DNA of 64,000 nt from an uncultured Nitrospira sp. (GCA_902500805.1 CABVSA010000008.1:2260-66259), one strand, 5' to 3'. Counted from the stretch's first letter, positions 1 through 64,000 are shown. The notes: generated by a model not told the origin, from the letters alone. Numbers and translations are program-made.

Positions 1-503
1 AGGCCAGTGTGACATCAGCGCGTGCCGCACGGGTCACAACAAGCGAGCCGAGGCAAGCGATCAGAAACCCAAACCAGGCGACCTGTCCCCACTGGCCAGG
101 TGAGATCCAGCCGAGGCCGCTGGCGAGGACGACGACGAGTGCTAGGTTTGTGGGATTGAAGATGTGTTTGTCTTTCCATCGGATGACGAACTTGCTGCCG
201 ATCGTGATGCCAGCGGCGAGTGCAGCAACAGCACAATCATTGGTGCGGAGGAGAAGGCACAGCGAGAGGGATGAAATCAGCGCGCTCTTGGGATCAAAGC
301 ACGGCAGGTGGAAATAGCGGGTACCCGCATATTGCATTAGTTGTGCTGTGCTGATGGTGATGGCGATCTGCCAGATTGAAATGTCAAAGTGGAGCACGAG
401 CAGCCCGTAGAGGAGGAGCGTCGAAAGGCTAGCGATTTGATAAAAGCGAGGATCCCGCCAGAAAGATGGTTCGCTTGGTTGGCTTGTGCCGTTGTCTTGG
501 CCC
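1..503 (-). CDS. Integral membrane protein, possibly NQR2/RnfD/RnfE-like (5' part only; C-terminus lies off the window)
   Basis: My own reverse-strand translation from the ATG at 503-501 is open to the window edge: MGQDNGTSQPSEPSFWRDPRFYQIASLSTLLLYGLLVLHFDISIWQ...SKFVIRWKDKHIFNPTNLALVVVLASG. It is absent from the ORF track because no stop lies inside the window. It has several hydrophobic helices. The family call rests only on remembered DPRxYQI and KHIFNP(A/T)N-type motifs. Confidence 0.45.
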
Positions 504-702
504 ATACATCCTCCTCAGGCTGATTTGGTCACGTGTGGCGGCCTTCACAGGAGGATATGGGGCGAGGGGAGAAATCCTTTCAGGTGCGAGGGCGAAGCAG
601 GCGGTGTTGACAAGTCACGTGCTCATTGTGAGAATAACGAGCAAGTGAAGGACGGGTTCACGGCATGATGAGTGTGAGTCGCTGGTCCAGTTCAAGCGTA
701 TA

Positions 703-1056
703 GTGAGGTTCTCAACGATGACAGCCTGGATCCTTCCTGCGTTGAAAGCCGCGCTGCCGCATGTGGGGACTATCTTGTCCGCAGCGGCTCCTGTGTTTAC
801 CAAGAAAAGTGCCGATGCCCCTACTAGTCAGGATTCGACCCTCCAACAGCAGGTTGCTGAGCTTCAGGCTACTGCGGCTAAGAACGACACGTACCTCAAA
901 GATTTAGCCATACAAATGCGAACAATGCTTGGAGCGCTTGAACAGGGTGCGGCTCTGGAGGAGCGTCGGTATCGACGTCTTTTGATGCTGTGTCTTGCAA
1001 CGGGGATGATAGGGGTGGTCTCGCTGGGATTGGTCTTGATCGTACTACTCCGATAG
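703..1056 (+). CDS. Hypothetical protein with a coiled-coil middle and a C-terminal transmembrane anchor
   Basis: 117-aa ORF with a GTG start at 703 (alternative ATG at 718). A Q/A-rich helical segment is followed by the hydrophobic tail LLMLCLATGMIGVVSLGLVLIVLL. No family recognised. Confidence 0.4.
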   Translation: MRFSTMTAWILPALKAALPHVGTILSAAAPVFTKKSADAPTSQDSTLQQQVAELQATAAKNDTYLKDLAIQMRTMLGALEQGAALEERRYRRLLMLCLATGMIGVVSLGLVLIVLLR

Positions 1057-1362
1057 ACGTGCGATCCTATTCAGGGCCGCGTGAGCGGATATCGACGAGG
1101 AAGAGGCGGGAGTCCTTTGAAGGGTTTGCATAAGATCGTATGCGACCAATACGTCTCGGCTCTGATCGGATTGTACGGTGGCCAAAGGGATATGATCGTG
1201 GGGTGTAATAACTCCACCGGGGATTGAGGTTCCTCTCCGTCGCTCGCCCGCACTAGTATCAGCGTCCCCCCATGTCGGTTCGTCTCCAGAGAAGGTCCAG
1301 AATCTGTTCCGTAGCTGCGAACTGGAAGATGAACACGTAGGGGGAAGAATTCAGCTCTGATC

Positions 1363-1830
1363 TCAGCAGCCTTTAAACTTATTCGACCGACACTGTTCCG
1401 CGAGGCGCTTGGCTTCTGTAATTTGTGCGGGAGTCATGCGTTGGGCAACATCATCTCGATTCTCCACCGCTTGTTTGTGGTCCTCACCCTTCATATGTCC
1501 GGCCGCAAGATCTACCCACATGTAGGCCCGCACATAATCTTGAGGACCCCCAAGTCCTGCAAAATAGAGTTCTGCGAGATTGTTCTGCGCATGCGGATGA
1601 CCCTGTGCTGCAGCCTTCTCATACCACGTTCGTGCTTGAGTATAGTCCTGTGGCATGCCTTTTCCCTTGGCATACAGCTCCCCGAGGCCGTTCTGCGCCT
1701 CAGCATTCCCTTGATTGGCCTGAGTTTGGAGTGTGGACAGATCTTTCGTGCCGGCCGGAGGGAAGGCCAAACTCGGCCCACCGAGCAGAACAAGAGTCGT
1801 CAGAAGGATGATGAGGGCAGTGGGACGCAT
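1363..1830 (-). CDS. Sel1-repeat (TPR-like) exported protein
   Basis: Tandem Sel1 signatures: GNAEAQNGLGELYAKGKGMPQDYTQARTWYEKAAAQGHPHAQNNLAELYFAGLGGPQDYVRAYMWV. The ATG at 1830 gives a signal-peptide-like MRPTALIILLTTLVLLGGPSLA. The ORF-track TTG start at 1869 is an alternative. Confidence 0.8.
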   Translation of the reverse strand: MRPTALIILLTTLVLLGGPSLAFPPAGTKDLSTLQTQANQGNAEAQNGLGELYAKGKGMPQDYTQARTWYEKAAAQGHPHAQNNLAELYFAGLGGPQDYVRAYMWVDLAAGHMKGEDHKQAVENRDDVAQRMTPAQITEAKRLAEQCRSNKFKGC

Positions 1831-1877
1831 GAGTTGCTGAGTATGCCGCGCACACGAATGGATCGTCAAGATGAATC

Positions 1878-2225
1878 CTACCGAGCTCTCTGTGGGTACT
1901 CTGGTGGAGGCGGTTGGGCGGGCATAGGTGGCGGAGGTGGAAGTTGCAGGGGCCGATTGTTCAGTTGAAGAGGAGGGCCAAGGTTAAGTCCGGGACTGTG
2001 AGGTGGTTGTATCCGTATGATGTGCTCGCCGTTCGGGAGATTGGTCGACGTGTGTACATTACCGGCGGCATCCATGTGGACGGTTGTGCCACCTTCTGCG
2101 TCCAATACTTGCTGTAACCGTTCTTTCGCGCTGGGCTGTGGCGATAATTCCTCTCCACTTGCAAGCGACAGGCTTGCACAGCCGGTGACGAGTAGGATCA
2201 TGAGATGGCGAGCGATTCGATTCAT
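1878..2225 (-). CDS. Lipoprotein with a proline-rich C-terminus (hypothetical)
   Basis: The ATG at 2225 gives MNRIARHLMILLVTGCAS, a lipobox LVTGC. The C-terminus is LQLPPPPPMPAQPPPPEYPQRAR. It lies 8 nt upstream of the Sel1 gene on the same strand. Confidence 0.55.
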   Translation of the reverse strand: MNRIARHLMILLVTGCASLSLASGEELSPQPSAKERLQQVLDAEGGTTVHMDAAGNVHTSTNLPNGEHIIRIQPPHSPGLNLGPPLQLNNRPLQLPPPPPMPAQPPPPEYPQRAR

Positions 2226-2556
2226 GCGGACATTATACAACTGATCCGCGATGGATCAATGCCCTTGCGCCTGCACGCCTATCTCTCTTGACTGAACCGG
2301 CCCTGATGGGAATGTTTCGTGACTCTCACGCGAAGTGCTCACTGGTGCCTGCCGCAGTGGATGGTTTCCAAACCTGCGCCGCACCATTCATCTGCCTGTG
2401 CACATTTTGGCAACTTACTTGCCGATGCGGTGTTGACGGGTCACACTTTGTCGATTCAGTTCACCAGCTGCGATGGTGTCTCGTGGTGCTCAGCTGAGTT
2501 TCTGAGGGCATGAGAATTGTTCGCACGTCTAGGGCTCGTGGAACAAGGAATGAGAG

Positions 2557-2925
2557 ATGAAGCTTGTGGTCGTCTTCGGATTCTGTGTGCTTCTTCTGGG
2601 GCCGAATTTACTTTGGCTGAATTGGTCAACCGTGCGTATTGAGAATCGAGGTTCTCAGCCGATCGAGGAGGCCGTCCTCTTCGTCTGTGAGCAGCCGATG
2701 AGCCTGGGATCTTTGTCGCCAGGCGCCTCGCGTTTTCGGTTCTTACCCAAGTGCGGTGATGATTCACTAGAGATTCGAGCCGGTCAGCAGTCAACGAATT
2801 GTACGATCTACGTCGAAGGAGGGCTGTATCACGTGCAGGCGTGGTTTACGTCGTCGACGACGGGCGACTGCACCTATGGAGGGAGTCCTCCGCTGACGCC
2901 ACTATTACTGGCTGAGTTACTGTAG
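2557..2925 (+). CDS. Exported hypothetical protein
   Basis: 122-aa ORF with an N-terminal hydrophobic signal-like segment MKLVVVFGFCVLLLGPNLL. It is followed 18 nt later by the next ORF on the same strand. Confidence 0.45.
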   Translation: MKLVVVFGFCVLLLGPNLLWLNWSTVRIENRGSQPIEEAVLFVCEQPMSLGSLSPGASRFRFLPKCGDDSLEIRAGQQSTNCTIYVEGGLYHVQAWFTSSTTGDCTYGGSPPLTPLLLAELL

Positions 2926-2943
2926 GGAGATTGGCCAATCATC

Positions 2944-3768
2944 ATGCCGCAGGTCGCTCCTCGCATCTATTGTATTCCCGCGACTCAGGCGCCGGTGGTG
3001 GCCGTGTTTCGTCGAGGGCCGAGTAACTGGTCGCATATCGGACGGTGGGATCTGGCTACTCACCGCTACGAACCCGGTGCCTGGCTTGGCGGACGTATCT
3101 TCCCCCGGCGGTCTGATCTGTCTCCCGATGGTCAGTACCTCTGTTACTTCGCCCATAAGCCGAGTGCCACGTGGGAACATGGCGAGGCCTATGTCGCGCT
3201 CTCAAAGCTTCCATGGCTGAAGGCGCTGCATGCCTTTGGGACCTGCGGGACCTGGACACGCGGCTACTATTTCACGGAGGCCGATGGGTCTGATGATCGG
3301 CCGATGGAGAAACTCCCGATTCCATACGGATTACGTTCTATCCCTGCGATTCAATTCGCCAACGAACGACGACGAGGGTGGGTCGAGGCGGAGGATTCAC
3401 CGGCTCGTGATCCCGGGGATGCTTGGGATCAACATCGCAACGCTCGTATGCGAAAGCCACAGCCCTGTGGTACGCGAGTACTCTGCGTGGAAAGCGTGGG
3501 ATGGGCTGGAGGGGAGTTTGGTGTCGACCAGGCTGTCGATGGCCTGAATGTTCGATACTCTCTGGAGCTCAAGGGAGATCTTGAACTCTTGGAAGATGTT
3601 CAATGGGCCGATTGGAGCCAAGAAGGGCACTTACTCGTTGGCACGCGATCGGGACGGCTACAGATACGAACGTGTACACACGATAGCGCCAAGACTCTCT
3701 TCGAAGTGGATCTCTCGAACCTTGAACCGAGTCCTACACCTGCGCCGATTTGGGCTCAGAGCTGGTAG
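2944..3768 (+). CDS. Hypothetical protein
   Basis: 274-aa ORF with an ATG start. It contains an LSPDGQYL-type motif reminiscent of beta-propeller repeats. No family confidently recognised. Confidence 0.5.
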   Translation: MPQVAPRIYCIPATQAPVVAVFRRGPSNWSHIGRWDLATHRYEPGAWLGGRIFPRRSDLSPDGQYLCYFAHKPSATWEHGEAYVALSKLPWLKALHAFGTCGTWTRGYYFTEADGSDDRPMEKLPIPYGLRSIPAIQFANERRRGWVEAEDSPARDPGDAWDQHRNARMRKPQPCGTRVLCVESVGWAGGEFGVDQAVDGLNVRYSLELKGDLELLEDVQWADWSQEGHLLVGTRSGRLQIRTCTHDSAKTLFEVDLSNLEPSPTPAPIWAQSW

Positions 3769-3972
3769 TGGCAACGCCCTGACGCATCTCCGTCTATGTG
3801 CGAGCACCCATGACCGCACGGCCTACAAGCCTTCCGCAGGTCACCGTTCGGAGTCGCTCATGTCCAAAATCTTGAAATACGTTGCCTGAAAACCAATCTC
3901 ACGATACCCGTAGACCAAGCGCTGATTCCCAGCATCACACGTATCACAATGATTCAGTAAGGGAGGATGTTC

Positions 3973-4041
3973 ATGCATCTTGTCGTGGTGTCGGCATTGG
4001 TAGTCGGGTTGATGTATTTGCTGTGGCAGATCAGGCCGTAG
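3973..4041 (+). CDS. Candidate 22-aa hydrophobic small peptide (MHLVVVSALVVGLMYLLWQIRP)
   Basis: The strong SD AAGGGAGG at 3959-3966 lies 6 nt before the ATG at 3973. The product is a single predicted TM helix. It sits in an otherwise non-coding 530-nt gap and is below the ORF-track size cut-off. Confidence 0.3.
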   Translation: MHLVVVSALVVGLMYLLWQIRP

Positions 4042-4094
4042 CGCGCCTTTCCATATGACAGCAGCGAGCGCGCTTGAGTGAAGGCATGCTCTTG

Positions 4095-4126
4095 CACGGC
4101 CTCCAGGGGATAACCTGCTGGAGGCC
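4095..4126 (+). terminator. Perfect 12-bp hairpin downstream of the small-peptide ORF
   Basis: cacggcctccag-gggataac-ctggaggccgtg is a perfect inverted repeat. It lacks a strong T-tract (tcattatggtcttt follows), so its terminator function is uncertain. Confidence 0.3.
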
Positions 4127-4299
4127 GTGGTCATTATGGTCTTTGTATAATCTAGGCCTTCTGTCGTTCCTGTAGCACGAGCGCGTCAAAAACTACAAAA
4201 TCAGTTGCGAGAAATCTTGTCTCACGGTAGCCCTAGACTGGGTGCCGGCATCTGGTTCCGGTCCTGTTGGAATAACCGATCTATTAGAGGAGGCTATTC

Positions 4300-4668
4300 A
4301 TGCGCATCATCTTGATGTCTGTGGTCCTATCCGCAGTGATTGCTGGGTCTGGTTCTGTGGCCATGGCAGATGAGCTGACAAATCTCGGCTCTGAATTGAA
4401 GGGTGAAATGGGCTCCATGGCCAGCGAAACCAAAGGTGAGATGAAAGGCGAGCAGGACCAGATAAAGGAGAGCCTCAAGTCAAAAAAAGAGCAGATGAGG
4501 GCCGATATGAAGGCCAAACGAGAACAGATGAGATCAGAGATGAAGGGGAAACGAGACGCGTTGAAGGCCGAAAGAAAGGAGATGAAGAAAGCGGCGAAGG
4601 CCAAGAGATCCAAGGCCAAGAAGCAGGCTGAGGAAGCCGTCGAATCATTGGAGCCAAGCGCGTACTAG
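4300..4668 (+). CDS. Secreted Lys/Glu-rich low-complexity repeat protein
   Basis: The SD GAGGAGG precedes the ATG. The signal peptide is MRIILMSVVLSAVIAGSGSVAMA. The mature part has reiterated KGEM and K-x-K-(R/K)-E-Q-M-R-x-(D/E)-M-K units. Confidence 0.6.
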   Translation: MRIILMSVVLSAVIAGSGSVAMADELTNLGSELKGEMGSMASETKGEMKGEQDQIKESLKSKKEQMRADMKAKREQMRSEMKGKRDALKAERKEMKKAAKAKRSKAKKQAEEAVESLEPSAY

Positions 4669-4710
4669 AGGAACAGGTTTAACGCAATTCTGTTGCAACA
4701 GGGTCTCTCG

Positions 4711-4752
4711 CAGGGCCTCCGGAAGTACAGCTTCCGGAGGCCCTGTGTTTCT
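4711..4752. terminator. Intrinsic terminator hairpin between convergent genes
   Basis: Perfect 15-bp stem cagggcctccggaag / cttccggaggccctg with loop tacag, followed by tgtttcttg. Confidence 0.6.
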
Positions 4753-4811
4753 TGTGGCCAAGGCTCTCAAAACTGTTTTTTGGCGGTGAAGTTGGACGGC
4801 ATCAGGACGCG

Positions 4812-5117
4812 TTACACCACTTGTTCACAGGGTAAGACGAAGACGTGGAGTGGGAACATGAGGTCACCTGTGGACGCTTCTTGCCCGAGGCGAAACCGCT
4901 TGAACCCGTCGATGAGACGGTGGGCTGATTGTTCGGGAACCGCGACAAGAATCATCCGGTTCGTTGAGGGAGCGAGAAAGAACTGGCTGGTCAGTCCGGT
5001 CTCTCCTTTTCCTGTGACGTTGTGCAGCTCGCTGTATGAAGTCACCTCATATTCCTTCAAGATGGCATGTACCTGTTCAACGAGCGATTCACGAAACACG
5101 ATGACCAACATTTCCAT
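4812..5117 (-). CDS. Small alpha/beta protein, possibly with a PII/CutA-like fold
   Basis: The internal ATG at 5117 is preceded by GGAG at 8 nt spacing. The 101-aa product MEMLVIVFRESLVEQVHAILKEYEVTSYSELHNVTGKGETG... has a beta-alpha-beta pattern with a GKGETG loop. The fold assignment is from memory only. Confidence 0.5.
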   Translation of the reverse strand: MEMLVIVFRESLVEQVHAILKEYEVTSYSELHNVTGKGETGLTSQFFLAPSTNRMILVAVPEQSAHRLIDGFKRFRLGQEASTGDLMFPLHVFVLPCEQVV

Positions 5118-5341
5118 GCGCGTCGCTCCTCTGTCCTGGCCGGTGTCAAGTCTCGATCTATTATCAATAGCGCCAGGAACAATTACAAGTACAAGCTCAA
5201 GAGAGGTTTCGAGGTTTCTCACAACACGATGGCGAGCCTGGCGGGCCTTCAGGATGGAGGGTTGGCTCGACAAGAGCAGAGGCGATAGGCTATAACGATC
5301 TGCTCAACAGCTTCGTGCGGGAATCAACCAGGAACGGGGTT

Positions 5342-5662
5342 ATGCAAGAATATGCCGCGTATTACGGGACTGCCTGTTTCATCCTTTCGATGTATCTTCT
5401 CTTCAAGGGCGTGACTGCCGCGTTACGACAGCGAAGCGAAGATCATTCCACGACGCTGGTGCCTGCCTATGTCTATGGAATCCTCGCGTCGGTAGCGCTC
5501 ACCTATGCGTTGGGACTTCTGAGGATGAAGTTTCCCGGGTGGGAACTACCTTGGTGGGGAAATCGGATTATTTTCCCGGGCACGACCATGCTCTTCCCGG
5601 GCATTATTTATCTTGTCGGTCGGCGGCCTTCAACACGCCGAATCGATCGTGTCGACGTATAA
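5342..5662 (+). CDS. Small integral membrane protein (hypothetical)
   Basis: The ATG at 5342 follows ggaacgggg. The product has three hydrophobic segments (ACFILSMYLLF, YVYGILASVALTYALGLL, IIFPGTTMLFPGIIYLV). Confidence 0.5.
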   Translation: MQEYAAYYGTACFILSMYLLFKGVTAALRQRSEDHSTTLVPAYVYGILASVALTYALGLLRMKFPGWELPWWGNRIIFPGTTMLFPGIIYLVGRRPSTRRIDRVDV

Positions 5663-5712
5663 CCAAGTTCAACCTTCCTTTATAGCCGATCTAGACGACA
5701 GGACACTCTGCA

Positions 5713-6906
5713 TTACTTCGCGATGGTGATGCTCGGTACGCCAGCTCGCGAGACCTCCGTGACGGTCATCTGGAACAGCTGCGACAAAAGCTTGAACGCT
5801 TCGCGGTTCCAGCGAGCCTGTGGGCCGCTTGTATTGACGGCGTAATACTGCCCGTGGGATTTCATGGCCAGATCCAACTTGGACGGTGATGATGGTGACA
5901 CGATCAGATCCAGCGTCTTCACCGGATTTTCCGCTACCTCGGGGGTTCGGCTGTCTTTATCAACATGGTATTCACCTTCCTCGGAGATGGAGAGTCCGAG
6001 AAAGTTCAAGATCGCATTGAAGCTTCGTAATCGAACGTCACCTTTGATCGGCCAATCACCGCCATAATAACCGGGGCGGATGTCAAACGTCACATCGTGT
6101 CTGAGCCCCTGCTCATTCTCGTGTTGCAAGCGGGCTCGCTCGTCTTGGGAGAGCAGATTTGGGTCATAATTCGTAATCAGCGTCCCACCTTCAACTTGTT
6201 TTCGCAACGTAAACGTTTTGTCTTGGGCGTGATAGGACACCTGGTACTCCTGTTCGAGCGCTTTGAACCCCTCCGCCGTGACTGCTTCTGCGGGAATCGT
6301 CCAACTACGTTCGACATTCAACGGCTCGACGTAGAGGCTGTTATGGTCTTGAATCGCTGAAAGATGCAGCACCACACGCCTGAATGTCTCGTAGCCGATC
6401 TTGTCGGACGGACTATTTCGATACGCGACGACTCCGGTGCCACGACTCATTCGGACTTCTTTGGCCATCATCCGCAACAGCAGATCGATATCGATCCCCT
6501 GGCGGAGAAGCAACGTCAGCTTGGCTTCATGGAATGGCGTCAGCAAGCGTTGGGTAAATTCTTCGCCCTCAATTGGGGCGATACTGATAGTCGGGTTCTC
6601 AGCCACGCTTCCACCGATGACGGGCAAAATCGTTCGGCTTGCATCACCGGTCAAAGCCGGTGTGGCACCGGCGGTAAATCGAAAATCGAACGTCGCCGCC
6701 ACGTTGGAGACGCCGGTGAAGTGAATGGGCTGATGGTGTTGGGCTCTGGCGATATTCACAAGCAGTTGTTTGGATTGTGATTCGGTGATGGCGTCGTCGT
6801 AGGCGATGACGGCTCGAGTCAGGGTAATAGGAGAGAGGCATCCCGAGAGAAGAAGACCGAAGAGCGTCAGGAGGATAGCTGGTAGAGCGAATGTTCTGTT
6901 GTCCAT
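5713..6906 (-). CDS. Lipoprotein of unknown function
   Basis: The ATG at 6906 gives MDNRTFALPAILLTLFGLLLSGC, a lipobox LSGC. The ORF-track GTG start at 6960 is an alternative. It is co-directional with and downstream of the P450 gene. Confidence 0.6.
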   Translation of the reverse strand: MDNRTFALPAILLTLFGLLLSGCLSPITLTRAVIAYDDAITESQSKQLLVNIARAQHHQPIHFTGVSNVAATFDFRFTAGATPALTGDASRTILPVIGGSVAENPTISIAPIEGEEFTQRLLTPFHEAKLTLLLRQGIDIDLLLRMMAKEVRMSRGTGVVAYRNSPSDKIGYETFRRVVLHLSAIQDHNSLYVEPLNVERSWTIPAEAVTAEGFKALEQEYQVSYHAQDKTFTLRKQVEGGTLITNYDPNLLSQDERARLQHENEQGLRHDVTFDIRPGYYGGDWPIKGDVRLRSFNAILNFLGLSISEEGEYHVDKDSRTPEVAENPVKTLDLIVSPSSPSKLDLAMKSHGQYYAVNTSGPQARWNREAFKLLSQLFQMTVTEVSRAGVPSITIAK

Positions 6907-6998
6907 CGAGGATGGCCGGTTAGTCAAACATCGTCCAGACGGAGATGCGAGTTCTACCACATCAATGAACAGAAGGGTAGCTGTCGGAGAAAGGCGAG

Positions 6999-8414
6999 CT
7001 ATGCGACAACGGGATCGGTTGTGGGGAGATTCACTCGCTGGACGGTCATCGCAATCGGAGTTCTGGGGTGGAGAGTCATCCCAGGCTCTGGGTGAATCGC
7101 CTGTTTATCGACGAGGCCGAGACGGACAGTCGACGCGATGGTTGCCAGGATCAAGAGGCCTTCCAGTTCCGCGAACGATTCGCCCAGACAGCGGCGTCCA
7201 CCAGCGCCGAAGGGAATGTAGGCATAGGCCGGACGGGTTCTGGTCGCTTCGTCAGAAAACCGTTCTGGGTCAAATCGCGCGGGCTCAGGAAACCAGCGTG
7301 GATTGCGGTGGAGATTCCAGGGGCTGATGAAAGCCCACGAACCGGGAGGAAGGATCGCTCCGGATGGAAGTCGATCTTCGCTCTCTGCCAGACGAGTGTG
7401 CAAGCTCCATGCGGGAGGATAGAGGCGAAGCGACTCGTCCCAGATCATCTGCAAGTAGGGAAGGCGAGGCAGATCGGCCGCGTCGGGAGTTCGATCACCG
7501 AGCACGTCTTTCAATTCACAGACCAATCGTTCCCAAACTGATTGATTCTGGGACAGAAGAAGCCACGTCCATGTGAGCGCATTGGCGGTGGTTTCATGAC
7601 CGGCGAGCAAGAATGTCATGAGCTCATCACGAATCTCTCTCTCGCTCAGTGGGTGACCACGGTCATCCTTCGCGGCCAGTAAGAGCGAGAGCACATCATC
7701 TCGGTGCTCAGCACTGCGTCGCCGATCACGAATCAATTGAAAAACTGTTTCTTCGATAACGTTGAAGCCACGGGTGAACCGGCGATGCCGGGGAATGGGA
7801 ATCCAGAGCGGGATCAGACTGGCCAGGAGCGAATCATACTGAAGTTTGATGAGTCGCTGGCCTGCTGAAATGGAGTCACGGATCAGGCCGGTATCCGACG
7901 GCACACCTTGTCCAAAGAGGAGACGCCAGATGACCGAGAGGGTGAGATAGGCCATGTCCTGTCCAATGTCGATCGTCATGCCATCGTGCCACTGGGCCAC
8001 TCGGGCTCGTGCTGTCTCGGTGATGAGTCCGCTGTAGGCCGTTACGTGGCTTCCGTGAAAAAACGGGAGAAACAGCCGCCGTTGAGCGTGATGGGTGTCA
8101 CCTTCCGTGTGCAGGACACCTTGCCCGAAGATCCGTGATTCGACTGGAGGAACTAGGCCTTTCCGATAATTGTCTTGATTCGTCACCAAGACATGTTTCA
8201 CGTCGGCCGGATGATTCAAGAGATACATGGCGGCATCGGGCTGTCGCAGGAGCAGTTCAACGACCAGTCCCATGGGGAGCTTGACGACGTCGCCGTAGAC
8301 TTGGCATTGCAATAGGAATCCGAGGGTATCCCGTCGAAGCTCAGCGAAGCAGCCCCACCAGCGAGAGACTGGTGGTCCGGGAAGGTGCGATGTTGGTGTA
8401 TGTTGGTCGGTCAT
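6999..8414 (-). CDS. Cytochrome P450
   Basis: Heme-binding loop FGAGGRRCLGESFA, ExxR (ESLRLYPP) and an AGHETT I-helix motif. The ATG at 8414 (MTDQHTPTSHLPGPP...) avoids overlap with the upstream MFS gene. The ORF-track start at 8711 would overlap it by about 250 nt. Confidence 0.9.
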   Translation of the reverse strand: MTDQHTPTSHLPGPPVSRWWGCFAELRRDTLGFLLQCQVYGDVVKLPMGLVVELLLRQPDAAMYLLNHPADVKHVLVTNQDNYRKGLVPPVESRIFGQGVLHTEGDTHHAQRRLFLPFFHGSHVTAYSGLITETARARVAQWHDGMTIDIGQDMAYLTLSVIWRLLFGQGVPSDTGLIRDSISAGQRLIKLQYDSLLASLIPLWIPIPRHRRFTRGFNVIEETVFQLIRDRRRSAEHRDDVLSLLLAAKDDRGHPLSEREIRDELMTFLLAGHETTANALTWTWLLLSQNQSVWERLVCELKDVLGDRTPDAADLPRLPYLQMIWDESLRLYPPAWSLHTRLAESEDRLPSGAILPPGSWAFISPWNLHRNPRWFPEPARFDPERFSDEATRTRPAYAYIPFGAGGRRCLGESFAELEGLLILATIASTVRLGLVDKQAIHPEPGMTLHPRTPIAMTVQRVNLPTTDPVVA

Positions 8415-8463
8415 GGGTGATGGCTCGTACTCAGTGGGACTACAGCATGGAGGAGAACGACTG

Positions 8464-9777
8464 TCAACGGGGGCTGGCGTGAAGCGCAGCTGGCTCTTGC
8501 CCTTCACCACGAATCGTGATGAGGACCAGCAACGAGATGACTGCGCATGCACTGACATACCATCCTGGCGCAAGGGGACTTCCGCTCCGTTCAAAAACCA
8601 TGGTCGCGACCAATGGGGCTGTTCCACCGAACAGTGCCGAAGCCATATTGTACGAAATGGAAAGCCCCGTATATCGGTGAGCAACTGGAAAGAGCATCGC
8701 GACGATGGCAAAGAAGGGGCCCATGTAGGCGGCGACGAAGACGGTCACGGCCAATTGCGCTAGGGCCACCGACACCACGTCTCCACTGCTGAACCAGGTG
8801 AAGAACGGGACTGTGCCGAGCGCGAGACCCATCGCACCGGCAGCGAGCACTCGGCGTGGCCCGACTCGATCGGCCAACTTACCCATGATCGGAATCAGCA
8901 TCGCCATGACGGCCATGCAGACCGTGTTGATGGTTAAGGCTGTTTTCATGGAGAGATCGCTCACCTTTGTCACGTAGGTGGGGAGATAGACAAAAAAGAT
9001 GTAGAACCCCACGCCATGCAGCAACACGAGTCCGATCACTTGGAGCAGCGGTGTCCGGTTCTGACGTGCAAAGTCATGAATCGGCGTCGATGAGACGACG
9101 CCGCTCTGTTGGAGTTGTTCAAAGGCAGGCGATTCAGGAAGATGTCGGCGGAGATACCAGCCGACCAATGCGATGACGCTCCCTGCCAAGAACGGAATGC
9201 GCCAGCCCCAATCATGCAGTGTCTCCTGCGAGAAACTTGCGCTGGCCACGGCACCGATGCCGGACCCCGACAGGGCGCCGATTTGGGCGCTGAAGCCGGC
9301 CCAACTGCCGATATAGCCTCGTTGGTTCGGCGCGGCATGTTCGATCAAAAATGTGACTGATCCCGTAAATTCGCCGCCGACTGAGAAGCCTTGAATAAAC
9401 CGTAAGACGGTCAGCGCAATTGGTGCAAGCAACCCGATCTGTGCATAGGTCGGCAGGAGGCCGAGGAGGCAGGTGGGTATTGCCATGAGGATGATCGACC
9501 AGGAGAGCGCCGACCGCCGTCCTTGCGTATCTCCCCAGTAGCCGAAGCAGAGCGCACCCAGCGGCCTTGCCAGAAAGCCGACGGCAAATACACTGAATGT
9601 GGCGATCAATGACAAGGAAGGATCTGACGTCGGGAAAAACAGGACGGACAAGATGGGAGCAAAGTACCCGAAGAGCGCGAAGTCATACCATTCCAGTACA
9701 TTGCCGATGGCACCAGCCAGGACTGTTCGGCGAAGTGCATGAGGCTTGTCTGGTGCTATAGAGGTGCGATCATTCAT
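8464..9777 (-). CDS. MFS transporter (metabolite:H+ symporter-like)
   Basis: About 12 hydrophobic helices and the MFS signature GALCFGYWGDTQGRR. ATG at 9777 (alternative ATG at 9807). Confidence 0.85.
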   Translation of the reverse strand: MNDRTSIAPDKPHALRRTVLAGAIGNVLEWYDFALFGYFAPILSVLFFPTSDPSLSLIATFSVFAVGFLARPLGALCFGYWGDTQGRRSALSWSIILMAIPTCLLGLLPTYAQIGLLAPIALTVLRFIQGFSVGGEFTGSVTFLIEHAAPNQRGYIGSWAGFSAQIGALSGSGIGAVASASFSQETLHDWGWRIPFLAGSVIALVGWYLRRHLPESPAFEQLQQSGVVSSTPIHDFARQNRTPLLQVIGLVLLHGVGFYIFFVYLPTYVTKVSDLSMKTALTINTVCMAVMAMLIPIMGKLADRVGPRRVLAAGAMGLALGTVPFFTWFSSGDVVSVALAQLAVTVFVAAYMGPFFAIVAMLFPVAHRYTGLSISYNMASALFGGTAPLVATMVFERSGSPLAPGWYVSACAVISLLVLITIRGEGQEPAALHASPR

Positions 9778-9858
9778 CACGGTGCGGTCGAAGGCCCACC
9801 ATACCATGAACCCATGCGTCCCTTGCCTTTTGCATCAAACGCTCGGTAGATTCATCGC

Positions 9859-10383
9859 ATGACAGGCCGTGCTCACGCTGCAAACTCACTGTGCCGATGG
9901 TGCGTCGACACCGTCGGTCGCTTGATGATATCGGGTGTGTTGAGTGGCCTGTTGCTGTCCTGCAGCGGGGAGAACTCGACATCCACATCTCCGAACCAGA
10001 CGGAGAGTATCGCTGGGGTGGATGCCGATGCGAATGGCGTGCGTGATGATGTCGATCGGTATATCGATACGACCTATGCCGGTCAGGCCAGCGCGGACCT
10101 CAACAAAGCTGTCCGTCAGTACGCAAAGGCCGTGCAGTCATCACTGCTTGATGCCGACAGTCACACACTGTCACTGACTCATGCTACGGAACGATTCCGC
10201 GCGCTGGAATGTTTGATGGCGAGGCGACCTGATGAGTTCCATGCGATTTTTGTCGACATTCGCGCGCAACTGTTGAATACGCCAAGCCGTTCCGAGGCCT
10301 ACCTGAACGCCGATGATCAGGTGAAGACCGCGAATATCCCTTTGCTGCCGGCAGACCAATGGGTGACGGCATGTCAGTCATGA
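9859..10383 (+). CDS. Helical lipoprotein of unknown function
   Basis: Contains the lipobox-like GLLLSCSG. The start is uncertain (9859, or ATG at 9925). It overlaps the next ORF by 25 nt. Confidence 0.5.
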   Translation: MTGRAHAANSLCRWCVDTVGRLMISGVLSGLLLSCSGENSTSTSPNQTESIAGVDADANGVRDDVDRYIDTTYAGQASADLNKAVRQYAKAVQSSLLDADSHTLSLTHATERFRALECLMARRPDEFHAIFVDIRAQLLNTPSRSEAYLNADDQVKTANIPLLPADQWVTACQS

Positions 10384-11249
10384 GTACCAACAGGTATCGT
10401 GTGCTCTTGCTCAGTGTTCTCCTTGGAGTGGCTTGGCTTCCTGAGGCAGGCGCACAGGTGCCGGCTCAGTCGGCTTGCCACAATGCGGCAGCCTCTCGTA
10501 CGGCGATCTACTTTGTTAATGGAGTCACGACGACGCGCGATGAAGCGAGGTTGAACGGCGGGAAACTGGAGCTGGAGTTTCTAAGCAAGCTTCCGACGAT
10601 GGCGCCGGCCGTCCAAGCGATGTGTCATCTGTTCTTTCTGAATATTAATCCCACTTCTGGGGCCGTCAAAGATTTTCTCGAGGCAGGCCAACAACGGCTG
10701 GGGCTCACGTCGACGACCTTTTGGCAAGGATTGGAAGGTGCGGGCCTCGCGACATCGGGTGTGATTGCACAGGTACTGCAACGTCCGATCAGCAACGCGA
10801 ATCAAATTGATGATGAAACCATTCAGCGCCATGCGACCGCCTTTCGGGAGCAGATCGCTTCCCCAACCTGCCGTCGCGTGCTCGTCGTTCCACACTCTCA
10901 AGGCAATCTGTACAGTAATGCGTCGTATAACAGGTTATTGGGCCAGGCGCCAACTCCACCGACAGGCACCGTGAAGATTGTCGGGGTTGCGACACCGGCC
11001 GATGTGGTGCAAGGCAACGGACTCTATCGCACGTCAAGCACCGATCTATTGATCAGCGGGATTCGCCTCGTGCTGCGTACCACGTTACCAGCCAACACGA
11101 ATTGGGGGATCAGTCCGCTGCTACTCTCTCCTGCCTATTCCGGCGGGCATAGTTTCATCGGGTACTTGACGGCTGAGCCGAGTCGGACCCAGATTCTTAC
11201 GGACATGGAGTTCTCATTGATCGCGCTGGCTTCCGTCAACCCCTGCTGA
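10359..11249 (+). CDS. Secreted serine-hydrolase-like protein (alpha/beta-hydrolase nucleophile elbow HSQGN)
   Basis: Signal peptide RVLLLSVLLGVAWLPEAGAQ. The motif VVPHSQGNLY resembles the xHSQG lipase/esterase nucleophile elbow. The family was not verified. Confidence 0.5.
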   Translation: MGDGMSVMSTNRYRVLLLSVLLGVAWLPEAGAQVPAQSACHNAAASRTAIYFVNGVTTTRDEARLNGGKLELEFLSKLPTMAPAVQAMCHLFFLNINPTSGAVKDFLEAGQQRLGLTSTTFWQGLEGAGLATSGVIAQVLQRPISNANQIDDETIQRHATAFREQIASPTCRRVLVVPHSQGNLYSNASYNRLLGQAPTPPTGTVKIVGVATPADVVQGNGLYRTSSTDLLISGIRLVLRTTLPANTNWGISPLLLSPAYSGGHSFIGYLTAEPSRTQILTDMEFSLIALASVNPC

Positions 11250-11331
11250 TTCTTCTGTCGGCTTGCACATCCCTGACTCGGACTCGGCATTCAACACTCA
11301 GCGCTGAGCACTCAGGCCTCAGCACTCGTCC

Positions 11332-12267
11332 TCACTGTTCCTTGAGTAACGCAAATTGTTGTTTCAAAGCGGCAATCTTTAGAAGGTAAGTTCGGAGATC
11401 ATGGGCGCCACAGTGCTGGTGCGTTGTTAGGCGATAGTTATGGATGACGTAATTGCGGCCGGTTCCGGCTCCGCAAAGATGAATGACGGCGGCCAGCTCT
11501 TGTTTCTGTTCGAACGTGGCCCCTCGATCACCGACTAACCGAGTGACGTATCGGTCGAGCAGCGCGGAGGTCATCTCCATGGCATGTCCGGGAATGACTC
11601 GGCTATACAGACTGTTGAACCAACAGGAATTGAAATTGTTCCAGGGCCCATCTTCGACGACGACATGGTTGTGGATGCAATACCGTTTCGCTTCTTGAAA
11701 CGTGCCGTCGGTGATCTGAAACATCCCGACGGCCGATGAGGCCGGTCGATACCAATCCAACGGATTCTGCGCGGTAAAGCGCCATTTCCAATAGGTTCGG
11801 GCGACGGGATTGCCGGAGCCTTCAGCTTGTGCGAGGGCTGCCAGCAGCTCGGGTGTGATGACGGTTGTCGAATGGACTTTGAACAGCGCCCCGTATTCCG
11901 CCCAGGTTTCACGGGGGCTCTTGTGAAAGGCCGGTTCCACTGGAAAGAACAGTTCTGTCGGCTTGTAGTAGGCGTGATAGATCCAGTTGATGGTGAGGGC
12001 CGCCGTGATGAGGATGGCCACCGTGCTCCAGACTTGTATGGTTGGTGGAGCCTTTCGGATGGCACGCAGACATACGGTCAGTACAGACCAACTTCCCCGA
12101 GCGACGCGCATCAGGGGATGGGCCGAACGCTGAGAGCGGGACGGGATATGAGGGGCACCGTGACGACGCGACATGGTGTCGGGATAACAATGACCAGATG
12201 AACTGGTTCTGTCAACGGGGGCCATCCGTGGGATTTCTTGAGGCAATGGCGGGAGGGATGGAGCCAA
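11332..12267 (-). CDS. Lytic transglycosylase (SLT domain)
   Basis: Catalytic-Glu motif LAQAEGSGNP and the AVGMFQITDGTF motif typical of SLT domains. The N-terminal TM segment is WSTVAILITAALTINWIY. The start codon is uncertain within the first ~60 codons. Confidence 0.8.
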   Translation of the reverse strand: MAPSLPPLPQEIPRMAPVDRTSSSGHCYPDTMSRRHGAPHIPSRSQRSAHPLMRVARGSWSVLTVCLRAIRKAPPTIQVWSTVAILITAALTINWIYHAYYKPTELFFPVEPAFHKSPRETWAEYGALFKVHSTTVITPELLAALAQAEGSGNPVARTYWKWRFTAQNPLDWYRPASSAVGMFQITDGTFQEAKRYCIHNHVVVEDGPWNNFNSCWFNSLYSRVIPGHAMEMTSALLDRYVTRLVGDRGATFEQKQELAAVIHLCGAGTGRNYVIHNYRLTTHQHCGAHDLRTYLLKIAALKQQFALLKEQ

Positions 12268-12354
12268 TCAACAATCTTGCATTACGGTTGCTAGAAGGCT
12301 CAAGATGGCCGCCCAAGTTGAGGGATGTGCGGCAAGATTGTTGGAGGGGAATCT

Positions 12355-12864
12355 ATGCAACGACTGGTTGCGCTCGCTGTTGGTCTCATCGTGGCGATGA
12401 TCTCGCCACCGGTATTTTCCGAATCATTTACGGACAAGGCGAAAAACGACGGTACGGTTGAGATCAGCGATGAGGACCCGGCCATGCAGAAAGCCATGGC
12501 GCGGGCACGTGCCGGACTGGAGGGCTTTCTGAAAAAGGCAGGATCGCCGCCGTCCGATACCGGCCAATACTCCGTGAAGGTTCGCGTCAGCGAAGGGGAG
12601 AGTCTCGAATATCTCTGGATTTCCGATCTGAAAGGCCAAGGCGATCTGTGGTCGGGGCGGATCGAAAATGTGCCGGTGGTTCGATCGCTGAAGAAGGGCC
12701 AGGCCTATTCGTTTGCGAAGACGGAGATTGTCGACTGGACGTATGTCGATAAAGCCAGGAAAAAAGTCATCGGAAACTTCACGACCTGTGCGCTCTTGAC
12801 CAAAGAATCCCCCGAGGTGGCCCAAAAGATTCAGAAACAATATGGCCTGGACTGTGACCGATAG
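12355..12864 (+). CDS. DUF2314 (YegJ-like) domain protein, exported
   Basis: The SD GGAGGGG lies 5 nt before the ATG at 12355. Signal peptide MQRLVALAVGLIVAMISPPVFS. The core VKVRVSEGESLEYLWISDL...WSGRIENVP resembles DUF2314. Confidence 0.6.
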   Translation: MQRLVALAVGLIVAMISPPVFSESFTDKAKNDGTVEISDEDPAMQKAMARARAGLEGFLKKAGSPPSDTGQYSVKVRVSEGESLEYLWISDLKGQGDLWSGRIENVPVVRSLKKGQAYSFAKTEIVDWTYVDKARKKVIGNFTTCALLTKESPEVAQKIQKQYGLDCDR

Positions 12865-13184
12865 TCCTCACTATCCAGGATCCTGTGTCAGTCAGGCTTG
12901 TTGGGATTCACCCACCGCAGTTAGGACGATTCGTACCAAAACCGCCGGGATCGCGCATCTCGTGAAACCTCACACGTGAAGCGTATCTCGCTTCGGATTA
13001 AGACACTTCACGCTTCACGAACGACGATCGGCGGATATGGTCGCAGCGGCGCGTCGGTGGTTGTACCAGAAAAACCCTGGAAGCATGTTGGCCAGGATTT
13101 CGTCCTGCTGATTCTTCCGGAACTCGTGCCAAAACGTCTTGCTGGTGCTACTGTGGATCCACTGCTATCCGTGCATGGATCTTC

Positions 13185-14699
13185 ATGGGGCCAGCGAGAC
13201 TCTACCAACTGTTTCCCTCTCCGGATTGGGACGAGACGGATCTCGACACGTCGACGGATCCCTTTCACCCTGAGGGGCGATTTCAGACTGCCGCCAAGAA
13301 GAAAGCGATCCGTGATCATTTTGATGCCTGCGCGCCACATCGGCTGTCGTGGGAGCAGAAGGCCCGCGCTTACTATGAGGATCAGATTCGATATCTCAGA
13401 TTTCTCGTGCCCGAGGGATTACGGGTCTTGGAAATTGGGTCAGGGATCGGCAATCTCCTTGCCGCGTTGAAGCCATCGCGCGGGCTTGGCATCGACTTGA
13501 GTCCTGCCATGGTGAACGAGGCGACCCAACGTCATCCGACTCTGGAGTTTCGGGTCGGGGATGTTGAAACGCTGCAGCTCGACGAATGTTTCGACATCAT
13601 CATTCTTGCGGACGTGGTCGGCCATCTCCTCGACGTCCAGACGGCGTTCAAGCGGCTGCGCCGTCTCTGTACTCCCCAAACAAGGGTGGTGGTGTCCTCC
13701 CACAACCATGTGTGGGAACCGATCCTCCGGCTGTGTGAAAAGGTTGGGCTAAAGATGCCGCAGCGTGAGCACAGCTGGCTCTCGCCGGCGGATCTCACAA
13801 ATCTGTTGTACCTCGCGGACTTTGATGTGGTGAAGGTGGAGCAACGATTGTTGCTGCCACTGCGTATTCCGCTCCTTGCTCCCTTGTGCAACAGATTGCT
13901 GGCCTATCTTCCGGGGTTTCGTGGGCTCTGTGTCTCTCATTATGTGATCGCTCGCGCGAGGCTCCGGAGGCCGGAGCGGCCCTATTCAACGACGATCGTC
14001 ATTCCCTGCCGAAACGAACAAGGCAATATCGATGCGACACTCCGGCGGATTCCACAGTTTGGAGGCCGTCAAGAGATCCTCTTTGTGGATGGGCATTCGA
14101 CAGACGGGACGGCAGATGAGATTAAACGTGTCATGGCATTTTACCCTGGGAGGAATATCAAACTGCTGACACAGGACGGGCAAGGGAAAAGTGATGCGGT
14201 CCGCAAGGGGTTTTCCCATGCGATGGGCGACATCCTCATGATCCTGGACGCAGACGCGACCATGCCGCCGGAAGCCCTCCCGAAATTCTATGAAGCCATC
14301 GCAAGTGGAAAAGGCGAATTGATCATCGGCTGTCGGCTGATCTATCCCCAGGAGGGGCAGGCGATGCGCCTGCTGACGCTGTTTGGAAACAAGGTGTTTG
14401 GGATAGCATTCTCTTGGTTGCTCAACCAGCGGATCAAGGACACACTGTGTGGCACAAAGGTCTTATTCCGTCGGGACTACGAACGCCTAACGGCTAATCG
14501 GTCGTACTTCGGCGACTTCGACCCTCTCGGAGATTTTGATTTATTGTTCGGTGCGTCAAAGCTCAATCTACAGATGGTGGAGATTCCCGTTCGGTATGAA
14601 GCGCGGACGTTCGGCAGCGCGACGATTCGACGGTTTACACAGGGAAGGTTGTTGCTCAAGATGGCGGTCTACGGATTCCTTCGTCTCAAGGCTGTATGA
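13185..14699 (+). CDS. Bifunctional class I SAM-dependent methyltransferase / family 2 glycosyltransferase
   Basis: The N-terminal half carries SAM motif I, VLEIGSGIGNLL. The C-terminal half has the GT2 signatures TIVIPCRNEQGNI and ILDADATMPPE. Confidence 0.85.
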   Translation: MGPARLYQLFPSPDWDETDLDTSTDPFHPEGRFQTAAKKKAIRDHFDACAPHRLSWEQKARAYYEDQIRYLRFLVPEGLRVLEIGSGIGNLLAALKPSRGLGIDLSPAMVNEATQRHPTLEFRVGDVETLQLDECFDIIILADVVGHLLDVQTAFKRLRRLCTPQTRVVVSSHNHVWEPILRLCEKVGLKMPQREHSWLSPADLTNLLYLADFDVVKVEQRLLLPLRIPLLAPLCNRLLAYLPGFRGLCVSHYVIARARLRRPERPYSTTIVIPCRNEQGNIDATLRRIPQFGGRQEILFVDGHSTDGTADEIKRVMAFYPGRNIKLLTQDGQGKSDAVRKGFSHAMGDILMILDADATMPPEALPKFYEAIASGKGELIIGCRLIYPQEGQAMRLLTLFGNKVFGIAFSWLLNQRIKDTLCGTKVLFRRDYERLTANRSYFGDFDPLGDFDLLFGASKLNLQMVEIPVRYEARTFGSATIRRFTQGRLLLKMAVYGFLRLKAV

Positions 14700-14795
14700 G
14701 AACCCTCTCCGCTTGTACGGAGCTTGCCGAGAGGCTCAGTGCGATCCTATCGAGAGAACGTCGAAGATTTCGCCTCGAGAATCGATGCAACCTGC

Positions 14796-14825
14796 TTGCA
14801 AGCCGGAAGAGGCCCCACCTATAAT
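14796..14825 (+). promoter_or_regulatory. Sigma70-like promoter upstream of ndk
   Basis: TTGCAA (14796-14801), an 18-nt spacer, then a perfect TATAAT (14820-14825), about 50 nt upstream of the ndk ATG. Confidence 0.45.
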
Positions 14826-14877
14826 GTGCCCGCTATCTCAGTGGATCTGTTAACAATTTGGAGGAGTCGGAGCGATC

Positions 14878-15297
14878 ATGAACGAACGAACATTGGCCAT
14901 TATCAAGCCGGATGCTGTCAAGAAGAATGCCATCGGAGATATCATTCACCGATACGAACAAGCAGGACTGAAGGCGATTGCTATCAAGATGATTCACATG
15001 TCGCAGTCCGTGGCGGAAGGGTTTTACTCGGTGCACAAGGCGCGTCCGTTTTTCGGGAGTCTGTGTGCCTTCATGTCGTCCGGTCCGGCTGTGGTGATCG
15101 TGCTGCAAGGTGAGAATGCGATCAAGAAGAATCGGGAGTTGATGGGTGCGACGGATCCTGCAAAGGCCGATCCAGGAACCATTCGCAAAGCCCATGGAAC
15201 GAACATTGAATTTAATGCCGTCCATGGATCAGACTCACCGGAAACCGCTCAGTTTGAGGTCGGATATTTCTTCCCAGGCTTGGAGATCTTTGGATAG
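14878..15297 (+). CDS. ndk: Nucleoside diphosphate kinase
   Basis: [14 protein letters not shown]..., the NAVHGSD active-site His motif, 139 aa, and the SD GGAGGAG upstream. Confidence 0.97.
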
Positions 15298-15310
15298 CAC
15301 GCGTGAGAAC

Positions 15311-15341
15311 CGGGTCGGCGATGGTGGCCGGCCCGTTTCTT
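15311..15341 (+). terminator. Intrinsic terminator after ndk
   Basis: 9-bp stem cgggtcggc / gccggcccg (one G-U pair), loop gatggtg, then tttctt. Confidence 0.6.
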
Positions 15342-15368
15342 GACAATGCCGACCGCTCCCACTACGAT
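15340..15368 (+). promoter_or_regulatory. Sigma70-like promoter upstream of gcvH
   Basis: TTGACA (15340-15345), a 17-nt spacer, then TACGAT (15363-15368). Confidence 0.4.
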
Positions 15369-15468
15369 CTTGAACAGGTGACTAGGTCAAGGTTGAGGCT
15401 GAGTAGTCGGTTGCCTATCCTTCCCCGAACCTTAGCCTCGCATAGTGAATCTCAAGAACGGAGCCGAC

Positions 15469-15855
15469 ATGATTCCATCCGATTTACGGTATCACCAAGA
15501 GCATGAATGGGTTCGAGTTGACGGCAAACAGGCCACGGTGGGGATCAGCCACTTCGCGCAGGATGCGTTGGGGGACATCGTCTTTCTGGACCTTCCCAAG
15601 GTCGGGGCGACCGTGAAGGTCGGGCAACAGATTGGGGAAGTCGAGTCGACCAAAACCACATCAACGATCTACACGCCGGTCAGCGGGACGGTCACCAAGA
15701 TCAATACGGATCTGAAAGATCATCCTGAGGTGGTGAATTCAGATCCCTATGGCAAGGGATGGATGGCGGTCATAGAGCTGAGCAGTCCCGGAGACGTCGA
15801 TCAACTGATGACGGCCGCGCAATACGAAGCCTTTCTCGCCAGTCAGAAGCATTGA
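15469..15855 (+). CDS. gcvH: Glycine cleavage system H protein (lipoyl carrier)
   Basis: YHQEHEWVRVDG, GISHFAQDALGDIVF and the lipoyl-Lys motif VESTKT. GGAG lies 6 nt before the ATG at 15469; the ORF-track start at 15445 is upstream of this SD. Confidence 0.93.
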   Translation: MIPSDLRYHQEHEWVRVDGKQATVGISHFAQDALGDIVFLDLPKVGATVKVGQQIGEVESTKTTSTIYTPVSGTVTKINTDLKDHPEVVNSDPYGKGWMAVIELSSPGDVDQLMTAAQYEAFLASQKH

Positions 15856-15946
15856 CATTCGTGTCCGTTGGATCGGTGAGCCATTGTGTGATTGAATCAT
15901 TGGTACCCATTGGCAATGTCTCAATCAACGATGAGCATCTGATCCG

Positions 15947-17380
15947 ATGACCTCCTCACCTCACATCGCGATTCTTGGAGCCGGCCCTGGCGGCTATGTC
16001 GCAGCGATCCGTGCGGCTCAGCTAGGCGCACGAGTCACTGTCATCGAGCGAGAGAAGCTCGGCGGAGTCTGCCTCAACTGGGGCTGTATTCCCAGCAAGG
16101 CGCTGCTTTCCGTCGTGGAGCTTGGGGACAAGCTCAAGAAGGCGGAGGATCTGGGGCTCATACTCCAGGCACCGGCGACGTACGATCTTGCTCGCATGGT
16201 GGCTCGCAAAGAGAAGGTGGTTGCGACGCTCGTGAAAGGGATTGCGACACTGTTCAAAGGTTGGGGGATCGAACAGGTCACTGGGCAAGGGGTTGTCAAG
16301 GACGCACGTACCCTAGCCGTGACACTCCCGGATGGAGCACAGCGTGAGATTCAGGCCGATGCACTGGTGATCGCGACCGGCTCCTCCTGGCCGAACCTTC
16401 CGCAATTTCCCATCGATGGTCGGCAGATTGTGACGAGTCAACAGATGCTTGACCTGACACAGGTTCCGGCCAGCCTTGCCATTTTGGGTGGTGGGGTGGA
16501 GGGATGCGAGTTCGCTGCGTTGTACAGCGGTCTTGGGACACAGGTCACCATCCTTGAACTCATGCCGCGGCTCCTTCCATTGGAGGATGAGGAGATTTCG
16601 TCCACCATGGAGCGTGAATTGAAAAAGCGGGGCGTGACCGTGATAATCGGCACGACGGTGGAGAAATTTGAGCGGTCACCTGAGTCGTTGATGCTGTCGT
16701 TGAAAGACGGGAGCACGATCGCGACAGAGAAACTCTTGGTCTCGGTGGGGCGAGGATTCAACTCGCGAGGAATCGGATTGGAACAGGTCGGTGTTGCGCT
16801 TGGGCGTCGTGGCGACGTACTGGTTGATGAACACCTGCGCACAAACGTTCCGGGCATCTATGCGATTGGTGATGTGACAGGCAAGGCGATGTTGGCCCAT
16901 ATCGCATCAACGCAGGGGCAGGTAGCGGTTGAGAATATTTTAGGACATCAACGGACAATAGATTATGAAATTATCCCAGCCGGCATCTTCACTCTACCTG
17001 AGATCGGACGGGTGGGATTGACCGAGCACCAGGCTAGAGCTCGAGCGGAGCAGAACGGCAAAGATCCGAACCAGGCAGTGAAGGTTGGACGATTTCGCTA
17101 CGGGGCATTGGGCAAGGCTCAGGCGACGGGAGACACGACCGGGTTCTACAAAGTCATTGCCGATGCAGAGACCGATCGGATCCTGGGCATGCATATCCTC
17201 GGGGCCCATGCGGCGGATCTCATTCATGAACCGGCGTTGGCGATGCAAGTTGGGGCGACGGCCAGCCAAGTCGCTCGTCTCATCCATGCCCATCCGACAC
17301 TCGCTGAAGGCGTGATGGAATCAATGGAAGATCTTGATGGAGGGGCCATTCACCAGTTGAGAAAGACGGGGAAGGGATGA
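15947..17380 (+). CDS. lpdA: Dihydrolipoyl dehydrogenase (E3)
   Basis: FAD motif GAGPGGYVAA, redox disulfide GGVCLNWGCIPSK, and the C-terminal HAHPTLAE dimer-interface motif. Confidence 0.95.
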   Translation: MTSSPHIAILGAGPGGYVAAIRAAQLGARVTVIEREKLGGVCLNWGCIPSKALLSVVELGDKLKKAEDLGLILQAPATYDLARMVARKEKVVATLVKGIATLFKGWGIEQVTGQGVVKDARTLAVTLPDGAQREIQADALVIATGSSWPNLPQFPIDGRQIVTSQQMLDLTQVPASLAILGGGVEGCEFAALYSGLGTQVTILELMPRLLPLEDEEISSTMERELKKRGVTVIIGTTVEKFERSPESLMLSLKDGSTIATEKLLVSVGRGFNSRGIGLEQVGVALGRRGDVLVDEHLRTNVPGIYAIGDVTGKAMLAHIASTQGQVAVENILGHQRTIDYEIIPAGIFTLPEIGRVGLTEHQARARAEQNGKDPNQAVKVGRFRYGALGKAQATGDTTGFYKVIADAETDRILGMHILGAHAADLIHEPALAMQVGATASQVARLIHAHPTLAEGVMESMEDLDGGAIHQLRKTGKG

Positions 17381-17817
17381 TCAAGTCTCTACTCCTCAAA
17401 CTGGCAATGTTGGCTGTCACGACAGGAATTGTCTTGTGGCTGGGAGGGGTGCGCCACGTGCCTATCCAATTGTCTGGTGTGTCCACGCAGGAGCAGACTG
17501 CGAGGGGTGTGAACGGTCCCGGTCAACCTGCGCTTGATCAGAATCGTGTGGTATCGGCTAAGGTGGCCACCCTGCACGATTCAGCCTTGCTGGATCTGAA
17601 TCGGGCCACTGCCGATGAACTGGAAGCGTTGCCAGGTATTGGTGCGGTCCTGGCGCAACGGGTGGTAGCGTTTCGAGAGTCGGCAGGACGGTTTCGGACC
17701 GTTGATGATCTGCGTGGCGTCAAAGGGATCGGCGCCAAGAAATTTGATCGCCTCAAGTCATTGATCACAGTCTCCACCAGCGAGACACAACGAGAGACGG
17801 AGCGACGTGCGTCATGA
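17377..17817 (+). CDS. comEA: ComEA-like helix-hairpin-helix DNA-binding protein
   Basis: N-terminal TM segment, then [30 protein letters not shown]...[13 protein letters not shown]. It overlaps the lpdA stop by 4 nt. Confidence 0.8.
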
Positions 17818-19025
17818 AGGATGTCACCCAACAACTCGACCTCATTCTCCGTGGTGCGGTGGAGGTCATTCAGCAGACTGAGCTCGAGGCCAAACTGAAG
17901 CGTTCGCTTTCTGAAAAACGCCCATTACGTATTAAGGCGGGATTCGATCCGACGGCACCGGATCTTCATCTTGGGCACACGGTCCTCATCCATAAGCTGA
18001 AACACTTTCAAGATCTTGGTCATCAAGTGATCTTCCTGATCGGTGATTTCACAGGGATGATCGGCGATCCAACCGGTGTTTCCGAGACGCGTAGGGCGCT
18101 GACCAAGGAACAAGTCCAAGAGAACGCCAAGACGTACCAGCGTCAGATCTTCAAGATTCTTGATCCGGAGAAAACCACCATCGACTTCAATAGTCGCTGG
18201 ATGGGAGCGATGACGGCTGATGGCTTAATCCAACTGGCCGCCCATTACCGAGTCGCCAGAATGATGGAGCGCGATGATTTTCACAAGCGGTACCATGAGC
18301 AGAAACCCATCAGTGTCCACGAATTTCTCTATCCGCTTGTGCAGGGATATGACTCCGTCGCATTGAAGGCGGATGTGGAGTTGGGAGGGACGGATCAAAA
18401 ATTCAACTTGCTGGTCGGCCGTGAGTTGCAGCGAGACTACGGCCAAGAATCACAGGTGGTCATCACGATGCCGTTGCTCGAAGGCACGGATGGCGTGAAG
18501 AAGATGAGCAAGAGCGTCGGGAATTACATCGCGCTGGAAGACAAGCCTGGTGAGATGTTCGGTAAGGTCATGTCGATCAGTGATCAGCTGATGTATCGCT
18601 ACTATGAATTGCTCACGACGGAAGATCTCGGCCAGGCCAGATCACTGCATCCGATGGAAGCCAAGCAGACACTGGCTGAATTGATTGTGGCTCAGTATCA
18701 CGGGGCCGAGGCAGGGAAGCAGGCCAGAGCGGAGTTTGCGCAGAAGTTTCAGAAACAAGAATTTCCCGATGAACCGGATGTGCGTGTTGAGCTGACGCCC
18801 AATGATTTGCGAGATGGGAAGGCCATTGGGTTGGTTGATCTTGTGGCCAAAACAGGCTTAGTTCCCAGCAAGAGTGAAGCACGCCGGTTGATCATTCAAG
18901 GCGGCGTTGAGATCGACGGACAGAAACAGAGCGATGCCAACGCAACCCTTGAGGTTGTCCAGGGTAAGCAATATCGTATGAAAGTTGGAAGAAGAAAGTT
19001 TGCGACAGTGGAACGGGTTGGATAG
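17814..19025 (+). CDS. tyrS: Tyrosine--tRNA ligase
   Basis: HIGH-type motif DLHLGHTV, a KMSKS motif, and the C-terminal S4-like [18 protein letters not shown]. Confidence 0.97.
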
Positions 19026-19110
19026 CAACGGCTTGGTAGGTATCTTGAGAAACTCAGACCTGCCTGCAGCTGGACACTCAGCCTGTGTTCCTGTATAAGA
19101 TCTCCAGCAA

Positions 19111-19185
19111 GCGGGCGTAGCTCAGTGGTAGAGTCCTTGCTTCCCAAGCAAGTTGTCGCGGGTTCAAATCCCGCCGCCCGCTCCA
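19111..19185 (+). tRNA. tRNA-Gly (anticodon CCC), with CCA encoded
   Basis: Cloverleaf read by hand. The acceptor is GCGGGCG/CGCCCGC, the D-arm is GCTCAGTGGTAGAGT, the anticodon arm is CTTGC-TTCCCAA-GCAAG, and the T-arm is GCGGG-TTCAAAT-CCCGC. The discriminator is T, followed by CCA. Confidence 0.95.
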
Positions 19186-19259
19186 AACATCCCCACTCAT
19201 GCGAAGCGCACTTCCTGCGGTATTGTCCCTTCTCCAGCGATCTCAGAAAAGGAGCAGCG

Positions 19260-19574
19260 ATGACTCACAAACAGATGCTCTGGCTGTGTGCTGTCACATT
19301 TATCGGTGGAATAATTGGTGGCGGGCTGAGCTATCTCTTGTTCTCGCCACTATCGGTCCAAGCACAGAGCCCCAACGGAGTTCATGCAGAGGAGTTTCTG
19401 TTACTCGACGTACATGGCAGAGCTCGGGCCGGTCTTGGCCTGGATGCGAAGGGGGAGGTGGGGCTTGTGCTTCGAAGTAAAGACGGAAACCGGACCCTCA
19501 CTCTCTCGCCTGACGATCCATCGGTCATCAAGTTAGTCGAGCGAGGAGGCCGGATTCTGTGGAGTGCACCCTAG
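19260..19574 (+). CDS. Small membrane-anchored hypothetical protein
   Basis: GGAG lies 5 nt before the ATG at 19260. The N-terminal TM segment is LWLCAVTFIGGIIGGGLSYLLF. The ORF-track start at 19125 lies inside the tRNA gene and is rejected. Confidence 0.5.
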   Translation: MTHKQMLWLCAVTFIGGIIGGGLSYLLFSPLSVQAQSPNGVHAEEFLLLDVHGRARAGLGLDAKGEVGLVLRSKDGNRTLTLSPDDPSVIKLVERGGRILWSAP

Positions 19575-19668
19575 TGGTGCGTGAACCGTGAGAAAAGATT
19601 GGGAGTTTTATGACTGATTCGGTATTAAAGCCGGAATAACTTCAGGATGATCAAAAAGGTTGTCCAGC

Positions 19669-19755
19669 AAGGCCGCAGCGAGCGAAGAGCGGAGGCGTAC
19701 GCCTCGATACGTTGAGCCTTTGAGCGATGCGAGAACACCGCTGGCGGCCTTTTTC
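19669..19755. terminator. Long-range stem with a T-tract between convergent genes (probable terminator)
   Basis: aaggccgcagcg (19669-19680) pairs with cgctggcggcctt (19739-19751), 12 bp with one bulge, followed by ttttt. The enclosed ~58 nt contain the palindrome gaggcgtacgcctc. Confidence 0.4.
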
Positions 19756-19765
19756 AGCATTCCTG

Positions 19766-19957
19766 TTAGACGGCTTTCTTGACCAATCCAGAACGCAGGC
19801 AGCGGGTGCAGACGCGGATCCGCTTATGGCTCTTGCCGATGACGGCTCGCACGGTTTGAATGTTGGGATTGAACACGCGCCGGGTCTTATTGTTCGCATG
19901 GCTGACATTGTTCCCAGAGACTGGCTTCTTGAGGCACACTTCACACATAAATGCCAC
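19766..19957 (-). CDS. rpmB: 50S ribosomal protein L28
   Basis: [20 protein letters not shown] signature in a 63-aa product. Two CxxC pairs (CEVC, CTRC) suggest the Zn-ribbon form. Confidence 0.93.
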
Positions 19958-20131
19958 GATCGTACTCCTTCTCGCTGAAGTGAAATCCAGTTGAACTGGC
20001 GGATACTACCATAGCTGGATGAACCCTCACAAGCATCTGATTCTTCTCATAATGCAGCGAGAGGCGGAGGAGCAAGCTAGTCGATCTTGACAACTTCTCT
20101 AGCCCTCTCCTATTGTGATCTGCCTAAGAGC

Positions 20132-20330
20132 CTTCAAGCAAGAGAAGAGGGTTGAAGCCCTCGCGGTCCCGCCGCTGTAAATGGGGACGAAACCCGGTGA
20201 TGCCACTGTCGCAATGGAGCTGTCAGCCGCCAGCAATCAGCCTTGAGCTGAATGCTGTGAGCCGATAGCTTCAAGAGATGGGAAGGAACGGGGAGTAGGG
20301 TGAACCATGAGCCAGAAAACCTGCTTGAAG
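20132..20330 (+). promoter_or_regulatory. Cobalamin (B12) riboswitch aptamer 1
   Basis: P1 is cttcaagca (20132-20140) paired with tgcttgaag (20322-20330). The core has CCCGCCGCTGTAA, GCCACTG and GATGGGAAGG, plus a B12 box GAGCCAGAAAACCTGC. Confidence 0.85.
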
Positions 20331-20389
20331 ACATGACCGTTGTTCCCTCGAGGCTGGGGAACGGGTGAGGATGAAGAAGCGGGTGCAAT

Positions 20390-20422
20390 CCTCAAGGTCT
20401 GTGTAGGCCTTGGGGATTTTTT
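20390..20422 (+). terminator. Riboswitch-1 expression-platform terminator
   Basis: 8-bp stem cctcaagg / ccttgggg (one G-U pair) followed by atttttt, immediately upstream of the btuF-like start. Confidence 0.6.
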
Positions 20423-20425
20423 CCA

Positions 20426-21433
20426 TTGACGCACTGGAGCCAACCGCATCCGATTCTTAGGACAGTGATTCTGGCCGGACTCACGATGGTTGTGTCACAG
20501 TCTGCCGAATGTAGTGAAGGAGATGTTGGTGTGATGAAACGACGGCAACAGGGCATCCTCACCGGCATGCCGTTTATGGCCCATGTTTCGTCGCGGGCGT
20601 TTGTCGATGATGCCGGGCGACGCCTCTATCTGGCCAAGCCGCCGGTTCGCGTGGTCTCGCTGGCGCCGAGTATCACCGAGATGTTGTTTGCGCTTGGTTT
20701 GGATGAGCAGATCGTCGGAGTCACGGAGTTTTGTGATTACCCGGCTGGTGCCAAATCCAAAGCCAAAGTCGGCTATGCCAATCCCAACATGGAAACGATC
20801 ATCGGCTTGCAACCGGATATGGTGCTCGCCCCCAAAGACTTTTTCCGCCCCGATCTCCAGGTGAAACTGGAGCAGCTTAAAATCGCCGTGTTTGTCCTCG
20901 ATGCCAAGACGTTGGAGGACATCCCGCTTCAGCTGCATACATTAGGAACGATGTTCGAGAAAAATTCAGCCGCAAACGACGTTACTCAGCGCATGCGTCA
21001 GCGGATGACCGAGCTCAAGCTCAAAGTGGAGACGCTCCCTAAGAAGCGAGTACTGTATGTGTTGAACAGCCAGCCGTTGATCAGCGTCGGGCCGGGAAGT
21101 TTTATCCATCAGATGATCGGTGTTGCAGGAGGAGTCAACGTCGCTGCTCAGGCGGGCGTTGCCTATCCACGACTGAGTATGGAGACCGTGCTCAAGGAAG
21201 ATCCGGAGGTGCTGATTTTCCCGAGCGGCGAGGTGGAAACGGTACCGCGAAGCGAGCAGCAGCAGTGGCGGCGTTGGGACTCGCTTTCAGCGGTCAAACG
21301 GCAGCGATTTCATGAAGTCTCGTCGAATCTCCTGAATCGTCCTGGGCCTCGTGTCATTGATGGGCTAGAGCAGCTTGTCCGGGCGATTCATCCTGAACTC
21401 TTCGGTCCCAGTACCCCCGCGCTCCATCCATGA
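20426..21433 (+). CDS. btuF: ABC transporter periplasmic corrinoid-binding protein (BtuF-like)
   Basis: RVVSLAPSITEMLFALGLDEQIVGVTEFCDYP is typical of BtuF/FhuD-class binding proteins. The TTG start gives the signal-like ILRTVILAGLTMVVSQSA. The exact start is uncertain. Confidence 0.85.
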   Translation: MTHWSQPHPILRTVILAGLTMVVSQSAECSEGDVGVMKRRQQGILTGMPFMAHVSSRAFVDDAGRRLYLAKPPVRVVSLAPSITEMLFALGLDEQIVGVTEFCDYPAGAKSKAKVGYANPNMETIIGLQPDMVLAPKDFFRPDLQVKLEQLKIAVFVLDAKTLEDIPLQLHTLGTMFEKNSAANDVTQRMRQRMTELKLKVETLPKKRVLYVLNSQPLISVGPGSFIHQMIGVAGGVNVAAQAGVAYPRLSMETVLKEDPEVLIFPSGEVETVPRSEQQQWRRWDSLSAVKRQRFHEVSSNLLNRPGPRVIDGLEQLVRAIHPELFGPSTPALHP

Positions 21434-21488
21434 GGCTCTTGTGAAACTGCCGTCAGCCACAGGGTCTCCACGTTCCTGTGCCGATCGG

Positions 21489-22589
21489 ATGTCTCAGGAA
21501 CAAGGTTTTGTACCCCCTGCGCGCGGCAGCGTTGTGCAAGGAGCCATCCTGAGCCGTTCACGCTTGATCCTGATACTTGGGCTGTTGAGTCTGACGGCGG
21601 TCGTCGTGAGCCTGATGTGTCTTCACTTCGGAGCTCAACCGATTGCCTATCGAGAGATGCTCCGCGTGTTGATGGGCGTCATGACGGTTGATCAGACTGA
21701 GGCGGATAGCGGTTCGGCAGATATCACACGGACGATCTTGCTCCAAATCAGGCTCCCGCGTGTGTTGCTGGGCTTCATGGTGGGTTGCTCGCTCGCGTCG
21801 GTGGGTGTCGTCTTACAGGCCTTGTTACGAAACCCACTAGCGGACCCCTATGTGCTTGGCGTCTCCAGCGGAGCGGCACTCGGTGCAGCACTGGGTGTCT
21901 TATGTGGAGCGGGGACGACATTCTTAGCGGAAGCGGCGTTGCCGGCGTGCGGCTTTGCCGGTGGGATCGTTGCGTTAGTGATTGTCTATCGAATGGCGAC
22001 CAACGCGGAACATTTGCCGATTCATAGCCTGTTGTTGACCGGGGTAATTTTGAACGCCATCTTCTCCGCCTTGATCATGTTCATTACGTCGATCCTGGAC
22101 CCAAATCGTTCATATGGGATGATGGCCTGGCTGATGGGAACGCTCACCTCTCCTACCTATAGCGGACTTGTTGGGGTGCTGGTCTATCTTTCGATCAGTC
22201 TCCTCCTCTTATTCAGACAGGTGCGTGCCTTGAATATCATGGCATTAGGCGAAGATGCGGCTCGCTCGCTTGGGGTCGATACAGAACGGGCAAAGCGCTC
22301 CATCTTCATCTTGACGGCGTTGGTCACTGGTGCCGTGGTGTCTGTCAGCGGCATGATCGGGTTTATTGGGATGGTGGTGCCCCATGCCGTGCGCCTAGGC
22401 ATTGGCGCGGACCATCGGCTGCTCCTGCCTGCCTCAGGATTAGTCGGGGGAATCTTTCTCATGGGGGCGGATACGATGGCCAGGACATTGATTGCGCCCA
22501 CAGAAATTCCGGTCGGAATCATCACCGCTCTGGCGGGTGGGCCATTCTTCATCTATCTCCTGCTCTGGCGAAAGGATCGACTGGCGTGA
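21489..22589 (+). CDS. btuC: ABC transporter permease, FecCD/BtuC family
   Basis: A multi-TM protein with the FecCD-family segments RLPRVLLGFMVG and GPFFIYLL. The ATG at 21489 avoids the 59-nt overlap with btuF that the ORF-track start implies. Confidence 0.85.
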   Translation: MSQEQGFVPPARGSVVQGAILSRSRLILILGLLSLTAVVVSLMCLHFGAQPIAYREMLRVLMGVMTVDQTEADSGSADITRTILLQIRLPRVLLGFMVGCSLASVGVVLQALLRNPLADPYVLGVSSGAALGAALGVLCGAGTTFLAEAALPACGFAGGIVALVIVYRMATNAEHLPIHSLLLTGVILNAIFSALIMFITSILDPNRSYGMMAWLMGTLTSPTYSGLVGVLVYLSISLLLLFRQVRALNIMALGEDAARSLGVDTERAKRSIFILTALVTGAVVSVSGMIGFIGMVVPHAVRLGIGADHRLLLPASGLVGGIFLMGADTMARTLIAPTEIPVGIITALAGGPFFIYLLLWRKDRLA

Positions 22590-23488
22590 GCGGGCTCCAG
22601 GACAGTCAACCTGGTGGAGGCAACGAGCCTTGTGCGATTCGCTTGGTCCAACCGCGCGACGCTTATGACGTGCATTCCCTTCGGTTTCGATATCAGTCAA
22701 CGAAACCCTCAAACAGCCCATGGATCGTCGAGGACGTATCGTTTCAGGTCGCCCAGGGGCAAGTGCTGGGGATCGTGGGGCCGAACGGGTCGGGAAAGAC
22801 CTCCTTGCTGAAACTCTTGGCGCGGCTTGCCACCCCGCAGCAAGGCGGCATCACTTTGTTCGGACGAGACATGGCAGCAATGAAACAAGAAGAGATTGCT
22901 CGTATCGTTGGAGTCGTACCACAAGACACACCGCAGCTCTTTCCCTTTACAGTTGCGGAAACGGTCTTAATGGGACGATTTCCTCATCGTCCTCGAAACG
23001 GATGGGGAAGTGGATTTGGATGGGAAAGCGGGGAGGATGTGGCTATTGCCGAGGATGCCATGAGGACGATGGACGTTGCCCACTTGGCCCAGCGGGCGGT
23101 AACGGACCTTTCTGGTGGAGAACGGCAACGGACGATGATTGCGCGAGCCTTGGCTCAGACACCGCAAGTATTGTTGCTTGATGAGCCGACCGCCTTTCTT
23201 GATTTGCAGCATCAGGTTGAGATCGGATCGGTGTTATGTCGTTTGAGAGATGAGCGTGGGTTGACGGTGATTCTGATCTCACATGACTTGAATCTCGTCA
23301 GCCAATATTGCGATCGGCTGCTGCTGCTTGCTGCGGGACACGTGGTTCGGCTGGGATCCCCTGAAGAAGTCATAGAGCCTCTGGTGTTAGAGCAGGTCTA
23401 TCGATGTCAGGTCCTCATTGATCAACATCCGACCTCGGGTATGCCTCGAGTGACATTACCAGGTCGGAAGACCGTAGGGAACGAGTGA
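22586..23488 (+). CDS. btuD: ABC transporter ATP-binding protein (BtuD/FepC-like)
   Basis: Walker A GPNGSGKTS, ABC signature LSGGERQR, Walker B LLLDEPTAFLD. A GTGA overlap joins it to btuC. Confidence 0.9.
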   Translation: MSGLQDSQPGGGNEPCAIRLVQPRDAYDVHSLRFRYQSTKPSNSPWIVEDVSFQVAQGQVLGIVGPNGSGKTSLLKLLARLATPQQGGITLFGRDMAAMKQEEIARIVGVVPQDTPQLFPFTVAETVLMGRFPHRPRNGWGSGFGWESGEDVAIAEDAMRTMDVAHLAQRAVTDLSGGERQRTMIARALAQTPQVLLLDEPTAFLDLQHQVEIGSVLCRLRDERGLTVILISHDLNLVSQYCDRLLLLAAGHVVRLGSPEEVIEPLVLEQVYRCQVLIDQHPTSGMPRVTLPGRKTVGNE

Positions 23489-23489
23489 C

Positions 23490-24260
23490 ATGACGCGAGG
23501 TAAGATCGCCCTGCTCCATCTTGAGACGGTTCCCGGGGCTATTGATCGGAACCGATATGTGATTGTCGAGGCCATCAAACATGCCGCAGCAATCGGCGCT
23601 CAATGGATCGTGACGCCGGAGCTTGCGGTGTGCGGGTTGCAATTTGCCCATGTCGTTGGCTCTGATTGGATCCAGCCGCAACCCGACCCTTGGACGCAAC
23701 AGGTCTGCAGGCTGGTCAAGACGTTGAAACGAACAGTCTTTCTCGGTTGTCCCGAGCGAGAGGGCAGGCGGTTCTACAACTCCGTGTTTGTCATCGGTCC
23801 GACGGGCGAGATTATCGGGCAACACCGTAAGCTCAATGTGGTGAGTGACTCCCTGTCATGGTCGAACCCAGGTGATCGTGTCGCTCCGATCGAGTGTGAC
23901 GGGATCAAGGTCGGTGTGCTCATTTGCAGCGATGCCTATACGTCGAACATTGCTCGAGCGCTGAAGTTCGAAGGGGCAGAGATGTTGATATCGCCTGCGT
24001 CATGGGGACCAGGCATTCATGGCCCAAATGGGGAATGGGAGCAGCGGAGCCAGGAAACGGGACTTCCAGTGATCGTCTGTAATCGAACGGGTGCAGAGCA
24101 GACACTCGACTTTTGGAAGGCGCCGAGCTTAGTCGCAAAGAATGGTGACCGGCTGCTGTCTCATACGTCGGACCGATCGGCAGTCCTCACGTTTGACTGG
24201 GACTTCTCCAATATGGTACCAAGCACAACTCAATTTCGGGCAGACTATATGCGAAGCTAG
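23490..24260 (+). CDS. Carbon-nitrogen hydrolase (nitrilase superfamily) protein
   Basis: An E-K-C triad context is present: VTPELAVCG (Glu), HRKLNV (Lys) and GVLICSDAY (Cys). It starts 1 nt after the btuD stop. Confidence 0.85.
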   Translation: MTRGKIALLHLETVPGAIDRNRYVIVEAIKHAAAIGAQWIVTPELAVCGLQFAHVVGSDWIQPQPDPWTQQVCRLVKTLKRTVFLGCPEREGRRFYNSVFVIGPTGEIIGQHRKLNVVSDSLSWSNPGDRVAPIECDGIKVGVLICSDAYTSNIARALKFEGAEMLISPASWGPGIHGPNGEWEQRSQETGLPVIVCNRTGAEQTLDFWKAPSLVAKNGDRLLSHTSDRSAVLTFDWDFSNMVPSTTQFRADYMRS

Positions 24261-24303
24261 CTCGGAAGATCGATGATGTCGTACGTGAGTACTCGTACTC
24301 AAC

Positions 24304-24330
24304 AGGGGAAGGTGCATCCCTTTTTTCTGT
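24304..24330 (+). terminator. Weak intrinsic terminator after the btuFCD-hydrolase operon
   Basis: Short stem (a)ggga / tccc(t) with loop aggtgca, followed by a T6 run. Confidence 0.35.
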
Positions 24331-24382
24331 TCCAGACTGGTGGATGCCGAGAGGAAGGAGGAAAAAACTCACAACAGAGATA

Positions 24383-24600
24383 GACCGTCAGTGCCGGGGA
24401 AGATGGTGCAAGTCCATCACGGTGCCGCCACTGTAAGCGGGGAGTGACTCTGCAGAACGCCACTGTCTAGGGAAGCTGTTAGCCACTAGCCATCAGCATT
24501 CAGTCAAACCTGATTGCTGAACGCTGTGAGCCAATTGCTTCGAAGATGGGAAGGCGCAGGGAAACGATGAGCCGCAAGTCAGGATACCCAACGGACGGGA
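24383..24600 (+). promoter_or_regulatory. Cobalamin (B12) riboswitch aptamer 2
   Basis: A near-consensus core, GGGGAAGATGGTGCAAGTCCATCACGGTGCCGCCACTGTAAGCGGGGAG. It also has a second GCCACTGTC, GATGGGAAGG and a B12 box GAGCCGCAAGTCAGGATACC. Downstream, CCCTT...AAGGG can sequester the SD GGGAGG. Confidence 0.85.
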
Positions 24601-24635
24601 AACATTCACACCCTTCGAGTCAAAGGGAGGTTTTC

Positions 24636-26669
24636 ATGCATCGTGTGTATCGGTGTTCCCGGTTTGTTGTTGCCTGTTGTTCCCTTATCGCGTTTCTGCA
24701 CTTCCTACCTCCCACTGCATTCGCTCAGGACATCGCCATGGCCGATCAACAGGAGACCGTCGAGGCTCCTGATGTCGTGGTGAGTGCGACGAAGACCCCA
24801 ATTCCGGCCAAACAGGTCACCAGTGCCGTTGAGGTCATCACCGGCGAGGAGATGCAACAACGGAAAATCAGAACAGTCGCCGAAGCGCTTCGATGGTCAT
24901 CGGGTCTTGCGGTCTTTCAAAGTGGAGGACTCGGCACAACGGTTGATGTGCGGATGCGCGGAGGAACGCCTGAGCAGACTCTCGTGTTGATTGATGGGGC
25001 GATCGTCAACAGTGCCACACTGGGCAGTTACAATTTCACGGATCTCACGTCCGACAACATCGAACGAATCGAAATTTTGCGTGGCAGCCAGAGCATGCTC
25101 TGGGGGTCGGATGCCATGGGCGGTGTGATCAACATCACGACCAAGCGGGGACGGGAGAAACCCAACGTCTCAGGTTTTGTCGAATATGGATCATTCAATA
25201 CGATTCGAGAAGGGGGCAGTCTGGCCGGCAAGAAAGGACCGATTGATTTTTCAGGCTCGATCGCCCGTTTGGATACAGCCGGATTCTCAGCGATCAACTA
25301 CCGCCGTGGCGCAGCCGAGCGCGATGGCTACCACAACTGGCAAGGATCGGTTCGACTGGGTGCGGATCTGCCAAGGGACGGCCGGCTGGAGTTTAGTTTT
25401 CGTTGGCTTGACGGCAGTGTGAATTTTGACGGCTTTGCGTTTAATTCGACGACCTTCGCGTCAGAGCCGGCTGATGTGTTTGGTGCCAGATCCAAAAGTG
25501 TCCAATATGTGTTTGCAGGGAATTACATGCAACCGATCACCGCCTGGTGGTCGCAACAATTGACCTTGTCACGGGCCACTGAAAATCTGGTGAGCGACGG
25601 TGGCGCAGTTGAACGGAGTCTTGTGACGGGAGCCACGGGATCCATTGGATCCCCGTTTCGGTCTCAAATTGGAACCACGAGCAATCGGATTGAATGGCAG
25701 CACAATATCCAAGTCGGCAAACCGCTTAGATTGACGGCGGGGTATCAGTTTCGGGAACAGCGAGGCGACAATCGGGATCTCTTGACCAGTACCACCGTCT
25801 TCGAGAACAAATCCGTTAGTAGCCATGCCGGCTTTGGAGAGGCGCAGTTGAATCTCTGGGACCGGATATTTGGTACGGCGGGTATTCGACAGGATGAGTA
25901 TAACGTATTCGGAAGCGCGACCACCTATCGAGTGACCGGAGGATATCTGGTCAAGGAGACCGGCACAAAGTTCCGAGGCAGCTACTCGACCGGTTTTCGG
26001 GCCCCCACGATCAATCAGTTGTTTTTTCCTGGTTTTGGCAACTCCAATTTAAAACCTGAAAAGAGCCAAGCGTTTGATGTGGCCCTCGAACAGACATTGC
26101 CGAATGATCGAGGCAGCATCAGCGTTGGGTATTTTTGGACCCGCTACCGCAATCTTATTTTGTCGGTCTTCGATCCTGCTGCCTGTACCGAGCCTGGGTC
26201 ATTTGGGTTCTGTGCGCAGAATGTCGGCTTGGCTCGAGCGGAAGGTGTGGAGGTCAGCACAAAGCTGAAACTCTATCGTGACGGGCCATGGGTGAAGAAC
26301 TTGGATTTGCAGATCCAATATACCTACGCAGCGACGCGGGATATCAGTGGCGGCTCGGACACACGTCTTCCGAAATGGCCGCTCCATCAGATTTCGACGG
26401 TACTCCGGTATCAGCCCATAGAAAAGTTGCAGGCCAGTCTGGAGGGGCGCTATGTCGGCGAGCGGTTCGGCAATACTGGGAATGGAAATCCTACTCCCTC
26501 GTTTGTCGTCTGGAATCTGTCGGCGAGCTATGACGTGACGAAGTACCTGCAAGCCTATCTCCGTTTGGACAACATCTTCAACGAGAAATACGAAGAGACA
26601 CTGTTCTTTGGGACGCCGATCCGTTCCATCTTCGGTGGCGTGCGGATCAATTACGATCTGCCGCTCTAG
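24636..26669 (+). CDS. btuB: TonB-dependent outer-membrane corrinoid receptor (BtuB-like)
   Basis: The SD GGGAGG lies 5 nt before the ATG at 24636. It has a signal peptide, a TonB box DVVVSAT, a plug domain (IEILRGSQSMLWGSDAMGGVINI) and a C-terminal beta-barrel ending in an aromatic-containing motif. The ORF-track start at 24546 lies inside the riboswitch. Confidence 0.9.
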   Translation: MHRVYRCSRFVVACCSLIAFLHFLPPTAFAQDIAMADQQETVEAPDVVVSATKTPIPAKQVTSAVEVITGEEMQQRKIRTVAEALRWSSGLAVFQSGGLGTTVDVRMRGGTPEQTLVLIDGAIVNSATLGSYNFTDLTSDNIERIEILRGSQSMLWGSDAMGGVINITTKRGREKPNVSGFVEYGSFNTIREGGSLAGKKGPIDFSGSIARLDTAGFSAINYRRGAAERDGYHNWQGSVRLGADLPRDGRLEFSFRWLDGSVNFDGFAFNSTTFASEPADVFGARSKSVQYVFAGNYMQPITAWWSQQLTLSRATENLVSDGGAVERSLVTGATGSIGSPFRSQIGTTSNRIEWQHNIQVGKPLRLTAGYQFREQRGDNRDLLTSTTVFENKSVSSHAGFGEAQLNLWDRIFGTAGIRQDEYNVFGSATTYRVTGGYLVKETGTKFRGSYSTGFRAPTINQLFFPGFGNSNLKPEKSQAFDVALEQTLPNDRGSISVGYFWTRYRNLILSVFDPAACTEPGSFGFCAQNVGLARAEGVEVSTKLKLYRDGPWVKNLDLQIQYTYAATRDISGGSDTRLPKWPLHQISTVLRYQPIEKLQASLEGRYVGERFGNTGNGNPTPSFVVWNLSASYDVTKYLQAYLRLDNIFNEKYEETLFFGTPIRSIFGGVRINYDLPL

Positions 26670-26675
26670 GGTTGC

Positions 26676-28049
26676 ATGAACCAGTATCCACGACTGGTGA
26701 TAGCCGGTACGCACAGCGGTGTCGGGAAAACAACCGTGACGCTGGCCATTCTGGGGGCCTTACGGGAACGGGGCCGCCAGGTCCAGCCGTTCAAGGCGGG
26801 GCCGGACTTTATCGATCCCAGTCATCATCGGGCGGCGACAGGAAGGCAGTCGAGGAATCTTGATGGGTGGATGTTGGGAGCACAGGGCAACCTGGGGATC
26901 TTTACGCGTGCTGCCGAGGATGCAGACCTCTCCGTGATCGAAGGAATGATGGGGCTCTTCGATAGTAGCTCTCCACTCAGCGATAGGGGGAGTACCGCCG
27001 AACTGGCCAAACAATTGGATGTTCCGATTATTCTGGTCATCGATGGTAGTACCTTGGCTCGTTCTGCCGCAGCGATGGTGGCAGGGTATGCGCGCTTTGA
27101 TCCTGCCGTACATGTGGCAGGCGTGTTGTTTAACAGGGTCAACAGTGAAGGTCATTACAAGTTGCTCAAAACAGCAGTGGAGAATGCGACGGATGTCATG
27201 GCGCTTGGGTATCTGTGTCCTGATCCCGAGTTGACCATCACCGATCGGCACCTTGGCCTCACCATGGGTCATGAACAACGGGATTTGAGTCTCTATCATC
27301 GGTTGGCGAAAGCTGCGTTGGATACCGTCGATCTCGATCGGATCGAAGCTCTTGCACACTCATGCGCTCCCTTGGCGGAGGCTGCAAGTCCTCTTGTGCG
27401 TTGTCGACCCAAGACCGTTCGTATCGGCGTAGCACAGGACCAGGCCTTTTGCTTTTACTATGCGGATAATTTGGAATTGCTCGAAGCAGGAGGAGGCGAA
27501 CTAGTTGTATTTTCTCCACTGCATGATGCTAAGCTCCCCGATGATCTCGGCATGCTGTATCTGGGCGGAGGGTATCCCGAATTGCACGGCCCAGCCTTAG
27601 CGGCCAACAGGCCCATGAGGTCGGCGATCAAACAATTCGGCGAGCAAGGTGGGACGATTTATGCGGAATGCGGGGGCATGATGTATCTCACTCAGGGCTT
27701 GAGAGATTGTGACGGCCATTTGTATCAAATGGTGGGGCTCTTTCCTGCTGAATCGACCATGCAGCGTGCGAAGATGACCTTGGGGTATCGCTCGCTTGAG
27801 GTGGCCCGGTCCTGTGTCATCGGGCCAACTGGACTCATTGCGCGTGGGCATGAATTTCATTATTCGACGATTGCACCAAAAAGCCCAATAGCTTATGCGT
27901 GCCTGTTGACCGATGCCGAAGGCAAGTCGAAGGGGTGCGATGGAATGCTTACCTCCAATACGTTGGGGCTCTATACGCATCTTCATTTTGCGAGCCAACC
28001 TACATGTGCAGCGGAGCTGGTCGACTCAGCACGTCGCACCGCCCAATAA
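26676..28049 (+). CDS. cbiA: Cobyrinate a,c-diamide synthase
   Basis: N-terminal P-loop-like IAGTHSGVGKTTVTLAI and a C-terminal glutamine amidotransferase domain (AECGGMMYL). Confidence 0.92.
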   Translation: MNQYPRLVIAGTHSGVGKTTVTLAILGALRERGRQVQPFKAGPDFIDPSHHRAATGRQSRNLDGWMLGAQGNLGIFTRAAEDADLSVIEGMMGLFDSSSPLSDRGSTAELAKQLDVPIILVIDGSTLARSAAAMVAGYARFDPAVHVAGVLFNRVNSEGHYKLLKTAVENATDVMALGYLCPDPELTITDRHLGLTMGHEQRDLSLYHRLAKAALDTVDLDRIEALAHSCAPLAEAASPLVRCRPKTVRIGVAQDQAFCFYYADNLELLEAGGGELVVFSPLHDAKLPDDLGMLYLGGGYPELHGPALAANRPMRSAIKQFGEQGGTIYAECGGMMYLTQGLRDCDGHLYQMVGLFPAESTMQRAKMTLGYRSLEVARSCVIGPTGLIARGHEFHYSTIAPKSPIAYACLLTDAEGKSKGCDGMLTSNTLGLYTHLHFASQPTCAAELVDSARRTAQ

Positions 28050-28081
28050 GCATCAGGACCAGGTGCTGATGAATCGAAGGT

Positions 28082-28291
28082 ATGGGAATGAGGGGTCCTG
28101 TTGAAAAGGTCTGTGAACACTGCAGACAACCGTTCCAATGTGTCGGGTACCAATGTTGGTGTGGCACATTGGGGATTACAGAGCAACAGATGGACTGGAT
28201 CGCCGCACAGTTTACGGACTGTCTCTGCCAGATCTGCCTAGGGAAAGTGGCAACTGGTGAGTTAGGACCACGATCGTCGTCCATCATGTAA
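28082..28291 (+). CDS. Cysteine-rich CWC-type small protein
   Basis: CEHCRQPFQCVGYQCWCGTLGI...CLCQICL has the cysteine spacing of the Cys_rich_CWC family, as remembered. Confidence 0.6.
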   Translation: MGMRGPVEKVCEHCRQPFQCVGYQCWCGTLGITEQQMDWIAAQFTDCLCQICLGKVATGELGPRSSSIM

Positions 28292-28315
28292 CGAGTAGGC
28301 CGAGTCGAGATTAGA

Positions 28316-29116
28316 ATGAGCCGACCACAGGGACGATTTTCTGAGCCAGAGCGTGAAGCGGTGTATCGGGTGATATTTGAACGCCGTGACGTGCGCCGGA
28401 ACTTTCTGCCGAAACCAATTCCTGAGCCGGTGATGATGCGATTGTTAACGGCGGCTCATCATGCCGGATCAGTCGGCTTCATGCAGCCGTGGGATTTTGT
28501 GGTTATCCGCAATGGCGCAACGAAACGTGCGGTGAAAAACCTCTTCATCGATGCCAATACCAAAGCTGCTGCCCGGTATGCAGGTGCCAAGGGAGCATTG
28601 TACCGGCGACTGAAGCTGGAAGGCATTGAGGAAGCACCGATCAATTTGTGTATCACATGCAGCCGACGCCGAGGTGGGCCACAAGTCCTTGGGCGTTCCA
28701 CGGTGCGTGCAACGGACTTGTATAGTACCTGTTGCGCGGTTCAAAATCTCTGGCTGGCCGCCAGGGCGGAAGGGATCGGGGTCGGTTGGGTCAGTATCCT
28801 CGATCATCAGGCGCTGAAGCAAGTGGTTGGCGTTCCTAAATCGGTGACGGTTCTGGCCTACTTGTGTTTAGGGTATGTCTCGAAATTTGAACAAGCTCCT
28901 GATTTAGAGACGGCGGGGTGGCGGGAGCGGATTCCAGTTGACCAGCTCATTCACTATGAAGCATGGGGAAATCAAAGTTCGGACAAGGGGAGCAACGGAC
29001 ATGCGGATTACCAAGGTCTATACAAGAACGGGCGACGCGGGGAAAACCAGACTCGCCGGCGGGCAACCAGTGTGGAAGGACAGTCTTCGAGTCGAGGCGT
29101 ACGGCACCGTCGATGA
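28316..29116 (+). CDS. bluB: 5,6-dimethylbenzimidazole synthase (BluB; nitroreductase fold)
   Basis: FSEPEREAVYRVIFERRDVRRNFLPKPIP...GSVGFMQPWDFVVI is a BluB-type N-terminus. The reading frame continues about 40 codons past the expected C-terminus into the next gene. Confidence 0.85.
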   Translation: MSRPQGRFSEPEREAVYRVIFERRDVRRNFLPKPIPEPVMMRLLTAAHHAGSVGFMQPWDFVVIRNGATKRAVKNLFIDANTKAAARYAGAKGALYRRLKLEGIEEAPINLCITCSRRRGGPQVLGRSTVRATDLYSTCCAVQNLWLAARAEGIGVGWVSILDHQALKQVVGVPKSVTVLAYLCLGYVSKFEQAPDLETAGWRERIPVDQLIHYEAWGNQSSDKGSNGHADYQGLYKNGRRGENQTRRRATSVEGQSSSRGVRHRR

Positions 29117-29597
29117 ATTGAATTCTTCAATCGGAATTGTTCGGGTTTTCAATCAAGAAATTGTCGAGCACAACAAACGGGCCGGCCAGTTGGAAGAGGA
29201 GCTTCGATGGGTGCAGAACAAGCTCTTCGATGTCGGGAGTATTCTGGCGACGACACCAGGACAGACGTTCAAGAATATGCCGCAGGTACTGGCGAGCGAT
29301 GTCACACGACTTGAAAAGATGATCGATCGATGCCAGAAAGTCCTGGAACCGCTTAAAGAGTTTATTCTCCCAGGAGGGGGGAAAGTGTCGGGTTTTCTCC
29401 ACCAGGCCAGGACAATTTGCCGTCGAGCCGAGCGCTTGTGTGTCGCGCTCTCAAAAATTGAACCGGTTGATCCGACCATCATCAAGTTCGTCAATCGGCT
29501 GAGTGATGCCTTATTTGTCCTGGCTCGATGGGTGGCCAAGACACAGGGCGAACCGGAATTTTTGTGGGAACGGGATGTCGCCAAGAACTCGACGTAA
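29001..29597 (+). CDS. pduO: PduO-type ATP:cob(I)alamin adenosyltransferase
   Basis: MRITKVYTRTGDAGKTRLAGG is the conserved N-terminus, and LPGG is also present. The ATG is at 29001; the ORF-track start at 28938 adds 21 non-conserved residues. Confidence 0.9.
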   Translation: MRITKVYTRTGDAGKTRLAGGQPVWKDSLRVEAYGTVDELNSSIGIVRVFNQEIVEHNKRAGQLEEELRWVQNKLFDVGSILATTPGQTFKNMPQVLASDVTRLEKMIDRCQKVLEPLKEFILPGGGKVSGFLHQARTICRRAERLCVALSKIEPVDPTIIKFVNRLSDALFVLARWVAKTQGEPEFLWERDVAKNST

Positions 29598-30135
29598 CGC
29601 TCGGGCTGTCGGACGACCTAAGAGTCGTATTATTATCGTATTGGGTGGGGCCTCGTCCGGGAAAAGCGAGATCGCGCTTCAGTTGGCGGGCTCGCGTGGG
29701 CCTCGTGCATTTGTAGCGACTGGGCAGGGGCTCGATGCCGAAATGGTGGAACGCATTGCGCGGCATCGGGCGACCCGTTCTGCCGAATGGCAGACGATTG
29801 AAGAGCCTCTTGACGTAGAGGCCTGGTTTGCCAAACAGGGGTCAGAGTACCGGATCATCGTGTTTGATTGTGTGACACTCTGGTTGAGTAATTTGGTCGG
29901 GATCGGCCTCGGGGAATCAATCATTCTTGCGCGTGTAGGAACTCTTCTTGATGCAATGCGGCACACTGGGGCCACAGTGATCATCGTCAGTAATGAGTTA
30001 GGGGCGGGCCTCGTCCCAGCCGAACCATCAGTGCGAGCCTTCCGTGATCTTTCCGGACGAGTGAATCAATGCCTTGCTGCAGGGGCGAATGAAGCCTATC
30101 TGGCGGTCAGTGGGCTACCGCTTCGCCTGAAGTGA
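29575..30135 (+). CDS. cobU: Adenosylcobinamide kinase / adenosylcobinamide-phosphate guanylyltransferase
   Basis: P-loop VLGGASSGKSE and a LATGQ-type segment (FVATGQG). The ATG at 29575 overlaps the pduO end by 23 nt. Confidence 0.88.
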   Translation: MSPRTRRNARAVGRPKSRIIIVLGGASSGKSEIALQLAGSRGPRAFVATGQGLDAEMVERIARHRATRSAEWQTIEEPLDVEAWFAKQGSEYRIIVFDCVTLWLSNLVGIGLGESIILARVGTLLDAMRHTGATVIIVSNELGAGLVPAEPSVRAFRDLSGRVNQCLAAGANEAYLAVSGLPLRLK

Positions 30136-30148
30136 GGAAAGGAGCGTG

Positions 30149-31201
30149 ATGTCGATTCAGGATGTCTGTCATCAGATTCAGCCGCTTGACCCAGCATTGC
30201 ACACGAAAGCCCAGACTCATTTGGGTCGGCTGACCAAACCGCTCGGCAGCCTTGGCAAGCTTGAGGAGTTAGCCACCGCCTACGTCACCATGACCGGCGA
30301 GTTGAAGCCCACTATTCCCCGGGGAATGGTGTTCACCTTTGCTGCCGATCATGGTGTCACCGCGGAGGGTGTGAGTGCCTATCCGCGTGAGGTTACCCCT
30401 CAAATGGTGCTGAACTTCCTACGGGGTGGCGCCGGCGTGAACGTACTCGCCCGGCACGCGGGCGTGGTTGTCCGTGTGGTCGACATCGGAGTTGATTATG
30501 ACTTTAAGACCGCCCCTGGGTTGATTCACCGAAAAATCATGAATGGGACAGGCAATGTGATGCGTGAGCCGGCGATGATGCGGGAACAGGCGGAACAAGC
30601 CGTTCAGGTGGGGATCGACTTGGCGACAGAGGCTGTACGGGAGGGTATCGGTCTTATCGGGACAGGGGAGATGGGAATCGGGAATACGACTCCCAGCGCG
30701 GCTATTACGGCGGTGATGACCGGTCGGCCCGTGGAAGAGGTCACCGGGCACGGGACAGGTATTCAGGAGTCCGATCGTGCGCACAAGGTACGTGTGATTC
30801 AACAGGCTCTCGATCTGCATCGTCCGAAGCCGTCCGATCCGATCGGTGTGTTGGCAAAGATCGGGGGATTGGAAATCGCTGGACTGACTGGGCTGATGCT
30901 CGGTGCCGCTGCCTCCCGTGTGCCTGTTGTGTTGGATGGATTCATCGCCGGTGCCGCGGCGTTGATCGCCGTAGGACTTCAACCGTTGTGTCGTGACTAT
31001 CTGATTGCCGCGCATCGGTCGGTCGAGAAGGGGCATCGCGCAATTCTGAACCAGTTGGGATTGACCCCGCTGTTTGACCTTGATTTTCGACTTGGTGAAG
31101 GGACCGGAGCCTGTTTAGGGATGGATCTCGTCTGTGCAGCCGTCAAAGTCTATACGGAGATGGCGACGTTCGAAGAAGCCGGGGTGGCAAACAAGCTGTG
31201 A
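30149..31201 (+). CDS. cobT: Nicotinate-nucleotide--dimethylbenzimidazole phosphoribosyltransferase
   Basis: LTKPLGSLGKLEELA and GIGNTTPSAA motifs. The SD AAGGAG lies 4 nt before the ATG at 30149 (alternative GTG at 30146). Confidence 0.93.
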   Translation: MSIQDVCHQIQPLDPALHTKAQTHLGRLTKPLGSLGKLEELATAYVTMTGELKPTIPRGMVFTFAADHGVTAEGVSAYPREVTPQMVLNFLRGGAGVNVLARHAGVVVRVVDIGVDYDFKTAPGLIHRKIMNGTGNVMREPAMMREQAEQAVQVGIDLATEAVREGIGLIGTGEMGIGNTTPSAAITAVMTGRPVEEVTGHGTGIQESDRAHKVRVIQQALDLHRPKPSDPIGVLAKIGGLEIAGLTGLMLGAAASRVPVVLDGFIAGAAALIAVGLQPLCRDYLIAAHRSVEKGHRAILNQLGLTPLFDLDFRLGEGTGACLGMDLVCAAVKVYTEMATFEEAGVANKL

Positions 31202-31971
31202 TCCCTATGGGAGTCGTCGCCCGCCCCTTCATCTTCGCCTGGCATTTTCTGACGACCATTCCTCTGAGTAACGTGCATCATGAACCGACGGCGCCTGAGC
31301 TCGCGGCGTCGATGGCCTGGTATCCCGTCGTGGGCTTGCTGATCGGTGGGGGCCTGGCTGGTGCTGATATGGCATTGCAGGTGGTCTTTGACGGTATCGT
31401 GGTGAATGCGTTGTTGATCGTGCTCCTGGTGCTGCTGACACGCGGACTCCATCAGGATGGATTGGCCGATACGCTAGATGGTCTGGCTGGAGGTCGCACA
31501 TCGGTCGAACGCCTGTCGATCATGCGTGATCCCCAGGTCGGTGCACTCGGTGCCACCGGGCTCTTTCTCTCGCTGCTTCTCCGTTATGCCGGCTTGATGG
31601 TGTTACCTCAAGAATTGCGAGTGCCTGCGCTGTGTTGTATGCCTGCGGTCGGCCGTTGGAGCATGGTGACCTCCGCATGGATTTCTCCCTGCGCCAGGGC
31701 GGAAGGAGGTTTGGCCGCTCCGTTTCTTACCCATCTCTCGTGGCGACACGTCCTCGTGGCAACACTTCTTGTGGCCATTGGACTGGGTATAGGTTTCGGC
31801 ATCGCCAGCTTGTTCATCGTCATGATGGCCGGGGTAGTTGTCGTGCTGATAGGTTGGTGGGGGTGCCGTAGATGGTTCGGTGGGATTACCGGCGATACGC
31901 TTGGGGCCATGAACGAGGTCATCGAGATTCTCTTCCTCTTGTCCATTCCGCTCTTGTTTCGGTTCGCATGA
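31198..31971 (+). CDS. cobS: Adenosylcobinamide-GDP ribazoletransferase (cobalamin synthase)
   Basis: A polytopic membrane protein with FLTTIPL and GDTLGA motifs. A GTGA overlap joins it to cobT. Confidence 0.9.
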   Translation: MIPMGVVARPFIFAWHFLTTIPLSNVHHEPTAPELAASMAWYPVVGLLIGGGLAGADMALQVVFDGIVVNALLIVLLVLLTRGLHQDGLADTLDGLAGGRTSVERLSIMRDPQVGALGATGLFLSLLLRYAGLMVLPQELRVPALCCMPAVGRWSMVTSAWISPCARAEGGLAAPFLTHLSWRHVLVATLLVAIGLGIGFGIASLFIVMMAGVVVVLIGWWGCRRWFGGITGDTLGAMNEVIEILFLLSIPLLFRFA

Positions 31972-32924
31972 CCGGCGGCGAACTTCTTGCGGCGGCTGTA
32001 TTGGATGCACTGCTTGGTGATCCTCACTGGTTGCCGCATCCCGTTCGTGTGATGGGACGATGTATTGCATGGGGTGATCATGGCGTGCGGAAGATCTGCC
32101 GAAGCGCGCTCAACCTTCGCCTCGCAGGAATTTGTCTCGCCATCGGATTGCCGACCGTGACCTTCGTGCTTGCCACAGTGATCATCGAAGAGGCCAAACA
32201 GGTTGCGGAATGGTTGGGGTCTACTCTCTCGATCATCATGGCGTGGATGACGTTGGCTGCGAGGGACCTCTGGGACCATGCCCATGCAGTGGATGGCCCA
32301 CTCCAGACAGGAAATCTCTCAGCTGCGCGCCGAGCGGTGGGGATGATTGTCGGGCGAGACACGGCCGGACTCTCCCCATCCGAGGTGGCTCGTGCGACGG
32401 TCGAGACGGTCGCAGAAAGCTCGGCAGATGGTGTGGTTGCGCCTCTCCTGTACTTGGCAATCGGTGGTGCCCCTCTGGCTTTGGCCTACAAGGCGATCAA
32501 CACACTTGATTCTATGATTGGGCACCGCGATACCCGTTATGCTGATTTTGGATGGGCATCAGCTCGACTAGATGATCTGGCTAATTGGATACCGGCTCGA
32601 CTTGCGGCGATACTCTTGATTCTTGGTGCCGGCTTGATGACCAGACAACGAGAATCAGTCTGCCGGGGATGGCGTGTGTTCTTACGGGATGGAGGGAAGC
32701 ACCCCAGTCCCAACAGCGGGAGGCCTGAGGCAGCGATGGCCGGTGTGTTGGGCGTGAGACTTGGTGGCACCAATTTCTACGACGGCATTCCACATAACCG
32801 TCCAACGCTTGGCCTCGAAGGGCGCTCTGTCAAACCAGACGACATCGTCCTAGCAGCAAAGGTGATGGTGATGGCCAGCGTGTTAGCTGTTCTTCTGGCC
32901 ATAGGACTCAAATGGCTCGTGTGA
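31968..32924 (+). CDS. cbiB: Adenosylcobinamide-phosphate synthase
   Basis: The N-terminus is LLAAAVLDALLGDPHWLPHPVRVMG, and HPSPNSG is present. An ATGA overlap joins it to the cobS stop, so the ORF-track start at 31872 is rejected. Confidence 0.9.
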   Translation: MTGGELLAAAVLDALLGDPHWLPHPVRVMGRCIAWGDHGVRKICRSALNLRLAGICLAIGLPTVTFVLATVIIEEAKQVAEWLGSTLSIIMAWMTLAARDLWDHAHAVDGPLQTGNLSAARRAVGMIVGRDTAGLSPSEVARATVETVAESSADGVVAPLLYLAIGGAPLALAYKAINTLDSMIGHRDTRYADFGWASARLDDLANWIPARLAAILLILGAGLMTRQRESVCRGWRVFLRDGGKHPSPNSGRPEAAMAGVLGVRLGGTNFYDGIPHNRPTLGLEGRSVKPDDIVLAAKVMVMASVLAVLLAIGLKWLV

Positions 32925-34021
32925 ACAAGGCCTTGCATGGTGGGAATATCTACAGTGTCGCACGAGCACTGGCATGTGATCCAGGCGATATCGTCGATTT
33001 CAGTGCAAGCATCAATCCCTTGGGCCCTTCTCCATATGTGTGGAAAGCCATTGCCTCTTCCAGGCATCTGCTGGCCCATTATCCAGACCCGGACTGTTGG
33101 GAGCTTCGCCAAGCGTTGGCTGCATTCTGGCGGATGGATCCAGACCAGATCGTGGTTGGGAACGGCTCTACGGAGTTGATTGACGCACTGCCTCGTGCAT
33201 TGGGTATGCATCGTCTCCTTGTCGTCCAGCCCACTTTTTCAGAATATGCCGCAGCAATGAGGCGAGCTGGAACACAGACCACAACACTCTATGCAGATCG
33301 AATCGACGACTATGCCATTCCGGTCGATCGTCTTTGTCGGGTCATGGAGACAGGCCGGAACGAGGGTCGCTCCTTTGACAGCGTGATGCTCTGTCACCCC
33401 AATAGCCCGACAGGGCAGGCCTGTACCGTCGATGATCTGATGCGATTGGCCAGGTCTGCTCGCAAGCGAGGTCTTTGGCTGATCATTGATGAATCGTTCG
33501 CCGATTACTGTTCTGACCGGTCGGTCTTGCGCCGGGCGGTCTCTTGGCCACATGTCGTGGTCCTACGCAGTATGACCAAGTTCTATGCCTTACCCGGACT
33601 GCGGGTAGGCTATGCGGTGTCGGCACAGACAACGATCCGACGGATTCAACGACAGCTCCCTCCTTGGTCGGTCGGTACGATGGGGCAAGTTGCGGCATTG
33701 GCGGCCCTCAACGACGAGGCCCATGCACGAACAAGCCTGACATTCATGACACAGGAGCGTGAGCGATTTCGAAGGAAGCTGGCCGCATTACCTGGCTGTG
33801 CGGTGATGCCCACCTATGCGAACTATTGTCTTGTCGAGCTCCCTCGTGCTCACCCTGCACGCGATATCACTGAACGATTGCGAAGGAAAGGGGTATTGAT
33901 TCGAGATTGTTCTTCAGTGCCTGGTGCCAACTCACGATCTGTTCGACTCGCGGTGCGAATGAGGTCAGAGAATGACCGACTGCTTCGCGAGCTTTCTCAT
34001 TTGCTCCTCCTTAAGAACTAA
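32912..34021 (+). CDS. cobD: L-threonine-O-3-phosphate decarboxylase (class I/II aminotransferase fold)
   Basis: HGGNIYSVARALACDPGDIVDFSASINPLGPSP is the typical N-terminus. The PLP-Lys context is RSMTKFYALPGLRVGY. Confidence 0.88.
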   Translation: MARVNKALHGGNIYSVARALACDPGDIVDFSASINPLGPSPYVWKAIASSRHLLAHYPDPDCWELRQALAAFWRMDPDQIVVGNGSTELIDALPRALGMHRLLVVQPTFSEYAAAMRRAGTQTTTLYADRIDDYAIPVDRLCRVMETGRNEGRSFDSVMLCHPNSPTGQACTVDDLMRLARSARKRGLWLIIDESFADYCSDRSVLRRAVSWPHVVVLRSMTKFYALPGLRVGYAVSAQTTIRRIQRQLPPWSVGTMGQVAALAALNDEAHARTSLTFMTQERERFRRKLAALPGCAVMPTYANYCLVELPRAHPARDITERLRRKGVLIRDCSSVPGANSRSVRLAVRMRSENDRLLRELSHLLLLKN

Positions 34022-34023
34022 AG

Positions 34024-34752
34024 ATGAAGAAACACGCCACACAGGTTCATAGCCGGTATCGTGTGAGAGGGCAGACGTTGGTGATCGAGCTGGAAGGGCG
34101 AAAGCGCGTTCTTTCATCGGCTCCCCAAGGGGGAGGGTTCAGGGTGGCTTCCTATATCCTCAATCATCAGGTGGATGCTCAGCCATCGGTGCCAGGAACG
34201 CAGTCGCTGTCCTGTCATGACCCGGCATCCTGTTTACGGGAGTTGGCCGTTTCCATGGGAATCCACGCATCGACTGTTGGGCTGATGACGGCGGTTCCGA
34301 TGACGCAAGTGGTGACGGCACGAGGTGCGTTGGATGGGTTATGGGTGGAGTGTTTTGCGACGGTCGGTGTGACCAATGCCGTTCGAGCTGGAGAATGGCC
34401 ACCCGGAGACGGTGCCGGCAACAGATTACTCAAACCCGGGACGATCAACCTCATTCTCATCACGAACGGCAGTCTGTCTCAATCCGCAATGGTCGGTGCG
34501 GTACAAGTTGTCACAGAGGCCAAGAGCGGTGTGTTGCGTGATCACGGCGTCCTGAGTTGCCAGAGCAGTGCTGCTGCCACCGGGACCGGGACCGATGCAG
34601 TGGTGATAGCCTGTTCTCTGCGTGGACAGGGGACATGGCATGTCTATAGTGGGACGCATACCGTCATGGGGGCATTGATCGGGCAAGTCGTCACTGACTG
34701 TGTTACGGATGGCTTGGCGAAGGCAAGGGCCTGGCAGGAGTCGCATCAATGA
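34024..34752 (+). CDS. cbiZ: Adenosylcobinamide amidohydrolase (CbiZ-like)
   Basis: Its size (242 aa), the ATVGVTNA and GTINLILITNGSLS segments, and its position inside the cob operon match my recollection of the CbiZ family. Confidence 0.7.
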   Translation: MKKHATQVHSRYRVRGQTLVIELEGRKRVLSSAPQGGGFRVASYILNHQVDAQPSVPGTQSLSCHDPASCLRELAVSMGIHASTVGLMTAVPMTQVVTARGALDGLWVECFATVGVTNAVRAGEWPPGDGAGNRLLKPGTINLILITNGSLSQSAMVGAVQVVTEAKSGVLRDHGVLSCQSSAAATGTGTDAVVIACSLRGQGTWHVYSGTHTVMGALIGQVVTDCVTDGLAKARAWQESHQ

Positions 34753-36308
34753 CGGTACAGGCACTTGCTGTTCTGGGAACTGGCTCGGATGTCGGGAAAA
34801 GCCTGATCACAGCAGGGATCTGCCGGGTCCTTCATCGTGCAGGCGTGCGTGTGGCCCCATTCAAAGCACAGAACATGTCGCTGAATTCATTCGTGACTCC
34901 GGAGGGTGGAGAAATCGGTCGAGCGCAGGCACTCCAAGCTGAGGCCTGTGGCATTCTCCCGCATGTCGACATGAATCCCATCTTGCTCAAGCCAGAGTCT
35001 GACACTCGTTCGCAGGTCGTCGTGCGGGGATCCGTATGGTCCACGGAGAACGCTTCGACCTATTTTGAGCGGAGACAGCAGCTGTGGGCCATTGTGCAGG
35101 ACAGCTATGCCAGACTGGCACAACAGTACGAGACTATAGTCATTGAAGGAGCTGGAAGTGCGGCAGAGATGAATCTGCGCGACCGGGATCTGGTCAATTG
35201 GCCTATCGTCGAACTGGCTGATGCCCGAGTAATCCTGGTGGCTGATATTGATCGAGGCGGTGTCTTTGCTCAAGTGCTTGGAACGTTAGATCTGTTGGAA
35301 CCGGACGAGCGAGATAGGGTTTGTGGTGTCGTCATCAACAAGTTTCGCGGTGATCCGAAGCTCTTTGCCGATGGAGTGAGTTTTGTAGAGTCTCGGAGCG
35401 GGATTCCTGTCTTGGGTGTCGTGCCATTTCTTCAAGATCTGATGTTGGACCAAGAAGACAGTTTACATTGGGAAAGGGATCGGCGGGTGGAGTTTTCTAC
35501 AGAACAGATCAATATCGCCGTTATTTCCTTGCCTCATATGAGCAACTTTACCGACTTCAATTCATTGATAGCGGAACCGGATGTGGCCTTGAAGTATGTC
35601 ACCACCCCATCGCTGGTGGAACAGGCCGATATTGTGATCGTTCCTGGGAGTAAGAATACGCTTGCCGACCTATCATATCTCCGAGAGCAGGGGTACGACT
35701 GTATCCTCGATCGTCATGTCTGGAGTGGGGGGGAGCTTGTTGGCATCTGTGGTGGCTATCAAATGCTCGGTCGAACGATCTCCGACTCTTATCATGTCGA
35801 GCAAGGCGGAATAAGTCCTGGTCTAGGTTACTTGAGGATTGAAACTGAGCTGAGTCAGAGGAAGTGCACCGAACAGGTGGAAGCCAATCCAACAGGTACG
35901 CTGGTGGCTGATCAACCCATTGTGAGCGGCTACCAAGTTCATATGGGAGTTACCGTGTATCGGAACGAACGCCCCTGTTTCCGGTTGCAACGTCGTGTCA
36001 CACCGATAGAAGGAACCTATCCATTGACGACTGCACAAGAGGATTCGTGTGATGGGGCCATTCGGGAGGATGGTCTTGTTTGGGGTACCTACATTCATGG
36101 AGTGTTTGATGAGCCTCGTTTTCGTCGAGCCTGGCTCAATCGTGCTCGTGCACGGAAAGGGCTTCTCCCGGTTGGGGTTGACACCTCCCGGTCCGTCACT
36201 GCTCGACTGCGAGGTGAACTTGACCGATGGACAGATCACCTGAGTCGATCTTTTGATATGACACGACTACTCTCCTGCCTATCTCATCGTCGCATACTCT
36301 CCCTGTAA
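34749..36308 (+). CDS. cobQ: Cobyric acid synthase
   Basis: N-terminal VLGTGSDVGKSLITAGICR and a C-terminal GATase domain (GICGGYQMLG, HG). An ATGA overlap joins it to cbiZ. Confidence 0.95.
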   Translation: MTVQALAVLGTGSDVGKSLITAGICRVLHRAGVRVAPFKAQNMSLNSFVTPEGGEIGRAQALQAEACGILPHVDMNPILLKPESDTRSQVVVRGSVWSTENASTYFERRQQLWAIVQDSYARLAQQYETIVIEGAGSAAEMNLRDRDLVNWPIVELADARVILVADIDRGGVFAQVLGTLDLLEPDERDRVCGVVINKFRGDPKLFADGVSFVESRSGIPVLGVVPFLQDLMLDQEDSLHWERDRRVEFSTEQINIAVISLPHMSNFTDFNSLIAEPDVALKYVTTPSLVEQADIVIVPGSKNTLADLSYLREQGYDCILDRHVWSGGELVGICGGYQMLGRTISDSYHVEQGGISPGLGYLRIETELSQRKCTEQVEANPTGTLVADQPIVSGYQVHMGVTVYRNERPCFRLQRRVTPIEGTYPLTTAQEDSCDGAIREDGLVWGTYIHGVFDEPRFRRAWLNRARARKGLLPVGVDTSRSVTARLRGELDRWTDHLSRSFDMTRLLSCLSHRRILSL

Positions 36309-36823
36309 CTTGTGCTTCTTCCCTCCGTCTTCTTCCGGTTGCACATCATCCTTAGTCGTGAAGAAAGGTTCCATCTTGAGCATAAGTTGCTGATATTCAC
36401 GGATTTCTTGCCAACCGTCTACAAGGCGATACACTGCATAAAAACAGTAAGAATCGACCTCAATTAGAGGTCGAACCGCGCGGGTGTAGACAGTATCAGT
36501 GATGACCAGGAGTCCCATTAACTATTGAGTTGGCGAGAATGTGAAGGGGTGCGACAGCCCCTTTTCAATGACCCATTCTAAAGGTGAGAAAGGTTTCACC
36601 GATAAGTTCCTCATCAGCCAAGTGATTACTACGCGCAATCCACTGGGCCGTGGATCCTGAGTATGGCGGTCTCGCCTGTCTCTCGTGTCATGATGCGACC
36701 AAAGGGGAGCGGGATATCGCGAGTTCCAAGAAGGAAGGAATGGAAGAATCGAGACCTCGTGTTCGCACTAAGTGGGATCTGGCGTTGTCCTAGGTGATTC
36801 CTTCCGCAGAGAGGAACAGTCTC

Positions 36824-37186
36824 ATGAGTAAGATCGTGGTTGTTGATGATTCGCAGGCTGAGCTTCAACTCATTGAGTCGTACCTCAAGGCCGCACATCA
36901 TACCGTCGTGACGTTTCCGAACACGGAACAACTTGAAGAGAAAATCCTCACGGAAATGCCGGATCTGATCGTTATGGATGTCGTCATGCCTGGTCGAAAC
37001 GGGTTTCAGGCCTGTCGAGATCTGAAGAGTGATACGCGGTTTACTCGTATTCCGATCCTCCTGTGCACGTCCAAGGGGCAAGAGAGCGACAAATTCTGGG
37101 GCCAACAGCAAGGAGCGAATGGACATGTGGTCAAACCGTTCAAGCCAGAAGAGCTTCTTCTGGCCGTGAAGCGTGCACTGAGTTAA
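36824..37186 (+). CDS. Single-domain response regulator (CheY/PilH-like receiver)
   Basis: VVVDDS, the phospho-acceptor context LIVMDVVMPG, and VVKPF. The ATG at 36824 follows gagagga. Confidence 0.9.
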   Translation: MSKIVVVDDSQAELQLIESYLKAAHHTVVTFPNTEQLEEKILTEMPDLIVMDVVMPGRNGFQACRDLKSDTRFTRIPILLCTSKGQESDKFWGQQQGANGHVVKPFKPEELLLAVKRALS

Positions 37187-37215
37187 TGTACTGATAGTGC
37201 CAAGGGCGGAAAGAG

Positions 37216-37737
37216 ATGCAATTACCATGTGAGCTGCCTCGGCTTATCTCCGACGGTGAGTCAGAGGAGAAAACACCGACAGGTTCGTGGAAAGCCTGTT
37301 TGGTTACTTTAGGGGGAGAACTGTTTGCGATCGATCTGCGTCATGTGCGGGAGGTCTTCGAGTTAGATACGATCACACCGGTTCCCGGTATGCCGGCGTC
37401 ATTGGTTGGCGTCGCCAATGTTCGAGGGACGATTGTACCTCTCGCAGATTTGCGACGGTCTTTGGGAGTCTCGCCATCGACAACTCCACGATATGCAGTC
37501 GTGGTACGACATGATGCTCATCTAATCGGCCTGCTGATTGACGATGTCCCAGAAATTCGATGGATGTTGCCCGAGGACAGGCTCGATCCTTCAGGTGCTA
37601 ACCAGACCGGCGAGCGAGCTCTGTTATCTGGGCTCATCCGGGTGGAGAACCGCGTGAGTGGAATGTTGGAGATCCCAGCATTGGTTGCGTCGGTGGAAGC
37701 AGCAACCCTGGAAGTGAGCCAGTCCGTGAAAGCGTGA
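37216..37737 (+). CDS. cheW: CheW-like coupling protein
   Basis: LVTLGGELFAIDLRHVREVFE...PGMPASLVGVANVRGTIVPLADLRRSLG has the CheW domain pattern. Confidence 0.85.
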   Translation: MQLPCELPRLISDGESEEKTPTGSWKACLVTLGGELFAIDLRHVREVFELDTITPVPGMPASLVGVANVRGTIVPLADLRRSLGVSPSTTPRYAVVVRHDAHLIGLLIDDVPEIRWMLPEDRLDPSGANQTGERALLSGLIRVENRVSGMLEIPALVASVEAATLEVSQSVKA

Positions 37738-37797
37738 GCAGTTCTTCTGAATCAAGTTGCCTGAGCAGGAGTGAGCGCGTGGAGGAGGATGTAGGGT

Positions 37798-39687
37798 ATG
37801 GCCAGGAATAGCAAATCGACGGTTCGACCGTCGCCGTCATGGTTTCAGAACCTCAAGACTCTACCGAAGTTGATCCTCGGGTTTTCGGCTGTCAGTCTCA
37901 TCATGATTTCTGTTGGTCTCGTTGGCCTGATGGGACTTCATACGGTCAAGGGAGAGTTACAGTCGATCTACAACGGATCGACCTTAGCGCTATCAAATGT
38001 TGGAATCGCCAGTACGAACCTCGGTCTCTATCATAGCGCGCTCCTCAATGTAGGACGGCAGGTTGGGAAGAATGAGTTCGATCAAGCGCTCGCTGCGCTG
38101 GCCGAGCTCAAGAAACAGACATTGATTCCCCTGAATGCGTATCAGACATCTCAGTTGCATGAATCAACGAATGGTCGGAGTGAAAGCAAAGATCTCGCCA
38201 GTCTTCACCAAGCATTGCGCGAATATTTCGCCGCAACAGAGGGCTCGGTGGGTGCATTTGCAGAGAGCTTCAGATCATCTCTTCCAGAAGAACAGAAGCA
38301 GAGTATGCGCGAAGTTGGACAATTGGCATTGTCCGTTGATGTTGCGAATAAGTACAACGCGGCGACTCTACGGGTTCGAGAGCTCATGACGACGATTCTC
38401 GACGTAGCAAGAGAAATGAATGACAACGGGCAAGCGGAAGCTTCTCATCGGACGAACGTCGTTCTGGCCGGTTCGTTATTGGCGCTTGTGTTGGCCGGCA
38501 TAATCGGATTCTACCTCGCTGGCTCAATCGCGCGGAACATCACGCATGTTGCCGATGTCGCCCAACAAGCTGCAGCAGGGAATCTTCAAGCTCGAGCCAG
38601 ACTTGAGACCAACGACGAGATCGGGCATCTGGCTAAGGCGTTCAACATTATGCTTGATCGGCTCACGAGCTTGGTTTCTACCGAAGAAGAACGGGATACC
38701 ATGCAGAAACGTTTGGTGCAGTTTCTGGTCCTCGTGTCCGATGTAGGCAAGGGAGACTTGACCAAACGGGGTGAAGTTACGGCTGATATGTTCGGAAATC
38801 TGGCGGACGGTTTTAACCTCATGATCCAACGATTCGCGCAATTGATGAAGCAAGTCAGAGAATCGGCCGAGCGCGTGAATCGATCAGCCGGGGCGTTGCG
38901 AGAGAATTCCGGCCAGATGGCCGGTACCGCCAAGCACCAAGCTGATGAATCGATGAAGACGCTCAGTGCGGTGGAACAACTTGCGGCCTCCATGAGGCAA
39001 GTTGCAGAAACGGCTGGGGCCTCATCCGACTCAGCACGCCAGGTGCTAAAGGCGACAGAGGATGGCCGAGTTGCGGTGCAGGAAACCGTGCAGGACATGC
39101 AGCGTATTCGATCAGCGGTTCAACGGATGTCGAAACAGGTGAAGGCTCTCGGTGATCGCTCGCTGGAAATTTCCCAGATCGTCTCCACGATTCGTGAAAT
39201 CGCCAATCAGACCAACTTACTTGCTTTGAATGCTGCGATCGAAGCCGCAGGGGCAGGCGAGGCCGGTGCTCGATTTGGTGTCGTGGCCGACCAGGTTCGA
39301 AAGCTTGCCGAAAGCTCAACGAACGCAACCCGTGAAATTGCGGATCTCGTGAAGGTGATTCAGAGCGAGACGCAGCACGCCGTCGTGGCAATGGAACATG
39401 AAACGCAGGCGGTAGAGGCAGGATCGGCCTCAGCCCTACGGACCGGTGATGTATTCAAAGAGATTTCAACGATCGCACAACGGTCCGCAGAGCTTGCCCA
39501 AAGCATTGCGGCGGCCGCAACAACCCAGACGGTATCCACGGACCAAGTTGGTCGATCGATCAAAGATTTTACGGGAGGTGCCATTGCGACGCAAAAAGCA
39601 ACCGACTCGGCGCGAGCCACAGTAGAAGATATGGTGAAGTTGGCCGAAGGGCTCACGGCTTCGGTGTCACAATTTAAATTGACCTAA
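37798..39687 (+). CDS. Methyl-accepting chemotaxis protein (four-helix-bundle sensor, HAMP, MA domain)
   Basis: Two TM segments flank a ~170-aa helical periplasmic region. A HAMP domain ([17 protein letters not shown]) is present. The signalling hairpin tip [39 protein letters not shown] is highly conserved. Confidence 0.93.
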
Positions 39688-39735
39688 TGGACCAGGAGCG
39701 AGTACGCACCTCCTCGTCAGTATAGATGCACACCA

Positions 39736-42700
39736 ATGGGAGCGGAGTCTAATCAACCTGACTTGATTCGAGTCTTCGTTTCCGAAGCATCGGATGGAAC
39801 CAGGGTATTAGGAGAAGCGTTACATACCGACAGCAAGCAGATCCCGCCTCCGCACGAAGTCTACGAACATTACATTGTCGCCCATCGCCTTCGAGGAGCC
39901 GCCGCCCTCTACGGCTACGGGGGAGTTTCTCGATTATCTGCTGAGCTTGAAGTCATTCTTGAGCGTGCGAACGACATTGCGCCAGCGGACTGGCCCACGG
40001 TTGTGAGTGTGATGCGGGAGGTCGTCGCTGGGTTGGTGGACTTGATCCAGCAGATTGGGCGCGATGGTCGTGAAGATCCGGATGTCGTGACACGCTGTCT
40101 TGAATCGCTCGAGCGGCTTCAGGTTCTCCCGCCGGCAGTATCAGTCAGTTTGGACTATGTTCATCCTATTATCGACGTTGAGATCCTGTCTTATTTTATC
40201 CCAGAAGCGGAGGAGTATCTCCAGACGATCGTTGAGTTGGTCAGAATGCTTCGTACAACGCGTGACAACGACGATGCCATTTATCGGCTCTTTCGTGCCA
40301 CTCATACCCTGAAAGGATCGGCCTACACCGTTGGGTTCCAGGTCATTGGAGATATTGCCCGCCCGATGGAAGACGGCATGATTGCGGTAAAGGAAAAACG
40401 TCTCGTATTGAGTGATTCTATGCTTGAGGTGTTTGAGAACGCAACTCGAACTGTTCAGTTTCTCTTGCGGCGTGATCCTCAAGCGGGCTACCAACTTCAA
40501 CGCACTGTTCCGGTTTTGATCCACCAACTCACGCAGCTATGTGAGGAGACGGTCTCGGCCAGTCTCTCGAGAGAGACGCCAACGGAAGCTGATGTCGTGG
40601 TACCTCGTCCTGAAATATCTGAGCCGGTCGTCAGTGTAGAGGTGCCTTCTGCAGACCTGTCTGATGCGTATCTATTTCCAGATCTCGATCCAGAAGCCCT
40701 TTCGTATTTCGTTCCTGAAGCCCAAGAATATCTTGAACTCTTGGAAGCGAATCTCCTCCGCTTGGATAAGGAGCCTCAGAATAGGGAGCTGATCAATCAG
40801 CTGTTCCGCACTGCCCATACCCTGAAAGGTTCCGCCTACACCGTTGGATTTCAATCAATCGGCGATCTTGTGCATCATGTGGAAGACTTTATGGGAGCCG
40901 TTCGCGATGGTCGACTGGTCGTACAGTCAGGCCACACGGACCTTATCCTTCGTTCCGTCGATGTGGTGCGGGTACTGATGCGAAGAGACCTCGGCGCAGT
41001 ATCGGGCACCAGGCAACGGTTTGACGCGACCCGGTCCGACCTCAAACGATTAGACCAACAAACCTCTGGTGATGTGACGCCTGCAGCTCCATTCGCTGGG
41101 TCGTCACGAGACTCTGCGTCGTCCCCGATCTCGGCGATGGAGCCCGTCGAGAAGGAGAAGCCGACAGAGGCGAGGTCATTGGAAGATCGTGAAGTCATTC
41201 GTGTCAGTTATGGACGACTCGAACGACTCATGAATCTCGTGGGAGAATTAGTTATTGGGCGAGGTCGATTGGAACAACGGCTACGAGTCCTCGAACAACT
41301 GTCACAACAGGTTTTGGTGTTCAAGTCTCGGTTGGTCGATTCCGTTCAATCCTTTTCTGATAAGCATACCTTTACCTATCAAGAGACGCCTCATGCTGAG
41401 ACGTCGGTTGCGATGCAGGGACCGCTTGCATTCGGTGACTTTGGCAGCCTCGAACTTGATAAGTATGATGACTTCAATATCCTCGCTCGACGTATTAGTG
41501 AAGTGACGGCCGATATCAGCGAGTCATTAGCGCAGCTGGATGGCTCGATTCATCGAGCGCACGACGATATGAGCCAGTTGCAGCAACTGACTCTCTTAAT
41601 GCGAGACGAAATTGCCCATGCTCGCATGGTTCCAATCGGGACCCCATTTACACGATTTCGGCGTGCCATCCGAGAGATTGCGCGTGCCTCAAACAAAGAA
41701 GTGACCTTGGTGACGTCAGGGGAGCAGACGGAAGTTGATACAAGTGTTGTGGAGCGTTTGGTGGATCCTCTCGTCCATCTGGTACGTAATGCCGTTTATC
41801 ATGGGATCGAACCGCCAGCCGATCGACTTGCCAAAGGCAAGCCGCCAGTCGGTACCATCCACTTACATGCCGCGCATCGTGGAAATTCCATGATCATTGA
41901 GGTGGAGGACGATGGAGCAGGATTGGATTTAGCTAAAATACGGGCCAAGGTGGTCAAGATGGGACTGGCCGGTGCACAACAGATCGAAACCATCTCCGAT
42001 GCCGAGCTTCTACAATTGATTTTTCTTCCCGGATTTTCAACGGCTGACAAGGTCGGCGATCAGGCGGGACGTGGAGTAGGGCTGGATGTCGTGAAGCGGG
42101 TCATTGAAGGTATGAACGGCCATATTGCCGTGGAGTCCGAACCCGGTGTCGGAACGAAATTTACCTTGAGCCTTCCGGTCACACTGCTGATAGCCACGGC
42201 CCTGATTGTACGGGCCGGTGCTGAACGTTACGCCATCCCATTGCTCAATATTCAGGAAGTGACCATGCCGACTCCATCGTCATGGCGAGTGGAAGGTGAG
42301 CGTACCGCCTTGCAGGTCGGTGAACACATCATTGAGGTGCAGTCGTTACAGCATTTACTTCGGAGGGAGTGGTGCACTGTTAGTGGAGCGGTGCCGGTCG
42401 TCATTGTCCGTACGGCCGGGGGGCCGATTGGGTTAGCCGTCGATGAGCTATTGGGCAGACAAGAAGTCGTCATTAAATCATTGGGTCAATTGAAACCACT
42501 TGCCCATTCGTTCTTCGGGGGAGCGACGATCGATCCAGAAGGGCGAGTCATTTTAGTGATAGATCCAACACGGCTGGTTGGGCGAGACAGTAAGGAGTCA
42601 CGTGTACAGGCCGTAATTTCCAAGAGCCAGGTTCAGCCACAACAAGTGGTTCCCGATCTGGTGAGGACTGCTGAGCCGAAGGATGTTCGCCTGTTATTAG

Positions 42701-43065
42701 TCGACGATTCCCTGAGTATTCGAAAGTTTGTTGGGAAAATGTTGGAGTCGGCGGGGTATCAGGTTGATACGGCTGTTGATGGAGAAGATGGACTCCGTAA
42801 GGCATCGACCTTCCCATACAGCATGATTTTGACCGACCTCGAAATGCCGAAACTAAACGGATTTGAAGTGATTCAGGCCTTACGAAGACGCTCTGAAACT
42901 CGTGAAACGCCGGTAGTAGTGATGACGACGAGGGCTGGGGATAAACACCGACAGATGGCAATCAGTATTGGTGCAAATTCCTACATTGCCAAGCCCGTTG
43001 AAGAGCGAATGTTGCTTCAGGAAGTTGAGCGGTGGGTGGGACAAGCACGAACGCTTGGCAAGTAA
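39736..43065 (+). CDS. cheA: Hybrid CheA-type histidine kinase (three Hpt domains, HATPase, CheW-like domain, C-terminal receiver)
   Basis: The Hpt motifs are AHRLRGAAALYGY, ATHTLKGSAYTVGF and TAHTLKGSAYTVGF. The kinase boxes are HLVRNAVYHGIE, DDGAGLD, GRGVGLDVV and GVGTKF. A CheW-like region (ERYAIPLLNIQEV) and a REC domain (LLLVDDS...ILTDLEMPKLNG...AKPV) follow. Confidence 0.95.
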   Translation: MGAESNQPDLIRVFVSEASDGTRVLGEALHTDSKQIPPPHEVYEHYIVAHRLRGAAALYGYGGVSRLSAELEVILERANDIAPADWPTVVSVMREVVAGLVDLIQQIGRDGREDPDVVTRCLESLERLQVLPPAVSVSLDYVHPIIDVEILSYFIPEAEEYLQTIVELVRMLRTTRDNDDAIYRLFRATHTLKGSAYTVGFQVIGDIARPMEDGMIAVKEKRLVLSDSMLEVFENATRTVQFLLRRDPQAGYQLQRTVPVLIHQLTQLCEETVSASLSRETPTEADVVVPRPEISEPVVSVEVPSADLSDAYLFPDLDPEALSYFVPEAQEYLELLEANLLRLDKEPQNRELINQLFRTAHTLKGSAYTVGFQSIGDLVHHVEDFMGAVRDGRLVVQSGHTDLILRSVDVVRVLMRRDLGAVSGTRQRFDATRSDLKRLDQQTSGDVTPAAPFAGSSRDSASSPISAMEPVEKEKPTEARSLEDREVIRVSYGRLERLMNLVGELVIGRGRLEQRLRVLEQLSQQVLVFKSRLVDSVQSFSDKHTFTYQETPHAETSVAMQGPLAFGDFGSLELDKYDDFNILARRISEVTADISESLAQLDGSIHRAHDDMSQLQQLTLLMRDEIAHARMVPIGTPFTRFRRAIREIARASNKEVTLVTSGEQTEVDTSVVERLVDPLVHLVRNAVYHGIEPPADRLAKGKPPVGTIHLHAAHRGNSMIIEVEDDGAGLDLAKIRAKVVKMGLAGAQQIETISDAELLQLIFLPGFSTADKVGDQAGRGVGLDVVKRVIEGMNGHIAVESEPGVGTKFTLSLPVTLLIATALIVRAGAERYAIPLLNIQEVTMPTPSSWRVEGERTALQVGEHIIEVQSLQHLLRREWCTVSGAVPVVIVRTAGGPIGLAVDELLGRQEVVIKSLGQLKPLAHSFFGGATIDPEGRVILVIDPTRLVGRDSKESRVQAVISKSQVQPQQVVPDLVRTAEPKDVRLLLVDDSLSIRKFVGKMLESAGYQVDTAVDGEDGLRKASTFPYSMILTDLEMPKLNGFEVIQALRRRSETRETPVVVMTTRAGDKHRQMAISIGANSYIAKPVEERMLLQEVERWVGQARTLGK

Positions 43066-43135
43066 CCGTGCGGAAAGCTTTGGATTGATTGACGAAATAC
43101 GAGTTATTGCAGAGAATGGGCTCGAAGGCGTTGTT

Positions 43136-43672
43136 ATGAGTGTTTCAGGGAAGAGAGAGGAGTGTGTGGGCCCCACTTCCACTTCTCCGCCGCGTTTTGT
43201 CATTACAACGATCGGCGGAAGATATTTGGCATTCGAGGCGGAATACATCCAGGGGGTGCTAACCAGCGAGGACGGGGAATTTCTTCCTGCTCCAGTTGTG
43301 AAAGGCATGACCTATCGGGTGGTCGACCTTGCCGTGCGGCTTAACCTGGCAAGCGAAAGGCGATGGGATGGGACAGAAGTAGTGCTTCTTGCAGATGGGA
43401 CATGCCGAGGTTGTGTGTGGGTTCAGAAGGTCCATGGCATTCTTGAGGCTCATCGGTCTCAAGTCTTACCTCTTCCTGCCCAGTTCTGTGGACCGGAACG
43501 AGGATGGTATCGCGGCATGGTCCTCTTTGACCACAACGTGGCACTCGTCATGAACACTGCATGGGTACTGGAAGAACAGCTCGAGGGAATGCTGTCAAGG
43601 ACTGAGTTACAAGGAACGGAATCTGCCGTGGCTTTGCAAGGAGCGATGGAGAGCAAGAACCAAGCATGCTGA
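43136..43672 (+). CDS. Divergent CheW-like protein 2
   Basis: RFVITTIGGRYLAFEAEYIQGVL...VVDLAVRLNL has the CheW-domain pattern. The ATG at 43136 lies after the cheA stop; the ORF-track start at 42968 would overlap cheA. Confidence 0.7.
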   Translation: MSVSGKREECVGPTSTSPPRFVITTIGGRYLAFEAEYIQGVLTSEDGEFLPAPVVKGMTYRVVDLAVRLNLASERRWDGTEVVLLADGTCRGCVWVQKVHGILEAHRSQVLPLPAQFCGPERGWYRGMVLFDHNVALVMNTAWVLEEQLEGMLSRTELQGTESAVALQGAMESKNQAC

Positions 43673-44115
43673 GAACGAATGGCCATGCTCAGCATCATGC
43701 AGCGCCTCAATCTTGGCATCTTCTGGTATTTTCTGTAGGAGGAAGACGGCTAGCGGTGAGAACTTTGGAAGTGAGTGGGATCTCTCAATGGCGAGAGGTG
43801 ATCCCCGTATCCGGACGAACGCCTTTTGTCTCAGCAGTTGTTCGACTCAACAAGACCGTCCTCCCCGTCTTTGACCTGGCTGCAGCGCTTCGCCGCACGA
43901 TGGGGGGAAACAGTCGCCTGTGCCTAAGGGTGAAACATCCATTAGGCGATACGGTGATCTGTATCGATGAGGAGATTCCGGTTCTGCAGACTCTTGGCCT
44001 CTCAATGATTCAGCCCTATCGAGACCGTGATATGCCAGCCGAAGGAAGCTACGCGCATGGCCAGGAAGAAGTTCCGATTCTTGCGGTGTCTAAATTGGGG
44101 ATGGGTTTGTGGTGA
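43666..44115 (+). CDS. Divergent CheW-like protein 3
   Basis: LLVFSVGGRRLAVRTLEVSGI...VVRLNKTVLPVFDLAAAL has the CheW-domain pattern. It overlaps the preceding gene by 7 nt. Confidence 0.7.
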   Translation: MLRTNGHAQHHAAPQSWHLLVFSVGGRRLAVRTLEVSGISQWREVIPVSGRTPFVSAVVRLNKTVLPVFDLAAALRRTMGGNSRLCLRVKHPLGDTVICIDEEIPVLQTLGLSMIQPYRDRDMPAEGSYAHGQEEVPILAVSKLGMGLW

Positions 44116-44151
44116 TACCCGTTGGTCGCGGGATGAAGGAAAGGTGCGAGT

Positions 44152-45339
44152 ATGCCGAAGATCCTAATTGCGGATGACAGCATTGCAGTGCGAAAAGTGG
44201 CGGAGCGACTCCTCACGGAGGCTGGTTTTCATGTCGCGCTTGCCGCCAATGGAGAAGAGGCCCTCGCCTATCTTGCGAAAGAACAACCCGATGTGGTTGT
44301 GTCGGATGTCATTATGCCGGACAAAAGCGGGTACGAAGTCTGTGCGTTTGTCCGCGGACAGGCCGCGCTTTCGACGACGCCTGTCCTTCTGATCTCCGGT
44401 ATTGTGAATGATGAAGTGACCAAGCAGGCAGAGTCTTGTCGAGCCGATGGGGTCTTGAAGAAGCCGTTCCAAGGTACGTCTCTCAAAGATCGAGTCTTCG
44501 AGCTTCTGGCGAAAAAACAGGAGTCATCTCCCGTCGCCCTGAGTTCACCGACTTCCGTTCCTGGTACAGCGGCAGAGAGCAGTCTCCCTGCATCGGGACA
44601 GCCGTCGAGGAGTGAACCTCAGGAGGCGAATCACCTGAGAGAGCTGGAACGCCAACTGCAGGTTGAGCGTACTCGTTCGGAGGAGCTCACCGATCGGGTA
44701 GCCGCGCTGACGGCACAACTTGTTCGAGCCAAAGACATCGAATCGCAACTGACGATGGAACGTCAGCGAGTGAGCGATGTGCAGCAAACGGTGACGATGC
44801 TTGAGCGGCAGGCCGCAAGAATCCCTGAGCTGGAAGCAGCGTTCAAGTCAGAACAAGATGTCGTCAATTCTCTCAAGCAGGCCTTGTTGAATTCACAGGC
44901 GACTTCGAGTCGGGTGGCAGAATTGGAATCATCTTTGGAAGCTGAACGGGCTGCTGCCGAACAACTCGTCCAGCAGCTTGCTGATTTAGAAGCGATCTCC
45001 GCAAAGGTGAAAGATACAGAAGCGCGGCTGGCGACGGGTCAGCAGGAGATCGTGGATCTTCAGCATGCACGTGCGTCGCTCGAAGCCGAGCTCTCGATCC
45101 AAGGGAAGAAAGAGACTGAAACAGCCGAGCGAATTCAGGAATTGGAAAGAGCCGCTGCTAGAATCCCAGAGCTGGAGGGACTTCTTGTCTCGGAACGTGA
45201 ACGCAATGGAGTGCTTGCGCAGCGGGTGCTGGAAGCGGAGCAGTCCGCTGAGAGTGCGACCAAGCGTTTTGAAGAGCTCGTGAGAAAATTGGGCGAGATT
45301 GCTGGGTTGGCATCTCAACTGGGAAGCGGAAAGGGATAG
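44152..45339 (+). CDS. Response-regulator receiver fused to a long coiled-coil (FrzS-like architecture)
   Basis: The REC domain reads ILIADDS, VVVSDVIMPD and LKKPF. About 270 aa of heptad-rich E/L/A/Q sequence follow, with the repeated unit LER(Q/A)AARIPELE. Confidence 0.85.
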   Translation: MPKILIADDSIAVRKVAERLLTEAGFHVALAANGEEALAYLAKEQPDVVVSDVIMPDKSGYEVCAFVRGQAALSTTPVLLISGIVNDEVTKQAESCRADGVLKKPFQGTSLKDRVFELLAKKQESSPVALSSPTSVPGTAAESSLPASGQPSRSEPQEANHLRELERQLQVERTRSEELTDRVAALTAQLVRAKDIESQLTMERQRVSDVQQTVTMLERQAARIPELEAAFKSEQDVVNSLKQALLNSQATSSRVAELESSLEAERAAAEQLVQQLADLEAISAKVKDTEARLATGQQEIVDLQHARASLEAELSIQGKKETETAERIQELERAAARIPELEGLLVSERERNGVLAQRVLEAEQSAESATKRFEELVRKLGEIAGLASQLGSGKG

Positions 45340-45399
45340 TCGTAGGCTGGGTCTCTGGAGCCCGCTTGTGATCGAGATCGTGCTGAAGGACCGACGCGC

Positions 45400-46338
45400 A
45401 TGCCTGTTGAAACGGAAGACGGGTTTCAGAAGGAACTAGTTGAGCTCTTCGTGCAAGAGGCCCACGAATGGCTTCAGCAGATTCATGTGGCACTTGATGA
45501 ACTTCAACAGGCACCGGAATCTGACAGGCATCGGTCGTTGGCTCAGACGATTAAGGTCGGCATCACCAATCTTGGTGGATCGGCCGCAACCGTCAATCTT
45601 ACAGATGTCGAACGAGCGAGCTTCTCCGCACTTCCATTTGTCGAAGCGCTGCAGGATCCTTCCGCTCGAATTGCGTCCGACGACTTCCTTGCCTTGTGTA
45701 AGCAGTTGGGGCATATCCATGGTGCCCTGACTCGGGCCACCGGAGTGACATTCGAGGCGGCGCCTTCGCAGGTTCCTGAGACCGATATTCCTGCGACCAT
45801 CCCGACCGAGAAACTTCTAACTCTACTCCATGGGCTTCAGATGAAATCCAGCTCATCAGGCACAATTCCGCGGAATCTTATCCGGACCATTACGGCTCAA
45901 ACCGAATCGCTCATCCAGCGTGGTACCGGAGAGTACCAGATCGCTTCAATTCAAGAATTTCTTGATCGCTCGGCCGAAGGGGACCAAGGGTTCCTCGCAC
46001 TTATTCAACAGCACGAGGGCCATCTGACAGATATTCTAGAGGCACTCACCGCAGACGGCATCTCGACTAAGGGAGCTTCACCTGACCTCCTCATGGGCGT
46101 GGAGCGCGTTGCTCAGCTATGGTCGGCTGCGCAACAGGTGAATGCATCACAGGCCATGACATTCTTCATGGGGCTGCATAGTTTTCTCACCATTGTGTCA
46201 CAACAACGCGTTGCCATCTCAGCACAGAGCATGGAGGCTGTTCAGTCGCGTTTGGTCCAGTGTGTACAAGCCATTGAGGAATGGGTGGAAAGTGGGAGGG
46301 CTGAACGGCTCGCTATCCAAGGTGTGTTATTTTCCTGA
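45400..46338 (+). CDS. Hpt-like protein with a degenerate phospho-acceptor site, plus ~200 aa of unknown function
   Basis: The N-terminus FQKELVELFVQEAHEWLQQI...IKVGITNLGGSAATV follows the Hpt pattern (E..F..Ea.e.L...HxLKGSAa), but Thr occupies the His position. Confidence 0.5.
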   Translation: MPVETEDGFQKELVELFVQEAHEWLQQIHVALDELQQAPESDRHRSLAQTIKVGITNLGGSAATVNLTDVERASFSALPFVEALQDPSARIASDDFLALCKQLGHIHGALTRATGVTFEAAPSQVPETDIPATIPTEKLLTLLHGLQMKSSSSGTIPRNLIRTITAQTESLIQRGTGEYQIASIQEFLDRSAEGDQGFLALIQQHEGHLTDILEALTADGISTKGASPDLLMGVERVAQLWSAAQQVNASQAMTFFMGLHSFLTIVSQQRVAISAQSMEAVQSRLVQCVQAIEEWVESGRAERLAIQGVLFS

Positions 46339-46427
46339 ACAGAGATCTCCGTGATCGCTTTCGCTAATTACCGTCAGTGAGTTATCCGCAGTGTATGCTC
46401 TTCTGATGGCAACGGCAGTGCAGGGGT

Positions 46428-47447
46428 ATGATCGTGAAGACGTGGTATGAGCGTGCGATGCAGACTTTGAACGGAGCCGCGCTGGCTGTGCAGGAAAAGC
46501 GCGCTATTCCGATCCGAAGCCTTGAATCGCTTGCTTCGGATATTGTTGCGTCGCTCCATGAGACGGATGAACTCGTGGTCGAGGCGCTGTCCGGGCCACC
46601 TGGCTCGCCATTGCTGACCAACCTCCTGAATGTTTCCATCCTAGGTACCAGAGTTGGGATTGGATTGGGGTACTATGGCGACGAGCTGCATCGACTCGCA
46701 CTTGCCGGACTTGTTCATGATATCGGGTTATTTGCGGTACCGGCAGAATTACTGAGCAAGAGTGGCAGACTCACGCCAGAGGAACGGACGCTGATCGAAC
46801 AACACCCGGAACGCGGGGTCGAGATCATTCTTGCGTGTGACCCCACGTTGCATTGGTTAGCGCAAGTGACATGTCAGGCACATGAGCGATGGAACGGACA
46901 GGGATATCCCCATCGCCTCAAGGGAAGAGAGATCCATGAAATGGCCCAGATCTGTGGATTGCTCGATGTGTTTGATGCCTTAGTGAGTGAGCGTCCATAT
47001 CGGCCCAGGTTGTTTCCGCATGAAGCTGTGAAGGAACTGCTTGTGGCCGAACGGGATACCTTCCCCCGGGAGATTCTTAAGGCACTGGTTGAGCAGTTGT
47101 CTGTGTATCCGCTTGGAACCACGGTCCGACTCACAACCGGAGCGGTGGGAGTCGTGGTGAAGATCAACAGTCGTTATCCTCTTCGTCCGGTCGTGAAGCT
47201 AACCGGCAAAGAGCGAGGAGATGATGTGCAATCTCATGAGCTAGACTTGAGCCTCACTCCGTTGATCTCGGTTATTGAGACCTTAAAGCCTCCTGTCGCA
47301 GGTCAGGTCCAGGTGGGAACGGTATTGTCGAGCCCGCACGCGTCTCCTTCAGTAATTGGTGTTTCGGACCATTTCACATCCTTACTTGAGAGTCTTGACG
47401 CCATCGCATCCACTCTTCAAGCGGTTGTTCAAACCAAAAAGCATTAG
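46428..47447 (+). CDS. HD-GYP domain protein (putative c-di-GMP phosphodiesterase)
   Basis: LAGLVHDIGL (HD), HPERG and AHERWNGQGYPHRLKG (GYP). No receiver domain is visible N-terminally. Confidence 0.88.
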   Translation: MIVKTWYERAMQTLNGAALAVQEKRAIPIRSLESLASDIVASLHETDELVVEALSGPPGSPLLTNLLNVSILGTRVGIGLGYYGDELHRLALAGLVHDIGLFAVPAELLSKSGRLTPEERTLIEQHPERGVEIILACDPTLHWLAQVTCQAHERWNGQGYPHRLKGREIHEMAQICGLLDVFDALVSERPYRPRLFPHEAVKELLVAERDTFPREILKALVEQLSVYPLGTTVRLTTGAVGVVVKINSRYPLRPVVKLTGKERGDDVQSHELDLSLTPLISVIETLKPPVAGQVQVGTVLSSPHASPSVIGVSDHFTSLLESLDAIASTLQAVVQTKKH

Positions 47448-47785
47448 TCTTAATCAATCAGCTCTTCCATCAGCCTTGTTGATACCGCTCTCTGCCCACG
47501 CTTGGTTGTCCTACGACGTCTTCTTTCTTCGCAGAATGTGAAATCCCTCATGGCAAAGATTGACTGTCAGAGCGGTCTTCCGTTGAATGGTCCGTTATTC
47601 ACTGGATGGCCAGATGGAATCTCAAGAAAGTCAATAACATAGATCAATCTTACGGTGATCCCCTAAGAAAAAGGAGAGGAGCTGCGGTGAAATGAAGGGA
47701 GAGATCTCCACTTCTCTGGGAAGCACGACATCGTTATAATACCCCTGCAATGACCCGTTTTCTCGTGAGCTAGAAAGGGAATCGC

Positions 47786-48316
47786 GTGCCAAAACTTATT
47801 ACTGTTCATCACCCGCAGCAAACGACGCAGCAGGCGCTCGAGTACGTGAAGACGTATATTCTTTTTCCATCCGGCTTTCTCGGTCTGGTCTGTTTGGTCG
47901 GGAGTGTTGGAGGGCTTGGGTACCAGTTGCTTGGAACTGATAGTTACACCTGGGATACTTTTTATCAGAGCTCAGGCCTATTTTTGTCCGGGATTGGTCT
48001 GGGAGCGGCACAAACCCTGTATCAGCGATACCTTCTACGAGAGTTCCCAGAAGTGTTGGCTGCACGGATGCGGGACGGTTTGAACAGGCAGAAGGGGAAG
48101 CTCAAGAAACAAACCGCTGCCCCGGACATTGAACATGCAGGACGCCAACTGATTCCACTGGCCTACGGTATGGGTATCCTGTTGCTTGTGGGAAGTGCTA
48201 TCGCCGCCTTCTCGTACGGCCGTGTGCACATGATTCCAGCTATCCTCATGCCATGGGCAGGGTTCTATTGGGCCAAAATGTTCCTCTGGCGGAGAGTGAT
48301 CACCGTTGCAAAGTGA
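47786..48316 (+). CDS. Four-TM membrane protein (hypothetical)
   Basis: 176-aa ORF with a GTG start and four hydrophobic segments. It is convergent with lpxD. Confidence 0.5.
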   Translation: MPKLITVHHPQQTTQQALEYVKTYILFPSGFLGLVCLVGSVGGLGYQLLGTDSYTWDTFYQSSGLFLSGIGLGAAQTLYQRYLLREFPEVLAARMRDGLNRQKGKLKKQTAAPDIEHAGRQLIPLAYGMGILLLVGSAIAAFSYGRVHMIPAILMPWAGFYWAKMFLWRRVITVAK

Positions 48317-48330
48317 TAAGGGACGGGTCG

Positions 48331-49422
48331 TCAGGAACGACGCTTCTTTGCTGCGGACGTTCGTCGTGATGACGTCGAGGCTTGGCGTTCTAGAGCCGTG
48401 ACGCGCTCTTCTAACTTACGGACCGTCTCCCGTGTTTCAGGAAGCTGAAAGATCCCACCCTGAATCCTGAGGGCCTTTTCTCGTGGCATTGCGGGTATGC
48501 CACCGACGATTTGATTTGCTTCGATACTGCGATTGACGCCAGATTTTGCGGCGATCATCACCTGATCACCAATCGTGAGATGATCAGCGAGGCCAGCTTG
48601 ACCGCCGATCATGACATATCGGCCGATAGTCGTGCTTCCAGCGATGCCCACCTGTGCGACAAGGATGCAATGCTCTCCGACAGTGACATTGTGGGCAATT
48701 TGAACCAGATTATCGACTTTGGTCCCCTGTTTGATCAGGGTATGGCCTAAGGTAGCACGGTCGATCGTCACATTCGCGCCGAGTTCCACATCGTCCTCAA
48801 TGACCACGTCGCCGAGTTGGGGGATCTTATGGTGCCGGCCTTGATGTTGAACATAACCGAACCCATCAGCTCCAATGACCGTACCGCTATGAACGATCAC
48901 ACGAGCGCCAAGGGAACAGCCTTCCAGGACCACGACATTGGGATGAAGAACGCAATCATCTCCGATCGTTGAATCTGACCCAACAAAGACCCCCGGGTAG
49001 AGAGTCACTCGATTGCCAATCGTCACGCGATCGCCGAGCGTCACAAACGGCCAAATGGATGGATCAGATCCAATTCGTACATCAACCCCTTGCATGACTG
49101 AATCGGCGATTCCTCTAGGCGACGGTGTCTGCACGAAAAATCTCTGTGCCACACGGGCGAATGCCAGCATGGGATTGTCGACCACGATCTGTGGAATGGC
49201 CAGATCCGGCTGATGTCGATGGATCAGGAGGGCAGCAACCTGGGCATGTGCGGCGGCTTTGGCCATTTTGTCGTTGGTCACAAAGGACAAAGCACAGGAG
49301 TTGGCTTGGCCGAGGCTGGTCAACGCAGAGACCTGGGTCTGGAGGTCACCGTGAACGGTCCCACCAACGACTTCATGGATTTGGGCAAGCGTGAGGGGTG
49401 TGGGGAGTTGAGGTCTGCTCAT
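48331..49422 (-). CDS. lpxD: UDP-3-O-acylglucosamine N-acyltransferase
   Basis: An N-terminal LpxD-type domain ([12 protein letters not shown]...[12 protein letters not shown]) is followed by left-handed beta-helix hexapeptide repeats and a catalytic-His context QIAHNV. The basic C-terminal tail is [18 protein letters not shown]. Confidence 0.9.
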
Positions 49423-49877
49423 CGTGTTGCGCCCTTCTTCTTGGCCTTCGAGGCCGCTGAGGATATCGCCTTGGGCTTCTTCGAGGAGGCAGGTTTTGGT
49501 TTGGGCGGCGAGGGTTTCTTTGAAGCGGACCTTGACGAGGGGGCCTTCTTCGAGGCGGATTTCCTCGAAGGTGTTTTGGAGGATGCTCCTGGCTTCAGTG
49601 ATTCGGATTTAGCATTCGACGTGGATGCCGCGAGCTGTCGTTGGACGTAGGCAGCCACGGATCCGACGGTACTGAGCCCGGGAAGATCTTGATCGGGAAT
49701 TTGAAGCTTGAAGCGTTCTTCGATCTCGAACAACAATTCGATGACGGCGACTGAGTCGAGTCCGAGGTCATCTCGGAGATGGTGGCTCTCCGTAATGGAC
49801 GCAGGGTCTCGCTTGAGGTAGGTGGCCAAGGCATGCACGATTTTTTCGGTGATCGCAGGGTCGATCCGCTCAGTCAT
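49419..49877 (-). CDS. Acyl carrier protein with a ~60-aa Lys/Ser/Pro-rich C-terminal extension
   Basis: GGAG lies 8 nt before the ATG at 49877. The phosphopantetheine site is [13 protein letters not shown]. The tail reads [44 protein letters not shown]. An ATGA overlap joins it to the lpxD start. Confidence 0.85.
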
Positions 49878-49956
49878 TATGAGTACTCCTTCAGTGGAAT
49901 GAGGCTCTTCGCTGTAGCGTCCGCGAGGAGGCGCCTCACTATCAATCATTCAGTAG

Positions 49957-51213
49957 TTACGCCACAAATTTCTTGAAGACCACGGTGGCATTGTTGCTGC
50001 CGAATCCAAATGCATTTAAGAGGGCATACCGAATCTTTCGTTCTTGCACCGTCCGACGAATGCCGTCCAAGCGACAGTCTGGGTCAGGTTCCTCATAGTT
50101 AGCGGTCGGGTGAATCTGCCCGGTATGGATCGCCATCGTCGTGGCAACGGCCCCGATCGCCCCGGCTGCGCCGAGCGTATGGCCGACGAGAGACTTTGTG
50201 GCATTGATGGCAATCTTGTCCGCACGATTCTTGAACAAGTTCCGGATCGCCTTCGTTTCGACCGCATCTCCGATCGTGGTCGACGTCGCATGGGCATTGA
50301 TGTAGTCGACCTGATCGGCCCCGATCCCGGCAGATTCCAGCCCGATCTTCATGGTCATACTGATCTCCTGTCCATCCTCCTGAGGAATAACCATATGGTA
50401 GGCTTCGCTCGTCGCGGCATATCCGGCGATCTCGGCATACACTCTGGCCTTCCGTTTCTTGGCATGTGCCAAAGACTCCACAATTAATGCGGCTGCCCCT
50501 TCACCCATGACAAAGCCGTCTCGACGTCGGTCGAATGGTCGTGACGCGCGTTCAGGGGCATCATTAAACTCACTGGATAGGGCGCGTAGAGAGCAGAACC
50601 CTGCAAAGACCAGCGGGGTAATGCTGGCATCAGCGCCAACGGCAATGACGACATCGGCCTGACCGGTGCGAATGCAGTGGAGCGCCTGGCCAAGGGCATG
50701 AGCGCTGGACGAACAAGCCGTTGAGATCGTGAGGTTCGGGCCTTTGGCTCCATGCGCCATGGCGACAATCCCCGAGGCGGAATTGAGGGTAATGGTTGGA
50801 ATAAAATTAGGGTGGACACGATGGGGGCGTTGGGTTTTAAAGAGCTGTGTAATCTCCCGCTCACCCATGACCATTCCGCCCATGCCCGCTCCGACAATGA
50901 CTCCGACGCGGTGGGGACGTTCTTTTGTCATATTGAGGTCGGCGTCAGCCAACGCTTCCTTCGCAGCGACTAAGGCAAACTGTGCATAGCGATCGACGCG
51001 ACTGGCTTGGGTGGCAGTCAGGTATTGTTCTGGTGAGAAATTATGGACTTGTCCCGCTACTCGAGAACGGTAGTCCGACATGGGGACCCACCCCAAGGAG
51101 GGAATGGCGGTTACTCCCGAACGACCGGTCATGGCCGATTTCCAGAACTCACTCACACCGATCCCGATCGGAGATATCACCCCAAGACCTGTGATCACAA
51201 CACGTGAGGCCAT
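49957..51213 (-). CDS. fabF: Beta-ketoacyl-ACP synthase II
   Basis: RVVITGLGVISPIG, the active-site Cys in ISTACSSSAHAL, the catalytic His motifs INAHATST and LVGHTLGAAG, and the C-terminal NAFGFGSNNA. Confidence 0.93.
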   Translation of the reverse strand: MASRVVITGLGVISPIGIGVSEFWKSAMTGRSGVTAIPSLGWVPMSDYRSRVAGQVHNFSPEQYLTATQASRVDRYAQFALVAAKEALADADLNMTKERPHRVGVIVGAGMGGMVMGEREITQLFKTQRPHRVHPNFIPTITLNSASGIVAMAHGAKGPNLTISTACSSSAHALGQALHCIRTGQADVVIAVGADASITPLVFAGFCSLRALSSEFNDAPERASRPFDRRRDGFVMGEGAAALIVESLAHAKKRKARVYAEIAGYAATSEAYHMVIPQEDGQEISMTMKIGLESAGIGADQVDYINAHATSTTIGDAVETKAIRNLFKNRADKIAINATKSLVGHTLGAAGAIGAVATTMAIHTGQIHPTANYEEPDPDCRLDGIRRTVQERKIRYALLNAFGFGSNNATVVFKKFVA

Positions 51214-51291
51214 GCTTCTCCCTCCTTATAGTGGCGCCACGGCGCCTTTCTTACCGGAAGACCGGTAGACAGTCAACTAAGAAACGGGTGT

Positions 51292-52383
51292 CTAATGGCG
51301 AACTTTTAGCAATAAATACAGACCGAAGCTCAAGAAGAGGGCATTCGCCATCCAACCGGCCAGAACAGGTGCCAGTGCTCCTCCTCTTCCTAACGCGATG
51401 GCAATGGAATGCGTGGTCCAATAGCAAAATCCCACAATGAAGGCTTGTCCGATTCCCACGGTCATACTCCCTCCACGGACTCCGCTCCGCCGGAGACTCA
51501 ATGCAATGCCGACGAGGACCATTACGATCGTGACCAAGGGCAACGCCATACGATCGTAGTAATCTGTCAGCAGGCGGGAAAAGGTAAATCCTTCCTGGCG
51601 AAAGCGTTCCAGGTAGTTGTGAATTTCCCTGAAGGTCATCGTTTCTGAGTTTCCCACGAGGGAACTCGAGAAATCGTCAGGAATCAGGGGAAGGTTGATG
51701 GCCTGTTCGGAAAACCGAGCAAGCTCCACGGTTTCATTGGAATGAAATTGGCGGTGATATCCATTGCGAAGGACCCAGCCGTTCGTCGCATAGCGGGCTT
51801 CCTCGGCCTCGGTAATCCGGTCGAGTTGGAACGGTGGCCGGAAGTAAAAAATGCGTATCCCTCGCAGGGTCTTGCCTTCTGCATCGATCTCGGCAACCTT
51901 CATGAGGCTCTGAGCGCTGATCCGAGCCCACGGCTGAACGGCTTTGACGGTGACAGGTGCCGGTTTCTGCTCGATTTGAACGGCACGGACCTCCTCGGCT
52001 TTTTCGGAGGCGAGGGGGATGATGGTTGAGCTGAAGCTGAAGAGGATTACCGATATGGCGCTGGCAAAGAGAAGAAAGGGAGAGGACATCCAGAGCAAAC
52101 TCACCCCGCAGCTTCGCATAGCGGTGATTTCGTTGCTGCGCGAGAGAAGGCCAAGAGTCAGTAGGGTGGCGACGAGAACGGCAAACGGCGCGACTTGGAA
52201 AGAGATCGAAGGGATCTTTAGTGCAAAGTACAACAGAATCGGCAGGATGCCGGATTCATAGCGAAGAAAGCGACGGACTTTTTCAAAAAAATCGATAACC
52301 AGATAGATCGTCACCAAGCCGGAAAAACACATGCCGAATATTTTCGAATATTCGCGAAGGATATATCGGAACAGAATCGTCAT
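51292..52383 (-). CDS. lptG: LPS export ABC permease, YjgP/YjgQ family (LptG by gene order)
   Basis: 363 aa with six TM segments flanking a ~130-aa periplasmic insert and an N-terminal LFRYILREY. It is the second gene of the pair. Confidence 0.8.
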   Translation of the reverse strand: MTILFRYILREYSKIFGMCFSGLVTIYLVIDFFEKVRRFLRYESGILPILLYFALKIPSISFQVAPFAVLVATLLTLGLLSRSNEITAMRSCGVSLLWMSSPFLLFASAISVILFSFSSTIIPLASEKAEEVRAVQIEQKPAPVTVKAVQPWARISAQSLMKVAEIDAEGKTLRGIRIFYFRPPFQLDRITEAEEARYATNGWVLRNGYHRQFHSNETVELARFSEQAINLPLIPDDFSSSLVGNSETMTFREIHNYLERFRQEGFTFSRLLTDYYDRMALPLVTIVMVLVGIALSLRRSGVRGGSMTVGIGQAFIVGFCYWTTHSIAIALGRGGALAPVLAGWMANALFLSFGLYLLLKVRH

Positions 52384-52387
52384 CGTG

Positions 52388-53479
52388 CTAGTGCTTGCTC
52401 ACTCGGTAGAACAGAACAAGGGTGATGATCATAAAAATAATGTTGGGCAGCCACGCGCCCCAGAATGGATGAAGGATCAAGGCCGTCACCAGAAAGTCAC
52501 ATCCGACATTCAAGATGTAGAATGCGATGATGATACCGACCCCAACGGCGAAGCCGCCAACGCGACCAGACCGTTTCGAGACGATTCCGACCGGTACGCC
52601 AAGGAGGCAAAATACGAGCGAGGCCGTTGGGAAGGCCAAGTCTCTATAATATTCCATCATCCGCCGAAGCGCGCCGGCATCTTTGCCGTCGGTTTCAGCG
52701 AGGCGTGCGGTGATTTGGTCGTATGACGGGCGTTCCTCAGTCGCTGAGTAACTACTGAGGTTCAGGTTGATCTTGATGTCATAGCTGGCAAACGCAATCT
52801 GTTGAGACTGGTCGATCTGAGGGGGACGGCTATGAATCATGCCGTTTTCCAACTGCAGCGCCACGTGGTCATGCTCGGCATCCATGAAAATCCGATAATG
52901 TTCCGCCACAATGACACGTGGCTCATTGGGGAGACGTTCATCCGAAATGAAGATACCGGGAGCCGGACGATCCGGCTCAGCTTCTGGAACGTAAATCATC
53001 ATGTTTGGGATCGGCTCGTTGAAGGTGCCGCGTTCCAGGGCGAGGGCGAGCTGGTCCTTCAAGAGATTGAGCGCCACCTTCTTCAGATTGAGTGAACTCC
53101 ACGGTTGTCCCCACTGCGATAAGACCAAGGTTAACGTGAAGACGCAGACGGAAAACAAGAGCACCGGTTGTGAAAGGCGAACGAGGCTGAGCCCGGCCGC
53201 TCGCATGGCGACCAGTTCTTTATCAAAGGACAGCCGGCCAAAGGCCGTCACCGAGGCGATGAGTCCGGCAATGGGAAGCGTGAGAACGAGCCCAGAGGGC
53301 AGGAGCATGGCAATCACTTTGAGGACAGCCCAGATCCCAACTCCTTTGGAAACCAGCAGTTCGACAAGACGCAGGAGTTCTCTCGTTAGCATGACAAAGC
53401 AGAGTGCCCCGAGACTGAGCCCGAACGGAGTCAGAAGCTCGGTGAAGATGTAGCGATCGAGTAGTGTGCGTAAAATCAC
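52388..53479 (-). CDS. lptF: LPS export ABC permease, YjgP/YjgQ family (LptF by gene order)
   Basis: 363 aa with an N-terminal LDRYIFTELLTPF and the same topology as its neighbour. It is the first gene of the pair. Confidence 0.8.
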   Translation of the reverse strand: MILRTLLDRYIFTELLTPFGLSLGALCFVMLTRELLRLVELLVSKGVGIWAVLKVIAMLLPSGLVLTLPIAGLIASVTAFGRLSFDKELVAMRAAGLSLVRLSQPVLLFSVCVFTLTLVLSQWGQPWSSLNLKKVALNLLKDQLALALERGTFNEPIPNMMIYVPEAEPDRPAPGIFISDERLPNEPRVIVAEHYRIFMDAEHDHVALQLENGMIHSRPPQIDQSQQIAFASYDIKINLNLSSYSATEERPSYDQITARLAETDGKDAGALRRMMEYYRDLAFPTASLVFCLLGVPVGIVSKRSGRVGGFAVGVGIIIAFYILNVGCDFLVTALILHPFWGAWLPNIIFMIITLVLFYRVSKH

Positions 53480-53569
53480 AGAGTTTCTGGGGTGGAGAAG
53501 TTGTCGACACTATAGGAGAGTCCATCTCCCTTGTAAACACAGGAGAAAATCTTGTCACTAAAGATTCCC

Positions 53570-53597
53570 TTGACAGGGGGTACGCCCTATGTTACAT
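53570..53597 (+). promoter_or_regulatory. Candidate sigma70 promoter for cspA, leaving a ~180-nt 5' UTR
   Basis: TTGACA (53570-53575), a 16-nt spacer, then TTACAT (53592-53597). The -10 match is weak. Confidence 0.35.
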
Positions 53598-53777
53598 GCA
53601 GCGCGAAATTTATTCTAATATGATGATGGGTTCTGTGAGCGATTCATCACTCCTTCAGGTGCCCGTCCCTCTCTGCCAGCCGAGTGCGTGTCTGATCTAT
53701 TCTCGAGTTCTCATCGAACAAAACGTGGGTGGAGGCGCTACGTAACTATTCGTCGTTGTTGACAAAAGGAGGAGTCC

Positions 53778-53996
53778 GTGAAGACAAAAGGTACAGTCAA
53801 GTGGTTCAATGATCGAAAAGGATTTGGGTTTATTCGGTTGGATAGTGGGGACGATGTCTTCGTTCATTACTCTGCGTTACAAGGAGATGGGTTCAAGACG
53901 CTCAAAGAGGGTGAAAACGTTGAGTTTGAGATCGTACAAGGAGCCAAGGGCCCACAAGCAGCCAATGTGCTGAAGGCGGTCATTGCCGCTTCGTAA
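53778..53996 (+). CDS. cspA: Cold-shock protein (CspA family)
   Basis: [15 protein letters not shown] (RNP1) and VFVHYS (RNP2). The SD AAGGAGG lies 6 nt before the GTG start. Confidence 0.95.
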
Positions 53997-54149
53997 TCAT
54001 TCATTCTTCTCTCTTGTTCGGTGGAAGGGCTGTTTCTCCTGGTCAAAGACAGGGGGAATAGTCTCTTCTGCCGCAGCGAGATTCTTGCCCGATTCCCTCA
54101 ATTTCTAGACAAAACCCATTGAGACTGTTAGCGTTTGCCTGTTCTGTTC

Positions 54150-56150
54150 ATGGAGGGCATACTTGTGCCACCCGATCGCGGTCGCATTCTTCAACAGGCT
54201 CAGCTGCTGGCATCCCGCGGACAGTATGATGCAGCGATTGCTGAGTGGAAGAAACTTGCCATTGACAGTCCTGCCGACGGCAGTATCTACAATACGATCG
54301 GTGATTTGCACACCAAGCGGAACGTGCCGGGCGAAGCGGCATCGGCCTATCTGCAGGCGGCTTCGGCCTTTCGAGCGGAAGGAGCTACCCTCAAAGCGAT
54401 GGCCGCGTTCAAGAAGGTCCTCAAGTGTGATCCGACGCGATATGAAGTCTACCGCTACCTTGGGGACTTGAATGTAGAACGAGGCCTCATCAGCAGTGCC
54501 GTGCAGGATTATCTTACGCTGGGGAAGTATTACCTCAAAGAGCGCCGTGGAAAGGATGCGCTTGAAGTCTACAAAAAAATTATCGCGCATGATCCGTCAA
54601 ATCTCAATGCCCAGCAACGCGTCGCAGAACTCTGTATTCAAGAAAATCAGCAGGATGAAGCGACAACGGTCTATCTCCAGTTGGGTCGAGAGAAATCAGC
54701 ACAGGGGCGATACGATGAGGCCAAGGACGCGTACCTTGCCGTCCTCAAGATTGATCCACAAAACAACGAGGCAGCTCAATTTGTTGAAAGCCTCAAACAT
54801 GGTGGAACCGGTTCGGTACAGGTGGTGAAACCGACCGCTTCGACATCGGTGCTGAAATCCACACCGATGCAGAAACCCACGGAACCGCTTGATCTGCTGG
54901 CTGAAGCCGTTCGGCGCGTTGCTGAAAGGCAGTACAGCGGCGCTGAAGCCATTTTGAACCAACTATTGACCCGAGAACCTGGAAACCCGCAGGTGTGCCA
55001 GCTCATGGCTCGGTTGCATTTACAACGTGGCGATGTGCAAGTCGCGGTAGGAGAATACCGATTTTTAGCTGGAGCTGCGTTGCGTGCGCATGACCTGAAT
55101 CTTGCGGAATCACTGATTCAAGAGGTGTTGACGGTGGAGCCTAATTCCGTTCCCTTGCTGGAGCTGAACGGCGAACTATACGAGGAAAAAGGTGACCACG
55201 CAGTGGCGGCGCTTCAGTACGCCAAGGCGGTCGACGTGTTGTTAGCTCATCCAGAGCCTGGAATGGAAAGCCTCCACGAGGAACTGTTTGAGAAGGTGCA
55301 AAGCCTTGCTCCTGATGCCGACTTCGTGAAGAAATTAGCCGAGAGGGTGAAGAAGGGGGCAACGGGAAGAGCCGATGGGGAACAAGAAGAAGTACGGATC
55401 GGAGAGCCGTTTGAAGATCGTCACGATGAGGTATTGGAGAGAGGGCCGGCAGCGGAAGAGATAGAAGAGATGACGATTGTAGGGGCTGAGCCGGATGCTG
55501 TCTCGTATTCGGCAAATATTTTTGCAAGGGATGATGAGCCACAGGCGATCACGATAGCTCAAGGCCAGGAGACTCACTGTCGGGCTGAAGACATTCCCTC
55601 CGCTTCGACTGTAGATCCCCCAGTAACTTCCACCGTGGTACAGCCATCAGTCCCTCATTCAAGCGAGGCGTCGATTGACCAGCTGCCGAGCAGTACTTTG
55701 ACTTTACGCACATCCACCAAGACGCAGAAGGAGCCGGTGCAGGAACCAGTCGGGACGCCACCAGACTACGAAACCCACTATGCATTGGGAGTGGCGTATA
55801 AGAATATGGGGTTGTACGAAGAAGCCCATGCGGCGTTCCGGGTCTCCATGGGTAGTGACGCCTTTTATCTCGATTCGGCTTTGATGACAGCCGTCTGCTT
55901 GAAGGAAGAGCAACAGTTCGCCAAGGCGATCGTGGGACTTGAGACTGTCCTGAGCGATCCTCGGTGTCAAGGGGCGAAGGGGCAAGCCATTCGCTATGAG
56001 TTGGGGCTTCTCTATGAAGCAGAGGAACAGTGGGAGAAGGCAACCCATGTATTTCAAGCCATTCCGTCGTTTCACGATGTTCCACAGCGGCTGGCAACGC
56101 TCAAGGGGAAACAACGGGGAGGGGACGTCGGGTTTCGATACGCGTCGTAG
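54150..56150 (+). CDS. Tetratricopeptide-repeat protein
   Basis: Multiple TPR-like units occur at both ends (e.g. GQYDAAIAEWKKLAIDSP, GRYDEAKDAYLAVLKIDPQN, YALGVAYKNMGLYEEAHAAF). An acidic low-complexity linker separates them. ATG at 54150. Confidence 0.8.
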   Translation: MEGILVPPDRGRILQQAQLLASRGQYDAAIAEWKKLAIDSPADGSIYNTIGDLHTKRNVPGEAASAYLQAASAFRAEGATLKAMAAFKKVLKCDPTRYEVYRYLGDLNVERGLISSAVQDYLTLGKYYLKERRGKDALEVYKKIIAHDPSNLNAQQRVAELCIQENQQDEATTVYLQLGREKSAQGRYDEAKDAYLAVLKIDPQNNEAAQFVESLKHGGTGSVQVVKPTASTSVLKSTPMQKPTEPLDLLAEAVRRVAERQYSGAEAILNQLLTREPGNPQVCQLMARLHLQRGDVQVAVGEYRFLAGAALRAHDLNLAESLIQEVLTVEPNSVPLLELNGELYEEKGDHAVAALQYAKAVDVLLAHPEPGMESLHEELFEKVQSLAPDADFVKKLAERVKKGATGRADGEQEEVRIGEPFEDRHDEVLERGPAAEEIEEMTIVGAEPDAVSYSANIFARDDEPQAITIAQGQETHCRAEDIPSASTVDPPVTSTVVQPSVPHSSEASIDQLPSSTLTLRTSTKTQKEPVQEPVGTPPDYETHYALGVAYKNMGLYEEAHAAFRVSMGSDAFYLDSALMTAVCLKEEQQFAKAIVGLETVLSDPRCQGAKGQAIRYELGLLYEAEEQWEKATHVFQAIPSFHDVPQRLATLKGKQRGGDVGFRYAS

Positions 56151-56159
56151 GAGGCCGCG

Positions 56160-57134
56160 CTATCTCTGCGGTACACCTTTGTTCACTTGATTCGGTGCTG
56201 GGCGACCTTCCAATACGGCCGCAATATTTCTCAAACAGATGAGCCCCATACGTACACGGGTTTCGAGCGTGGCAGATCCGAGGTGAGGAAGGAGTACGAC
56301 GTTCGAGAGGGAGGTCAACGCAGTAGGGACATGTGGTTCCTGGGCATAGACATCTAATGCAGCACCGCCGATCGACTTCCTCTCGAGTGCGGCAATCAGC
56401 GCGGACTCGTCGATCACTGCCCCTCGTGAGGTGTTGATCAGAAAGGCCGTCGACTTCATCAACCCCAACTCACGGGCTCCGATCAGGTGATGAGTCGCTG
56501 CGTTGAGCGGAACGTGGAGTGAAAGGAAATCGGATTGCGCAAGGACGGCATCAAGAGCCTGGTGGACCCACGTGACATCAGGTGGAGACGCAACAGCATG
56601 ACGGCCGGCGTAGATGACCCGCATCTGAAACCCGCTTGCCCGTTTTGCAACGGCCTGACCGATGCGGCCCATGCCGATAATGCCCAGTGTTTTTCCTGAG
56701 ATGTCGGTGCCCAAGAGTTGTGTGGGGCTCCATCCGGGCCATCCACCACGTCGGAGCCACCGGTCGCCCTCCACAATTCGCCGAGCAACCCCAAGCAACA
56801 AGGCCCAGGTTAAGTCTGCTGTCGCATCGGTCAGCACGTCAGGCGTATTGGTCACGATGACACCCCGCTGAGTTGCGGCAGGCACATCGATGTTATTATA
56901 ACCGACGGCATAGTTGGCGAGGACTTTCAGTCGTGTCGCTTCGGATAAGAGCGCGGCATCAACAGAGTCGCTCAATGTGCAGATAACCGCGTCAGCTTCC
57001 GCAAAACCATGACGGAGTTCGTCGGCCGTGGGAGAGTGATCTGTCGTTCCCGCGAGGATGCGGTAGTCGTTGGGAATCGCCTCCAGGACCGGTTGCGGTA
57101 ACAGGCGAGTGATATATAAGGTTGGACGATCCAT
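56160..57134 (-). CDS. D-isomer-specific 2-hydroxyacid dehydrogenase (glyoxylate/hydroxypyruvate reductase-like)
   Basis: NAD motif GIIGMGRIGQAVAKRA and the catalytic R/E/H context (NTSRGAVIDE, LPHLGSAT). Confidence 0.88.
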   Translation of the reverse strand: MDRPTLYITRLLPQPVLEAIPNDYRILAGTTDHSPTADELRHGFAEADAVICTLSDSVDAALLSEATRLKVLANYAVGYNNIDVPAATQRGVIVTNTPDVLTDATADLTWALLLGVARRIVEGDRWLRRGGWPGWSPTQLLGTDISGKTLGIIGMGRIGQAVAKRASGFQMRVIYAGRHAVASPPDVTWVHQALDAVLAQSDFLSLHVPLNAATHHLIGARELGLMKSTAFLINTSRGAVIDESALIAALERKSIGGAALDVYAQEPHVPTALTSLSNVVLLPHLGSATLETRVRMGLICLRNIAAVLEGRPAPNQVNKGVPQR

Positions 57135-57219
57135 CGTGCAACCTATTGTAGGGGAAACGATGGTTCAGGGACAACGAGTTCCAGCATTCCGGAATAGTTT
57201 TGGCTAGGAGGCGTGCGAC

Positions 57220-60060
57220 GTGATGGCTACTTCCTCTCCCTTGATACAACCGACGAAATCTCACGCGATCGCCAATGATCTTCGCGCCCTCCTGGGCTCT
57301 ACAAAGGTCAAAGACGATGTATCGACCATTACGGCGTACGCAGTGGATGCCAGCATCTACCGTATCCCTCCGCAGGCCGTCGTCCTCGTGGAGTCGGAAG
57401 ACGATATTGCCGCGACGATTGGCTATGCCGTCTCGCGCGGCATTCCCCTCACCCCTCGCGCAGCCGGCACGAATCTCACTGGGTCTGCGATCGGCTCCGG
57501 GATCATCCTCGATGTCTCACATCTGAATCAGATTCTGGAAGTCAATCGCGAGGAACAATGGGCGCGCGTGCAGCCGGGAATGGTTTTGGCGGAACTCAAT
57601 CGGCAACTCAGCTCTCACGGGCTGATGTTTGGGCCGGACCCATCGAGCGGCGACATGTGCAAACTGGGTGGGATGATCGCCAATAATTCTTCCGGCCCAC
57701 ATACGCTCCGCTATGGCTCCGTCAAAGACAATATCCTCCGGCTCCGTGTTTGCCTCACCTCCTCGTCCTGGGTGGATGCACAATCCTATGCCCTCACGGA
57801 TCCGTCCCTCGAACGGCTCTTAACCATGGTGCCGGCCTTGCGGGAGATCTTGATTCTGGTCCAGGCCCACGCGGATCTCATCGCTGAGAAACAGCCGACC
57901 GTGAGCAAGAATAGTTGCGGGTACAACTTGTTTGGAATTGCGGACGGGCTTGCGCGAGGCATGTTCGATATTCCAAAGCTGTTTGTCGGTAGTGAAGGGA
58001 CGCTCGGTGTCGTCAGCGAAGCCCGGCTGACCTTGGTGAAGAAGCCCTCCGCGACGCTGACTGCCCTGATCCACTTCACACACCTGGAGGAAGTCGGTGA
58101 TGCCGTCCCACAGCTCCTGACTCTTCGACCAAGTGCGTTGGAAGTGATGGATGCCAACACGCTGAACCTCATTGGGCGGGCGGCCCATGGCATTCCGGCA
58201 GACGCCGCAGCGACGCTGCTCCTGGAGTTGGACGCGGACTCAATCGAAGTGGATTTGCATGAGCAGGCCGAAGCGCTGGGTACGATCTGTCGTCCCTATC
58301 GGCTGGCCTCAGCGCCCATGCTCGCGTTTGATGCTGAACGGCGGGAGCAGCTCTGGAAAGCACGGAAAGCGTTATACCCGACGCTCTACCGGTTCGATCC
58401 AAAAAAGAAACCGATCAACTTTGTTGACGATGTCGTCGTTCCGGCCGGACGGATCAGTGAGTTGATTCGCTACTTGGAAGAATTCTTTGAAGGGCAAGAC
58501 GTCCCAGTGGCCATCTTTGGCCATATTGGGAATGGCAATGCGCACATCGTCCCATTGTTGGATGTGAACAATCGTGGTGATTTCGAGAAAATGGTGCAGG
58601 CCTATCAAGAGATTCATTCGACCGTGTTGAACCGGTTTGGTGGATCGATTTGCGGCGAACATGGAGACGGCCGTATTCGTGCCGAATTCGTGAAGCGGAT
58701 GTTTGGTGACGAACTCTATGATCTGTTTAGACAGGTGAAGAACGCGTTTGACCCTGGGAATGTGCTGAATCCCGGCATCAAGCTCAGCAACGAGTCCTTT
58801 ACCGAGCATATCGATTACTCCAGACTCTCCAAATCCTGTGCGACCTGTGCGAAATGCAACTCGGTCTGTCCCGTGTACGATGTGTTTCAATCGGAAGACA
58901 TGAGTGCCCGCGGTTGGTTCGAGATTGTGACGGCGAAAGACTACAGCTACCTGAACTCGAAGCGAGTCGTCGAAGCCTGTCTCAACTGTAAATCCTGCCG
59001 GACGATTTGTCCGGCCGGCGTGGATGTGTCAGATCTCATTCTTCAGAAACGGGCTGAGCATCCCAACCGCTTGGCCGGGTGGATTTTCCGAAGTCAGGCA
59101 AAGGGAGTGAATTTTGACGCGCTGCTCCACATTCTGGCTTCCAGTCAGGCCGTCTGGGATCGTCCGTTCTTCAGGAAAGTGCTGGAACGAATCATGGCGC
59201 CGATCATGAAGCAGTTGGCTCCAACTGCTCGGTTGCCACATGACCTCACGTTACCGAAACTCGCACGCCGGCACTTGCGTGAACGCTATGCACAATTGAC
59301 CACAAATGGAGCCGATCCCTTGCCACCACGGACCGTGGCCTATTTCCATGGTTGCGCGGCCAACTATTTTGACGATGGAGTCGGCGACGCGGTCATCGAG
59401 GTCTTGCAGAAGCATGGAGTTGAGCCGGCCTTGCCTCCGCAGCGCTGCTCGGGAACACCCATTCAAACCTATGGACATGTCGATCTCGCCCGCGACGGCG
59501 CCCGATTCAACATGCGGTCGTTTGCGTCGTATGAAACGATCGTGACCGGCTGCGCGTCCTGCACGCTCATGCTGAAGGATTATCCCACCCTCTTTGCCGA
59601 AGGCCCTGAGCGGGTACAAGCGGAGTCGCTGGCCAAGAAGGTCGTCCATATTTCAGAATTTGTCGCCCGCTCGCAGCAGCATCCTCCCATGGCTAAAAGC
59701 CTCGGTGGCACACAACGTGTGACCTATCATGCTTCATGCCATCTTCGTGCGGCAGGTGTGAGCAAGGAACCAAGGCAGGTGCTGTCGTCGTTGCCCGGCG
59801 TCAACTTTGTAGAGATGCAGGATGCCGACCGCTGTGCCGGTGCTGCGGGGACCTACGTGGTCAAAGACTATGACACCTCGCAGAAGATTTTTGACCGAAA
59901 AGCCCGAGCGATCACGCAGACCGGTGCCGACGTGGTGGCGACGAGTTGTCCGGCTTGCATGATCCAGCTCAAGAATGGGTTGCGCGAATCCGTTCAAGTG
60001 AAACATGTCGCGCAGCTGCTTCAGGACGCCTATCGGGCAGGGGAGGCTGAGCAGAGGTGA
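57220..60060 (+). CDS. FAD-linked oxidase (GlcD-like) fused to an Fe-S / CCG-domain oxidoreductase (GlcF-like)
   Basis: The N-terminal FAD-binding PCMH-type region reads PRAAGTNLTGSAIG. The centre has two 4Fe-4S motifs (CATCAKCNSVCP and CLNCKSCRTICP). The C-terminal Cys-rich CCG repeats are YFHGCAANYF and YHASCHLR. Confidence 0.9.
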   Translation: MMATSSPLIQPTKSHAIANDLRALLGSTKVKDDVSTITAYAVDASIYRIPPQAVVLVESEDDIAATIGYAVSRGIPLTPRAAGTNLTGSAIGSGIILDVSHLNQILEVNREEQWARVQPGMVLAELNRQLSSHGLMFGPDPSSGDMCKLGGMIANNSSGPHTLRYGSVKDNILRLRVCLTSSSWVDAQSYALTDPSLERLLTMVPALREILILVQAHADLIAEKQPTVSKNSCGYNLFGIADGLARGMFDIPKLFVGSEGTLGVVSEARLTLVKKPSATLTALIHFTHLEEVGDAVPQLLTLRPSALEVMDANTLNLIGRAAHGIPADAAATLLLELDADSIEVDLHEQAEALGTICRPYRLASAPMLAFDAERREQLWKARKALYPTLYRFDPKKKPINFVDDVVVPAGRISELIRYLEEFFEGQDVPVAIFGHIGNGNAHIVPLLDVNNRGDFEKMVQAYQEIHSTVLNRFGGSICGEHGDGRIRAEFVKRMFGDELYDLFRQVKNAFDPGNVLNPGIKLSNESFTEHIDYSRLSKSCATCAKCNSVCPVYDVFQSEDMSARGWFEIVTAKDYSYLNSKRVVEACLNCKSCRTICPAGVDVSDLILQKRAEHPNRLAGWIFRSQAKGVNFDALLHILASSQAVWDRPFFRKVLERIMAPIMKQLAPTARLPHDLTLPKLARRHLRERYAQLTTNGADPLPPRTVAYFHGCAANYFDDGVGDAVIEVLQKHGVEPALPPQRCSGTPIQTYGHVDLARDGARFNMRSFASYETIVTGCASCTLMLKDYPTLFAEGPERVQAESLAKKVVHISEFVARSQQHPPMAKSLGGTQRVTYHASCHLRAAGVSKEPRQVLSSLPGVNFVEMQDADRCAGAAGTYVVKDYDTSQKIFDRKARAITQTGADVVATSCPACMIQLKNGLRESVQVKHVAQLLQDAYRAGEAEQR

Positions 60061-60134
60061 GTCCGGCAGCCTAATCGTGTATAGTCGTTGGATACCCGAT
60101 ACGGAGTGCGATGTCATGAACGAGGGCAGAGCCT

Positions 60135-60413
60135 ATGGTGTCCGTGCAGATCTTTGGTCAGGTCTTACAAGCAGTCGTCGAAGAAAATGAGATGGAAGTT
60201 CCGGTGATGGCAACGACCACCGTCAAACAGTTGGTGGAACAGCATCCCACGCAGCTCGCAGGATTACTTCCCTATCTTGCCAGTCGAGAGATTCTGATCA
60301 CGATCAATAAGAAGATCGGCTCGGAAGACTCGCCCGTTTCTGACGGCGACGTTATCAAATTGTCCTTTCAATCCCGTGTGTCCTACGACGGCACTCGCGA
60401 TATTCCTAGCTAA
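60135..60413 (+). CDS. Small hypothetical protein, possibly a beta-grasp (MoaD/ThiS-like) without a C-terminal GG
   Basis: 92-aa ORF. The segment TVKQLVEQHP...ILITINKKIG...VSDGDVIKLS recalls MoaD/ThiS topology, but the protein ends ...DGTRDIPS. The support is weak. Confidence 0.4.
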   Translation: MVSVQIFGQVLQAVVEENEMEVPVMATTTVKQLVEQHPTQLAGLLPYLASREILITINKKIGSEDSPVSDGDVIKLSFQSRVSYDGTRDIPS

Positions 60414-60528
60414 TCCACATGATCGGCCTTTTGTGAGTAGCTTAGGACGTTGTACGTCCTCTTCGACGGAGAGGACCGTAGTTTCTGACGGTCAAACCGG
60501 GTAAGCTGCGGCGGCCCGAGAGACCACA

Positions 60529-61839
60529 ATGAACGAGACTTCACGCCGGCTTCCGATCCCCCTGTCTATCCAAGTCCTGATCGCCGTGATCGGAGGGGCG
60601 ACGCTCGGGGTGCTCTTTGGTCAAGCGCCCTATCTACAGGGTCTGCGAAACGAGCAACTCGGGCAGCTCGGACTGTGGGTGGTCTGGATGCTCAAGACCC
60701 TCGCCATTCCGCTCATCTTTTTTGCGATCCTCGATGCCCTGCTCCGCACCAATATTCCGATGCGTCAGGGGACCAAGCTGCTGGTCATCTGTCTCGTGAA
60801 CGTCTCCGTCGCCATGGCTATCGGACTGGCCATCATGAATCTCTGGCAGCCCGGCTTGGCCTGGTTGGGGCACGTGGATGAATTGCTTCACCTCGTGCCA
60901 GGCACAACCGTCTCATCCTCCGCGCTGGCCAACGTGCAGGCCGGATCACAAAGTCCGATCGAGTATCTCGCGTCCTATATCCCCCGCACCCTGACCAATC
61001 CATTTGCAAGCAACAATATCATTGGCGTCGTCCTTCTCGCTCTGCTCCTGGGTAGTACCCTGCGATATCTCTATGGCAAATCAGACCAGACGAGCGGAAT
61101 CGTTGTGATGGTCGCGCGGAGTATCGAACGCATCTATGGGTGGCTCGTAATGATCCTTGAGTGGATTATTGTCGTGGTCCCGCTGGCCGTCTTTGGTGTC
61201 GTTGCCCAGGTCGTCGGCAAGTCGGGCGTTGGCGTGTTTTCTGTCCTCTGGATCTTCCTCGTGGCGATGCTGACAGGCCTTGCGGTCCACTCCCTTCTCT
61301 ACTATCCGCTGGTGGCCTGGCTGGTGGGGAAGAAATCCCCGAAGCAGTATCTAGGACAAGGGGCCGATGCCATCATGACGGCGGTCTCATGTAATAGTAG
61401 CTTGGCCACCGTACCGGTCACTCTGCGTTGTCTCGAACGAATGCGGGTGTCGGCACAATCAGCGCGCCTCGCAGCTTGCGTCGGGACCAATCTCAACAAC
61501 GACGGCATCACGCTGTACGAAGCGATGGCGGCGCTGTTTCTCGCACAAGCGTTGGGCTATGACCTCCCCATGGCAAAACAGGTCTTGATTGTCTTCGCGT
61601 CCATCATCGCCGGAGCCGGTGTCGCCGGTATACCGGAAGCCGGACTGATTGTCTTGCCGCTGGTCTTGGCCGCCGCCGGATTGCCGGATCAGGTCATCTT
61701 GGCCGCGATTCCCCTCATCATGACGGTGGACTGGATCATTGCCCGTGCCCGCTCGGGTGTGAACGTCATGAGCGACATGCTCGTCGCTATCCTGCTTGAT
61801 GCCGGAAAGCCGGCACCGGTAACGAAGCCACTTGCTTGA
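60529..61839 (+). CDS. Dicarboxylate/amino acid:cation symporter (DAACS family)
   Basis: SCNSSLATVPV, GTNLNNDGITLYEAMAALF and AGVAGIPEAG hairpin motifs, as in the GltP/DctA family. Confidence 0.9.
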   Translation: MNETSRRLPIPLSIQVLIAVIGGATLGVLFGQAPYLQGLRNEQLGQLGLWVVWMLKTLAIPLIFFAILDALLRTNIPMRQGTKLLVICLVNVSVAMAIGLAIMNLWQPGLAWLGHVDELLHLVPGTTVSSSALANVQAGSQSPIEYLASYIPRTLTNPFASNNIIGVVLLALLLGSTLRYLYGKSDQTSGIVVMVARSIERIYGWLVMILEWIIVVVPLAVFGVVAQVVGKSGVGVFSVLWIFLVAMLTGLAVHSLLYYPLVAWLVGKKSPKQYLGQGADAIMTAVSCNSSLATVPVTLRCLERMRVSAQSARLAACVGTNLNNDGITLYEAMAALFLAQALGYDLPMAKQVLIVFASIIAGAGVAGIPEAGLIVLPLVLAAAGLPDQVILAAIPLIMTVDWIIARARSGVNVMSDMLVAILLDAGKPAPVTKPLA

Positions 61840-61927
61840 GTCAGGCTCAGGCCAGGTTCCGTTCTCAGTCCCTCCTTCGGTACCTCAGTCATCCGCTCTC
61901 CGTCCCCATGAAGAGCGGCGTCTGGCA

Positions 61928-62908
61928 TCACGAGCCGGCTTTGGCGAGACAACAGTGTTTATATTTCTTGCCGCTGCCGCAGGGACAGGGGGCGTTGAGA
62001 GCAAGATTGCCGGCTGGACTGGGAGCCAGGCCGAGCAGTGCCCGAGGGTCCTGGTGAAACAGATCTCGCATGAGCGCATAGAGCGCCGGATCTCGTCGTT
62101 CGAGGGATGCGGGTGAGGTGAAGAAATATTCCGCCAGCACCGCGAAGAGTTCATGCTCGTTCGTGTAGGCATAGGCGCTCAGCCTGGCCCGTTGGCGTGA
62201 GGGATGGGCGAGCTCCTGCGCCACAAACCGCATCCACTGCCGCACCGCCATCCAGGGCACTTCCGGTGGGATTCCATATTCACGTGTCTCCCGCTCGACC
62301 AGGTGCGCGAACTCATGCACCCCCACGTGGTGATGCCCGGACGGATGATCGAATCCCATCAGCAACGCCGGTTTCGAGAGAATCATCACCCCGCTCAAAT
62401 GGTGCAGCCCCGCCATCCCCACGATCGTCTCTTCCTTGTTCCCGGTGGTCCGGTAGGCGTCGTCGAAGGCATCCGGGTAGATCAGCACCTCATGCAGCCG
62501 ATGGTAGGACCAATCGTGAAAACCAAAGGTTGGAATCACGGCACTCGCCGCGACCAGCACCCGGATCGTGTCGTCCACCTCGGTGCGGATCCCCGTGATC
62601 TGGACCTCACTCAGGAAGATCTGCACCAGTTGCCGAAACCGCGCCTGGCTCGTCTCGTCCAGGGCCCGGAAGAACGCCACGTGTGTGCGTAGAATCGCCT
62701 CCCACGCAGCCGGAAACGGCTGCTGCATCACCGCCAGCCGCCGGAGACAACGCCGGCGCACCCACCAGTAGGCGAGAGGACTCAGCCCGGCCAGAAGCCA
62801 CAGCACGGGGAAGAGCCAGCCAAGCCATGCCGCCGCAAGCGCCGCCACTCCGGCAGCGATCAGTGCCTCCCGATGATTTCGTGCATTTAGCTCCGGTGTC
62901 ACCAACAT
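61928..62908 (-). CDS. M90 (MtfA-like) zinc peptidase with N-terminal TM segments and a C-terminal SEC-C motif
   Basis: An HExxH motif in VHEFAHLV and a C-terminal CPCGSGKKYKHCC. Two N-terminal hydrophobic helices are present. Confidence 0.75.
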   Translation of the reverse strand: MLVTPELNARNHREALIAAGVAALAAAWLGWLFPVLWLLAGLSPLAYWWVRRRCLRRLAVMQQPFPAAWEAILRTHVAFFRALDETSQARFRQLVQIFLSEVQITGIRTEVDDTIRVLVAASAVIPTFGFHDWSYHRLHEVLIYPDAFDDAYRTTGNKEETIVGMAGLHHLSGVMILSKPALLMGFDHPSGHHHVGVHEFAHLVERETREYGIPPEVPWMAVRQWMRFVAQELAHPSRQRARLSAYAYTNEHELFAVLAEYFFTSPASLERRDPALYALMRDLFHQDPRALLGLAPSPAGNLALNAPCPCGSGKKYKHCCLAKAGS

Positions 62909-63111
62909 CGGCCTGTTCTCCTGAGGGACAGCTCTGCGCGTGAGAGGATTCTACTCCGATTTGCGTTCTCTGCTCAGCTCTCAGTTCTCTATACTTCCCT
63001 CTGATACGTGATTTCTTAGAGAGAAACGGGTATCCTTCAGCAAAAATTAGTCCATATCTGCCTCAGCGCGTAGGGAAAGCCTGCGGGATGAGTTAAACGG
63101 CAAAGGGACCA

Positions 63112-64000
63112 ATGGCGAAGAAAGACAAGACAGCGTCGAGGCAGGACACCGGTGCCAATCTTGGCTTCGAGGCCAAGCTGTGGCAGATGGCCGATGGACT
63201 CCGCAACAACATGGACGCGGCGGAGTACAAGCATGTCGTGCTTGGTCTGATCTTTTTGAAATACATCTCGGATGCGTTTGAGGCCAAGCACGCCGAACTT
63301 GAAGCACAGAAGAAGCAGGGCGCTGATCCGGAGGATCCAGACGAATATAAGGCCGCGAGGATCTTCTGGGTACCAAAAGAGGCGCGGTGGTCACATCTCA
63401 AGGCCAGCGCCCCGCAACCGACGATCGGGACGATCGTCGATGATGCGATGACGGCCATCGAGTGCGACAATCCGTCGCTCAAGGGAGTCCTCCCGAAAGA
63501 CTATGCCCGTCCAGGCCTCGACAAGCAGCGGCTTGGGCAGCTGATCAATTTGGTGAGTGACATTGCATTGGGCGCTCCAGCCGACCGTGCCAAAGACACA
63601 CTTGGCCGTGTCTACGAGTACTTTCTCTCGCAGTTCGCCAGCGCCGAAGGCAAGAAGGGCGGACAGTTTTATACGCCGTCGCGAGTGGTCCGTGTCCTCG
63701 TCGAGATGCTGGCTCCGTATAAAGGCAGAGTCTACGACCCCTGCTGCGGTTCGGGCGGCATGTTCGTCAGCAGTGAAAAGTTCATCGAGGCCCACAGCGG
63801 CAAGCTCGGCGATATCTCCATCTACGGGCAAGAGTCGAACTACACCACCTGGCGTCTCGCCAAGATGAACCTCGCCATCCGCGGCATTGATGCACAGATC
63901 GCGCACGGTGATACGTTTCATAGCAACAAACATCCCGACCTCAAGGCCGACTACGTGCTCGCGAATCCGCCGTTCAATGACAGCGACTGGCGGGGCGAAC
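63112..64000 (+). CDS. hsdM: Type I restriction-modification system DNA methyltransferase subunit M (5' part; continues off the window)
   Basis: My own translation is open from the ATG at 63112 to the window end: [56 protein letters not shown]... Motif I is [10 protein letters not shown] and motif IV is LANPPFN. It is absent from the ORF track because no stop lies in the window. Confidence 0.9.

Follow-up and report, generated by a model that had tools for sequence, protein, structure and literature searches.

A conserved nine-gene chemosensory cluster of Nitrospira with a pseudo-Hpt protein and a partly degenerate HD-GYP domain

Members of the genus Nitrospira are the main nitrite oxidizers and the complete ammonia oxidizers of soils, waters and treatment plants, and they form dense aggregates. 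In an uncultured Nitrospira sp., a stretch of DNA of 64,000 nucleotides (hereafter, the window) contains a chemosensory gene cluster that ends in an HD-GYP gene, which raises the question of what output such a pathway controls. The preliminary description of this locus had suggested the hydrolysis of c-di-GMP and/or polar localization, the former as the opposite of Wsp. Nine ORFs were confirmed at positions 36824-47447, with their coordinates and all on the + strand, and the domain inventory ascribed to them (a REC, a CheW, a 4HB-HAMP MCP, a 1109-aa CheA, two divergent CheW-like proteins, a REC with a coiled coil, an Hpt-like protein and an HD-GYP protein; g1 to g9, respectively) proved correct by Pfam domain calls, in which all core Che matches were above the gathering cut-offs, and by alignment of the Hpt segments to Escherichia coli CheA P1. 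A literature search turned up no description of the nine-gene unit, in agreement with the earlier remark that no described pathway was known to include its last five genes as a unit.

The first gene, g1 (36824-37186), encodes a single-domain CheY-like receiver of 120 aa (Response_reg, E 4.8e-24); its ATG is preceded by the Shine-Dalgarno-like sequence GAGAGGAA, and its product shares 69-96% identity with those of relatives. It is followed by g2 (37216-37737), a canonical CheW of 173 aa with a full-length CheW match (E 2.3e-30), and by g3 (37798-39687), a transmembrane MCP with a periplasmic 4HB domain (4HB_MCP_1, HAMP and MCPsignal). Alignment to E. coli Tar evidenced that the signalling hairpin of g3 is about four heptads longer (14 + 14 extra residues, symmetric) and that the positions of the Tar methylation sites mostly lack Glx pairs; CtpM aligned with g3 at equal length. 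The hybrid kinase g4 (39736-43065; Hpt, H-kinase_dim, HATPase_c, CheW and Response_reg in Pfam) is organized as three Hpt domains, a dimerization domain, HATPase_c, a CheW-like P5 and a C-terminal receiver. Pfam scored two of the Hpt stretches, and the alignment to E. coli CheA P1 recovered three segments, each with a His at the position of H48, upholding the three Hpt domains first assigned to this protein. NCBIfam CheA models matched g4 with E values of 1e-94 to 1e-123, and its best match in the plasmid database was a Deinococcus CheA (33% identity over 86% of g4). The Che core is thus complete, with an MCP signalling domain, a CheW, a CheA containing Hpt, dimerization, HATPase_c and P5 domains, and a receiver, and the resemblance of the first four genes to the Tfp arrangement holds both for the REC-CheW-MCP-CheA order and for the multi-Hpt CheA-REC architecture.

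Two further CheW-like genes follow. The divergent g5 (43136-43672; CheW, 31.5 bits vs a cut-off of 23.5) has an uncertain start because its ORF already opens at 42968 and extends to 43672; the probable ATG is at 43136, and initiation at the TTG at 42968 would turn the 70-nt gap between g4 and g5 into an overlap. BLASTP detected no similarity between g5 and either g2 or g6, and the orthologs of g5 in relatives are 33-93% identical. In g6 (43666-44115; CheW, 34.7 bits), divergent and partial, the match is confined to profile positions 2-60 of 138, and identity to g2 is 22% over 90 aa. The start of g6 overlaps the stop of g5 by 7 nt, the intergenic distances from g1 to g9 being 29, 60, 48, 70, -7, 36, 60 and 89 nt, and scans of the cluster for promoters and terminators gave matches at chance level.

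No match to CheR, CheB or CheZ (E. coli queries, tblastn and phmmer) was detected in the 64-kb window or, up to 10 kb away from the cluster, in any of 82 related loci; the sole matches of the CheB query were between its receiver domain and REC domains. The absence of CheR and CheB from the cluster, reported previously, was therefore borne out locally, and the search for dedicated enzymes just outside it (±10 kb in the 82 loci) found none.

The cluster is widely conserved in the genus. Among the 61 GTDB species-level genomes of Nitrospira with enough flanking sequence, the nine-gene order was intact in 53, with g8 identity down to 47%. Association of the last five genes with the CheA core, on which the description of a single unit depended, is thus kept across these species, and it is reinforced by a reduced variant, present in four loci, in which g1, g5 and g6 were lost and CheW-MCP-CheA(REC) is directly joined to g7-g8-g9. 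A flanking LpxD-like gene and a 176-aa ORF are likewise syntenic in relatives, suggesting that synteny within the family partly reflects plain vertical inheritance.

The product of g7 (44152-45339) consists of a CheY-like receiver (Response_reg, E 1.7e-23), a Pro/Ser linker and a coiled-coil-like tail. The receiver retains the complete phospho-acceptor set (D8, D9, D51, S82 and K103), and its best matches among solved structures were CheY proteins; FrzS was not among the 53 structures listed at E <= 1e-10. The tail, of about 220 aa, is composed of A, E, L, Q, R and K by 66%, almost lacks Pro and Gly and contains an internal repeat; its assignment as a coiled coil is based on this composition together with weak coiled-coil Pfam matches. 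The length of g7 orthologs varies from 208 to 522 aa.

The tandem pseudo-Hpt protein g8 (45400-46338) has no Pfam match and was recognized by profile comparison and alignment to CheA P1. Its family profile matched Thermotoga maritima CheA P1 (2LD6, E 6e-9; 1TQG, E 3e-8), and in the alignment Thr56 occupies the position of the phospho-accepting His, confirming that this Hpt-like protein carries a mutated His. Among 45 diverse members of the family, 40 carry T at this position, 4 carry S and 1 carries A, and a His never occurs there. The AF2 model of g8 is an all-helical bundle (pLDDT 83) that superimposes on P1 structures with TM scores of 0.65-0.73, normalized to the target. A comparison of the N- and C-terminal halves with hhalign gave a weak match (P 2.6e-4, probability 42%) with Ala at the acceptor site, and the C-terminal half had no significant Foldseek match; the C-terminal helical domain may thus be regarded as weakly Hpt-like. 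No Pfam model covers the family, whose members were encountered in Nitrospiraceae only, and there only beside this CheA. In 24 of 68 relatives the HD-GYP protein carries a C-terminal fusion to a g8 paralog, which ties the g8 and HD-GYP families together; since g9 of the window has no such g8-like extension, the argument applies to it only indirectly.

The last gene, g9 (46428-47447), encodes an HD-GYP-domain protein (HD_5, E 1.1e-28, and HD in Pfam) that ends, beyond this domain, in a small beta region and a terminal helix. Its best sequence and fold matches were PmGH (4MCW) and PA4781, with DvhD also among the matches, and the top Foldseek matches were HD-GYP structures, obtained from a weak predicted model (pLDDT 62). 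The motifs H97-D98 and G159-Y160-P161 are kept. Relative to PmGH, D183 is replaced by S60, E185 by L62, K225 by L101 and H276 by A151, and H189 is absent, so that five of the eight metal ligands of PmGH (E185, H189, H221, D222, H250, H276, H277 and D305; PMC4159591) are kept in g9 as H97, D98, H126, H152 and D180. These losses are fixed family-wide in the alignments. D183 and K225 are catalytic residues in PmGH, and each of the substitutions H189A, H276A, K225A and D183A abolished its activity (PMC4159591). The residues in contact with c-di-GMP are kept as K111, Y160, R189 and R192 (PmGH K235, Y285, R314 and K317); K111, Y160 and R189 show no variation in the family alignments, and R192 is invariant in the nine closest orthologs and at least 90% conserved in wider sets.

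Judging from these residues, g9 more likely senses c-di-GMP than degrades it, and it is probably a c-di-GMP-binding or very slow-turnover module and not a bulk phosphodiesterase. Precedents for HD-GYP domains with a non-hydrolysing, c-di-GMP-binding or interaction-only role are DvhD (PMC13090378), HnoD and ECA3548 (bioRxiv 10.1101/2021.11.05.467447), in which the HD-GYP fold bears altered catalytic motifs and serves regulation by c-di-GMP binding or protein-protein contacts. g9 is less degenerate than these proteins, as HD, H126, H152 and D180 are kept and the HHE motif reads AHE, and it is associated with a pseudo-Hpt protein and a Che cluster, whereas the partners of the others are PAS, REC or PilZ domains. 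Residual or binuclear activity is possible in g9, since it keeps these residues and RpfG was reported to be active in spite of lacking the equivalents of E185 and H189 (PMC4159591). In one relative the HD-GYP gene is missing and the rest of the cluster is present, indicating that coupling to c-di-GMP may be accessory. The catalytic losses together with this absence suggest that the conserved output is the receiver-coiled coil and the tandem pseudo-Hpt scaffold, linked to what is probably a c-di-GMP-binding module, and both speak against c-di-GMP hydrolysis as the output originally proposed.

Several known systems share parts of this design. Tfp-type clusters that lack CheR/CheB, namely cyanobacterial Pix, Tax and Hmp and a cluster on a Deinococcus megaplasmid, share the REC-CheW-MCP-CheA(Hpt...REC) order, and the Deinococcus one has no annotated methylation enzymes. 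They include PATAN/DUF4388-type partners, which the Nitrospira cluster does not have, and Hmp systems an added coiled-coil protein, HmpF; in contrast to the Nitrospira cluster, they are not known to contain a pseudo-Hpt protein, an HD-GYP protein or extra divergent CheWs. The Frz system of Myxococcus xanthus is built on a CheA-receiver fusion, as is this cluster, and its divergent truncated CheW-like protein FrzB and the receiver with a long coiled coil FrzS are comparable to g6 and g7, respectively. Frz differs in having a CheR (FrzF) and a CheB (FrzG), and FrzS contains a pseudo-receiver, whereas the receiver of g7 keeps all phospho-acceptor residues. The Pil-Chp system of Pseudomonas aeruginosa resembles the Nitrospira cluster in the receiver(s)-CheW-MCP-CheA order, in the presence of more than one CheW and in a CheA which, like g4, has several phosphotransfer domains and a C-terminal receiver; it differs in encoding PilK (CheR) and ChpB (CheB), and the Nitrospira cluster has no nearby pilus genes. 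"Xpt" domains of the Thr and Ser types are present in ChpA (PMC12632253), and FimL, a polar protein whose two Hpt-like domains lack the His, links Pil-Chp to the adenylate cyclase CyaB (PMC3019171). FimL and g8 would be alike in design, as separate proteins with Hpt-like domains without His; they differ in the acceptor sites, with Gln in FimL and a conserved Thr/Ser in g8, and in the link, which is to CyaB for FimL and to an HD-GYP protein for g8. Wsp (ACF-class) is also wired to c-di-GMP and has a hybrid CheA-REC and two CheWs (PMC8846402), but its output is a REC-GGDEF cyclase that is phosphorylated directly and it includes CheR and CheB; the Nitrospira c-di-GMP module is a receiver-less HD-GYP with a degenerate active site, reached, if at all, via adaptor proteins.

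Based on this evidence, the reading put forward here, tentatively and as one that may well fail, is that the nine genes constitute a single Nitrospira-specific chemosensory pathway without cluster-encoded methylation adaptation, in which a pseudo-Hpt scaffold is combined with a c-di-GMP-binding g9. The "anti-Wsp" phosphodiesterase output is less likely. In that scheme, a receiver phosphorylated by CheA works through the Hpt-like protein to switch on g9, which would be a genuine HD-GYP phosphodiesterase, and the pathway would be the inverse of Wsp in function; the invariance of HD, GYP, H126, H152, D180 and the substrate-contacting residues in the g9 family, the example of RpfG and the strong conservation of g9 (56-91% identity among relatives), which argues for a selected function, are consistent with it. 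The family-wide Ala, Leu and Ser at the positions of H276, K225 and D183, whose Ala mutants are inactive in PmGH, the lack of a receiver domain in g9 and the loss of its gene from an otherwise complete cluster make it unlikely on the whole.

A Tfp-class system in which a g7-g8 scaffold (PilG/FimL/FimV- or FrzS-like) controls type IV pilus polarity or motility as the output, with the HD-GYP as a dispensable accessory of little consequence for c-di-GMP, is more doubtful still. It would explain the gene order and the multi-Hpt CheA-REC, the Deinococcus clusters as closest plasmid-borne relatives (same order, no annotated CheR/CheB), whose Tfp-like CheAs lend indirect support to a Tfp placement at 33% identity, the long receptor hairpin and an invariant core made up of g1-g8; against it, g1 and g7 show Response_reg only (Pfam) with no PATAN-type receiver, and Pfam scans of the large window ORFs and the ±10-kb flanks revealed no pilus genes. 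An ExeA/MshM-type AAA_22 ATPase that belongs to the cluster in as many as 39 of 68 relatives would also fit such a system, but its best match is a PEP-CTERM/EPS-associated ATPase model, which points to EPS and not to pili. That the locus comprises two or three independent adjacent units, with g1-g6 as a che operon next to an unrelated REC/Hpt-like/HD-GYP unit served by another kinase, is very improbable. The gaps of 36-89 nt before g7, g8 and g9 could hold promoters, and the whole neighborhood, unrelated flanking genes included, is collinear in the genus; nevertheless, Pfam scans of the large ORFs detected no second histidine kinase in the window, the remaining ones being cobalamin, LPS and housekeeping genes only, the receiver of g7 is CheY-like, g8 is specifically CheA-P1-like and its family is seen only beside this CheA, and g7-g9 still abut CheA in the variant that dropped g5 and g6.

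In the single pathway favored here, the receptor g3 would control the hybrid kinase g4 via the CheW g2, with g5 and g6 probably acting as extra array scaffolds. The three Hpt domains of g4 would donate phosphoryl groups to CheY-like receivers, among which g1 and the REC of g4 itself would probably serve as a sink or modulator and g7 as the output receiver carried on a long coiled coil. The Hpt-like surface of g8 may dock receivers without His-Asp transfer, so that g7 and g8 would form a scaffold, FimL/PilG- or FrzS-like in design, that recruits or regulates g9. The target is presumably surface or aggregation behavior (pili, adhesion, EPS), which is a guess. According to a bolder and improbable proposal, Thr56 of g8 (Thr/Ser) is a real phospho-acceptor phosphorylated in trans by the CheA ATP-binding domain, as is the HD-GYP-fused g8-like extension, and a stable phospho-Thr switch gates the c-di-GMP-binding HD-GYP module. 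If true, this would convert a labile His-Asp relay into a stable switch, and the "Tpt/Spt" domains originally recognized in ChpA would gain a biochemical function.

As a genus-wide sensory pathway, the cluster may govern the surface and aggregation behavior of Nitrospira and constitutes a concrete candidate for that decision. Being compact and separable, with a hydroxyl residue that is conserved at the acceptor position and a paralog fused to its probable partner in relatives, g8 is easier to use than ChpA or FimL for asking what non-His "Xpt" domains do. g9 adds to the few HD-GYP domains for which a receptor or adaptor role is probable, and we know of no earlier one of this type embedded in a Che cluster.

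Compared with a larger ancestral cluster, the one in the window has been trimmed. Upstream of g1 (36632-36748, + strand), what is left of a decayed Tll0287-like (PF11845) heme/PAS-type gene still contains the CXXCH region and shares 54% identity over 39 aa with an N. moscoviensis protein (tblastn). Equivalent remnants in two related loci (L001 and L004) are interrupted by stop codons, and an intact gene occurs upstream of the cluster in 25 of 60 related loci, in many relatives immediately before it. The 176-aa ORF located 338 nt downstream (47786-48316, + strand), with no assigned function and no Pfam or NCBIfam match, is a candidate member: it lies behind the cluster in nearly every relative with sufficient 3' flank, at 52-97% identity, and is also kept in the relative that lacks the HD-GYP gene.

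The chemosensory cluster occupies window positions 36824-47447 as nine plus-strand ORFs (g1-g9) with gaps of 29-89 nt and a single overlap of 7 nt, and the domains named for this region in the preliminary description were all recovered by Pfam. Gene g1 (36824-37186) encodes a receiver, g2 a CheW, g3 a 4HB_MCP_1-HAMP-MCPsignal receptor and g4 a CheA of 1109 aa that combines Hpt, dimerisation, HATPase_c, CheW and receiver domains; the weak CheW matches of g5 and g6 still exceed the Pfam threshold, g7 (44152-45339) carries a receiver and a long tail, g8 (45400-46338) has no Pfam match and g9 (46428-47447) is an HD_5/HD protein. In all three N-terminal segments of g4 the residue aligned with H48 of E. 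coli CheA P1 is His, in agreement with the three Hpt domains read there earlier. The g5 ORF opens at 42968, but its probable start codon is the ATG at 43136; BLASTP could not relate this protein to g2 or g6, the sequences being too divergent. In g6 the CheW model covers the first half only, a half-length match that recalls FrzB. A promoter and terminator scan of 36200-48400 gave counts equal to the shuffled expectation and is therefore uninformative on operon structure.

The nine-gene arrangement is conserved among relatives. The closest homologues of g8 (93-95% identity) are from Nitrospira (sp. BLG_1, UBA5698 and a 'CMX' MAG). When one genome of each GTDB species was scanned, 94 matching loci were detected, 80 of which were kept; these belong to Nitrospira or Nitrospiraceae, save for a few probable mis-binnings. 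Among 61 loci with sufficient flank, 53 have all nine genes in the same order and orientation, and g8 identity in these falls to 47%. Four loci (L071, L074-L076) harbor a reduced cluster missing g1, g5 and g6, in which g7-g8-g9 nevertheless follow CheW-MCP-CheA(REC) immediately. The flanking LpxD-like gene and a 176-aa ORF are as syntenic as the nine genes, and therefore synteny alone partly reflects vertical inheritance. This ORF (47786-48316, plus strand), to which neither Pfam nor NCBIfam gave a match, lies downstream of the cluster; nearly all relatives with sufficient flank on that side have it there too (52-97% identity), the one without the HD-GYP gene included. It could be a tenth cluster member or merely a conserved neighbour. 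The Nitrospira sp. RSF1 locus (L017, positions 1-10000) has the pseudo-Hpt gene, the HD-GYP gene and half of g7, but the 10 kb of flank contains no che genes upstream of them, which may represent a rearrangement or a mis-assembly. Short contigs with cluster genes were also found in MAGs assigned to other phyla, one labelled Candidatus Omnitrophota with a g8 65% identical to that of the window (L031) and one labelled Terriglobia with an HD-GYP protein (P0275) that shares a 90%-identity cluster with a Nitrospira sequence; both look like mis-binned Nitrospira contigs rather than horizontal transfer.

The Hpt-like protein with a mutated His, as g8 had been described, carries Thr56 at the position of H48 in E. 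coli CheA P1. A profile of the g8 family matched the P1 domain of T. maritima CheA (2LD6, 1TQG; E 6e-9), aligning the phospho-accepting His to the Thr of the family. Of 45 members surveyed, reaching down to 24% identity, 40 have Thr at this position, four Ser, one Ala and none His; the position lies within a strongly conserved [TS]-N-L-G-G-S-A-A-T motif. A true Hpt identity was rejected since no family member has the His. Among 1.84 billion representative proteins, 184 matched the profile at E <= 0.001, and every genomic context examined showed the same chromosomal spot on a Nitrospira-like contig, adjoining the same CheA. The AlphaFold model of g8 is confident (pLDDT 83), all-helical and two-domain; a Foldseek search with the whole model gave no hit at E <= 0.001, and what appeared were P1 domains and generic helical bundles, with FimL not among them. 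A weak hhalign match between the N- and C-terminal halves (P 2.6e-4, probability 42%) hints that the C-terminal half may form another Hpt-like bundle, more degenerate than the first and with Ala at the acceptor position. In its architecture g8 parallels FimL, a polar protein that connects Pil-Chp with the cyclase CyaB and whose two Hpt-like domains have Gln where the acceptor would be (PMC3019171). A second architectural parallel is offered by ChpA with its 'Xpt' domains of Thr/Ser type (PMC12632253).

Hydrolysis of c-di-GMP and/or polar localisation had been proposed as the output of the cluster, and the residues of g9 bear on the former. Its best sequence matches are PmGH (4MCW), V-cGAP3, PA4781 and DvhD; an AF2 model built from ten sequences was weak (pLDDT 62), its Foldseek matches were HD-GYP structures only, and it gave no assignment for the C-terminal beta region (232-287). 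When g9 was mapped on PmGH and conservation was read from g9-family alignments, the metal ligands H221 and D222 (the HD motif), H250, H277 and D305 corresponded to invariant H97, D98, H126, H152 and D180. The c-di-GMP contacts K235, Y285 and R314 are likewise invariant (K111, Y160 and R189), and K317 is replaced by R192, at least 90% conserved. Substitutions fixed in the family affect the catalytic D183 (S60) and K225 (L101) and the metal ligands E185 (L62), H189 (no counterpart) and H276 (A151). In PmGH, each of the mutations H189A, H276A, K225A and D183A abolished activity (PMC4159591). The conclusion is tempered because RpfG also lacks equivalents of E185 and H189 and was reported to be active (PMC4159591). 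Precedents for non-hydrolysing HD-GYP proteins acting by c-di-GMP binding or protein contacts are DvhD (PMC13090378) and HnoD and ECA3548 (bioRxiv 10.1101/2021.11.05.467447). Physiologically meaningful hydrolysis by g9 appears rather unlikely.

The receiver of g7 has D8, D9, D51, S82 and K103, and its closest likeness is to CheY proteins; with the acceptor residues kept, g7 is a plausible CheA substrate. The receiver of FrzS is a pseudo-receiver, and a FrzS-type assignment of g7 was ruled out since its acceptor residues are all present. The tail (166-385) consists to 66% of A/E/L/Q/R/K with almost no Pro or Gly and contains an internal repeat ('AARIPELE', residues 224-260 and 338-374, a spacing of about 114 residues). 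Orthologues range in length from 208 to 522 aa, suggesting that repeat units are gained and lost in the tail.

Comparison with relatives evidences that the window holds a trimmed version of a larger cluster, since features of the larger version were lost and a Tll0287-like gene was reduced to a remnant. Several g8-family matches of about 600-740 aa consist of an HD-GYP domain followed C-terminally by a g8-like module, and in 24 of 68 relatives the HD-GYP protein reaches about 690-740 aa because a full-length pseudo-Hpt paralogue is fused C-terminally. In N. moscoviensis (L054) this protein (11858-13939, 693 aa) has an extension 27-29% identical to g8 over full length, again with Thr at the site, and a stand-alone g8 is present in the same genome. 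The 339-aa HD-GYP protein of the window has lost this extension. An AAA_22 ATPase gene, absent from the window, lies between g8 and g9 in 39 of the 68 (L054 10964-11851 in N. moscoviensis); its best NCBIfam match, the XrtA/PEP-CTERM system-associated ATPase (197 bits, below the cut-off of 324), hints at an exopolysaccharide link. Extension and ATPase occur together in 12/68, and neither in 17/68, including the nearest relatives of the window (L001-L009). An intact Tll0287-like heme/PAS gene (PF11845) precedes the cluster in 25/60 relatives, possibly as an ancestral sensory component; in the window a remnant of 39 codons retains the CXXCH motif (36632-36748), and the remnants in L001 and L004 contain stop codons. 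One locus (L085) has g1-g8 with no HD-GYP gene or remnant.

The earlier reading that CheR and CheB are not encoded here holds for the 64-kb window and 82 related loci, in which tblastn and phmmer with E. coli MG1655 queries gave no match to CheR, CheB or CheZ, the sole exception being the CheB receiver domain matching REC domains. Compared with Tar, g3 has 14 + 14 extra residues symmetric about the hairpin tip (four extra heptads), and since it lacks Glx pairs at most of the positions corresponding to Tar methylation sites, it might fit a methylation-independent receptor. Wsp-type membership was rejected because a GGDEF domain, CheR and CheB are absent. Genes g1-g4 are of a known, Tfp-like type, a likeness rather than a formal class placement, and the PATAN partner and the pilus linkage are absent here. 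A tblastn search of plasmids with the g4 CheA returned thousands of generic kinase matches and was useful only for Deinococcus Tfp-like clusters. The output half is new, comprising the pseudo-Hpt family, the receiver-coiled-coil protein, the degenerate HD-GYP and two extra CheW-likes; the Thr-type pseudo-Hpt family was found only in Nitrospiraceae and has no Pfam model. The unit was not found described in the literature on Nitrospira Che clusters, HD-GYP proteins in Che clusters or Nitrospira CheR/CheB.

The mechanism proposed here has as its observed basis the domain composition, conservation, fusion, residue substitutions and local absence of CheR and CheB. The g3 receptor, acting together with g2 and scaffolded by g5 and g6, would control g4, which would phosphorylate g7, while g1 and the receiver of g4 would act as modulators or sinks. 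Together with the pseudo-Hpt g8, g7 would form a joint scaffold engaging g9, which may chiefly bind, rather than degrade, c-di-GMP. Pili, adhesion or EPS as the target behaviour is a guess, the sole hints being the EPS-type ATPase of relatives and the aggregate lifestyle of Nitrospira. The main value of the cluster is as a tractable system for studying pseudo-Hpt ("Tpt") function, and as a regulator shared across the genus of an ecologically important nitrifier.

The remaining genes of the window serve cobalamin uptake and salvage or belong to an LpxD-like/ACP/KAS/LptFG block, and include a P450, transporters and similar functions, with no pilus or flagellar genes in the window. A tRNA-Gly(CCC) is located at 19111-19185. 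Two cobalamin riboswitches (Rfam RF00174) at 20119-20342 (plus strand, 66 bits) and 24321-24609 (plus strand, 80 bits) precede a transporter set of the periplasmic-binding-protein/FecCD type and a TonB-dependent receptor, and a salvage run of CobT, CobS, CobD, an aminotransferase, CbiZ and CobQ follows. The conserved minus-strand block at 48331-53479, convergent with the Che cluster, encodes the LpxD-like acyltransferase, an acyl carrier protein, a ketoacyl synthase and two LptF/LptG permeases; the pairing of ACP/KAS with LpxD is unusual, and it may specify a special lipid A acyl chain.
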